Part shown: one piece after another, positions 1 to 64,000 of the stretch
How the letters are laid out: every line of letters starts with the position of its first letter
Position numbering within the stretch: position 1 is the stretch's first letter
Source: Zootoca vivipara
Lineage: Eukaryota
DNA length: 64,000 nucleotides
Direction: 5' to 3'
Assembly (NCBI RefSeq): GCF_963506605.1
Contig: NC_083278.1
Span: 36,580,001-36,644,000, forward strand
Notes under the pieces: model-generated
The model's input: only the letters and a program-made list of their open reading frames with translations
Told to the model about the DNA's origin: nothing
The model's database searches: none
Translations under genes and position numbers: made by a program

Positions 1-474
1 TTCTATACAAGATCTCAAAGCAGCTGTTTTATTACAGAAAAATTTCAGAAACAGACTGGAAAGGGAAGTTGCTGAATTGGAACTCATTACCAAGCTTAAG
101 ACCATGGAGCCACCTGGGATGAACAAAGACATAGGATTCTTATCTCATTATGCATGATCAAGCTTTCTTTAGCACCTCAGCCCTTGCTCCCCCCCCCCCC
201 CCGCAGGACCTATTGCAGTCATCAGCAGTCGTTAACAGCCATCAACAGGTTTACCACTCCTATCAGCCCATCTCCCATTCCCACCCACCCCCACCACCCT
301 CTGAATATACATAAGGGTCTGGCTCTTCTGTTTCAGTGTACTGTATCTGAAGAAGTGTGCATGCACACGAAAGCTCATACCAAAATAAAAACTTAGTTGG
401 TCTTTAAGGTGCTACTGAAGGAATTTTTTTATTTTGCTTCGACTCAGACCAACACGGCTACCTACCTGTAACTA
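1..474 (+). mobile_element. 3' end of a Penelope-like retroelement (GIY-YIG endonuclease C-terminus plus terminal region); continues off the window
   Basis: Frame 2..157 reads SIQDLKAAVLLQKNFRNRLEREVAELELITKLKTMEPPGMNKDIGFLSHYA*, with the R..E..I..L.T..P.G.N pattern of PLE GIY-YIG. It is followed by a hammerhead motif and the TTAGTTGGTCTTTAAGGTGC end. Confidence 0.85.
343..380 (+). ncRNA. Minimal type-I hammerhead ribozyme motif (Penelope-associated)
   Basis: GTAT-CTGAAGA-A-GTGTG(CATG)CACAC-GAAA-GCTC-ATAC: core boxes, stem I GTAT/ATAC, stem II 5 bp, palindromic AGCT stem III; predicted cleavage after C376. Confidence 0.75.
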
Positions 475-1602
475 TTAATATATATGTTTAAAAGATATTG
501 CCAGTCTAGGTGCTATTTAATTCTGTGCTTCAATTACAGTAACATCAACTAGTTATGTGCTTTTCTCTGATTAAGAATTCATGCTGAATACTAAAGCTCA
601 ATTACTTGTGAGGAAGTTCCAACATCATCATCTTCTCATGTGTTACACCTAAGACTCTGTTGTCCCTCTTTCTCCTGTTGTTTGCTTTCTCACACCCAGT
701 CTTTTTTGTTAGTTGGCAGGATTCACCTAACCAGCCTTCTCAATGGAAGTTCTCTGCAAGGATGTCTGCTTCCACAATGGAGCTTTCCCCCACTCTTCAG
801 ATCATGCACCCCTTCACCCTACCCCCCAAAATGGCTGAGAATAATGAGCACTCATCCGAAAAGTCACACAAGAAAGAGAAACATTAACTAGTCAAAAGTA
901 GTGGTCACAGCTGTCAATATTAATTTGAAATAGAAAGCACTATGTAATTTAGATAACCAGACAATTTCAAGAGAGTAGTTTATTTCTAATTCTAAAACTT
1001 TGGCTAAGTTCAGTACTGAGAGAGGAACAGCAGAGTCTTTACTCCAATGGTCAGCACAGTTTAACTTTTCACATACAATCAAAACCAACCTTAAGCATTT
1101 GGGTGGTGGTGATTATTATTTTTTAACTGCTGCCTCCCACCCATCTATTAGAGATTCTTTTTGTAGGTTTGGCAGGCTCTCTTCATTTATTCACCCTGAC
1201 CCTGTGAAGTCCTGCTGAGGAAGTTCTACCCTATGCTATTCCTAAAATCAAGCCAGGTGGCTTCTCCTTACACAATGTTCTCTGATGAAAATAATTACCA
1301 AGTAGGAAAAATATGTGTCTATTGCTTATACACCATCAAAGGTAGAAGTGTCATCCATATATTTATTTTGCCATGAGTACATGAAGAAGAAACACAATGT
1401 AAGTTAAAACACAGTTCATGTACAAGCATTGAAATGGTGCCCCTCACCGGCTCACCTACTTTTGGAACTCAAAAAGGATGTCCTACTCAAAACTAGCAAA
1501 CTTCCATGTAGGAACTTGTTGTGTAACTAGGAATCTTTGTCCACCAATTGCACAGCCCTAGACCTACTTGATCATCAACAAATATAAAACAAAAATGCTT
1601 AC

Positions 1603-1656
1603 CCTATCACCTGGCGGTCCCATTTGGCCAGGGGGACCAGGTAAGCCTGGAGATCC
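1603..1656 (-). CDS. COL12A1: COL12A1 exon ~58 (COL2 helix), 54 nt
   Basis: ctgtag|GGATCT...GATAGG|gtaag; [18 protein letters not shown]. Confidence 0.95.
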
Positions 1657-4600
1657 CTACAGAAGAAGAAAAATATTAATCAGAGAGAATTATTGAGTTA
1701 TGCAATACAAGACACACATTTGAGAGTACCAACAAGCATAGAGGCAGAGGTGATCTGGTTGACACAGTTGACTTGGACTATCAAAAAGCTTTTGACAAGG
1801 TACATCAGCAAAGACACCTGAGTAAGCCTAGCAGCCACAGAGTAAAAGGAGAGGTCCTATTCTGGAGCAGGAACAGGTTACGTAGAAAGAATCAGAGAGC
1901 AGGGATTAAGGAACAATTATCCAAATGAAGGGATGTGGATAGTGAGGCCTCTGAGCCTGAGATTCTTTTTGTGTGTGGTGGTGTCCAGATTTTCTGGGAC
2001 TTTGATGCCTTCTTTGTTTCCTTAAAACCTAGTCCCATTTCCCAGTACCAATTCACAACTGATACATGATGTGGATCTGCACTTGTGTGCTCTTGTTTTA
2101 TTATTTTGAAGTTCAATAGCATTTTGTCTCATCTGTTGAAGCGCAAGTGAAACTAAACAGAAACTTATGCATACCAGGCTACAAGTGAGAACTTAATTTA
2201 TGTTAGCACTTATGGGAAGTGTGCAGCATAAGTAGCATGACCATATTATTATTTTTTAAAAAAGCAAACTTACTGAGCGACCAGGTAGTCCTGGCTCTCC
2301 AGCATCACCTTTCATCCCTTGACGACCCTAGGAGGAAATACTGCAAGTTTTAGAAGGTGCCATTCATCATGCAAACTGGGCTGGGAAGACTTGGAGTGAT
2401 TCCCCCTTGAATCCCAGCCCCACAGTGTACAGCCCATCGCATTCACCAGACTGGGGGGCTTCTGGGGAAGACTGGACTGCTTCTTCCAGCCCCTTTGTCA
2501 TTCTTTCCTCTGGTTTACCTACACAGCTTGCAACACATGATTTAGTTTATCAGAATACAGTGACGTGATTAACTATCAGAAAATAGTTCAGAGAATGCCA
2601 GATAATTGCCTAACCTTTTGAAAGCAAAAGAATTTATCTGAAAAGACACAGCAATGTTCCTTCTAAATCACCACAATAGCATGGCTATTACCATATTTTT
2701 GTGTAATCTGCCAGTATTGCAATGCTTATAAATATGATGTCATGTGCTAAAGCACTTATTCCCAGTATTTTCTACTATATGTGATGAAGAATGTCAAAAC
2801 ACAATAGTTTAAGAGTATCCGAGAGCTCTAAATATGGTATGCAGGCTATCTTGCACTCTCCAAAAACTAGAATGCCTGTTTACTCACTGGTTCTCCTGTA
2901 ATGGAAAGTCCATTTGGCCCCTGTGGTCCTGGTGGTCCTTGAGGGCCTCTAGGTCCTACATCTCCATGAGCGCCAGGTGGCCCCTTAAAGTAGAAAAAGA
3001 GAGAAACCCATTTGCTAGCTAGCCTTTTATTCTTCCAAAGTGGTTATCTTAAAGAACATGCGTAAAAGATGGAGTCACATAATATGTTTTCACAAGGTGA
3101 CAGCATTTATAAAAGGGCTGTCTAGAAATCTGAGGGTTTCACTGTGTTTCGGCCCTCTGCCAAAACTTTTTTTAGTGCATTCAGAAACACTGGTAGCTAT
3201 CAGCTGAAGTAAAACTTTGCCTTGCTAGTGCACTTGTCACATTGTAGCAGCTTTATCAAAATATTATAAAGTTTAAAGGTATGAAAGATGATAAGCCACA
3301 AGTGTCGGCATTATTGCTTGGTGGCATTATTTGATACAAATATTGGTGCCTCCATTGTGATGTTGGCAAACACTGCCTCAGGTTCCTCCACAAAATTTAT
3401 ATGATGAACCAACCCCACATGACTTCCTGGAACAGGGAAGAACAATGCATGCAGCAGAACTGACATCCTTTCTTTTATATCTTCCTCACATGTGTACTAA
3501 TGATAGAAACTGAAGGTAATTGAAAGGAAGCAAAGTGAGATACAGATACAGTATTATAATTTCACATAAATGAGGTTGATTTCAGAGGGAAAACTGTCGC
3601 AGAGTGAATTCTCAATAAAATTACTTCTCCCTGGTGTGTGTGTCTATATGGTACAGATATTTGCAACCATGTTTCTTGCATTCACAGTATACTAAAATGT
3701 AGCGTATGATGTGGTCCTAATACATATAGAACTAAATACAGATACTTAAACTTGCACCTTTAAATACTTTGTTAAAAGTCTCTTTTTTAAAACCAAAGGG
3801 AGGATACAAAGCAGTTACAAAACAATCCTGTGTACGTCTGCTCAGGAGTAAGTCCCGCTGATTTCAATAGGACTTACATCCACGTAAGTGTGTATTTTAG
3901 GCAGATACTCACAGAGGGCCCAGTTAAGCCTCTTTCGCCTCTTGGTCCCTTAGCACCTGGGCCTCCCTAAAACAAAAACATGCAAATAATGAGTATAGAT
4001 AAATGGGCAGATAGACATGGAAGTCCAAAATCATATATGCATGCAAATATTACTTCTCGCAAGTAGCTGAATGGTGAAGCAGGAGGTTTTGTCTGGGCTC
4101 ATTCAATGCACAAATAGGGACTAACAAACTTTAGAACAACATATTGTGGGGCTGTGGGGTTCAAACTGCACACTACAAATCTATGATAAAAATACTAAAA
4201 ACAACAAAGAAAGCTACGAAGTCTAGCTGTGGTTTTTCATCAGACTTGGCAGTTATATTGTTGCCCAATGTACACACAGTGATTATTGCCAGTGCATCAA
4301 TACTGCTGTAAAGGTTTCAGTAACACTTTGTGGTACCTAGAAAAGCCAATTTTAGCTCCCAATAGTACAACCAGCATTGCTGCCATAGTCATGTGTACAG
4401 TTATTGTTGTAGGAATGTGTTGGGTAGTAACATCACCATGGTGACAAGAAGCACTCCTCCATTGCACAAAAACAAAAGAAAATCGACATGCACGAAAGCC
4501 CACTGCCTGGGCTGTTTTTAAACATTTGCTAATAATTTTTAATACAGTAAAGAAATTGTGAATATATACCTCTTCATGCTGCGCGTCTATTACCATATAA

Positions 4601-7600
4601 CTCTCTACAAATATAGTGTGGAAGGGTATCTGCTCCCACACAGTAATGTCTCACTATTTCAAGAGAAAGATCTTACTTTTAAAAATACACTTTTACTTTG
4701 AATTGGTGCGCACTTCCCCTTCTGCAGTACATTCAACAACAAATTTATCATTGTCCTTCCTTAAATTACCTCTTAGGAGTGAAATTAATCTGACCAGAAG
4801 TGTGATAATACAACCTTGTCAGTTTCACCACTTTGTTGTCTTGCTTGATAGCAGTAGAAGTCACTGCAGTTAGGAATAGAGGGAAACAGCTCCCCCCCCC
4901 CCCCGGCGACACTTCTACCCACCTCCCCCAATACTTTTATATAATTATCAACAACCAGGCCTCCTCATTTGGCTCACCAGCCCATTTTGGCCATATGCAG
5001 TGCTTCAGACTTGCCACCAATCCAAATGCAAGGTTTCTGAAGTGCCCATTGTCAGGAGGACTTCAAAGTGCCCTACAGGGCTTTTTTCAAGGGACCCATT
5101 TCCTTACTCCTGTGCTAGAGCATCAACAGCCAAAAGCTAATTCTGGTGCTGCAGCTAATTTGGCTCCCTATGCTAGCGTGAACAGAGAGATCATCATCAT
5201 TGATCTCTGCTTCCTGAAGTCATTGGAGTTCTGTGGATTCCAGTTTGTTAATCTGAGGTACTCTACAGAGTCACAGGTCTGGTAATCACAATGCAATAAT
5301 TTTGCTTACAGCAGGTCCTGGAGGTCCTGGAGGTCCCACACTGTCTTGTGTGCATGTGCAAGCGTTTGGTAACGATGGGCATTTCGCTTCATCCCGCTGA
5401 AAATTAAAGGACAAACACCTGTCATTTCCCTGGAAATTTTTTTTAAAAGGGTGATCACCAACAGAATGGTTTCAAATATGTTTTTTTATTGTCTGTAGCA
5501 TGTTTAAATTATATTTTTAAGGGCAGGCAGACAAAGAGAGAACTGAGACTCAAGGTTGCCTGGGAACCATGATGACTGGTGTGGAAGTCTTGCTGCTTAG
5601 TCCCAAATGCACATTGCTCATGGATGGAGCAAAATACTCAGCAGATGTTTTGCTACACTTTTTATGACTTCCTATATTCTAGGACTTATCCTTAGGACTA
5701 AAAACAGATTTAGATAAATGGATTTACCCATACACATAGTAATATGAATTAAAGAAATTCAGGTTGCTTATGTGTGCCATAAGGGGTTTCTCTAAAGGTG
5801 CATCCAGAGTAATAACTTCCATATAATCTGTGACTGATATGAGGAAAAATTCAATGCTGTCATCCTGCTTCTGAAACAGTTAATAATCCAACAGAAGTGT
5901 CTGAGAGCAGAAGAGAAGGATAAACAATATTCTCCAATCATTCTTTCTCCTAGAAGTCCCCTGTGCCACTTTCTGGAGTGTCCCCAAGCCTCTGTAACAG
6001 ATTTCCAGGGCAGCTTGGGTTTCAGAAGGAAGGTAGTGTCAGAAAACCATGTTGAAGAACAAAAAAAGAGGACACATTTGCCAACTTTTACTTTTAACTA
6101 TGGATTGCCATGACTCTACCAATGAAAAAGAGGATGTGTCCTGGAAAAAGAGAGCATATGTCTACTCAGAGCAGACACTGTTTGCACTCATTTGGGAAGA
6201 GGGATATTGAGTTTTCTTAAACAAATGAAAACTTTGGGGCAGAAGTCTAAAAGAAGTTGCAAGTCTCAAAATGGTACTGAAACAAACAAAAAACATGGAT
6301 AACTTTAATAAGACAGTGAACTGCCCAGCATATTTTAGTAGAAATAGTTCTTCGGGGCACAAGGGTTCAATTTGTTATTCTTGTAAGACATCTCTTTTTC
6401 ATCTTTTCTCCTCCCTCTGGGCAGAAGTCACAGAGTGTCCTCCACTTGACCATCGCTCAACCATTCTGCCTTCCTTATTTGAACTTTTCTTCCACCTTTA
6501 GCCCATTACAGATTAGTGCAAATTCACCCTTTTGAGTTTTGCCTGCTAATTTACAGTACACTAGCAGTAACTAAAACATGACTATTTCACCATCCCTTAG
6601 CCCAACTACCTCATTATTCCATCTCTAATTCGACTCACACATACACTCACTTAAAAAACCCCAACAGCATTTATGGGGATATGTATGAGTAGAATACGGA
6701 AAATTTAATGCTTATTTTAAAAATAAACCCTCAAATCTTGATATATGGGAAATATATCTGTAAAGGATAAAATTGGACTGAAATGTGGCCTGACTGTACC
6801 TAAGTTCAAAATAGTAGCATTTATAATACGGCTCTGGTAAAGTATCTGCATTCTTGCCCTCTGAGTCTCAGGATGATTCAGTCACAGAAGCAATTTGTCA
6901 TTCCCAACAGGGACCTTTCAAACATATTCTTCTGCATTGTCCTCTGTGTAGGACTGGCTCAGATTGTTGACATGAGGTTTTAAAATTTATATTTACCCTA
7001 GAAGGAATGTCACAGCATCTATCTCTGCTAGTCCAAACGGCATTACATACAAAGTCGAAACTTTGGATCTCTAGCTGTAAGGCAAAAACACAAATGTCTT
7101 CAATGTTACATCTGTAGGAAATTTCAAAAACATAGTCATGCATGGCAATATTATGCAAGATACATTTTTGCCATTCAGCCAAGGCAGTAAAAATGCTATT
7201 CAGCAATATCCCATTGATGGCTACAGCATCAGGCAACATTGAATAAATGGTAACTTAATTGCTTAGTTTGGATCACATACATTTTTAACAAAGCACACGT
7301 AAGATTTGTTTAATGCAATAAATGTCTTGCAGATTTATATATTAGTACATAAAAATAGCAGTGGGAGAAAGTTGTTCAAATAATAGAAATATTTTCCCAG
7401 CCAAAGACTATGTGACTCAAGCCCTTTCATGACTGAGTCATGCTACTGTTGACTCATATGTTGAGGCTACTAGATCAGAAGGCCAACTTCTATTCTATGA
7501 CAAATGTCATGGGAATATCTTGATTAAGCACACTGATGCATTGTGGGTGGTTTCGATGCGAGGCCAGCAAACTCTAACTTGTTCATTTACATTTATATTT

Positions 7601-9520
7601 TGGTCTGAGAATACTCCAGTCAACTTCTCAGAGCTACAGCTTTTGGTTCATATGGTAATTTTGACTGAAACTTACCATTTACACTGTAACAAGAAGCAAC
7701 CAAGTTCATCCATCTTGGACTGAACATTTGTCCTAAGTCAATATAAAAGGAACTGACTTCATGGCATAAAGTTGGCAGATGAGTAGTTTTTGTGATATGT
7801 GACAGTGTCTTGTGTGTAACCCAAAGAGCATTATTTGGTGAAGTAGGGTATCACTATGAAAACTCATGCCACAATATATTTGTTTTGAAGATGCCACTCA
7901 AGTCTTGATTGTCATTAAGTATACCCTAAACCCTGCTCCTGCCAACAAAAGCATGTCAAAGTGCAAGTAGACAAATAGGTACTGCTCCGGTAGGAAGGTA
8001 AACAGCGTTTCCGTGCACTGCTCTGGTTTTGCCAGAAGCGGCTTAGTCATGCTGGCCACACGACCCGGAAGCTGTACCTCGGCTCCCTCTGTAATAAAGT
8101 GAGATAAGCGCTGCAACCCCAGAGTGGTCCGCAACTGGACCTAATGGTCAGGGGTCCCTTTACCTTTTTAAACATTGTAATAAGACTCTTAATAAGGATT
8201 TCAAAATATATTTTGTATGTGCTTGGAACTGATAAAAGTAAAGGTTGTTACTTACTGTTGCTGTTTTCCTGTCACCTTTCTGTAGTTTACCCAGTATTTC
8301 ATAGCCATCAGTTGTGATATTTCCACCCTCTTTGATTGGTTTGTCCATTATTTCAAAGCAGTCAATGTAAATCTTAGCATTTGTGGGAGTTACAACAATA
8401 TGAACCTGTAGAAAAATTATTAGAAAAATAACTAAATGCATGTATGTTTTTTATACACCTTAGATTTGCTGTTTAAAGTTATAAACTGTTTTGAAGGTAT
8501 AGGGGCACTGATCTAGGCATGGGTCCTCCACATGCAAGGGCTTCTTTACTAAGAAAGGCAACAGCTCCATATACAAAGTTGCTCTTGGGACTTAAAAGTG
8601 GGTGCCCAAGTTGGTGAGCATTGGTCCAGGCACTAAGGTCTGGATCAAGGTATGTAATTATTTATACAAATGGTTGAGGTGGCTAAGACCAACTATGACC
8701 ATATGAGTAAAACATTCTCGCAAAATATAGATAGAAGAATTTAAGTGAGGGTGGGTTTTGTTTTCTTCTTGTCCCAGAACTTTATTTTTCCATTTTTCCT
8801 TTCCCCACAACAGTGGTTGTATTTGAACAAAATGGGCTCACGCGCTCTCCTCACCCCTCTCCTCCTCTGGCATGACCACAAGGAAATCAAAAGCTTCCAC
8901 TTCTGTTCTGAGATCAACAACAGTTTAGTGTGTTGTCCAAACCCCAGACTGCAGACTGCAGTTAAATTTAACTATGGCTAATAAAAATAAGACTAGCTCA
9001 TCAACTACTTCACCATGGTTTGAAGTCAGCATGTTTCCACTAACTATAGTTAATAATAATCAGTTGTCTAGATTTGAGCAACATGACAAAACGACAGGTA
9101 ATCAAAAGTGGACGGGAAGGCTTCCAGATTCCTTCTCACAGCAAAGGTGCAGAAGCTGGGAGAGCACACAGGCCTGGACAAAAGCTAAGCTCATTGTTGT
9201 AATGTTAAATATTTTTGTGGTCCCTAAAATATGGTTTAGCATTATTTCTGCAGCTGTCCAATGTCTTGGATTTAGCTACAGCCAGTAGAAGTTCAAATGC
9301 ACAAGAGTTCCAAACACCTTTCCCATTCATAGAAACTGGGTGAAATAGATGGGATGGGGTGGAGAGGATAAGGTTCCTCATTTTTACAATACTAGACTGA
9401 GAACTTGAAGCATTAGATTTACTTATTCATAATCTTTTGGGGGGGAAACTGTGCTACCACCACATACTAGCATTTCACAAAAGGTATACCAAGAGTTCCA
9501 TTTTGCATCTCTCTTATCCA

Positions 9521-9571
<51 letters not shown>

Positions 9572-12500
9572 CATACACACACACTAAACTTCTGCTAGCT
9601 GACATACTGTTTGCTAGTCTCCATACTCTAGCAGAGGCCTTGCTTGGATAAAAGGGATATGCTTCTGTTGGAATACCTATATAACAAAATATCATGGGGC
9701 AGTGCCAAAAGCTGAGTAATACATTTGGACCACAAATTCATGAGAAATGGAAATCCATTCCAGCGCTGTTCAGCTTTCAAATAGAAGTTTATTAAAGTTC
9801 CCTCCTCCAGTTGTTTGAAACCTCATCAAGGGTTTCCTGCTATTTTACCACTTCAAGATCTGGATCTGTATTTCGGTGCACAGTTTATTTGTCATTATAA
9901 CGTCATTTCTATAGCTGCATTAAGTTATGTTTAGCAGGAAGGAAAACTGTATATCATAGATGTTTATATTCATGATTTCTTAAACATTATTGACAATTTC
10001 TAATAAAAATTGAAACATCTGTTTATCCAGAATTAAATCCCATTACTTTAAATATTTGTTATTATATTATGTGGCACTAAATTGCTGCAAAAATGTCTGC
10101 AGATGCATCTAAATAGCTATCCATGATGTTATATCTATTGACCGCTCCCAACATCAAATGGGGGGTGCCTTTTCCGTGGTCGCATGCAGCTTCTGGCAGT
10201 ACAGCCTGGATTCCCCCCCCCCAGGCTGGACACCTGGAGGTGGCCACCTACCTCTGCCAGTTACCCAATCCCAGCTGGGAGGCATTGCCAGGAGAGAGTT
10301 GGCCAGGTAAGGGGAGGGATCAATCTAAAAGCTACCCATTATGTTATATCTATATACTTCCGTCCATGTATGTAGTCTGTTTATATAAAATATTTATAGC
10401 CTGCCCTTTATCAATGAAAGTGAGTATACGTTTCTTCTGCTGGAAAGCTAAGGCAAAGGCTGAGGGCCAACCTATGTATTAGAGACTAATTTCTTCTTCC
10501 ATATTTTTTAAGCAGCTGTGAGAAACTGAGGACTGGCTGAAGGGAGGAGCTACATGACCATTCCTGCCTCTGCTGTTCTGTGCAAAGTAACCCCATCCCA
10601 ATACTTTTCTCCTGGGAAGGGAATAGATATGAGGACCTTATATCTCTTCGCCTGGTGACGAGACAGTAGCTGCAGGGGGCAATTTTCAGCATGTAAAGAG
10701 CAGAAAGCAAAAGCATTTAGGAGCTCTTCCCTTCTCTCAGCCATCTGCTCCCAGTTCCAGCTTCCTGTGTCAGCTTTCTATTTTTTATTTTTTTTAAAGT
10801 GCTGCTAGGGAGAGCAATGGAACTTCTATCACATGTAGTTTGGTTCATAATGGTGAGGCAAAGGAATAAAAACCATATGGTTCTATAAGAGTTCTTTGAA
10901 ACTGTTTTAATTACTGTATTACTAAGCCAACACTTTCCCAAAGAGTCTTGCTGGATTCATCCACTATCACTACAGCAATGCTACTCAACATCCAAAGAAC
11001 TGTGCCAAAGCAAATTTTCCACAAGTAGCCAATATTAAGTTAGCTATTTTTCATCGAGTGAATGTAGAACTCATTGAATGAACACCACAAAAATGTTTCA
11101 TATTTTGGAAGGGTTCATTCCAATTTTTAAAAGTTTGGCATATTCTTAATATTGGATCTTTTTAAACTTCAAAATCACCATACAAAAATCTGTTGCAATT
11201 TTCTTCTCTTTTGCTGCAGCTGGGGAGGTCACTTATTTCATGTGCACACACAAACAAACATGGTAATTCACTGCATAATTATCCAAACTCCTGTGCTGAG
11301 TTGTGCTGCACATAATAAGCAGATGACAGAAAATATGGGGTGCTGGATGTTGTGAAGCGCCCTAAAATATATGGGTATAAACTTTGCTATACAAATCTTA
11401 ATTATCATCATTATCTATGCAGGAAGTGCAATTCTAGACCAGGTCTGAAGGTTCCTTCTCTTTAGCTTTGAAACATTCTTTCTAATGAATTACCCAATCT
11501 ACTGATGACAAACAATACAATCCCACTGAGAAATCATAGCAGGCCCATATTATAGTATTTTCCACCTTTTAGCTGCGATTCTGAACTCACTTGCGATCAA
11601 GCCCCATTGAACTGGACATATTCAATATGTTAACCAATCATAAATATTCAATCTACATTAACAGTATGCGCTCAAGAATATTTGCTTGAATTGACTTATA
11701 AATTATTATATTTATCTATATCTACTAACCAGCAACTACAGTATGGTTTTTGTTCTCAAGAAAATCACTTTTGTTCATAACAATTTGCACACAATTGTCA
11801 GCATTTACCTTGTGGAAACTTCCATAAAAGAGTTTCTTAACTTCATCACCTTCAAATGTTACTGTCTGAACCTCTCCTCTTGTGTCCTTGTTAAAGAATG
11901 ATAATACTTTGCTGGATGCTGGGGGAGAAGAAAACATTTTATTGACTATATGCATGGTTTATTAGTTACAGTTTTATAACAATCCATGCCCCCAGTAACA
12001 TATGCAGTCTGATTTGATTAAACTTGTCACAAGCAGCAAAGAATGTATTACTAGGGCCAAATCAGGAATGTTTATTATCCACTTGTCTCGGGTTTACTAA
12101 TAAAAAATAAACAGAAATAATACCAGATTCGGGGTCATTACACATAGTAAAGTACATTATTTGATGTCTTGGGGCCCAAATAAATATCAACCTATCATAA
12201 AACTTTAAATTGATAGGACACAATAAAGCTCACTGGCATAGAATGCAAGCCACTTACTGGAGCGCTTTGGGCAAGTATGCTTTGAGATAAGCCAAACACT
12301 GGGTTAAAACACCTGGTGCCAATGCTTGTTGCAGGTGGCTGAGAGATGAATGGCTTCTTGCAGTTCCCAACTTGCCAGTTTCCCTCCCTCAAAACTCAGA
12401 CACCACATAGAAGTAGCATGATTTATGGCAGTTTAGCTCTGAAGGAAGATTATTTCAGTATAAAGATGAAAGCAAAACTTCCTGGTATTTACTTATTCTT

Positions 12501-15500
12501 TTAACATGCCACCAGAATATGATGAACTAGAGAAACATCTGGCTTAGTTGACTGCTCACAAATGCTGACCAACAAACAATATATCTACTGCTGGAACCCT
12601 GCCTGGCCTTTGATTATGCCGATTTAGGAGCATTGAATTAACATCCTTCTAGTTGGTGTACTTTGGTGAGCTGTATGATCATTGCTAGAGTTTCAAATCA
12701 TAAAAATGGCAAGATCTTTCTCAAAGTTAGTGGCTGAGCCATTCCTAAGAACTTCTATTTTAAAACCTCAGATTAAAGTATTTCTTGGATGATTTCATCC
12801 AAATAGAAGATTTCACAATCAGCTGCGGTTTTGCAAATACAGGGTCCAGGCAAATATTATGCAAATTGCACATAACTGTGGAAATTAGTTTTAGTCTACC
12901 TCAAAATTTCCTTCCCTGTTGATCTCTGGTACTGAACAAATATTGGGTTACAACAATAAATATTTCAATAACGTTCTGAGCTTGACAGATTGGGGAAGAA
13001 AAGATGGGAATTTATCCATAAAGTTCCATTTAGAGATTCTATTCATACTATAAGCAGGGGAAATCATTCTTACGATCAAGAACAACTCCAACTTGTGGTT
13101 TGTAATCTCTGTCTGTTATCTGCCAAATTGCGAACGGTTCAGTGGGGGTGTCCGGAAGAAGGCGGAATAATAGTATGATAGTGTAAGCCTTTGGTAATCC
13201 ATCTGGATGAATCTCCCTATTAAAGAAAGCATAGATTACTGCTCACTGAAAATACATGAAAAAGGCTAAAGAACTTGATAATGTTTAATCTGAAACACAG
13301 AAAAGACTGTAGGAAAATGTCAACACACTGACATTTGCATTACAAAGTTGTGGTTCACTCAAGATCCAGAACACACAGACCTTTGCTCAGCAGCTGATTA
13401 CTCGCTCCACTCAAACCTCACAAAGAATGATGTAGTGAAGAAAATTCAAAAAGAAATTCTGAGAAAGCTACTTTGCATTTAAGACTTAAAGAAGCTCTCA
13501 CCAGAAAGGGAGGAAAGGCTTATTTAAACTTCCCGATATCCTTCAGTTTGCCTATTTGACTGCTTTTCCTTGAATCTGAACTGTTTGGGGAGGGTACATA
13601 TGAATCTGAACTGTTTGGGGAGGGTACATAATTTGATTCTTAATCATTCACTAGAACTGTATTAAATTCTAATTTTTTGATAACCAAATGAGATATCCAA
13701 ACCATAGACTGAGCCTATAAGGCAAGTGTGAGGAACTTTTGGCTCTTCAGATGTTGCTAAATTACAACTCCCATCAGCCCCAACCCAGGTTCCACATGCC
13801 TGCTGTAAGGGGTAAGAGGCAATGGTGACAGAAACTGAAGTATAATCTTCAGGGCCATTAAGCAACAGGACCCTTAGGATTTGCCTGGAGAGGAGAAAGA
13901 GTAGCAGCAGAAATATTGTCAGGGAACTAGCTAGGAATAAGAGGCCAATAATGACTTTGGGGAGGCAATTCAAAAAGGAGAGCAATTCAGGGAGGGGGGA
14001 ATTAGATGTAAATAAAGCTGTGAGTTCCTCTCACTTAGTACAATTTGCTGTGACTAAAGTAGTTCTCTAAGGTATAAAGTGAAGTTATTCATTAGACATC
14101 CCTAATGCTAGGGTTCGTACCTGGGACCTTCAAAAATATGTACTCCCCTCAAAAACTGTGGCTTTGTCTTGGCTATATACAGAGCACTGGCATGTTTCTA
14201 TAGGGCTTAGGAGCTTCAACCTCTCCAAACCATGCAACTGTTTTATTCTAATAAACCTTCAGAATTCCTCTCCTGTTGGCAAATTTGCTGGTGAGTCTGG
14301 GTGAAGAATATCTAGCAGCTAGCAATATACTGTATGGAACAACTACCATCATGCATCTATAGCTAAAAATTTCCCCACCACTAACCACTAATAGCTGAGT
14401 TTGAAACCGAATAATTACAACAGATTTCGATTGCCATGTCAATAAAAGCCTGTACAGTATAGGGAATGAAGAAACAAAGCAGGCCTGGAAATACTAAATA
14501 TTTTAAGCAATAAGAAAAGTGGTACATTGTTTAAGAAAGTTGTTGCAGTTCCTTTTGAGCATATTTCTTAATGTTGCAGACTAAGCAAAATATATCCCCC
14601 ATCATTCCAGAAAGTTATGTGTTCCATGTAACCACACACAGCCAACTTTCCCCAGTTAAAAAACGAAAAGAAGAAAGGTAGCACAGCTTACGTTGTGGGT
14701 TGGCTAACAAAGGCATTTTTATTAAGCCTGTATGCCACATAACTGGGGTAGGATCCTGACTGCAAGGAAACGCCTGGTACTGAAGCAAAATACTTCTCCG
14801 TTAAGTTGTAAGCTTCCAGCATCCTGAAGCCTGTATCATAAAGGAGAACATGTTTTTCATCGTTATTATTATTTTCAAAGAGAAAGAGACTTGTAGAATT
14901 TAGAAAATGTGAAGACACTTTACTAGGCTGGGATACTGGTATATAAATTCTTACCAGGAGAAGTGTACCCATCCAAGTACATGAGAGGGCAAGCTGAAAC
15001 AGAAAAAGAAACATGTCAAATGAAATAATGAATGAGCCAGCAGCATTGTTGTTGGAAGGTGCACGGGGTTACTGCAGACTCTCCTCCTTTGGAAGTTTTC
15101 AGAGTGAGACTAGACAAGCTTATATATCGCAGATGCTTTGCCTGGGATTCTAAGGGTTTCAGCATGCACCTAATAAGCTGTTGTATGTACATGGGGCTCT
15201 CTGTTGATATTCCCTTTCCAGTGCAGCCCATCTCACTACATCAGAGGACAATCTGGACACCCCTCTTTGTTAAGAGCAGATTTCTGCGGAGGAGGCATGA
15301 GGGAATGTGTTAGAAAGGGTGGTACTGAAAAGAATGCAAACAGGGGGTTGTATCTAATTGTGTCCCTCCACTCATGGAAGGCTCTTTATCACTAAAATCC
15401 AATAGGTAAATTTATTCTAAACAAGATTAGAGAGAAGTGCCATTTGACTTACTTGAGGTAGCTGTCTCACAAACAAAGGTGATGAGGTTATCCTCAATCT

Positions 15501-18500
15501 TTTCAAAAGCATCAAAGTCATCAACTATAAAGACATGGCGTTCACTGGGTTTGCTGGCGATCTTGGCCAGTTCATGGTAATCAACATCAGCCACACCAAC
15601 AACAAAGACACTGAAACCTGAAAATGTAGTATCAATTGAGTTAGTAAGCAATCTGTTATGTGGGAATGACATACAACTCAAGGGAGACATGTAAAGTGTG
15701 TACGTTTATTGTTTCCTTTTAAAAAAAGAAAAAGAAAACATCATATCCTGGAGAGGTGACTAAATCTGTGGTGCATGGGCATGAGAAAGGCAGGTAGATA
15801 TTTCTATAAATAAATAAATGTTCAAATAAAAAGCTTACATGTACAACAGAGTTTACCCAGGGTGAAATCCAACACTGCTTGAACAGATTTCCACTTGCAC
15901 TACATGGCTTCCCCTTCCTCCCAAATCTTCTTCAAAGGATCCCCTGATGTGCAAGTGGAAATCTGCCCTCCTTGCACATGAACAGCACTGGATTCAGTCC
16001 ACTGCAAAGTGATACAGTCATACCTCATGATACGTCCACTGTGGGTTGCGTCTTTTCAGGTTATGGACACGCTGAACCCAGAAGTCCCGGAACAGGTTAC
16101 TTCCGGGTTCAGTGCGTCCGTAACCTGCGCGCATGTGCTGAAGCGCTAAATCGTGCTTTGCGCATGCGCAGATGTGGCGCTTCAGGATGCGGCCTTTTCA
16201 TGTTGTGAACGGGCCTCAGGAATGGATCCTGTTTGCAACAAGAAGTACCACTGTACTGGATAAAGTGGTTTACAGATATCAGACTCTTAAATGTTCACTG
16301 ACTATTTGAACTGTGTATACCGGTATTATGGCCTTCCTAACAATACAGAATCTGACATTTGACGAAGTTAGCGGAATTATGGTTGTACGAAGTTACGGCA
16401 CGTGAAAGCAACTTACCAGAATGTTGTATGACAGCTGCAGCTTTCCTCACTTCATCCTGTGACCGACCATCAGTTACGACAACAAGTACCTTGGGAACTC
16501 CTTTCCTCATACCACTTTCCCATGTCAAGACCTTATCTTTGATAAATGTAAGTGCTTTGCCTGCAGATGGTGAAACAAAATTCATTGTGGTGATCGAACA
16601 AAAATGATAATCGTAGTAGCACACACATTTACATTGGAATGAAATTAAAAGGTTGTATCCAACTAAGTTATACTCAAAGCAGACCGACAGAAATTAATGT
16701 GCCTAAGTTAGTTATGTCCATTATTTTCAGTGGCTGAACTTTGGACTCAGCTATACACCTGCAAATAAAATGTTTTATGTGTGTTGTAAAGTGTATTGTA
16801 CAAATGTGGCACTAGATGGCGATGGTGAGCTATGGCAAATTCAATATATTTTTCAAAACTTTTTTTAAAGCATTTTCACTTTTTTTTCTATGTGTCTAGA
16901 TTCCACCTCTGAGTAGGACTGACATTGGATACAACATATTCTCTGTGAAGCATAGAGACCATGTTTGTATTTTAAAAAAACTGAACTCAAATCCTCCCAC
17001 AAGTACCTGTTTTTGTGTTCCCTCCTCTATACCGAATATTCTGAAGTGCTCCTAGTGCCCGTGCCTTATCATCATATGTGTTCAAATGGAACTCAGACTT
17101 TGGATCATCACTGTATTGCACCAAAGAAACCTGAAACATAAAATTAAATCTGGCATTATTGGGATGAATGCTCCAACAACACAATTTTGTTTGATACCAC
17201 GGGGAGGGGGAGGGGTACAGGAAATGTTAATGAAGGATTTGGCACATATAAGAATGAGCTAGTCCAGGGGTCAGCAAACTTTTTCAGCAGGGGGCCGGTC
17301 CACTGTCCCTCAGACCTTGTGGGGGGGCCGGACTATATTTTGGGAGGGGGGAAATGAACGAATTCCTATGCCCCACAAATAACCCAGAGATGCATTTTAA
17401 ATAAAAGGACACATTCTACTCATGTAAAAACACCAGGCAGGCCCCACAAATAACCCAGAGATGCATTTTAAATAAAAGGACACATTCTACTCATGCAAAA
17501 ACATGCTGATTCCTGGACCATCCACGGGCCAGATTTAGAAGGTGATTGAGCCGCATCCGGCCCCCGGGCCTTAGTTTGGGGACCCCTGAGCTAGTCCATG
17601 ATTTGGAAGATGTGGGTGTGGTAGCCAGTTAAACAGTCTGCATCACATACAGGCTTACCTGATTATCGGCAGTTACTACATGCATGTGGTGAAAGGGTTT
17701 TTCAAATAGCCAAGCTGTCATTTGCAAGGTATGGTTTCTACAATCTAACAAGCATTTCACCATACTACAAAGTAAAGGATGCACGCACGCACATACACAC
17801 ACACATTGCTGAAAATCAAGCCACCCAAACTTTGAATGTCTTGCAAGTGGGGAAAACTGTAAGAGGCAACCCACCAAGGACAGGGTGGCCATTTGTCAAA
17901 GGCAGAAGGGTGTAAAGGGCAAAGTGTAGCAAAATATTGTGCACCTGTGCTACTCTTTTAAAGAATATTCAATCCTATGAGGGTCAGAATCAGTTTTGCC
18001 TCAAGCTAGCCAGTTTTGCCATTTGTTGAGGGTGGGGAAACTGAAGGTCTAGTGAATTGACTAATGCAAGGATAACAAATGTGGTACCCTGCAGATACTG
18101 AGGACTGCCACTCCCATCATCTCAGACTACTGGCAATGGTGACTGGGGCTTAGGGCCATTTGGGAAGCATAAGTGTCTCCCTATTACTGTATCTTCTTCC
18201 CCGGAATCAGCAAAATGCCCATCCATGAGCTGGAGAACACCTACGATCCACTCTTTCATGGTCATGGAAAGGGGATGATGCAAGCATGAAGACAGAATCT
18301 GGAAGCATGGGCTATAGACTGAATCACTTTTCTAGCTTTGGCTGAAATTGAAATCTAGCAGCTTCTTTTAAGAATCTTTAGAGTCTTGGTTTCTCTTGTT
18401 TATTACTAGACAGGAAGAATAGACAAACCTGAATTCCAGCAGGGTTGATTAGGTCAAAGGCTCCAACTGTATTAAAAACGAATTTCAGCACTTTGTGGAA

Positions 18501-21500
18501 ATTGTCATCTCCAATACTCCAGGAAGCATCAGTCAAGAAGACTATATCTGCTTTGGCACCCTTGCATACTGAAAAAATTCATTGGATTCAGTTAAGTCAT
18601 TTGACACATCCAGAATAATTAAGGACACTAAGATGATAATTTGAAGAATAGCATGTATCAAGCTTGTCAATGTAACATATAGAATACATCTAAAAAACCA
18701 TTTTCCCCATTGGAATTCATGAAAACTACATTCAAAGGCTCAAATGCACCAAACATGTTTATAGAACTCAGACTAAGAACACAAACATGAACGCTCTGGA
18801 AACGTAAAAGACAAGGGACTACATGGGAAGAGTCAAATACAGTTTTAAGCAGAACTTACTTCTCTGAATTCACAAGCTATTATGAACGCCCTAAATTATA
18901 GTAACATCAGAGCCTTTAGTCAACAGTACTCTCAAAGCCCTGCTTTCATAGACATGGCAGAAATAAGATAAATGCTTTTGCAAGCACCTACCATCTCGAG
19001 CAGGTGGGATTGTTGGAGGAGGAGGGGGAGTTGGTGGCTGAGTTGGTGGCTGTGTTGGCTTGATTACTAAAACAAAAATATTGAATTAAAATATTTTACA
19101 TATTCAATATTCTTAACTTTGTGAGTTGCAATTAGTAATATCCACTGCAGAGAAATACAATTGATAGAAGTTCATTTGGTTGCAACTTAACTGACATGTC
19201 CATCTTTAAGAAAATACAGTCACACCTCGGGTTGCGAATGCTGTGGGTTACGCGTTTTCAGGTTGTACTCCGCGACAACCCCAGAAGTACCAGAACCCAG
19301 AACGGGTTACTTCCGGGTTTCGGCACTCGGACATGTGCAGAAACACAAAATGACACCATGTGAATGCGCAGAAGCGCCAAATCGCATCCCGCACATGCAC
19401 AGACGCGGTGCTGCGGGTTGCGAACGCTGTGGGCTGCAAACGCACCTCCCGCACGGATCATGTTCACAACCTGAGGTATGACTGTAAACTTCTATTGTTC
19501 TTCGTATGCACACAGAGAGATGAGAGAGGTGGTGTTTTAAAATCATTTGTAATTCACCTTTTGTACCTAAGGAACTCTAATCATCCCACCTGGGACTGCA
19601 AAATCCTGGCAGGAGGTCAAGAAGTGCCAAGCACCTGGCTGGCAACAATATATGGTTGGTGAAAGATTTTGAGACATTGAGACATGCAGCAAGAAAAGGT
19701 TAGAATCCAAAAGTTTTAGGATCCCACCCCCATGGAAAATATATATGTTGCCCAATTCATGCATGAAATATCACAAATAGGAAACAAAGGAAAACTAGAT
19801 GCTGCCTGATAGCTCAGTCAATAGAACATGAGACTCTTAATTTCAGGGTCTTGTGTTCAAGCCCCAAGTTGGGTAAAAGATTTCTATAGGGGGACTAAAT
19901 GATCCTCAAGGTCCCTCCCAACTCTACAATTCTAGGATTCCATGATTCCTTAAAAATACTACAATGTTTTTACAAGCTCAAGAATGATAATATCTCCAAG
20001 CACAATTACTTTGACCACATTCATCCAATGTACTTTAAATCTACATTACCACCACTACTATTCTTATTTGTTATCTGCCACCTACATGTTCGTTCTCTTG
20101 TAGACACTGGAGGCCCCTCAAGGTTTGGAGTCTGAACAAACACAGTAGCATCATACTCTGTGTCTGGTGAAAGGCCAGTGAAACAGTGACTGGTTTCTGT
20201 TCCACGCACTGTAATTTCTTGCCCTCTGGATCCTGCAAATAAGTAAAATACAGTAATGACATTAAAATGCTTAGAACATAGGAGCTTAGGAATGCTTGCT
20301 GAATGGCTGAAAGCGGAAAACTAAGGTACATATAGCAAAGAAGGGAATGGTTGCTTCAATGGAGTGTTATGCTTAGCTTCCAGAACTTTTGGAAGAAGGT
20401 TTGGAGCATCTGGATTGCAGGTGGGTACTTAACAGTGCCAGGATGTGAAAAGGGAAAGGTGTGGAACAACTGATCTCCATAACAGCAGAGGAGAAGGATG
20501 GTTAGCAGGCAACGTGCTTCAAGATTTAAGTTCAGTCCTGCCTTTGATCTGCCCTAGTGTTTCTTAATACCCACATGTACCACATTTGTGAAAAATAAAA
20601 GGAATGAGGTTTGTTTGTTGTTGTTTTTTTAAAAAAACTTTTCTCGTTTTGTAGTAGACACACTGTGGGAATAGCTGTGCTATAAAATTATATATTCATA
20701 TCCTGCAACAAACAGGAGGGACACATGTAATAATGGGAGATATATTACCCATACTACTCAGCTACAAAACTCTTGAGGAGCAAAAATTATTTAAATGAAG
20801 GACAACTATGAAGAACAACTATGGAACAGCCTGAGGCAGAATATGTTGAAAGGAGGTGAACAACTTCCTATAAGCAATCAAACACTGGTACTATTTTATG
20901 GAGAGCTACAGGTATTTTCCCCAAGTGTTCCTGCTGCCTCCAGCCTTTCAATGATCAAGATCTCTAATGAGATTATCTGCCATATCCCTGGTTGGGAACA
21001 CAACCCATTTGTTAAAGTTATCCCTCTTCAGAGGAAACTAGGAATGCAGGAAATGACAGTAGGGGTCTGTGAGAGGCACACTGACGGGAGATTCCTTGCT
21101 CTTCAAGGTTTAGGTGGAAATGTGTTACAGTCTTCACAATAGTTGCATGCAAAACCCAATATATATATATTTACCATCAGCTGGATTTAGCTTCAGTCTA
21201 TAAGAAGTAGCTGCCCGATGAGCTGTCCATTTGATGCAGAAAGTGTCCCATCCCACATTATAACTTGTTAGGTCAGTGACATTTAAGTATACTGCAAAGC
21301 GTGAAAGAAAAATTTCCATGAACTACAAGATGAAAGCTAAAAGCAAATTCTGAAACCATGACAAACGTCTTTATTCTAAAAATACCACTTATTCTACCAC
21401 AAGTAATAGGCTATTGAACTCATGCATATTTGTTTCACACTGTAACTAATTACTGTATGTGTACTGAGGGGAGGCAAGAATCACATTTTCTCAGCAACAG

Positions 21501-24500
21501 CAGGTTGCAGTTTTAGTACTTGGGGTATGTGATTTTATGATAATGAGAAATGTACTTGCATCCCTAACATAAAGCACAAGATAGCAGAATGGTGTTAGGT
21601 TCCCACACAGTAACCAAGAACTGCACATTTCCTGAACAATGCCATGTTTCTCTGAAAGCCCAGCATAATCCTCCAACACTACCTGTCCCATGGGGTAGGC
21701 ATGCTCTAACCAGTGGAACCTCCCATCTGAGGTTATTTTTCTCACATCTACTAGCCCAGAAAAGGGTCCTCTGTATTAATATACAGTGAAACCAAAAGCA
21801 TGAAAAGTAGTCTTACATGTAGTGCCTTGATCGACCAGAGGTGCACTGAGTCCAGAATCATACTGAGCATAAACATCTACATCATAGGAAGTACTAGGAG
21901 AAAGGTTGTGCAATGTATATGAAGTCACATCTCCAACAAACACCTCCATGGGCTCATTGGTACCTTAAAAGAAAAAATGGATTTTCATTTGCCTTAATGA
22001 CAGCAGATCTCCATCTCCATCTCCAATGACAGCTCAGAGAGAAGACTCATTTTCACATTCATATCAGTCACATTCTCATAGTGTATAAGTCTTGAAATGA
22101 ACCAATATTAAATAATGTCAAGTATACTTGAATATCTTAAGCTCAGCCTTACCAACAGGTTTGTAGACAATTTTGTACCCAAGAACAGGAGATGGTGAAG
22201 GATCCCAGGCAACTCTGAACCGTGTGTACCATTCATCTGAAATGCGTATGTTCTGAGGTGACAGCAACCCAACTGAAGAAGACAAAAATTGAGTATAATG
22301 TTAGAATGCAGAATGGTGGCATAAAATGTTATTTCTATGCCTGTATGACATCTAGCAGACTGGGTTCCTGGCAGATCAATGGATTGGACAGTGATAGTGA
22401 TTAGATAACCCAAGGTGTTCACAAAGATCCAGGTTATGGCTGTAATTCTGCCATGTCTCTGTGTTGGGACATTCAATCTTTCCCTATGCAGACACACAGC
22501 ATTTCATGTTGAATGTGCAAATATTTGAGGTACACTGAGATAGGATCTCAAATTAAGGTCCATTTGGCAAATATCAAGCATGGCAACAACTACTCTGCCA
22601 CTACTTCTGGGGGGGGGCGGGACAGTTAAGGACCATTTGCACCTCAGTTGTTTGCATATTATTTAACAGCACATCAGATGTACCTGTTTTTCCATTTCCT
22701 GTCAACTGTCCACCATCTCCATCTTCATAAACTGCCACAACGGTAATTTTGTAGGGTGTATCTGACTGCAAAGGCTGTAGCAATACATTATTTCTTCTGC
22801 CAGGCACTGTAGTCTGGAACATAATGGGAATCAAGTAAATGTTGTAGAACTGTAAATTGCTCAAAGCTGTAGTAGTACAACTTGGAGTTCTACTCCTCAC
22901 TGAAGAAGCAGCTATACTTTTATTCATAGGTTCCATAAAGTCCATTAACAAGCTTCCACTCACACAAAACACTCCTGCTGAGGGAAGGGGTATGTGGCAG
23001 TCTTTTGTCCTCCTTGTACAGTGCATATGGGGAGCTTCTGGAACAATTTGGAAGGTGGCACAGGAGAAAATGGAGAGCATCATTTCTGTCTTCCCCAGCC
23101 TTCACTAGCAGAAGAATCTGAACCTACCATGAATGAAGGGCAGTTCTGGATCCAAACCAATGCATGGGCAGGGGGGTTAGAAAATTTGTTCACTGTAATA
23201 TTTATATAGGGGTGTGTGTGTGTGATTAGAAAAGAAAAGAAATAGAAATGAAAATAAAGTAAAAAGAACACAATAGGAAAAGGATGAGGAGCACATGGAT
23301 TTATAATAAAGAAACTTTTTTTAAATAATAATTTCAGCCCCATCAAAATTAGGCTGCCTGGGGTAATAGATGGGACATTAATTTATGATATTTATATTTT
23401 AAAATGTCATTGTAATGTGTATAAAGTGATGTTTGTTACCAATGGGAATTTTTTTTTAGAGCAGCATCTGGCAACACTCAAGCATATTGCCAAACATGTC
23501 TGGCACACGTCCAGGAAACCAAAGCCTTTCTTTCAAGGATAGCCCAACATTCATTTATATGAACAAACTGCATGTGGGGGAAGGTACTACTGTTGTACAT
23601 GCACATTTAGAGAAAGAATGGCAAAACATCAACTAGTAGAGAGTGGCGGCAGACCAGAAAACCCTTTGGATGGTGCAGTGAGCCTCCAATGTATGTTACA
23701 ACCACAGTTTCTCTTGGAATGTGAAAATAACAGAACTGTGTTGAAAAAATCAGGATACAGCCTGCAACCGGGGGCTGATGCAGGAAGAGAATGCAGAAGT
23801 ACAGTAGAACGAACTAGTTCTGTCCTGTACACATGTCACTAAGCCCTGCTTATTTCCATACTCAGATCACTTTCCTAGATCTGCACCTTTGTTAGAAAAA
23901 CAGCAGATGTGGGAGGAAAATTCATGTTTTAAGGACTGGGGAGTTGTGACAGTAAACTACCATATTCACCAGTTTGGAATGCAAAGTGGAAGGTGGGATG
24001 GAATTCGCAAACTCTGTTCCTTCATCCCTTCCAACCAGATAATTACACTACCATGGCTGTACTGTACTGTCTGGACTGGCAGCAGGGAAGGGTAGCAGAC
24101 AAGCAGCTGATGAGACTATCTGTGGATCAAGTCTAGTAACTGCATTTTGTAAATTGTTTCCTTCAAAATATATTTAAGACAATGGTTTGAAGAATAAGTG
24201 ACAACACTTGTCCTTAGCTGTTTGTCTGAATGGAAACAGAATGACAGAGAATGTGAGGACCAGATCTCTGCTTCTGGTGAGAAACTGGTGGTCCGGAATA
24301 ACTCTATCCAATTCAGTATAACTGAATTACGCAAGCATTTGATCTAAAATGTGTAAGACAGAGACAGCCCTGGAAGAAAGTAGGGCTGTATACATACTCC
24401 CATTAGTTCTGCATTCTCTGTACTCCCCGCAATAGTTTGGGAAGCATTGTATACATGATAGCCAAACTCCATATATATCCTGTTGTTTTTCATGAAATAC

Positions 24501-27500
24501 TGAGTTTTGACACACTCTGCTCCAAATCAGCTTTGATCAGAACTGAGAACAAGACCCAACCTAGCTACATTTTAAGACTACACAGCCCAGATGAGAAAAG
24601 ATGAGAATTGCGGAGGGTGAGGGGTGGGAACACCATAAGTAATATTTAAATGTGATGGTTAAAATGTCCTCTGGATAGTTTATATTTATTTCTTCACGTT
24701 TCTGGGAAGATTTGTCATTAATTTCTCTTCCCCCCCCCCAAGCGAGTGAAATTCCCATAGTGAAATGGAGAGCACCATTTCTTTATTGCATGAGCACCAT
24801 TTTCAGTACAATGTGCTTTCCGTATAAGGCCAAGTTGCAGCAAAATATATTATCATTCAGAAGTAAGTAACCAGCATGAATTAGGTGGTGTTTTTATGGG
24901 CTGAACTAAGTTTCCACAGAAGTCAGAAGAAGTCATGCCATCAACCTCCCTATGGGGAAAATAATTTGGCTGCGCTGTACATCTCTAAGAGAAATCTGCA
25001 GGCATTTACCGAAGTTGTGCTGCCAAATAAGGAGAAGGAAGTTCACTTGCAAATTATAAAAATCTTGGCAGAACTCCAAACAAACAAACGAAAAGATCAA
25101 AGCTGCAGACTGCCAATACCGCTCATAATAGTCAGATACGTGATGGTCATTAGACACAGATGACAATTAAGGTTGCTGTTTATTGCTCTCCCCAACTGCA
25201 TAGAGCAGGCTCACAGAAATATATATAGCTCCACAAAAGAGGAATGTGTATTGTAAGCCCAGTTAGAAGTTGTCAAAGGGAACCAAGGTTATACTTAAGA
25301 TACAATCCAACACAGAGTTCAGCAAACTTAAGTCCATTAGTATCAATGATCTTAAATATGTCAAAAGACCTTGTGTATGCTTAAATCTGCATTGGATTGT
25401 ACAAAAAAGCTCTGGACAGACAAATGTTGCTCAGAATAAAGTTTATCACTTGCAGCTAAGGAAGTACTAATTCCATTTCAGTAGTCTGGTATCTATGCAA
25501 AAATGTCGAAAGAAGAGAGAGGAGCTTTGCTACACCATAAGAAACCTGTGGATTAATTTTTCAAACTAATGAGGAAATGTTTAGAGAGGGGAAAGAGTGT
25601 ACTCTGTCCAAAGGAGGACACATTTTGGGAGAGGGGAACATTCTTGAAAGGGTGTACCTTTACTGTGGGTGGGCAAGGACTACTGAGCTCAGGCCTGGTG
25701 CTCAAAACAGACTCAAAGGTTTGGCATTCTTGAATTCTTTTGCACATTGCTCTAGTGGATGGATCTTATGGCTTCAGTAAAAAGCAACAACAAAGCAGTC
25801 GTCGTCCCCCCCCCTCTAGTTTTTTTAGTTGCTTTTGTAGCACCGCTAAAGCCTGTCAAATATCAGAGATATCCCCAGGAAAAATGAAATAATGAATGTA
25901 TACACTGAAGGGTAAAGGAAACACTATCTCCAAAGATAGCTATTGTCTGTACACAGACTATACACACTATGGTTTGGTTAATTGCACATGCTCATATTTT
26001 TGCAAACAGCAGACAAGTAATGTATTTTTCAATCCATCAATACCTATGAGACAGGAAATTGCAAGCTTATCAAAGTAGAACAAAACGGTTCAATAGGAAT
26101 GTGAACATGCAGAATCCCTGATAAACTGACTTCCTCCAGAAGCTAAAGCCAAAAATACTTAGGTAAAGGTAAAGGGACCCCTGACCATTAGGTTCAGTCG
26201 TGACCGACTCTGGGGTTGCGCGCTCATCTCGCATTATTGGCCAAGGGAGCCGGCGTATGGTCATGCTTCCAGGTCATGTGTCCAGCATGACAAAGCCACT
26301 TCTGGTGAACCAGAGCAGCACACAGAAACACCGTTTACCTTCCCGCTGTAGCGGTTCCTATTTATCTACTTGCATTTTGCCATGCTTTCGAACTGCTAGG
26401 TTGGAAGGAGCTGGGACCGAGCAACGGGAGCTCACCCTGTCACAGGGATTTGAACCGCTGACCTTCTGATCAGTAAGCCCTAGGCTCTGTGGTTTAACCC
26501 ACAGCACCACCTGGGTCCCTATTTAAACTTAAAATACTTAAACAGAAGTAAATAAGCTGTGATATATTTCTAGCATGCCTTAATGAGAACACTTACATAT
26601 TCATCTATGGGATCTCCAACTGTGGGAGAATATATGATTCTGTATTGCTGCACAGGTCCATCAGCATGCTCCCATTGAACGGAAAGGCTGTTTGTAGTAG
26701 GATTAAAGACTCTTATGTTCCTGGGCGCACTGCGAGGCACTAAAAGAAAAAGTAGAGATAAATAAGAGCACAAAATGAAGTGGAATTTGGAAAACTGAAG
26801 TCTAAAAAGTAACCCTCCTCCACTGTATAAAGCTCTGCAATAGCTTATCTGCAAGTAAGACCTAATGCAGAAAAGTGACAACTGAACAATACTGGCACAG
26901 TTTGGAGAGAATAATAATTTATAGCATACAACTATATCTTAGCAATAAAACATGTGTTTTCTGCTTACATGTCCTTCCCTGTCCAGGACTTGAATCTCCT
27001 TCTCCATCAGCATACAAAGCAACAACATTGACAGAATAGGGTGTATCAGGAATCAGACGCTCTAGTAAAATATTGCGGGTGTTGCTTGGTACCACAACCT
27101 AAAAAGAAAGCAATACTGAAGTTTAAACTGGTGTTTTCTTTTAAATTTAAAAAATCTGAGCTTGATAGTATGAGAAGAAAGCTTCTTGAGCTCTTGACAA
27201 ACAATCTTGCTCTTTCCTTACACTTGAATGTTGTTGGGTTTTTGTTTGTTTGTTTGTTTGTTTGCTACTGGAAGGGATTTTTTAAAAAATGAAATCCTTC
27301 CCTTAATTTCTCAGACTAAATTAACCAGGGCCAGATTTGAAGTAGCACCCTGGCAAAGTGCGCTCTGGCTGTCCTCTTCTCAAACCAGTGCCCACCCACC
27401 AGTGGACTTATTTGCTGCCTGTTGACAGCAGCAACAAGCAGAGCTGTGATCTGCTTGCCACTTAATTTTCCACAGTACAACCATAGCTGCCAAGTTTTCC

Positions 27501-30500
27501 CTTTTCTCGCGAGGAAGCCTATTCAGCATAAGGGAAAATCCCTTAAAAAAGGGATAACTTGGCAGCTATGAGTACCACAGGCCACCATTATGTTGGGGAC
27601 TTTGTGGCAGGTGCCAACCTACACAGTAAGCTGTTTTTACACGCTATGGTTCTTGTATGGAACCACCATCATGCAGAAGCATTTCTCGACATCCTATGAG
27701 GCAGCTATAATGTATGAAGTTGCCCATTCATAAATCATAGAATCATAGAGTTGTAGAGTTGGAAGGGACAATGAGAATCATCTACTCCAACCCCCTACAA
27801 TGTAAGAATATTTTCCCCAACATGGGGCTTTAACCACAACCCTGATATTAAGAGTCTCATGCTCTACGGACTGAGTTATCCCAGCTGTCATCCATCCCTA
27901 ACCTGATGACCTCCAGATGTTTTGGATTCCAACTCTCTTCAGCTCCAGAAACAACTGGAAGGCACCAGGTTGGCGAAAGGCAGTACAACAGGGTATCTGC
28001 TGAATACTGAGAATCTGTAGCATTTTAAGAGGGAAAATGTATTATTTAATCATAAATTCATATAAGAGAAAGTTACTCCCGATCATGCAGCTAGTTCAGT
28101 GCATGTTATAGTTTGGGGTGCAGCCAAGCAGTCATCTGAGAGAGTTATTAGGTGGTGAAATTGGTTTGCTTCCCAAAATAAGCTGACTAACTTTCCTCCC
28201 AGATTTCAATAAAGGTTGAAAATGAAACTGACCTTGCATTTAACATTTACCTTATCTGATTTTGGTCTACCGATGTTTACAGTTAAATTAAAATATGTGC
28301 AGCAAATATAGAACGACATTCAGAGAAGTAGGATGGAATAGGACACTTTATATAGATATATGTGTTTTCACCAGAAATAAATCATTGTAGTATGCCTTTA
28401 TACCCAATAATTCATATATGGAAAGGCCCAGGAGGTTAAATTACTTACAGATTCTGATGGCCGTGTGCCAACCAATGGAGCATAGACAACTCTGTATTGC
28501 TGCACTGGTCCTGGTGCAGGTTCCCATTGGACATTAAGACTGTTGGCTGTTGGGTTGTAAACTTGGATGCCTCTTGCTGTTCCTCTAATTACTGAATCAA
28601 AAATAATATAATATAGTTTTGAACTAAATAACTCCTTAGTTGCAGAGCCAGGTAGCAGGAGAGAGCAGCTATAAAATGAATGGACTATTCTAAGAATGCT
28701 GTTGCCAAGGGTTGGGGAATCAGTGGACTTCAGATGTTGTTGGGATTCTAACTACTATCGGCTCAAACTAGCATGATTAATATTCAGGGATGATGGGATC
28801 TTGAGTCCAGCAACATCTGGAGGGCTAGAAGTTCTCCAACCCTGTATTTTCTCTTTAACACCACAGTTAATTGGAAATAAATTCCATTTAAAAAATTGCA
28901 TTTATTTCCAAGTAAACATGGATAGGGTTGGGATGTAAAATAGTGTAATCCTATAGACATTTAACCTAGGAGTACATCCCACTAAACTACATAGACACAA
29001 ATAAGATTGCATTGAAAGCTCATAACATGGTGGCAGAGACCTTATCACTCAGAGGGATCTATATTCATGTTCTTATCCTACTCTGTATTAGAGAATTGGA
29101 AAATACCCTTTCACATTTCCCTGTCCATAGAGGGAAGTGTGTGCAAAAGGGCCTCAAAAGGTTTCATCTTAACTATCTGTACAATAGTATAATATGGTGC
29201 GGTTAACTAAGTTAATTAAAATAAGTGGGTTTAAGTAGCTCAGCACTGAATTGTGGCTCAAAGCCCAATGCCTTCATTATTTTATGAAAAAGAAGAAACA
29301 ACACAGTGTTACTTACAAGTTTTCCCATTGTCAGATGCTCGCCCTCCATCACCTTCTGGGTAAACAGGAATCACAGTTACTTTGTACTGTGTGTCAGGCT
29401 GGAGATTTCTTAGAACTGCATAATTTGTGTTGCCTGGAACAGTTGCCTGTTGGGTTACAAAAGGAAAAAAGGCAGAGGAAATGGTTTTATTTGGATATTT
29501 TCCACCATGTAAGGACTGATCTTCATGTTCAAAGGACAACAAGATGAGCCAGCTTAGCCCAGAGGTTCCAGAGGCAGAATCGCTATCTGGCAGGTGGGTC
29601 ACTGTTGCTTATTGGAAGGGAGAGGAGCATGGTATTGGGGAGTCTGGTGTGGTGCAAATGCTCCAGCAGAGCAAATCCGCAGCCCTGCCAGTGTGTCTGC
29701 ACCACTCTAACCTTCTCCATCTTCTTCCTGATATGCAAAAGAAATTCACCCACCAGGGGGGTAGAGTAGTAGCTCTGCCCACTCCAGCAAGCTGTTTCCT
29801 GCATGAAAGGGTTGCTGCATGTTTTAATCTGCCCAGCCAGATGTCAACAATGACTGCTCCCCACATCAAATGGGGGGCATACTTTGCGCGGACGCACACA
29901 GCACCCCTGATCTTACACAGCTCCTAGCAGTATTGCCTGGCATCGCCCCCCCCCCCAAGGCTGGGTACCTGGAGGTTCCTGCCCAACCTCGGACAGTCAA
30001 CCAATCATGGTGGGGGAGGCATTGCCAGGGGAGTTGGCCAGGTAGGGGGTGGGACTTCCCCACCCACACAATAGAGGGCACACATCGCAGTCGGCTCCAG
30101 AGCTTCTCCCACCCCACCCTCCCTCAGTTAAGCTTTCTTTTGCAGGTTAACTTCTTCTTCACAGGTATACTGGCGCTGCTATGTATTGGTCACTGTTAAA
30201 GGGACAGAACATTGGCAGGTTCTGCCTTCCCTGTAGCAAGGCAGTGGGGACTGTCATACATTGGTTCTGCTCCTTCCTCCTGGGCCGTGTTCAGAAAGTG
30301 GTGGTGGGGGATGAGTGCTCAGACCCCTGGGCTCTCACTTGTGGGGTGCCTCAGGGTTCTGTCCTCTCCCCCATGCTTTTTAACATCTATATGAAGCCGC
30401 TGGGAGAGATCATCAGGGGGTTTGGGCTGGGTGTTCATCAGTATGCGGATGACACCCAGCTCTACCTCTCTTTTAAATCAGAACCAGTGAAGGCGGTGAA

Positions 30501-33500
30501 GGTCCTGTGTGAGTGCCTGGAGGCGGTTGGAGGATGGATGGCGGCTAACAGATTGAGGTTGAATCCTGACAAGACAGAAGTACTGTTTTGGGGGAATAGG
30601 GGGCGGGTGGGTGTGGGGGACTCCCTGGTCCTGAATGGGGTCACTGTGCCCCTGAAGGACCAGGTGCGCAGCCTGGGAGTCATTTTGGACTCACAGCTGT
30701 CCATGGAGCCACAGGTTAATTCTGTGTCCAGGGCAGCTGGTACGCAGGCTGAAACCCTACCTGCCCGCAGACTGTCTCACCAGGGTGGTGCATGCTCTAG
30801 TTATCTCCCACTTAGACTACTGCAATGCGCTCTACGTGGGGCTACTTTTGAAGGTGACCCGGAAACTGCAATTAATCCAGAATGCGGCAGCTAGACTGGT
30901 GACTGGGAGTGGCCGCCAAGACCACATAACACCGGTCCTACATTGGCTCCCAGTACGTTTCTGAGCACAATTCAAAGTGTTGGTGCTGACCTTTAAAGCC
31001 CTAAATGGCCTCGGTCCAGTATACCTGAAGGAGCGTCTCCACCCCCATCGTTCTGCCCGGACACTAAGGTCCAGTGCCAAGGGCCTTCTGGAGGTTGCCT
31101 CACTGCGAGAAGCAAAGCTACAGGGAAACAGGCAGAGGGCCTTTTTGGTAGTGGCACCCGCCCTGTGGAACGCCCTCCCATCGGAGGTCAAGGAGATAAA
31201 CATCTACCTGACATTTAGAAAACACCTAAAGGCAGTCCTGTTTAGGGAAGTTTTTAATCTGTGATATTTTAATGTCTTTTGGTATTTTCGGGAAGCCGCC
31301 CAGAGTGGTTGGGGAAACCCAGCCAGATGGGCGGGGTATAAATAATAAATAAATCACATCTTTGGTGGTTTCAGACCTTGGGTGGAATCCTTTAGTCTTT
31401 CTTCCCTACAATGGGGGGGGGATAAGCAGTGACCCACCCACCCCTGCGGCAGTGATCCCAGGGTTCCCCGATAATGGGGTTGTTCTGAGGGGAGTCATTG
31501 ACCATATGCCAAGAGGCTGTCACTGGTCTCCCCTGTGTTGCAGCAAATTGGGGGGGGGGGCGCTCTGCTTGAAGAGACATTCTCCAGAGCCAGTCCAATC
31601 CCCACTCAATCTGGATAACCCTGATGTTCCCCAGATCCCCGGCTGGGGGCTGGGAAGGATAAACGCCCAAGGCCTCCCTACGTCTGAATCTTAAATAAGG
31701 TTGTGGCCAATTTTAATCCCATAGCACAGTGTTGTGTGTCTTTATTCCACACGGGAGCCAGTCTTGGGTTGGGGGGGGGGGTCTCCGCCTGTCTGCACAA
31801 TAAGGATTGTGCCCTAGCTTTCTCCCTGGCTTGCCATTGTTCTACGCTCATAGAGTAGGAGTCAAGCATATGAACTCCTCACCTGTACACTTAAGTAGTA
31901 CAGTCCCAAGAGGGTTGTACCATGCACAGTTTTCTGAATAGAAAATTCAGCTCTAAGTGGTGCCCCAGCCCAATTATGAAACCACCCCTAGCACAAACAG
32001 TTGCAAGTTCAGGGCAAGTATGAAGTATACAGAAGTAAATAGGAATACCAGTTCATCTGCACCTCCTGCCACTGGTGCATAAAACAACTTGTACTGACGA
32101 GGGTTCCCTTCAGCATGATCCCATCGAACATTCAATGTGCTGGTAGTTGGATCATAGACTCTGAGGTTCTTCACAGTGTTGAGAGGTTCTGAGATAAATA
32201 GATAAATAGAATGCATTGTCAGGCTCAGAGAATCTTACTATTGTGCATCATGTTGCCGTCTTATGTGAGTGGCTATGCCTAGCTTTGGTCAGTGACAAGT
32301 ACAGGTAACACTTTGTCTAACAACTACTCTTTGGACTTACAAACACTTGCAAGATGAATCTAGTCTGCCATACTTGAGCACAAAGGGAGTTGAAAAATAG
32401 GGGATGCAGTTCCTGGCTGCTGCTTTGACTCACAGGGAGGCTTAGGAAGGAAAGAACAGCTATTCATCCTTCCAACCCAACAGCCAGCCTGACATGCTGC
32501 TCATGGCATGACTGAGTTGCCACTTGTCTTGTGTCTTCACTCTCAAGGGATGGGGCAAATGTGCATTGTAGAATTGGAAGGAACCCTGAGGATCATCTAC
32601 TCTAACTGTCCCATATGGGGATTGAATCTGTGACCTTGGCATTATCAGCACCACGCTCTAACCAACTGAGCTATCCAGTTGTAAAATAGTGATGTAACTC
32701 CATAATGCAAATATGGGAAAGGATTTGTCAGTTCAGTTCTCGCTGTTTCTCACTTTTCCCAACTTAAATTCCACATTTTGCAGAAATTTGTGTTCATTTG
32801 TTTGTTTTTTTTAAAAAAATCCTCATGAAATTCATCAACATTTTACTGAAAAATTCTCTTAATAAATATATTTCATATGCATTTTGATTAATGTACACAT
32901 TTTTGCAAACAATTATCCCTACCTGCATTTTTGTATGTTTTTTTCACTAATGCATTTATTTTAATTCACACTTTCCATAATATATGCATTTTGGTAAAAA
33001 AAAAAAACCACAAACAAAGAAACACCGGAGAACTGCATCGCAAAATTTGGATAAATGTGAATTTCAAAGGCTATTCTCATATTGTTTTGGAAAGGGCAAA
33101 TTTTATAGTTTTTAGCCTTTAAATGACAACTGATTTGAATTTCTCCCCCATCCGTAGATGGGGGATTTATTTCCAGGTCCGAGGGCCACTTTTCCTTGTG
33201 GGGAACTTTCCAGTAACAGGCAGGGCTAGAGGCAAAAGTGCAGAAGCAATGGATTTGTGTCTAGTGAGCTACACTCCAGCCATGCAAAAATCAGAGGCTT
33301 CAGTAGACACACAAATCTCTATCCCTCCGTTCAGGCAAACAAGAAGAATTATCACACTGCAAAGTCACATTCCAGCCAGGGAAGAACATTTGAGGAAAGC
33401 ATAGAGCAGACCCTGTATGGTACATGGCTTGGGGAATGGCCATGGGAGAGCCTCACGGGCTAGATAGAATGCCTGGAGGCCACATTTGTTCCCAGGCCTG

Positions 33501-36500
33501 TGGTCATAGTGAAAAGACAGGATTAAAATATGACTAATAAATATTATTCGCCATCTCAACAATACCGTGTCCCTTATGACACATACCCCTTGAACTATTC
33601 CTACCATTTTGCCTTCCACTCTTTGGACTAGTGTACTTATCTACTTGATTCCCACTGTTAAGAAAAAAAGTTATTTCCATTCTGGATAACTACAAAGTAC
33701 AAATAAATGAATATCTGCACAAATAAATGAACATCTGTAGGGACTTCAACAAAGGAAAAGCCAAGTCTGCCAACTTTATAAGTGATTTAGCATTACTCTT
33801 GCATAATTCTTCACAAATGAGAAAACCAACGTTGTTTTACTTACTGGTTTTGCCACTGCCTGTCATTCGTCCCCCTTCACCTTCTGCATATATGGATGAA
33901 ACTGTAACACTATAACGTGTCTCAGGTTGCAGCTTCTGTAGGACAACACTGTTCTGCCTCCCTCCTACTGTGGTCTAAAAAACAATGGAATGAAATGTAA
34001 ATTGAAAGGGCAGGCGGCTAAATTCCAAAGATGCTGAAAGGATACAGTTTGTATATACTACAAGTATACAAGTTTCTGTTTTTCAGACAATACTGTCTGC
34101 CTAAGTCCTTCAGTGGATTAAAGAAAAAATACCAGAATTGCATTAGTCATTTGTTAAACCCATGTGAATAAAATTTTAAATGTTGAATGATCTGAGCTCT
34201 TTATGGATCGTCTTTCTTATTTCTACATATTAGTGAGTACAGATCTCCAAGTCCTCAATCTACAGCTAAAGGGCATATAAGGCCAATTCTGGTACCCAAA
34301 GAAAATTAACCTTGATGTTTATTGGAACAGCAAAACATGATGATTCCCACATTGTCCCATGATCTAAATGCTTTGTCTATGGGCTCCAAAGAAATATCTT
34401 CTGTTGTGGCCAGTTGGACAGATATTGTCAGCATTTACAAAGACCAGACGCTACAAAGTTCCTACATAAAAAGCATTTCCATAAAGAGAAAAGCATGTAC
34501 AAGTAATAAATGAACAAGTAATATAAACACACTAGGAAGCTGTGAATACACACAGCAAAATAAAAATACAAGAGTCCTGTTGGAGTAGAACAAATGACTC
34601 TCTAGTCAGCATTCTGCTCCCACAGTGACCAACCATATTACATACAATTGTGACACATGACAATTTAAAATAATCTGCATGCTTTTTCACTGTGGTATGT
34701 CAGAAATCTGCTATGTTTGAAAGAGCCTTTGGACAGAAAAACCCCAGTAAAAAGCAATCCTTGGCAACTGTTTGTTCTGCAGGCTCTGAGAAAGTGATAT
34801 TTGCTGGATTACATCTGAAAGACCACCATGAGTCATCTTGTGGGTTCTACTTATACAGGAAACAAATCCACTTTCTTTGATTTTGTAATATAAATACTTT
34901 TCTGCAGAACTGTAGAACATGAAAACAAAACTATCTGACAAGCTCATGTTTTCAAAAGCGGATATTTGTTCAGGAGCGCATTGCTGCTTTCCCCCATGAG
35001 AGAATAGTTTCAGAGTTGGTTACCGATTGTTCAGCACCATCGCCAGTTGTAGGTCGATAAGTGATCCTGTACCGCTGCACTCGTCCAATGGCAGGATCCC
35101 ATTTGACCGTCAGGCTATTGGATGTTGCATTGTATACCTGAAGGTTTCTTGGGGGACCTGTTGGAGCTGAAATGAATTTATGAAAGGGTTGTTTAGCAAA
35201 GAGATATAACAAACAACATACAATGGGTATCTGAAGAAGCGTGCATGCACATGAAAGCTCATGCCAATGACAAACTTAGTTGGTCTCTGGAAGGTGCTGC
35301 TGGAAGGATTTTTTTTTAACATATACATGACATTACTCAAAATCAGCAGCAGCCTCATTACCTTGGAATAACAATACACATATAGGGGCCTGCTGAGAAC
35401 AAAATCTACCCAACTGCAGAATTTGGGCAAGATTATATAAGACATATATAAGAAGGGGCAAAGGAGAATTGAATGGAAATGTTGCGTAGCGCTAAACATG
35501 ACTAATGGGGAGTAGAACATCACCAAATATACAAAAGTTGCTATTAATTCACCAAGTTGTCACTTTTTAAAAAAGCCACCCTATCCTTTGTATGAGTGGA
35601 AAGTACTTCAGTGGACACAACTTTTTTCTTCTGCCTGCATCACCTCAAACCACACACCCTCTGAAAAGCCTGCTGAAGTTCAGGCAAACCTCCAGAGCAA
35701 CACCCCACAATGCATGACAGAACCTCAAGAAGGGGCAAAGCCTGTGTACAGACAGGAGTACTTTCAGCAGTAGAAAATAAGGTAGTGGTATTTTCCCAGT
35801 AGTGATGGTGATCTCGGGGCAGGGGTGGGGGGACAAAGTGGCAGTGGTGAATTGGGGGAACTCTAGGATGGCAGAAGCTCTACAGGTGTATGTGTTAGGA
35901 TCTCCTACTCGTGAATGGCACCATTGCCTCTGCCTCTCTCCCCTTTTATGAGTCACCCCTAAGTATACTATATAGAAACATTGGCTTCTCTGCATCCTGT
36001 CTTGGCTTGAACTAGCTCTGTCTTATAGTATCTGTATAATCCTCATATATAAAATATTATTAATGAATTCAGGTTCTTACCTGCTGTTGTCAGAGGTACC
36101 TCGGGCACTATAGGAGGGGGAGAAGCACAAACAGGGCAAGTTTGCATTAAAAACATGTCTTTCATTTGAATACTATTGTTACAAATTGTAATCCATGTAT
36201 GAATGCGTTTCAGAATTTCTTACATGTGGTCTCACTGCCAATCAGTTCATCACTCTCTGATTCATCGGGATAAATTGCAGTAACTCCAATCTCATAGAGT
36301 GTGTCTGGGTTCAAATTTTCAAAAACTAGAGTATTTTCATCACCATTAAGAATTGTCTTTGGAAGTGACGGGGGTGGGGGGAAAGAAAGAAAGTTACTCA
36401 TTGAGTCAATATATTTAACAATTAACATTTTTCATGGACTAGAACAAATAATTTATAAACATTTTACTACTTTTTGAAACTAAGTTGTATTGCCTCTCTT

Positions 36501-39500
36501 TTCTTGCTACTGCATGAAAAAGCACATGAATCTGACTTTTGAAGAGTTTTTAAGTAAACCATTTTTAACTTACCAAACTTGTAGTCTCTTTCTATACTAA
36601 AGGAAGTGGGTAACTTTGGAAACGATTTAGAAGGGGATATTTTAAAGATCTAAGGGACCCAGGTGGCGCTGTGGTTAAACCACTGAGCCTAGGGCTTGCT
36701 GATCAGAAGGTCGGCGGTTCGAATCCCTGTGACGGGGTGAGCTCCCGTTGCTTGGTCCCAGCTCCTGCCAACCTAGCAGTTCGAAAGCACGTCAAAATGC
36801 AAGTAGATAAATAGGAACCGCTACAGCGGGAAGGTAAACGGCGTTTCCATGTGCTGCTCTGGTTTGCCAGAAGCGGCTTTGTCATGCTGGCCACATGACC
36901 TGGAAGCTATACGCAGGCTCCCTCGGCCAATAATGTGAGATGAGCGCGCAACCCCAGAGTCGGTCACGACTGGACCTAATGGTCAGGGGTCCCTTTACCT
37001 TTACCTTTTATTTTAAAGATCTAACAGCTTTACTTTGCTGCATGTTCTGCGATTTTAAATCTCTGCTGGGGATCATTCACTTTACCTCCCTCCAAGTAAG
37101 TTCCTTCTGCACACTGAAATGGAGAGGGTGAGGGAAGAGGTGGCAGTAAGATCAGCACACAGCAGCAACTCAGGCAGAGGGGGGTTAAGCGAGCAGTGCA
37201 ACCCCACCATACTATCCACTAAAATTGATCGCCAAATGGACCATTGCACAAAAAGTGCAATACTATCCTTGAGAACTCACTAACTGGATAAAGAGGAAGA
37301 TGGGGTGCCAGGAGGCAATATTAAATGAGCTAATCTATAGTTGCAAGGAGGAGAACACATACAGTCACTTTTGTATACAAAAGGATTCAATGTGTCTCCA
37401 GACTTAATGAAGAAACCGATTCCCTAGGTATCAAAAGTTTAGAAAACACAGTGGCCAGTTTAACATTTCCAGCAAACAGCATTAAGCACACAAAAAGGGT
37501 TTAAAGTGATTGATTTTGGGGTTATTGAAAAATTCTTACCTGTAGCTTCTCTTCACCAGGTGGTCCCCATTCTACTCTGTAGAGAGCTACATCAGGTGCT
37601 CCATGGTCCCAAGTACCTCTGAAACTTGTCTTGGTTACTTGATCAGTTCTTAGATTTTGTGGTGCTGGTACCGGTACTGTCAGGAAGGGGAAAGTAAGAA
37701 ATTACCTCACAAGAGGAAAAAAATCCTGCAAACTAAACATCACTAGAAATGCAAGGTTATATGCAGAGACTAATGTACCACATAAGGTGTTTGGCGTTTG
37801 GACACAAACCACATGGGGAATGTATAGAACAGTTTACATGCCATATACTCATAGGGTGAAATCCTTAATTTCTCTAGAACAGCACAGACTCTTTTACTAC
37901 AGTAGGATTGTCAGGCTCAGGTCTTTTTGCTCCACAGTCTGCACATTGCAGAATGCCACTACATCTGCCATGGCCAGAATCAGAATATGGCAAGACCGAA
38001 AATCTGCCTGGGGCCTATGGATAGTTGAGGAGCTCAACAAGCCCATTTTCACTCAAACTACAATGCATGGAAACAGGAGTTTTAACACCTCTTCTTCATC
38101 TTCCATAGTGCACTTCTCTATCTGTTCAACATCCTTCCCCCACCCCCACCCACCCCATGTTTGTGCCAGTGACGAAGTCTCTATTCACATCTTAACTGCT
38201 TCCAGACAGGGGTGGTCACAGAAACACAATCACAGTGATTTTTATCTATAAAGATTGTATGTGTATATAAGCTGTCTCAACAACATGCTTCCTTTATAAA
38301 CTTAGTGGTGCGCTGCAGATGAGTACTGGAACAATCCTACCCAGGTGAACTCTGTTAAGGTGGGTGTGCAGGGGCTTGGTGTACACGGACTACAGTGTCC
38401 ACAGTGTTCTGGCTGGGATATGGCCAATTCTATGTTGTCCCCTTTGGCCCTTTTCTCTGCCTTTATGAAACCTCTTCAGGTTTCTGGTCCTTGCCAGATT
38501 TTTTGTGTTGCTGCTTTTCCCATACTGCACATCCAACTTTGTGTTTTCTTTCCCTGTGTTCCTCATGAGTCCTAAACACCAGACCTCCAAGTGATCTGGG
38601 GTGCAAAAGTTCATGCCAGGTGTGCCCTACAAAATGTCCTCCCACTGTTATGTGAGTCTGCCATGCCTGTGGGCAGTGGCATGAACTAGCAAATGAAAAA
38701 GGTGATCCTTTGCAGCTTTCTCCTTGAGAACCAAAGGCACTATTCACAACAATATACCTGAGGAAAGCTGTACCAAAGACACTGTTTAGTCACCACAGTG
38801 GGCATTATGCTAATCCTGATGCTGTGCCAGAGAAGCTAATTAATCAATGCAGTTTCTGGCAGTGTGCCTGATAGGAGCTATTGCCAAGGATACTGCCTGG
38901 ATTTGAATCCATGATCTCATTGGTGGATACAGTTCCTATGTTAATGGCAGCATGCTTTTTGCTGCCCAATTTGTGGTTGCTACATATACTGTAGAGATGG
39001 GAGCTGCTGCTTTATCTTTTCATGTTTTCCTTCTGGCACCTCCCACCTAGGATGATGATAAGGAGAATAACCTAAGTCTCTTCCTCTAGAGTCATTCTGG
39101 TCTAGGCCGTTACTCTTTACAAAACTCAACATTTTAAACCCTACATTTCTTTAAGAATCTAACACAGCTATGGAGACTTTTTGGTACTCCAGATGTTGCT
39201 GAACTACAATTCCTATCATCCTTGGCCATGCTTGCTGGGGCTGGTGGGTGTTCTAGTTTAGTGACATTTGGTGGGCCAAAGGTTCTCCACACCTGATCTA
39301 AGAAAACCTATTAAGCAATAGATTTGACTTACAAGTGGTGCCTTCTGCAGCTACTGGCATAGATGGTCCTTCGTCATATACTGCAACGAGCTCAACATTA
39401 TAGAGTGTTTTTGAATAAAGATCAGGGAGAACTGTGCTGGTCTGAGAGGGATCCAATTCCAACTAGACATAAACAAAAAAGATTTATTAAAATGCTGCTT

Positions 39501-42500
39501 TCCTCCTTACAACATCACTTTCATAATTCTGTTTTCCATGTTTTTAGGACTATATTCACAAAGCTATTCCTGGTGGATAGATATCACTGAAGACTTGTGG
39601 TGAACTTTGTACTAATCTGTTTATTTACAAATGAACGGCATCAAAGTGTGTTAACCTGAATATATTTTCTTTGATCCTTCTCCGTGTTCTAGGGCCATCT
39701 TCCCCAATGGCTGAAGCTAACAGGAGTTATTGTCCAAAAACATATGGAGGGACCAAGCTGGGGAAGGCTGCTATAAGGACAAAGCCCTGAACTCTTCCCA
39801 ACCTTCAATTTAATGAGTGCTCGTGATGGTCCTTTTTGCCAAGCTGCTTCATCAGTCTTGCTGTGGTACAATATTCACAGCTGTTCAGCCCTGTATCCTC
39901 AAAAAGCTGGCTTCACATAGCTTTTTTCTATATTCCTTGGTCACTTTTTATTTATTTATTTTAAAAAATATTCCATTTGCAACCAAAGCACACATGCTAG
40001 CTATTGTCACTCTTCTACCACTTGTATTTATGACATAAGAATCCTGTGGTTTAGCAGTGCTAACTTCTAAGAGAAGAACAATCCATATATCAGGCATCCC
40101 CAAACTGCAGCCCTCCAGATGTTTTGGCCTACAACTCCCATGATCCCTAGCTAACAGGATCAGTGGTTGGGGAAGATGGGAATTGTAGTCCAAAACATCT
40201 GGAGGGCCGAAGTTTGGGGATGCCTGCCATATATGTTGGTTCAGTACCACTGAAACCAAAGAATCTAAATTTGTTTAAGATGGGAAATAATTTTACATAT
40301 CAGGAACTCAGGCATCTGATCGCTCCTTAATAATGCTGCTGCAGGTGGTCATGCTTTAATACTCCACTTAAGCTATCTTCACATATTAGCTAAAATTCAC
40401 CTACCTCTTTCACGTCATCTTCCCCAGCTGCTTTGTATCTCAATATGTATTTCCGAACTTTCCCTGGAACACGTTCCCAAATGACTCTCATGCTGCTGTG
40501 AGTAATATCTCTTATCATCAGGCCTTTTGCTCCACTTAAAGGTACTGTTGAATAATCAGACATATCGGCAAGAATATTAAATGCCATCCCCCAAACAGGT
40601 TTATATTTTGGCAAAATTTATCTTTAAATCTCCTAGTCCATGTAACTTTTACATTCATATTAAAAATGAATTGAAGTGAGAATGCCAGCTTTCAAACAGA
40701 TTTTACAAGTTATTTAAACAATATGTAAACCAGATGCTTATGGAAGGTAAAAATGGGCAAGTATATATACAATAAGAAATGGTTATTCTAATAAAAGCCT
40801 TCAATTCTCCAGAGGGGGGGGGAGAACTATCATCTATTCCTAATACGCCTTATGCATGTGCTATATGAACAGCCATATCTAAAGGCTTCCCATGGAGAAT
40901 AACATGGTATGTGCCTTTTTCACAACATCTTTGGACAGTGATTGTCTTTTAGCAGCCAAGTTCTAAGCACTGTATGGGTACAGTAGCACTATCACGTTTT
41001 ATGTATCAGTGGAAGGGTTTAGTGACAATAATCCAAGCCCCTAGAATGTGTCTAAATAACTGAGTAATGGTATAACTATGCAGTGGTGGAGCTTCAAGCT
41101 CTGGCACCAGGGGCGGAGTGGAGGAGGGGGTGGGGCTGGTGCACATCCTGGGGGCGTGGCACACTGTCTCCAGGGGTCTGGCGCCCAGCGCGGGCGGGGT
41201 GGCAGCTGCGATGGCACCCCACTGGGATCGCGCTGCCAGTGAAATGTGCATAAGTGGGGAGAACCCTGAAGAGTCCTCATGGCTCATGAGGAGACCCTCC
41301 CCAGAGCCCAACAAGGACATCCTCTTTGGGCTCTGTTGGGAGTCTCCTCATGAGTCAGAGGAACAGCAGGGCTTTGTTGAGAGTGCTGACCCTTCCCGCC
41401 TAACAACTGAGGTGCGGCAAAGCAGCTCTTTCCTGCGTGTCAGCCTTTAGGTGGGGAGCCTCAACAAAGCCCTGCTGTGCCTCCAGCTCACGAGCAGACC
41501 CTCCATCCTCATTGGGCTCCAAGGAGGGCCCCTCATGAGCTGGAGAGGAATGCTGAGCCTCCCCTCCTAATGGCTAGTGCACAGGAAAGTGGCTGTTGCT
41601 GTTCTTGCTGTGCTACCCCACAAGTCAGATATTAGGCAGGGAGACTCAGCAGCCTCAACAAAGTCATGCAGCACATCCAGTTCATGAGAGCTGTGCATGT
41701 GCACAGTGGTGCGCGAGTGGCAAGTGAGAAGTTGCCTGTACACAAATCACAGTATACATTTAATATACTGAAGCATGGCATTACTAAACCAAGAGGAGGT
41801 AAATGTAAAACAAGCAAGATGTTCTTCCTACAGGTGACTTCCTGAGTGGTGAGTGGATCACTGATGAGGTCACCAAAAGCTGAATGAATTGTTAAAGTGT
41901 ATTCAGTGTTGGGAATCAGGTCAACCAGCTGTACATCATTCACTGATGCTCCAACGCGCATCTGGAAAAAGAGAAAAATAAACAAGGAAGTTTAGAAGAA
42001 GCCACTAGAAAGAAAAACAAAATGCTTGGGACTTTACATTGTTTTTTTTAAAAAAATCAGTTTCCATATTTAATAATGTATTTACAACTTCCTGACTGAT
42101 ATATCATTTTGTATATAACTTTCCAGTCAAGCTACTTTATTTTATAATCTATGCACACACAAAAATAAATGCCTCACTGCTTTGGCATATAGAAGCAAAT
42201 CCAGGTTCTGTCTGTCTGTCTGTCTGTTTGTCTCTCTTTCTTAAATATGTTGTTACCTGTTTCTCTGTTGCTGGTATTGTGGCATTGACAGGTTCATATA
42301 GCAGCACATAGCCAGTAGCTCCACTGACAGGTTCCCATCGCACGCGCATTGTTGTTGAGGTGATGTCATACGCATTCAAGTTTCTGACTGAAGGGATTGG
42401 CACTGCAGAACCATAAATGTGATTCAAATCAGTTATTTGTGTCCATAAACATATTTACATCTTCATTTTTGAAAACATGTTTGAACTTTCAGCTGGGGAG

Positions 42501-45500
42501 TAGCTTTTAGTTATTGTATTCTTTTTGCAGTAAACCAGGCCTGCACAACTTATAACCAACTAGTTTGAACACAGCCCACCAGCTGTACATACTGACCCAA
42601 CAGGGCTTAAGAAACCTCCTGTTTTTGCAGTCTCCCAAGGTTTGTAAGGACAGGGGAGATGTTAGGTACTTGGCAGGTTCTAATGCTTAGATAATAGTCT
42701 GAACTTGGGTTAGTGGGTCACAAACTGTACATGACTTTTGGTGAACAATGTTTTAATCCTATGAGAGCATAATACACGTAACTGTCTGGGATAGTTTCTC
42801 TCATCTGTTCTGGACTTAATCTACACAACCACAATCCCAAATTGGTAAATCTGAACTGTATATTGACAAAGCTGAATCACACTCTCAGGGTCACCCAGCT
42901 TGATTGGCCCTCATCCTTTTCATAACTCTACCCTCCGGACTGAAAAACCAAAAGTCTCCTATCATATTGCTTATAATTGTTGGATTTTTATCATAGAATA
43001 TTAAGTACCCAATGTTCTCTTTCTCATCTTAGGCTCCTTCTTCAACATATGTTTAAAGTAGAGTCATACCACTTTAATCAGTCATGGCTTCCCCCCAAAG
43101 AATCCTGGGGACTGTAGTTTGTTAAGGGTGCTGAGACTTGTTAGGAGACCCCCTATTCCCCTCACAGAGCTACAGTTCCCAGAGTGAATCATTTTGTTGT
43201 TCAGTAAGGTAATGTCTATCTACAAAGGAGGTTGCAATTTTTAAAAATATCCATAGAGGTTTTTTATATGCTTGGAGTTCTCATCTCCACTCCATATTCC
43301 CACAAACATTCTATTCAGAACTTTGTTTTAAAAACAGTTTGGAAGTTTTATGAATTATTACATATCTTAATTGAATTTGAATTGACACTTACAAGTCGTA
43401 TCATCGCCCTCTAGAGGTATGCTACTGGTACCTTCTACCACAGAAAATACATTCACAACATACTTTGTTTCGGGCTTGAGGCCAGTCAGAACTGTAGTCG
43501 TCTCCGAACGACTTACAAAGACCTACAAGAAACAGGAGACATAATTGTGCATAAATCTATCTACTGCTATTTTTATCTCTGTTCTTGGCCCTGATAGAAC
43601 AAAAGCAACTTCTAGTAAAGACACTCACACAGGACATTCACTGCCTTCACTGGTTCCAATTTAAAAGAGGTAGAGCTGGGGATCATCCGCATACTGGTGA
43701 ACACCCAGCCCAACCCCCCAACCCCAAAATGATCTCTTCCAGCGGCTTCATATAGATATTGAAAAGCATGGGGGAGAAGACAGAGCCCTGAGGCACCCCA
43801 CAAGTGAGAGCCAAGGGGTCTGAACATTTATCCCCCAGCACTACTTCCTGGACACGGCCCAGGAGGAAGGAGCAGAGCCACTGCAAAATCACTGCAGGAG
43901 AAGCCAGTGGTATATACAAACATAAATAAAATAATAAAATTGGATGTCCAGTTCTGACCTCCTTTCGTGCGCCTCCAGCTGCAGGATAATATTCAACCCT
44001 GTATCTATCAACGCTCTCAGTAGGTGGTGTCCATGATACTCTGAAGGAATAAGGTGTCTCTTCAGAGGTTTTTAGGTTGGTTGGCGGTAGTGCCAAATCA
44101 GCTGTGATGCAAAAAAAAGCAAAAAAAAGAGCAACAGTACTATAAAATCTTCATTAGGAAGGTTACCAAAGAAGGAAATGCAAAACAATAATATACGTCA
44201 ACTCAACTTGTTTTTACTTAAGTATTGGATCCATTTACTTACTGAACTGAAATGTATATGATTCATATGCATAAAATAATTTATAGTAAAATATGATGCA
44301 TTCTTTAATCTGTGGTAATCAAACTTGAGATGTTATGGCAAACCTAAGTCCATGCACTAAGAAGCTGCAGCCAGTAAAAACTTCAGAGCAAAAAAACCAA
44401 TTGATGTGCCAAAATCACAAATGACATGCTGAGGAAATGTTATTTCATATATTTTATTCTGTGCAGGACTTGTTGTAACATTTGAATTTGGCCTTTTATC
44501 TTGTTAAATAACATGCCAACAGATGCTCCTGAGTATCTCTGTCTTAAAACAGCTACGGAATATATTTTCCTCCCAAGGAACTTTTCTCTTATTACTTTGT
44601 GAAGGAGTCACCAGTTCAGTACAACTCCTTCCTGGACTGTGAAACTAAACACTGGTGACTTGGGTAATGTGGGAGAAGTCCATCATATGACTTGCTATCA
44701 CTCAGCATTTCCCCATTCACAGAAAATGTGGTAATGCTGGCATGTGTGAAGGGCTGCCACACTGCTACTTCTCACATGATCCAGAGCTTCAGATGTTACC
44801 TGAGAGCTGCAGAAAGCAGATGGGGCTTTAACAGCTAGCACACCATGGGGGTAATACAAAAACAAAGTTCCAAGTAAATAATTTAGGAAAATGCAGCAGG
44901 CATCATATAAAAGGTAAAAAGAAGTTGAAAACGAAACTGGAAAGAGAAACATACCTGGACCTCTTACACTATTGCATAAATTATTAGTGAGGTCATCAAT
45001 AATCGTAACAAGGAGGCCAAAATCTCCAACATTGTAAACATGAATGTTATCGGGGTCTGTTGCGATCTGCTTCAGTTCATTCTCATCAGCATTTTTGATA
45101 CCTTAAAAAGGTGACAAAATTAAAACATTTTAAAATAACTTAGGCATGTTCATTAGACTGTTTCCCAATTTGTATAAAGGAAAATGAGTGATTTAGTTTT
45201 CCAACCAACTTCTATATTTCCCACCTCTCCACATAATACTCACCAACAGCATACAGCTCCACTCCCAAATCTCTCAGTGACTGAGATGGCACAACTATAT
45301 CATCTTGTGATTTGCCATCTGTGATGAGGACACCAATTTTGCGAGCTCCGGGCCTCATGCCAGCTTCTGTCTTAAAGTTGTTGCTTAAGATGAACTTCAA
45401 AGCATCTCCTGAAATCACAGCACACACAGGTACCCATTGTTCATTAGCCACAGATTCCAGCATAGAGGGTAAACCTCCCTAAAGTAGGATAGGTACCTTC

Positions 45501-48500
45501 ATTAAGAGACACTTAAGCTTTGCCCTAAGTAGTTACTTCATTCCAGCTGTTATGGTTACCACTCATAGGTAAAGGACCCCTGGATGGTTAAGTCCAGTTA
45601 AACTTGACTATAGGGTGTGGTGCTCATCTCGCTTCAGGCTGAGGGAGCCAGCGTTTGTCCACAGTTTTCCGAGTCATGTGGCCAGGATGACATTGCGCTT
45701 CAGGTGAAATGGGACACTGTGACGAGTGTTGGCTCCCACACGGAAATGTTATTTATTTTCCTGCAGCAGTGGTACCTATTTATCTACTTGCACTGGCAAG
45801 ACAACTTTCTGCCTGGTAACTCCTAGTTTGGAGATCACTTATACAGAGTAAGATTATGCAGTGATGCTCCCTGTGAGATGTCTGTAGCACAGGCATTTTT
45901 GTTGTTGTTCCTTAAGGGCTACTATAGGGGACTGAAGGTCTTGGCCGAGGAAATTGGGGGAGCGTTCTGAAGAGATTCTGTGGAGTGTTGTTTGAAGAGA
46001 CTGAGTGGCAGCAGATAAACTGAGGAGATTAAAGGAACACTTCTTTGTCCACTCTATAAAGTCAGTATAATATATTCAAAACAAAAAATCTTTTCAGACC
46101 ATACAACATTGTATTCATTTCCCCAGTGTACCTTATGAGGAATTCAGCAGCAGAATGTTACCTGTGAGGGTGTTCCCTCCTTTATAAGGCAAGTTGACAA
46201 CAGCATCCAGCAAACTCTGTTTGGTTTTGTGTGCATTGAGGTTCCATTCTGTTCTAGGAGATCCACTATACTGTGCAAGAGCTGGGAGAGAAATATAATT
46301 TAGTTGCCAAAGGTCCCGAAACAGCAACACCCCCCAAATTATTTCAGGACATTCAGGCTTACCAATCTGCACTTTGTCGGGACCAATGTCAAATACTTCA
46401 ACAATGCGACCAATGAAGTTTCTGATTGTTTTAAAATTTTGCCGGCCAATGCTCCACGAGCCATCCACCAGCAACACAATATCTGCTTCTGCTTTGGTTT
46501 TGCATTCCAGGCCTGTCACAGCAATCAAAATACAAGTGTGTTAGTTGCAGCAAACAAACAGCTGTTCTCTATCCTATCCTCTTTTACATTGTCCAGCATG
46601 CATGGCTTAAGTAACTGACTAGTGTTCTTCTATATACATTGGAACTTAAAGTCGTTAGGAGCATTCCATAGTGCTACCAATAACACTTCCGAGATTATGT
46701 ATTATTAATATTTGCTTTAAAAGATGTGCTGTGAAGCATATTCTGGTGAGCACTGCCCATAACACTGACATGATCTATTAGAATATTACTTAGCCTGGGC
46801 CCAAGTGCAGTGAGAATCAACACACCTAAATTATTGAACAACTAAATAAACTTAAGTTAGATAGCCAATGACAATGACTACTTCAAAATTGCACATCTTC
46901 TCCAATTAAATATGTGTGAGCTTTGATAAAATCAAAGAATCTTTAGAAATTAGCCCATATACTTAATATGTGGAGATAAATGATGAAATTAATTTTATAC
47001 TGTTTTGTGGTCTGTTAATGAAGATGGTGCAGACTTTTACACATTTAACACAACAAGAGAAAGAACACAACACGTATAAGATACAGAAACACACATAGAC
47101 ACAAAAGAATCAGAAGTGACAAAAACAAACATTTATACAAAGTTTTAAATGCTTCAGAGAGAAAGTAAATAAAATATTGGGGACCGTCCACTTGTAGGAT
47201 AAAAATAAGAACTGCTTTCTACATGCTGAAAATCACAGTGTGTTTATACAAAGCAGAAAGACACAAGGGTTTAAATGATCCTTTCATTAGCCGTTTGAAT
47301 GGGTGTATGTGTGCTCTTCCTCCTTTTTTCCTCTGCAGATCATGTTACCAGCAGCAAAACCTTCTGGCTTCATGCCATCATAGCTTCTGGTCTTTACATG
47401 GAAGAAATCTCACTGAGTAAAATCAGGCACACTCATCAGAGTGATTTCATCTATGTTCCACATTATTGATCCAAAACTGTAGATTCATGAATAGAACTAT
47501 TCCAGGTACCTGAGGATTTAAAAGCATGATCCTCTTCTGCATAGAAAATACAACACTAGTCTTTAATCAACACAATCATAAATCATGAAATAGGGTATAT
47601 ATTAAAGTTCATGCACTTGCTAACACTGTTCAGGATTCAAAGAGCCTTGTGTGAGAGGAGGGGACCAGAAAAGCCCTGATAATTATGAATGTAAAGCAAC
47701 ACACACAGGTGTCTGGAGTCTGGCCTTAATTTTAAACATTGGAAATATCAATCCCATCAAATCTTTTGTAAATTTAGCCTCCAACCAGAAAGCCATGGCA
47801 GAAAGTCTATATGTTTTAATACAATACATGCAGCATATGGATTTTTATGAGCACAATTTTCCATAAAGGCTGCCACTTTACCTCATTTATTTAAAAAAGA
47901 AAGAAAGAAAAGCATCTCAGATTGTAGGGAATAACTGCAGGAATAAAGGGAAATTGCAATGATTTAAGCGGGGTATTATCCTGCCAACATCAGGAACTTG
48001 TTAGGGCGCACTCATTTCAATGGGAGAGAGTTAAGTAGTGCTCAACTACATTTTACTCAAAGCGGACCCACACAGATTGACGTAAGTCATGTTCATTCAT
48101 TTCAATTAGCCTACTCTAAGTAAAACTTAGTCAAATAGCAGCCCATATGCTTAACTGTCCCCCTAAGAATAAATAAGACTGAAAAATGCCTAATTTTAGC
48201 CAGACTGTACCTACTGAGTTGGATCCAAGGGTTCCCTCCTGTAAAGGATGGACTTTTCCATTCTCAAAAGTATTCTTTCCTCCATAAGAATGGAACACAG
48301 CATAACTCAGTATAAGTGACTTTAATGGAATTAATGAACCCTGCATTTCTTTCACTCCCTTCAAAGGAGGAATTCATTTTTCTGCCTCTTTTGCAGGGAG
48401 CAAGAGAACTTTGCAAACAAAAAACAAAAAACAAAAAACAAATCATAGGATGGAGGTGAGGACTGCATTTAGCTTATCATGTCAGTCAGGTGGCCAATGG

Positions 48501-48722
48501 GTCTTGTCTATTGTTGTTGTTGCGCTTGCTGCTTCGCTTTGAAAGGCTTTAAGAAAGTCCTACTCTCACTTGTAGTGGCATTGTAGTGGGGCTTTAACAA
48601 ACTGCCTTCCAGCCTGCGATGTAACCATGCAACAGCACACAGTCAGATTTTGATTATATATATTTTACTTTATTTTACTTATATACCACTTAATTCCAGA
48701 ATGGGCTTCTAAGATGTTTACA

Positions 48723-48757
<35 letters not shown>

Positions 48758-49632
48758 CTTCTGGGCTGAAAGGCTGCTTGCAAAAAGCCCTGCAAGTGAG
48801 AGGGGGTGGGGGCCTTTCCTAACACTGCTAGATGCAATCCCCGCTGCTACACACACATACATGCCTGTTCTATGAATTTTGTTCAAGTTTCACTTTTTGA
48901 AAATATGTTCATGGCCACCCACACCCTCTTGAGGGGAGGCACTGTGAAGTTTCAGCACATTGTTCATTTTCTGTATGGAGGAGTTAACTACTATTTCCCA
49001 TTTTACTATATACCTCCTGACAATGTTTCAGTTTTGGCCAGTGAATTATTGTACAGTGCTATCCTATGCACGCTTACTCAGAAGCTGCACTGTGTGGACT
49101 GGGGCTTACTCCCTAGAAAATGGATTTAAGATTGCACTATCAAGCAGATACAATGCAGAAACAGTCCTGGATCCAAAGAACCGAAGAAAGTAATTCCAGA
49201 TATCCATGTTTGCTTTGAGTTTTTCAAACACTTGCCATAGAGTAAGCCTCTTGAAAATTAGGGGAATGTTCAAACATGTTCAAACATTCACCACATAGGT
49301 CAAAGAATTTTTTTAAAAATTCAGTGGGTGGAATCATTGGACACAATAGCTGTTTGGATCCTGGCCAAATTTTATTCACCCTAAATCAGGCATAGACAAA
49401 CTCAGCCCTCAGATGTTTTAGGACTACAACTCCCACCATCCCTGACCACTGGTCCTGTTAGCTAGGGATGATGGGAGTTTTTGTAGTCCCAAAACATCTG
49501 GAGGGCCAAGTTTGCCTGTGCCTTCCCTGAATTCTGTGAAAGGCTTCAAAATCCTTCCCACAGCATTTTCTAATTTCCAGAGAAAAGGACAGTGGTGGCA
49601 CCATATGGGCTGCTCATTGACTCCATATAGTG

Positions 49633-49674
<42 letters not shown>

Positions 49675-52600
49675 ATCATGTATTTGACAATGCATGAGTA
49701 ACTATATAAGTCTGCATAGCTATAATGTGAAATGGGGCAATAATCTTTTAAAAGTCTTTACAAACAAGAGAGACCCTTTTCATAAAAATGGAAACTAACG
49801 GGGAGGGAAGTTATCTTTAAAAAGTGGTCTTCATGAAAAGCAGCCTTTTCTTTTTGCAATTAACCCTGCAAGTAAATAACTGTATCAATTAATTATGTTG
49901 AAAACAGTTTGCTTTACCAGTTTTATAAAAGATCTACAACTAGAATATCCAAATAAGAAACGGGCTTCTCATTAAAACCATATTTACCTTCAGCTAAAAA
50001 GGGCACCTCAGCAGTATCAGAAAGGGTAGTCATTTCTTCTCCAATCAGTGGTGCACTTTCACCTCCTTCAAACATTCCAAAAACATTGACTTTGTAGGAA
50101 GTACCTGCCCTGCATGATTTAAATGCATATATGAAGCAAATTAGACTATGAATGGATGGCTCACATTGACACCTTTATAGATTTATTCATTCTGGTTTTT
50201 TTCTGCCATTTCTCAAATGAGCTCAGGGCAGAATACATGGCTCCCTCCCTACTGATTTTACCCTGAGAAGGATATGAGGTGGGTTAGGCTGGCCCAAGAT
50301 CTTCGAAAAAGCTTTGTGACCAAGTGTGAATTGGAACCTGGGTCTTCTTGAAACACTACACTAAAGTACAATGATTCTCCCTGTCATGGATTTTTAAGGC
50401 AGGGTAAGTCTTTAGGAGCTGAAATCTAAAGCTGTCTTTTCTCACAGGAACTCCTTTCCGGCACCTCTCAGGTGAGTGCCATTGCCATTCTAAGAGAACA
50501 AGGGAGGTGTTCATTGTGAGTTCTGGCACCTCTTTTTCTAGAAAAATGGCACTGAGTAAGAAACTATTATTGAAGCAAGAGATTGGTCCTTACAACTGAA
50601 TATCTATAGCTATATTGTCTATATCTCCTAGCTTTGAGTCAACCTTGACCATCAAGACAAGCTAACAACTACTACAGACCTAGCAGAAAGGTTTTACAAG
50701 CTTTCTTGAGGGTCATATTTTAATTCATTTATTTGAATTGTATATCTACCATGCCTTTCTGCCTTTGGCATCTAATGAAATAGACTTTAAAAATAAACAT
50801 AGGATGATATAATTGGTATTATATGCTGAAAGAGATGCAGGAGACTGAAAAATACCTATAGAGGAAAAAATACTGATAAGGAAAGATATTATGAGTGGCA
50901 ATACCTGAGCTCCTCCAATACAACAGTGTTGTCATATGGTCCAACTATTAATTCTCCAAGGCGCCTGTTTTCTCCAGTTGGATGGAAAGTTACTTTATAA
51001 CCCCTCACTTCACCAGGGGCTGGCTCCCAGGTTACGCGGAAACTTGACATCGTAGAATCAGAAGTGTGCAGATTTCTGGGAGGTTTAAATGGGGAAGCTG
51101 CAACAGTCAAACAACACCCAAGAAATTAAGTGTTTGCTATATTCAACCATAAAACCCTCATTTCAGTTCTTAAAAAGTGAATGCACCTGTATGTTTTGTC
51201 CTAACAGCCCAAGAAAATTGGTTCCAAGGAGTTGAGGGATCCTCCAGAACAGGGTAGAATGTGGCATAGGAGGAAAGAGATATGGTAAAAAAAAGGAAAA
51301 ATCCCCTCCCTTTCTCTTCTATTACCAGATCCCTCTACTGGATCAAAAGCCCCTGCATATGCACAATATTACCAAATGGATTCCACCATAGCCCCCCCCC
51401 CACAGACACACATTATGATTGTTAAATGAGCAAAGCTATGGGAGATGGTGCTATCACTCATTATAGCTGCTATAAGTGATTACTTTAAAAAGTTGTATAC
51501 ATTTTAGGTTTTCATTGAAATGTCACAGACTGTAACTGTTACATTCTATGCTTCATGTGAAGTGGGCTCTAATCTGTGACCTCTTATGTTTTCTGTTCAC
51601 CTTTAAGGTGCCACAAAACTCTCAACCGTTCTAATTTTTGAAGCAATTCAGATGACCTAATCATTGCCATGCCAAGAGAAACAGGAGCAGAGAACCAGTC
51701 TCTAAAGTTCCAAAACATTTAGAGCACCTTAAGGCTAGTTAACACTCATAATCAATTTCGCACTGTATCTGGAAACTGGCAAGCAGTGCAGCCAATGCAG
51801 ATTAAAGAACACTGGAATAATATACTACTGGTTTAACAAGCAATACGGTAGATTCCTTCCTGAGCCAATTTTTCCTGGTGGGTTGGATGCTATCTCATTT
51901 GCAGTTTGTTTGTTTTTTAGCTAAAAGGGCAGCAATCTAATCTCAAAGAGCAAAAGCCAAGGATTCTAGTAGGGGATGAAACAGGCACCTTCTTGTGCTA
52001 AACTCAGAGTTTTAGATAATGTGAGCCCACTTCCTGTTTCACTGATAGCAAGACATAATTATAACATCCTACCTTTCAAACCACTCTTACGGCAAAAGGC
52101 CGCTCTATTAATAGCTCCTATGATCATTCATAATCAGAGCCTCTGAAAGAAGGGCATCAAACCTAGCTCTCTAGTGGAAAGCCATTTAAAAATATTCGTT
52201 CATTCATTCATTCTTTGGCTGAAGCAGCCTCAATAGAAGTTTAACATAAACATCACTTAATTTCTAAGATCAGAGGTGTGAGGGTTCAAGACCCTGTGGA
52301 AGTTGCTCTGTAAAATACTTTCTCCAGGTGTGTGTTAAGGGCTGGTTACCAGGAGAACCTGCTCAAGTTATCTGTCCTTTATTCATAATTTATACGTATT
52401 CCATTGCGGAGCCCTGGAACTGAAAATGTTCCTGAGATTAAGTGTTACTGAATTATTCTGGCTCAGATTGAAAGTTTTGAGCAACACTAAAACTCCATAC
52501 AAAACAGTTAGAAATCCAAGTACGTAATTTCTAATTGCCACACGGTCAAGCAGCTTCCCATACTGCTAAATAAGGTATGCAGGAAGCAGTACTTTAAAAA

Positions 52601-59225: not shown

Positions 59226-61799
59226 AACCACAGTATCAAACTTTATCAAACCACAGTTCCCAGGATGTGAGTGCTTTTAATGTGTTGTAAATGTATGGTT
59301 TGTAGTATGCAGCCAGTATCCCTTCCAGCCCCACCTGGCTCACACTTCCCTTTTGTTCAAGGCACAATCCTTGGGAGTAAGCCACACTGAATATATGGGA
59401 TTTATGTCTGAGTAGACGTGCCTAGGAATTGGACTGTTAATCTCCATATGAACATCATTTCTGGCAACAGCACAAAATAGAGTCATTGGAATGAATGGGG
59501 CAAATTAATTTACTGCAAATCCGTTTTTATACATTAGCTTCCCTGACACTGTAGCCTGTAACTGGCTAACCACGGAAATCAACGGAGATGACCAACTTAA
59601 GTCCATTAATTTCAGTTCGGCAAATGCAATGCTTGGTCTTGGTTAACCTGCTTCAACCACAAATGCAATGATCAACATTATCTCCTTAGCAGGACTATAA
59701 CAGGACAAGGAGGAACTGTATACCTGGTGCCTCTGGCTGATGCCTCAATCTAGGAAGGAGGAAGTTAAAACAGAAAGGGATGTAGAGTATCCACAAGAAG
59801 CTATGGGGAAAAGGAAGGAGCAGTACAACATTGATTCCTAGCACTGGCAAATGGATAGGAGGCACTCTGCCTTCTGGTCCAATCAAAGTGCTTGCTGGAA
59901 AGGTGCCAGGGAGGATGTTCTGCATCCTCTGGAAACAATGTGTACCTTTCATGGTGAGTAGAGGCTGCCTATAATATATAATTAAGACAGAAGAGAAGAA
60001 GTCTGATCCAGAACCTCAATTTATTCATTATCATTCTGCTGGCTAGGGTCATTTAGATTACATGGAAATGCCTCCATTTCCTTACCACATAAAATTCCAG
60101 CAGTTATGCAATGTGCCTTTCTATTCTAGAGGCATTTGTAAGAAGCCAGTAACACTTTTATTGCAAAATGGATCACTTCCTCTCTGCTGATTTGTTTTTT
60201 CCTAGAAATATGGCATTCCCACAGAAAGGACAAGTGACGTGATTGTTTGACAATTGGCAAAAGTCACTTGAAAATGTCAGTATCCAAAAAACTAAGTATG
60301 CAAAATTTAAATAATGCATGAGACAGCACTAAATCTCCTAAGCAGACACAGAGTCTCTTTGTCTGGTGCAAGCCCTTTGCGACTCAAAACATGTACGTAA
60401 CGTTCCTATGTTATGCTAAAAACTTCATTGTAAAGAAATGTCACTTGTGCTGGTACCGATTCAATCTGTAGGAGGTCCACAATCTCTAGAACATTTTTAA
60501 TTAACTGTGAGAATATCAGAAGAATACAGAATATCTAGAGATAGATAACTCTCTACAATTAAAAAGGCATGCTGAAAAAAAAATATCTAACTAAAACATA
60601 AAATATGATGAGATCTTTTGCAAAAGAGTAAGTCTTTGAATGTTGCAGTTCTCACAGTTTATCCTATTTAAAAAGAAGGGTGCTATTTCCTTCAGCATTG
60701 GAGGAATAAATCATTATTCAGTTTTATGTGGGAAAAGGAAGAATTATCCAATATTTACAGAGAGATGCATTGGACTCTTGTAACTTTGTTAAACTGAGTT
60801 TTGTAACCTCAGAAGGCTAAATGCATTTGCCAAAGGTAGTCTACATCATCTCCTGGAATAAACTAGCTCAAAACACATCAACGTTTACCTACAAAAACTA
60901 CAATGTGTATTAATTTCATTTCAAAACAGAATGCAGTTGTTCACAAAACAAGTATAAAATGTTTGGGTGCTTGTTCTGCTGACTTGCTTTGAATGACATG
61001 GAGTACTTTAAATGGTAAATTAGTTCCTCTGCTTTGATCAGTTATTCTGAGGCCCTGATATCTAATATTTGCAATATTTTTAAAACTATGTTGGAATATT
61101 ATTATTTTCAGACATAGGTCGGTTGTCATGTTTCAAAGAATGGTTATGCAAATTGCAATTAATAGTACCTATAGTTTCTGTCAGAAGCCCCCCCCCCCAT
61201 TGCAGTAATAATAATCCTATATTCTGTTTAAATTAATCTATTTAACAGATATAGTATACACCATGTTCTTGTCATTTGACATTAATACCACAAGGCAAAC
61301 AAGTTAGCTCTTGCCAAAACTGCTCTTACCACCTCCTCTCCATGGGAAAAACAGATTACAAAAACAGTAGCTCTCAGAAAAAGTTGATTGTTAGCCATCT
61401 ACTGGATTTCCATTCATTACAATTGCTGTGTTTATCATTATGTTTTATTTCTAGTGTATGACCCATGGTTTTGGCTCAGGCTATGAAAAAAAGGGGGAAA
61501 TGAAAACTCCAAGGGGGGTTGGGGCATAGGAAGGAGAATGATGAGGTGAAATATTCCAATTCATTTGTAAGCTAACTATGCCAAAATATGAAATTGATCC
61601 AGCACCAACAATTGCAAGGAAAAGCAATAAGTAGCTTTGAAGAAAACCAATATGGTATTATATGGCAGTGCATCTGCCATATAATAACAACAATTCTATG
61701 TTCCATTTCAGGATGAAATCTTAGTATTGGTTACATGAAGGATGTGTGTCAGGTACAATGTAGTCCTCCTGGTGGACCATTGGCCAATTTCTGGTAGAT

Positions 61800-61935
61800 C
61801 AGGGTTTCCCAAATTTGGGTCTCCAGCTGTTTTTGGACTACAGCTCCCATCATTCCTAGCTAGCAGGACCAGTGGTTAGGGATGATGGGAATTGTAGTCC
61901 AAAAACAGCTGGAGACCCAACTTTGGGGAACCCTG
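61800..61935. mobile_element. hAT MITE
   Basis: CAGGGTTTCCCAAA..GGGTCTCCAGCTGTTTTTGGACTACA / TGTAGTCCAAAAACAGCTGGAGACCC..GGGAACCCTG; TSD 6/8. Confidence 0.85.
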
Positions 61936-62024
61936 TAGTAGAGCTTCTAGCTAGCAGCTGCCGGTTACTGGGATTTCTGCAGAGTCTTGAACTCTATGAA
62001 CTTTAATCTGATTTCCAGCATGAG

Positions 62025-62522
62025 GCATCACTTTCATCCAGTGTGCCGTGGCACCCTGGGGTGCCTTTAATGATGGTCAGGGGTGCTGTGGGCAACACTG
62101 GCCTCTGTCCCTCTTTTCTTCCATCCCTCCTCTGATGCCCTCTTGCATCTCTGCCTCCCAAAGGTTTACAGAGCTGTTGGTTGCAGCAGCCCAGGCTACA
62201 AGCTCCCCAGGTGAATGGTGCCTCTTGGGCTGAGTAGGTGGTGCTTTCCAGGCCCCTGTGGAGCAGTGCGAGGAGGCACCTCTCTTTGGGGCAGCAGGGG
62301 CAGCTCAGAGACCAGGGGCAGCAGCAGTAGCTGTCTGGAGGACTCCCAAGGGGAGGGGAGAGGTGGCTGAGGGAACACTCCACAAGGGAGAGTGTTCGAA
62401 AAAGGGTGCGATAACAGGCAAGGGGTGACATAACTGGACTCCTGAGCCCCACAGGGGTGCTGCAAAAAGAATGATGTAGTTGGTCAAGGGAGCCACAGAC
62501 TCAAAAAGTTAGAAAACGTCTG
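62025..62522. mobile_element. Probable old hAT (Charlie-like) non-autonomous element
   Basis: Subterminal GTGTGCCGTGGCACCCTGGGGTGCC and GGGAGCCACAG..AAAAAGTTAGAAAACGTCTG ends; GC-rich interior. Confidence 0.45.
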
Positions 62523-62674
62523 CCTTACGCAAGAACGTACAATCAGGATCACTTAACATTGTTATGCCTTAACTATTAACAGACCCTGAGAACACACTCT
62601 TTATACATTTAAAACACATTGCTTTTAGCAGCTTCTAACTCCCAGACAGTGAGCAGCTTCCAGGAAACATAATA

Positions 62675-63095
62675 CAGTAGTACGGTACCTTGGTTTGAGT
62701 ACAGTGGTACCTCGGGTTACGAACATGATCCGTTCCGGGACGCAGTTCGTAACCTGAAATGGTCATCACTCGAAGCGCCATTTTGCGCATGCACAAAGCG
62801 CAATTTTCTGCGATTTTTGCACTTTGCGCATGCGCAAAGCACACGCACCGCTTCTGCGCATGCACAGAACGCACACGTGGCGAAAATACTTCCGGGTTTG
62901 CGGAGTTCGTAACCCGAGGTACGACTGTACACAATTGGTTCCAGAAGTCTGTACTTAACCTGAAGCGTACTTAACCTGAAGCGAACTTTCCCATTGAAAG
63001 TAATGGGAAGTGGATTAATCCGTTCCAGATGGGTCCGCGGAGTACTTAAACTGAAAGTACTCAAACTGAAGCATACTTAAACCGAGGTATGACTG
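62675..63095. mobile_element. Tc1/mariner MITE (outer, interrupted)
   Basis: Left TA|CAGT..GGTACCTTGGTTTGAGTA and right TACTTAAACCGAGGTATGACTG|TA; internal GTACTTAACCTGAAGC repeats. Confidence 0.8.
62702..62927. mobile_element. Tc1/mariner MITE (inner, nested)
   Basis: 23-bp TIRs CAGTGGTACCTCGGGTTACGAAC / GTTCGTAACCCGAGGTACGACTG (1 mismatch) with TA TSD. Confidence 0.9.
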
Positions 63096-63692
63096 TAATA
63101 TTCTTGGGCTGGGGAACAAAGTTATATTAGGGCCTAGGTGGGTAGACAAAGAATGCAGACCAAGTCCCATACTATGGGGTGAATTAGAAGCGCTATAGAG
63201 TAAGTTTGTGTGTTACTCTGTGGGGTCAGTACAGAGATCTAAAAGTTCAGCTGCTGTAACATGGATCACTCTTACAAAGGTATGCATCATTTGTCCATGA
63301 AGCCAGAGAGCCAGGGATACCGTTTCAAGTTTCAATAGTGAAGAGTAAAGAGTTTTCAGTGTTGGGTAAGACAAGATGCATAGCTAGTTAGGAACATAAG
63401 CAACTATAGATAGAAATGTGACGTTGTGCAACAATGGCCTCTGGGAAATTATGGAATTCCAAGCAGTCACCTTCCACTAAACTAAACTTTATGTTAAATG
63501 AATTATGGCAGTGGGTGGTATCCAACAAATCAATTCCATTAGCACACAGACTTATGACGGCACACTGGATAATCCTTTCCTTCCCACATTCCCTAAACAG
63601 AGGGAGGGAAAGTTGTGTTGCGCTAACAGAAATCCTTGCACTAACAGAACTGGTTCACTGATACCGCCCAGTGTTTTCCACCAGTTGGGCTT

Positions 63693-63892
63693 NNNNNNNN
63701 NNNNNNNNNNNNNNNNNNNNNNNNNNNNNNNNNNNNNNNNNNNNNNNNNNNNNNNNNNNNNNNNNNNNNNNNNNNNNNNNNNNNNNNNNNNNNNNNNNNN
63801 NNNNNNNNNNNNNNNNNNNNNNNNNNNNNNNNNNNNNNNNNNNNNNNNNNNNNNNNNNNNNNNNNNNNNNNNNNNNNNNNNNNNNNNNNNNN
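63693..63892. other. Assembly gap (200 N)
   Basis: Run of exactly 200 N, likely a placeholder of unknown true size. Confidence 0.99.
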
Positions 63893-64000
63893 ACATTTTG
63901 TTTTTTATGTGCTCAGCCAGAACTCTGTTCACTTTTCATCATAAAACAATCCAGAAGCAAAAGCTTATCAAGAGCTCCAAAAATTCAGCTACAACATATT

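Follow-up and report, generated by a model that had tools for sequence, protein, structure and literature searches.

A hammerhead ribozyme motif of an abundant Penelope-like element lies antisense in a lizard collagen intron and is most likely inert

When a hammerhead ribozyme motif is found inside an intron of a collagen gene, does it belong to the RNA of that gene, and could it cut it? The question is raised by positions 343-380 of a 64,000-nucleotide stretch of the Zootoca vivipara genome (NCBI RefSeq assembly GCF_963506605.1, contig NC_083278.1, positions 36,580,001 to 36,644,000 of the forward strand), here called the window. An initial annotation had described an intact minimal hammerhead at the end of a Penelope-like element (PLE), and had proposed that this copy could be a latent catalytic RNA in COL12A1. 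We find that the motif is a real and ordinary member of a published hammerhead class. It belongs to the pLTR of an abundant PLE, present here as a truncated, solo copy antisense within the collagen intron, and we hold with high confidence that this copy is inert.

The motif lies on the plus strand and has the layout of a minimal type I hammerhead; hammerhead numbering makes C376 the residue C17, after which the cut is predicted. Stem I comprises 4 pairs (343-346 with 377-380), the core boxes are CUGAAGA (347-353) and GAAA (369-372), and the cleavage triplet is CUC, of the NUH type; both boxes and the NUH triplet of the minimal PLE hammerheads (min-HHRs) are therefore present. A354 is an extra nucleotide between A9 and position 10.1. 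It precedes the G10.1-C11.1 pair (G355-C368) of stem II, which has 5 Watson-Crick pairs (355-359 with 364-368) and the loop CAUG. Stem II and its loop form a perfect 14-nt palindrome (355-368, plus strand) that is pairable between two copies. At 15.2-16.2 stands the loopless palindrome AGCU (372-375), unchanged in 81 of the 81 in-register copies described below. Boxes, stems, extra A and AGCU had all been annotated as such and agree with the sequence letter for letter, and a general hammerhead scan of both strands of the window returns 343-380 as its sole match. The ATG in loop II also opens an 11-codon frame (361-396) that stops before the main ORF.

Motifs of this kind were defined in the pLTRs of PLEs, reptiles included, where a monomer was inactive and dimers or trimers were weakly active (PMC4209133). 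The extra A10 of CChMVd lowers the cleavage rate moderately (PMC3705267). The earlier statements that this class needs dimers and that an extra A after A9 is tolerated in a viroid are thus borne out by these sources.

What carries the motif is a 5'-truncated PLE insertion (1-468, plus strand) that starts about 10 bp before the window and consists of the end of the ORF, the 3' UTR/pLTR and the tail. It represents the last ~480 bp of the element, aligning with the 3' end of the full-length form, and a first look through the genome with window positions 1-480 gave 4,367 candidates, of which the top copies are 93-98% identical. The C-terminal 51 codons and the stop of an RT + GIY-YIG ORF occupy 2-157 (plus strand), as judged by frame and by alignment to the ORF end of a relative, L097. 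By itself this 51-aa fragment has no Pfam GIY-YIG match; its alignment is to the closing residues of a 925-aa RT + GIY-YIG frame at another locus. The frame closes at 155-157, 185 nt upstream of the motif, in keeping with the distance of about 190 nt first given. Next come a variable part of the 3' UTR/pLTR (158-342, plus strand), the hammerhead, and a conserved downstream block with the Penelope 'tail' (381-468, plus strand); in the alignment to the full-length element, the ORF opens with an ATG that comes just after the tail. The insertion is bounded by the 3' copy of a 14-bp target-site duplication (TSD; 469-482, unstranded), whose 5' copy lies at L001:1477-1490 and whose first 6 nt also match the element tail. 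An anchor downstream of the hammerhead has 32,833 matches genome-wide, and the exact 38-mer of the motif has 13,219 copies (control, 0).

The relative at L097:1575-4349 (minus strand) offers a natural, uninterrupted 925-aa stop-to-stop frame in which Pfam RVT_1 and GIY-YIG both score above their cut-offs; its family may still be active. The frame carries a CX4CxxC linker between RT and EN. Linkers of the form CX2-5CxxC mark Neptune and Nematis elements (10.1101/2021.04.23.441226), of which only Neptune has been reported in vertebrates (10.64898/2026.07.22.740005), and the element is likely to belong to the Neptune clade, as judged from this linker, which Nematis shares. The pLTR position of the hammerhead is seen at L092, where an RT-EN unit lies between two copies that are 3,000 bp apart on one strand. 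At L093 (G000:C1:2777821-2779652), four head-to-tail units of 598 bp, each an internally deleted assembly of pLTR, ORF start and ORF end, carry the exact hammerhead; this array is retrozyme-like, and cis dimers could form there. Among L061-L153 there are many copies whose 5' portion is inverted, frequently by folding back at the stem II palindrome or by joining through the 4-nt stem I homology.

Is the motif constrained within its family? Using the downstream anchor we picked 114 distinct copies, retained the 81 that are in register over the motif and left out 33 that are truncated or rearranged. A genome-wide look at core and stem conservation had been suggested as a check, and 63 of the 81 pass our test for an intact motif, a result that reports on master elements and not on the window copy. 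N7, the free core position, is the most variable (13 of 81 differ, equivalent to one or two changes at the master level); elsewhere in the core, 0-3 of 81 copies differ at each position, except for the CpG at G12 (6). Sixteen sister-subfamily copies reach the ORF end. Their identity to the window copy is 99.8% over the hammerhead, 67.0% over the UTR and 82.8% over the ORF end, these 16 being interdependent members of one or two subfamilies; over 381-430 it is 99.3%, with 25 nt of that block being the search anchor.

The genome also contains an older and decayed family, in which the core is retained but the stems differ. In the older-family alignment, 85.7% of cells pair and double changes occur at 4 of 9 pairs. 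Only 9 of 500 shuffles reach its covariation score of 0.266 and slid controls stay at or below 0.108, in an alignment of 12 rows that contains few independent events; 6 of the rows were retrieved with a pattern biased toward stem II pairing but not toward stem I. The stem II loop of this older family is often T-NN-A, and one copy, L221, has a perfect 16-nt palindrome there. Taken at the level of sequence, these patterns support a constrained, functional fold in master elements. They say nothing on the window copy: since its intactness is common to 13,219 identical copies, it is no sign of selection at this locus.

What the constraint serves is a separate matter. The conserved block runs 50 nt past the hammerhead, so constraint may serve protein binding, RT start or a promoter instead of catalysis. 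The motif would then be kept for RNP recognition, RT start or promoter activity and would seldom or never cut even in active elements. The conservation over 381-430 fits such a role, as does the lack of a sharp 5'-end pile-up at 377 described next. So do two published observations: core mutants of the anole PAc element insert normally in vitro, the ribozyme being dispensable for insertion there (PMC11167929), and Naiad PLEs proliferate without hammerheads (10.1101/2021.04.23.441226). Against it, the core is kept in two diverged families, the stems covary and N7 varies, which is the pattern expected of a catalytic fold. We consider a purely noncatalytic role unlikely, though an alternative to be taken seriously. 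As far as the window copy is concerned, it is compatible with our preferred reading of an inert passenger.

Were cut RNA a common template for new copies, a pile-up of 5' ends would be expected at 377. Across the genome, copies start 86 times at 370, 45 at 375, 60 at 376, 83 at 377, 74 at 378, 27 at 379, 16 at 380 and 90 at 382, where two mismatching bases were required upstream and each count is less than 0.3% of the anchors. There is no spike at 377 among these positions, and most copies that start in the motif region are inversions or slips. Simple TSD-flanked stubs make up 6 of 60 copies at 377, compared with 6 of 183 at the seven positions used as controls (p = 0.077); the 60 are a non-random sample of the 83 copies at 377, and copy ends are blurred by microhomology. 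An early contrast of 6/39 with 0/36 (p = 0.026) weakened with 20 more copies and more controls. It is doubtful that the hammerhead cuts in vivo at low frequency and that a few 3' products are retrotransposed as TSD-flanked stubs of 60-100 bp starting at the cut. If that were so, these stubs would record in the genome a cleavage in vivo that the literature examined does not show for metazoan PLE hammerheads.

The vicinity of the predicted cut is also a landing site for other elements. Helitron-like elements, so labeled for their hallmarks, are inserted between the equivalents of window A377 and T378, one base 3' of the predicted cut (for example at L313, L329, L330, L333 and L336). They have a 5' TC, a 3' hairpin followed by CTAG, and no TSD. 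Among 30 of the copies starting at 378, 11 loci have one such end, and both ends are seen in 5 of these 11. Genome-wide, 22 of their junctions fall at A377/T378; of three further AT sites compared in this region, one has 4 and two have none. This probably reflects a target-sequence preference.

Folding calculations bear on whether the motif can cut at all. The AGCU helix between two copies is worth -2.5 kcal/mol and the intermolecular duplex of the 14-nt stem II palindrome -25.2 kcal/mol. In longer plus-strand contexts stem I is essentially unformed in four of four cases, with a pairing probability of at most 0.01. Given a weak AGCU, an unformed stem I and a strong stem II palindrome, a naive dimer may misfold; in these models the stem II palindrome could nucleate dimers or trap them. 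An engineered tandem dimer is predicted to be capable, perhaps, of weak cleavage in vitro.

Could the window copy nevertheless be transcribed on its own strand, from a pLTR promoter or as an antisense lncRNA, and cut itself in trans with identical copies, so that collagen expression is affected? Promoters have been reported in PLE pLTRs (PMC6765202). Family RNA is abundant, with ~2,400x depth over the motif in run X13, so trans partners exist. We searched about 6% of each of three RNA-seq runs (X13, X14 and X15). Most of the X13 depth is from other copies: 92-93% of reads over the motif continue into the unlike sequence of other loci, and none of the three runs has any depth over the unique flank of the insertion (506-837). 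Plus-strand-type depth of 1-3x occurs at ~840-1250, where it is not joined to the element. Signal of this type, at 1-8x, is seen within collagen introns at ~840-1250 and ~1670-1980, the latter reading like what we take to be a LINE RT fragment. No pile-up of read ends at 376/377 is listed in the three runs, fragmented RNA-seq being a weak test of this. A trans reaction would moreover depend on the weak AGCU helix, against which the stem II palindrome would favor an inactive dimer. We regard such cutting as highly improbable.

Nor does the window supply a partner in cis. A BLAST search of the full unit against the window and 40 kb upstream found, besides the window copy, only a damaged one at 35227. 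The window copy is thus solo, with its target duplication, and the nearest other copy is damaged and 35 kb off. That second hammerhead (35227-35264, plus strand) has a stem II mismatch and is likewise antisense to the collagen gene; it lies in a short, damaged pLTR stub of the sister subfamily (35227-35310) that adjoins an FN3 exon.

A chance match to a loose descriptor is less probable still. A search of window positions 1-3000 against Rfam gave 7 matches at E <= 10, none of them to a hammerhead family, and the folding energy (MFE) of the motif is ordinary (z = -0.44), yet both are expected of a motif without stem III. A 26-mer pattern matches the window twice (the copy at 343-380 and the damaged one, at 35231) and 100 shuffles not at all. 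Genome-wide, a general min-hammerhead pattern has 23,229 matches against 3 for the reversed control. Coincidence is further opposed by the location in the pLTR, by the presence of four features diagnostic of the published class and by the covariation across families. In its favor, another repeat family (L191-L220) fits the core pattern without any stem I. We rejected this family as a relative: it has a stem I of 0, a non-palindromic stem III and no tblastn match to the PLE protein. Its sequence holds CUGAUGA...GAAA and a 4-bp hairpin, it accounts for most of the 600 core-pattern matches listed, and the match is likely a chance fit to the descriptor.

The host gene decides the remaining possibility. 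The insertion lies in a collagen intron of 1,717 nt (1-1602 in the window, minus strand) that extends past the window start and holds the element in antisense, ~90-105 nt from its 3' splice site. The adjoining exon (1603-1656, minus strand) encodes Gly-X-Y repeats and is delimited by its borders and by RNA-seq. Gly-X-Y exons with AG/GT borders flank the insertion on both sides on the minus strand, with an FN3 exon further on. In X15, 195 reads join L001:1384-3102, skipping 1,717 nt with CT..AC ends, and their first mates fall on the plus strand in 184 cases and on the minus strand in 11. The same joint has 1 read in X14 and 0 in X13. A lookup of the unique intron sequence among RNA data sets listed none containing it, which carries no weight in either direction. 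These ends and mate strands place the transcript on the minus strand, with the intron spliced out. The name COL12A1 fits the FACIT architecture, and we use it as a provisional label; PDB searches with the host gene returned generic collagen and FN3 matches.

Placement within a collagen intron, as first annotated, therefore stands; what had gone unmentioned is that motif and gene lie on opposite strands. The pre-mRNA holds only the reverse complement of the motif, in which there is no CUGANGA and no GAAA, and the motif is no part of the collagen RNA. Although core and stems are intact and the collagen gene is expressed in X15, the proposal of a latent ribozyme that cuts collagen pre-mRNA when dimerised is already refuted by strand, quite apart from the solo copy with no cis partner and the spliced intron. 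As a feature of the collagen gene, the hammerhead is without importance, an antisense passenger in a repeat.

The picture that emerges is of a truncated, solo insertion of a very abundant Penelope-like retrotransposon, whose pLTR hammerhead lies antisense in the collagen intron and owes its intactness to the youth of the copy. In active tandem elements, as the literature leads us to expect, the motif would likely cut multimeric element RNA after C17, weakly, and would need an AGCU helix formed jointly by two copies, help with folding from the element protein, or both. Our data suggest that family constraint acts on these active master elements, and that nearly all inserted copies were made from RNA uncut at the hammerhead site. 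In the anole, the PAc hammerhead requires the protein of its element for cleavage, and no RNA-seq reads end at its cleavage site (PMC11167929). The present family could be a useful system for testing whether minimal PLE hammerheads cut in vivo, since its RNA is abundant and it offers more than 13,000 identical motifs, tandem arrays and a naturally open RT-EN frame.

How does the locus compare with known systems? The HH9 and HH10 hammerheads and the CPEB3 ribozyme are host intronic ribozymes: sense-strand, low-copy, conserved across amniotes or mammals, and active as monomers. The motif studied here shares with them its location inside a vertebrate intron. Unlike them, it is antisense, off the transcribed strand; it is far from low-copy, with 13,219 exact copies; and it is without a stable stem III.

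The resemblance to the PLE min-HHRs is much closer (PMC4209133). It extends to the type I core, the extra base between A9 and G10.1, the G10.1-C11.1 pair, the palindromic 15.2-16.2 without loop 3, the 4-bp helix I, the pLTR position and the prevalence of solo truncated copies. Min-HHRs have been reported in fish Neptune, Poseidon and Xena elements, in turtle and in snakes (PMC4209133). Stem II has 5 bp here and 7-8 bp in Schistosoma families, and the 13,219 exact copies exceed the ~4,000-9,000 motifs reported for coelacanth and Xenopus (PMC4209133). The exact motif was not found in the two supplements of that paper that our search covered, and may already be in print. Titles in the literature that we searched include none on a PLE hammerhead in a collagen intron.

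PAc (Poseidon_Ac) of Anolis carolinensis is a PLE that resembles the present one in coming from a lizard, in carrying its hammerhead in the pLTR, and in having a 3' tail and an AT-rich target. Its ORF starts inside the hammerhead (PMC11167929), whereas here the main ATG lies just past the tail, and the CX4CxxC linker of Neptune/Nematis type sets our element apart from it. Non-LTR retrozymes likewise have a type I hammerhead from a PLE pLTR and an intron location, with ~43% of copies intronic in Xenopus (10.64898/2026.07.22.740005). They are noncoding tandem arrays (10.64898/2026.07.22.740005), and the window copy is a solo ORF-end fragment: retrozymes repeat a hammerhead-bearing unit two or more times in tandem, and the window copy has one, within its TSD. 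The array of four 598-bp units at L093 resembles retrozymes more than the window copy does.

Follow-up and report, generated by a model that had tools for sequence, protein, structure and literature searches.

Opposed Sauria/Squam1 SINEs around nine exons of COL12A1 in Zootoca vivipara probably form an incidental bracket

The window analysed here is a 64,000-nt stretch of the Zootoca vivipara contig NC_083278.1 (assembly GCF_963506605.1), and carries COL12A1 exons on its minus strand. When a lacertid COL12A1 protein, named collagen alpha-1(XII) of Zootoca vivipara, was mapped with splicing, 65 coding exons were placed in a 102-kb gene and all residues were identical (3121/3121). Pfam recognized 18 fn3, 4 VWA and Collagen matches in the product, which has the domain set and the orthology of the FACIT collagen XII. 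The exon numbers used below presuppose one non-coding first exon.

The exons that matter here, all on the minus strand, encode FN3 domains in halves. The first half of FN3-12 is encoded by exon 28 (37540..37676) and the second half by exon 29 (36224..36356, 133 nt). Exon 30 (36081..36107) is a 27-nt linker exon, and is followed by exons 31 (35024..35166, 143 nt) and 32 (33845..33974, 130 nt) for the two halves of FN3-13, exons 33 (32049..32188, 140 nt) and 34 (29317..29446, 130 nt) for those of FN3-14, exons 35 (28449..28591, 143 nt) and 36 (26969..27098, 130 nt) for those of FN3-15 and exon 37 (26597..26739, 143 nt) for the first half of FN3-16. Exon 38, located by the spliced mapping at 22684..22813, encodes the second half of FN3-16. 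The sequence-only reading had proposed that exons 29 to 37 form a circle by back-splicing of the exon 37 donor to the exon 29 acceptor, or are skipped by joining the exon 28 donor to the exon 38 acceptor. The underlying arithmetic was borne out: the nine exons, all with AG/GT ends, add up to 1,119 nt and run from phase 0 to phase 0 in the protein mapping. Intron 28, with a strong GTAAGA donor, is 1,183 nt long, an unremarkable length that exceeds that of 40 of the 64 COL12A1 introns.

Two full-length SINEs flank this block in opposite orientation. The upstream copy in transcript order (36654..37008, plus strand) is a young element in intron 28, antisense in the pre-mRNA, whereas the downstream copy (26161..26520, minus strand) belongs to intron 37, is older and has the sense orientation in the transcript. 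The similarity first noticed by eye was reproduced by a self-BLAST of the window, in which the alignment of 26161-26520 with 37006-36653 (360 columns, 92.2% identity, E 8e-148) was the top non-self match. The upstream SINE is 297 nt from the exon 29 acceptor and the downstream SINE 77 nt from the exon 37 donor, in agreement with the spacing given earlier; the gap between the arms is 10,133 nt. The upstream copy contains an A-box-like motif, TGGCGCTGTGG, and a B box, GGTTCGAATC, and the downstream copy has the B box GGTTCAAATC. In both copies the A-box-like motif is at position 11-12 and the B box at 63-65, as in a tRNA-type head with RNA polymerase III boxes. An Rfam search of 22000-46000 gave no match at the gathering score. 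Sauria/Squam1 SINEs are characterized by a 3′ end in (ACCTTT)n and a target site duplication (TSD) that begins with T (PMC13295347). Both copies end in ACCTTT repeats, (ACCTTT)2 in the upstream tail, and both TSDs begin with T on the element strand: a perfect 16-nt repeat, TATTTTAAAGATCTAA, at 36638 and 37009 for the upstream SINE, and a 10-nt repeat at 26152 and 26531 for the downstream SINE, AAAATACTTA on the plus strand and thus TAAGTATTTT on the element strand. Tail, TSD, box features and high copy number point to Sauria/Squam1 as the probable family. The family also shares its 3′ part with Bov-B/RTE LINEs; here a 19-nt core agrees at 16 of 19 positions with the 3′ terminus of a LINE recognized by its RT, a candidate counterpart.

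The two copies differ in age, judged by their nearest relatives. The upstream SINE is up to 98-99% identical with copies elsewhere; for the downstream SINE, nearest identities are about 93-94%, the best other copies reaching 94% among 40 scored of 2,696 candidates and 92.8% in the sampled blocks described below. The young copy inserted into an older interspersed repeat with approximate ends at 36444..37080 (no strand assigned), whose other copies are 83-88% identical, self excluded, among 40 scored of 1,256 candidates. All seven paralogous loci of this host repeat that were fetched pass from 36647-36653 to 37009-37030 without a SINE. Two joints of the X6 assembly, 36582-37028 and 36593-37027, were considered as an empty SINE site in another species, but they are unusable as such evidence because the flank is a repeat whose copies elsewhere also lack the SINE. 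Among the DNA contigs listed for X19, none reaches across 36547-37059; the young upstream insertion may be lineage-specific. Distinct TSDs, the 8% divergence of the copies, intact exons and the complete protein match rule out an assembly artefact. Origin of the pair by gene conversion or by one inverted duplication was also rejected: the similarity does not extend beyond the elements, and for each of them there are more similar copies elsewhere.

If both SINE arms coexist, a long duplex is predicted, with 331 Watson-Crick and 7 GU pairs, a longest unbroken run of 72 and an energy of -694 kcal/mol, or -438 kcal/mol net over both self-folds. The upstream SINE has competing partners in introns 9 and 13, which are transcribed earlier than the intron 37 SINE and have predicted energies of -680 and -690 kcal/mol vs -694 kcal/mol for the intron 37 copy. 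Altogether COL12A1 contains five antisense/sense Squam1 partners, with three predicted duplexes near -690 kcal/mol. Further rivals are a degenerate Squam1 piece in intron 19 (45567..45794, minus strand; weak, -231 kcal/mol with the upstream SINE) and a 5′-truncated Squam1 in intron 52 (7948..8167, plus strand; -344 kcal/mol with the downstream SINE). For TBXT it was reported that the nearer, 1,448-bp pair dominates over a 4,188-bp pair (PMC10901737). Intron 33 also holds a broken RT-encoding LINE piece (30259..30518, plus strand; Pfam RVT_1, E 6e-18), which is an 87% inverted match to 43619-43883; this second pair crosses the SINE pair.

RNA evidence for the region around exons 28-30 came from two RNA-like assemblies, X1 and X6, out of 14 RNA-like contig sets. 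In the raw reads of X20, of which about 6 in 100 were read, exons 28-30 had zero depth, which says nothing about silence of the gene. No break occurs at the exon 28 donor or the exon 29 acceptor in the 4,443-nt contig of X1 (depth 85.6) or in the 570-nt contig of X6 (depth 965), and both contain the joint 36107-36224 between exons 30 and 29. Exons 28, 29 and 30 are spliced canonically in both. Among the entries listed for these contigs there was neither a loose end at 36356 or 37540 nor a back-splice junction; contigs drop rare variants, and these negatives speak against major forms. X1 deviates from the window sequence at 37639 and X6 carries the label of another organism; their source animals may or may not have both SINEs. 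At the protein level, forms without residues 1699-2071 were absent from the 15 listed lacertid isoforms (of a cluster of 28) and from 119 aligned vertebrate orthologs, the latter ranked by their score on the exons 29-37 region, which disfavours skipped forms. The listed isoforms differ by a deletion of residues 23-1183 and at the C-terminus, matching the known long and short N-terminal and C-terminal variants of COL12A1, and none of the 15 alters FN3-12 to FN3-16. The claim that the SINEs drive a circle or a skip was upheld in its geometry, phase and half-domain register but not for a meaningful level of either product, since contigs and isoforms were canonical only.

The frequency of such arrangements was estimated from five arbitrarily chosen 200-kb blocks (1.0 Mb). 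With a minimum length of 300 nt, this sample contained 17 SINE copies at 90% identity or more, and 30 at 85%; other lacertid assemblies have 65,094-130,894 Squam1 copies (PMC10670947 Table 1). When all repeat families were counted, under the limits of 300 nt, 90% identity and a gap of at most 12 kb, the blocks held 5 inverted and 7 direct pairs. In simulations a tight inverted bracket arose in COL12A1 by chance in 0.5-3.6% of cases, and a rough estimate with an assumed number of acceptor-donor pairs gives roughly 4-110 tight brackets genome-wide. The similarity of the two SINEs is non-random, yet typical of any two copies of the family, and their arrangement is uncommon but expected. The inverted arrangement around exons 29-37 is most likely a product of chance.

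Several functional outcomes can be weighed against this. That the pair generates an abundant circle of exons 29-37, translated by the rolling-circle mode into a poly-FN3 chain, is in our judgement exceedingly improbable. The circle does have the predicted properties: its length is divisible by three, frame 0 has no stop whereas the other frames have 17 and 27 per turn, the single in-frame Met is codon 138, and the back-splice string CCCATAGATGAATAT/ACAATTCTTAATGGT, like the skip string GAGAAGCTACAG/ACTACAGTGCCT, agrees with the window. Alignment register and phase arithmetic also confirmed that half-domains would rejoin in register at the junctions, and the back-splicing geometry is ideal. Infinite-frame translation is reported for circEGFR, circNFIB and circTau 12-10, which are likewise divisible by three and stop-free; those circles have junction and translation evidence (PMC11724312), whereas the COL12A1 circle is a prediction. 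Stop-free circles are, however, the norm in this gene, resulting from 307 of the 533 exon runs of at most 12 kb (58%), and because so many runs share the property the open frame carries no signal of selection. The circle would lack the signal-peptide exon, so that its product would be expected in the cytosol; the exon 29 acceptor shows no branch among the entries listed for X1 and X6, and for the circle to be abundant, and then translated, would take additional steps that have no support. Traces of the circle are plausible, although their detection in deep RNase R data seems somewhat doubtful.

Highly improbable, too, is an appreciable in-frame skip, which would remove four FN3 domains, 373 residues in all, from collagen XII and leave a hybrid FN3-12/16. 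Phase 0 at both ends and the preserved register would permit it, the hybrid scores 96 bits with the FN3 profile vs 86 for domain 12 and 110 for domain 16 (an additive score that is silent on folding), inverted repeats of whatever sequence can cause skipping (PMC10901737), and fish orthologs with one to eight additional FN3 repeats in the block indicate that its length can vary in evolution. Against this, nine exons over 10 kb would have to be lost simultaneously, contigs of depth 86 and 965 cross the exon 28-29 joint unbroken, the form is absent among the 15 listed lacertid proteins, FN3-12 and FN3-16 agree at only 13/45 and 15/43 residues in their respective halves, an FN3 count of 18 is conserved in 8 of the 12 orthologs counted, and the dominant disease alleles of human COL12A1 include in-frame deletions elsewhere in the chain (PMC12154473). 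We regard as very improbable the combined case, in which a very recent, possibly polymorphic SINE insertion causes a nine-exon loop-out giving both the shorter hybrid-domain chain and the stop-free circle. Rather unlikely, too, is that the arms anneal, either mutually or to their counterparts in introns 9 and 13, and are edited by ADAR, splicing being slightly slowed or mRNA output lowered with exon joining unchanged. The five partners and three strong duplexes favour such editing, and inverted SINEs are known to be edited in mammals; the spans to be bridged, 10, 28 and 35 kb, are large, and the variants in upstream-SINE reads, mostly C>T and G>A, cannot be assigned to the COL12A1 locus because the reads stem from thousands of other copies.

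We consider it likely that introns 28 and 37 acquired, by chance and in opposite orientation, two abundant Squam1/Sauria SINEs of different ages, each with its own TSD, and that splicing is normal with trace by-products at most. The bracket is real and probably incidental. On kinetics that we infer, the short intron 28 with its strong donor would usually be spliced out during transcription of the 10 kb that lie between it and the partner SINE, and the copies in introns 9 and 13, being made earlier, would compete for the upstream arm. With a short intron 28 and competing copies, the duplex would form in a minority of transcripts. The outcome would be at most trace circles of exons 29-37, with skips from exon 28 to 38 rarer still and some A-to-I editing within the introns, all presumably by-products without selected function. 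Mammalian circRNAs are described as splicing by-products that track young TEs (PMC8516420). What speaks against the incidental reading is that the predicted duplex is very strong, both arms are less than 300 nt from splice sites in textbook geometry, the per-gene chance is no more than a few percent, the RNA negatives carry little weight, and real circRNAs are flanked by young-TE dimers (PMC8516420).

The earlier premise that inverted SINEs promote back-splicing and skipping is sound, and the COL12A1 pair is the lizard counterpart of inverted-Alu brackets. With the circRNA exons between dimers of young SINEs (Alu, B1, ID, opossum SINE1; PMC8516420) it shares inverted copies of a recently active SINE family specific to its lineage in flanking introns, constitutive exons and a long gene. 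Relative to those mammalian dimers, COL12A1 differs in its Squam1/Sauria SINE, its short upstream intron (1,183 nt), its nine exons over 10 kb and in that no junction read was seen. The TBXT AluY-AluSx1 pair (PMC10901737) and inverted-Alu loop-outs (PMC13019027, PMC13019944) likewise combine a young SINE opposite an older relative with enclosed coding sequence, and the COL12A1 skip would be in frame. In TBXT, exon 6 alone is skipped, the arms are 1,448 bp apart, and the isoform was shown and is lost when either Alu is deleted (PMC10901737), whereas COL12A1 has nine exons, 10,133 nt between the arms and no isoform seen. A squamate case of inverted-SINE splicing or a circCOL12A1 was not found among the listed titles and abstract openings of the open-access literature.

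If the loop-out were true, control of splicing by inverted SINEs would extend from mammals to squamates, a nine-exon in-frame loop-out would reshape a structural matrix protein, and a comparison of carriers and non-carriers of the insertion would offer a natural experiment on SINE-pair isoforms of a matrix protein outside mammals. As it stands, the COL12A1 bracket is probably one of tens in the Zootoca genome, and its main use is as a test locus.

Spliced mapping of a Zootoca vivipara collagen XII protein, a member of a lacertid cluster of 28 proteins, onto the window and the stretches next to it yielded 65 coding exons, and all 3121 residues of the protein were identical. The minus strand of the window carries most of the gene, as an exon search leading to proteins named collagen alpha-1(XII) indicated. 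Numbered on the assumption of one non-coding first exon, exons 29–37 measure 133, 27, 143, 130, 140, 130, 143, 130 and 143 nt; these lengths, their sum of 1,119 nt and the phase 0 at both ends bear out what the sequence-only reading had given. Intron 44 contains a 63-nt tandem duplication (17370–17503, 98%).

COL12A1 introns are mostly phase 1, and FN3-9 to FN3-16 are each cut by a phase 0 intron at an identical position. The predicted circle of exons 29–37 can be read without a stop in frame 0, where it has one Met, but in neither of the remaining frames. The endless frame proposed earlier would thus exist, but it is not special: among 533 contiguous internal-exon runs spanning no more than 12 kb, 316 are a multiple of three in length and 307 would close into a circle free of stops, so that the open frame follows from the intron-phase architecture of the gene. 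The proposed rejoining of half-domains fared similarly. The hybrid of the first half of FN3-12 and the second half of FN3-16 scored 96 bits on the FN3 profile and the reciprocal hybrid 99 bits, the halves of the two domains being only about 30% identical. Such hybrids would be in register, with profile scores like those of natural domains, but all 64 half-domain combinations score in this way (80–118 bits).

Two Sauria/Squam1 SINEs flank these exons, the upstream copy in intron 28 (36654–37008, + strand) and the downstream copy in intron 37 (26161–26520, − strand). The inverted pair is real: 26161–26520 matches 37006–36653 with 92.2% identity over 360 columns, the arms are 10,133 nt apart, with 297 nt separating the upstream copy from the exon 29 acceptor and 77 nt separating the exon 37 donor from the downstream copy. 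A-box-like and B-box motifs occur in both copies, which also end in an ACCTTT tail and are flanked by a target-site duplication starting with T; these are marks given for Sauria SINEs (PMC13295347). The upstream SINE has a perfect 16-nt target-site duplication, 19 CpG and relatives at 98–99%; in the downstream SINE the duplication is 10 nt and CpG number 14, and of 40 candidates scored the best relatives reach 94%. They are separate insertions of different ages. Around the upstream copy (36444–37080, also in L123–L129, other stretches of the same genome) lies an older unnamed interspersed repeat with at least 1,256 candidate copies, 83–88% alike and about 450–550 nt between paralogs. All seven fetched paralogs read straight through an empty site. 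Judged from these paralogs, the upstream SINE was inserted into the older repeat, and the pair dates from the younger of the two insertions. Among the contigs listed for the DNA run X19, none bridged the upstream SINE site.

The isolated duplex of the two SINEs was computed at −694 kcal/mol, a net −438 over the self-folds, with 331 Watson–Crick and 7 GU pairs, 15 mismatches and 9 gap columns. Two near-full Squam1 copies inverted to the upstream SINE are rivals for it (stretch L012, G000:C3; window-equivalent 64807–65133 in intron 13 and 72280–72632 in intron 9; 94% and 92%). They would pair with it at −680 and −690 kcal/mol, respectively, lie 28 and 35 kb away, and are transcribed before it. 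About 310 nt separate the intron 9 copy from the acceptor of exon 10, which follows it. Since intron 28 is short (1,183 nt) and has a GTAAGA donor, it is likely removed before the downstream partner exists, as general co-transcriptional splicing would lead one to expect. Of the Alu duplexes captured in human cells, most lie within a single intron, exon-spanning ones declining with exon number (PMC13019944); in TBXT the nearer repeat pair prevails (PMC10901737); and folding energy differs little between exons that can be skipped and constitutive ones (d = −0.12, PMC13019027). Introns 33 and 22 hold pieces of RT-encoding LINEs (30259–30518 and 43619–43883, 87% over 267 nt) that form a second inverted pair; it crosses that of the SINEs, and exons 23–33 (phase 0 to 0) would lie between its arms. 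Short palindromic MITE-like elements lie in introns at 40084–40235, 61800–61935, 49379–49514, 41274–41499 and 52926–53009, some mutually inverted across exons.

Four runs were compared over 35950–37760, and the splicing result rests on contigs of the RNA-like assemblies X1 and X6, the raw reads of X20 being without exon 28–30 coverage. The X1 contig (4,443 nt, depth 85.6) carries exon 28 at 617–753 and exon 29 at 754–886, followed by exon 30, and from its length should extend beyond the exon 37/38 junction. The X6 contig (570 nt, depth 965) runs through exons 27-28-29-30 into 31. Among the X1 and X6 contigs listed, none had a loose end at the exon 28 donor or exon 29 acceptor. For the circle or skip proposed earlier there is the geometry; against it, canonical exon 28-29-30 splicing is the main form in X1 and X6, contigs dropping rare forms. 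In about 1.3 kb of this interval X19 departs from the window at 14 listed single-copy positions and by small indels, hence diverged lineages share the one species label; a change at 37639 is common to X19 and X1.

At the protein level, loss of the 373-residue block was seen in none of the 15 listed of the 28 cluster proteins (two from Zootoca; 367–373 residues identical), which differ by known long/short N-terminal and C-terminal forms. Residues 1699–2071 were absent from 0 of 119 aligned orthologs, taken from the best 120 of 740 in a search that favours unskipped forms; one gene prediction among them is without FN3-12 alone. Many fish collagen XII proteins (among P0014–P0132, against P0140, residues 1794–1953) have one to eight extra FN3 repeats in the FN3-13 to 15 block, and FN3-10 (about residues 1470–1562) is missing in several annotated proteins (worm lizard, salmonids, coelacanth).

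In 1.0 Mb, sampled as five 200-kb blocks chosen arbitrarily, the upstream SINE had 45 relatives of 300 nt or more, 30 of them at ≥85% and 17 at ≥90%; other lacertid assemblies are reported to hold 65,094 to 130,894 copies (PMC10670947). In these five blocks, pairs of any family (300 nt, 90%, up to 12 kb apart) numbered 5 inverted and 7 direct. The L020–L021 region (C3 block 189241–195053) and the L112 region (C14 block 102880–108692) each contain a 428-nt direct repeat (100%, 4,958 nt apart), a layout resembling a young LTR element. When SINEs were dropped by simulation into COL12A1 introns at the densities found in the five blocks, between 0.5% (90%, 300 nt) and 3.6% (85%, 500 nt) of trials produced a tight inverted bracket, as did 2.4–6.1% given the four copies that the gene actually has. 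The genome-wide expectation is roughly 4–110, assuming 0.3–1 million acceptor–donor pairs. By these figures the bracket is uncommon per gene, yet expected somewhere in a genome scan. If it acts at all, it would act like an inverted-Alu bracket; the sequence feature of that class is present, its defining feature is a junction read, and the COL12A1 pair is known from sequence. We found no report of such brackets in squamates (open-access literature, titles and abstract openings) or, by titles, of a COL12A1 circle of exons 29–37.

Pairing that leads to editing or slower splicing with exon content unchanged is unlikely. Appreciable skipping of the four FN3 domains is very improbable. In people, in-frame COL12A1 exon loss, elsewhere than FN3-12 to 16, has been linked to dominant myopathic EDS (PMC12154473), and this analogy suggests that a strong skip would be costly. 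An abundant and translated circle has a precedent (PMC11724312) but appears slightly less probable still. Much the most probable explanation is that two SINE insertions fell by chance in opposite orientation around exons 29–37, that their duplex would form in a minority of transcripts, and that such occasional pairing would yield trace by-products only, a view also taken of young-TE-associated circRNAs in mammals (PMC8516420). Under chance insertion, deep RNase R data may still reveal a trace circle of exons 29–37, a real possibility somewhat short of an even prospect.
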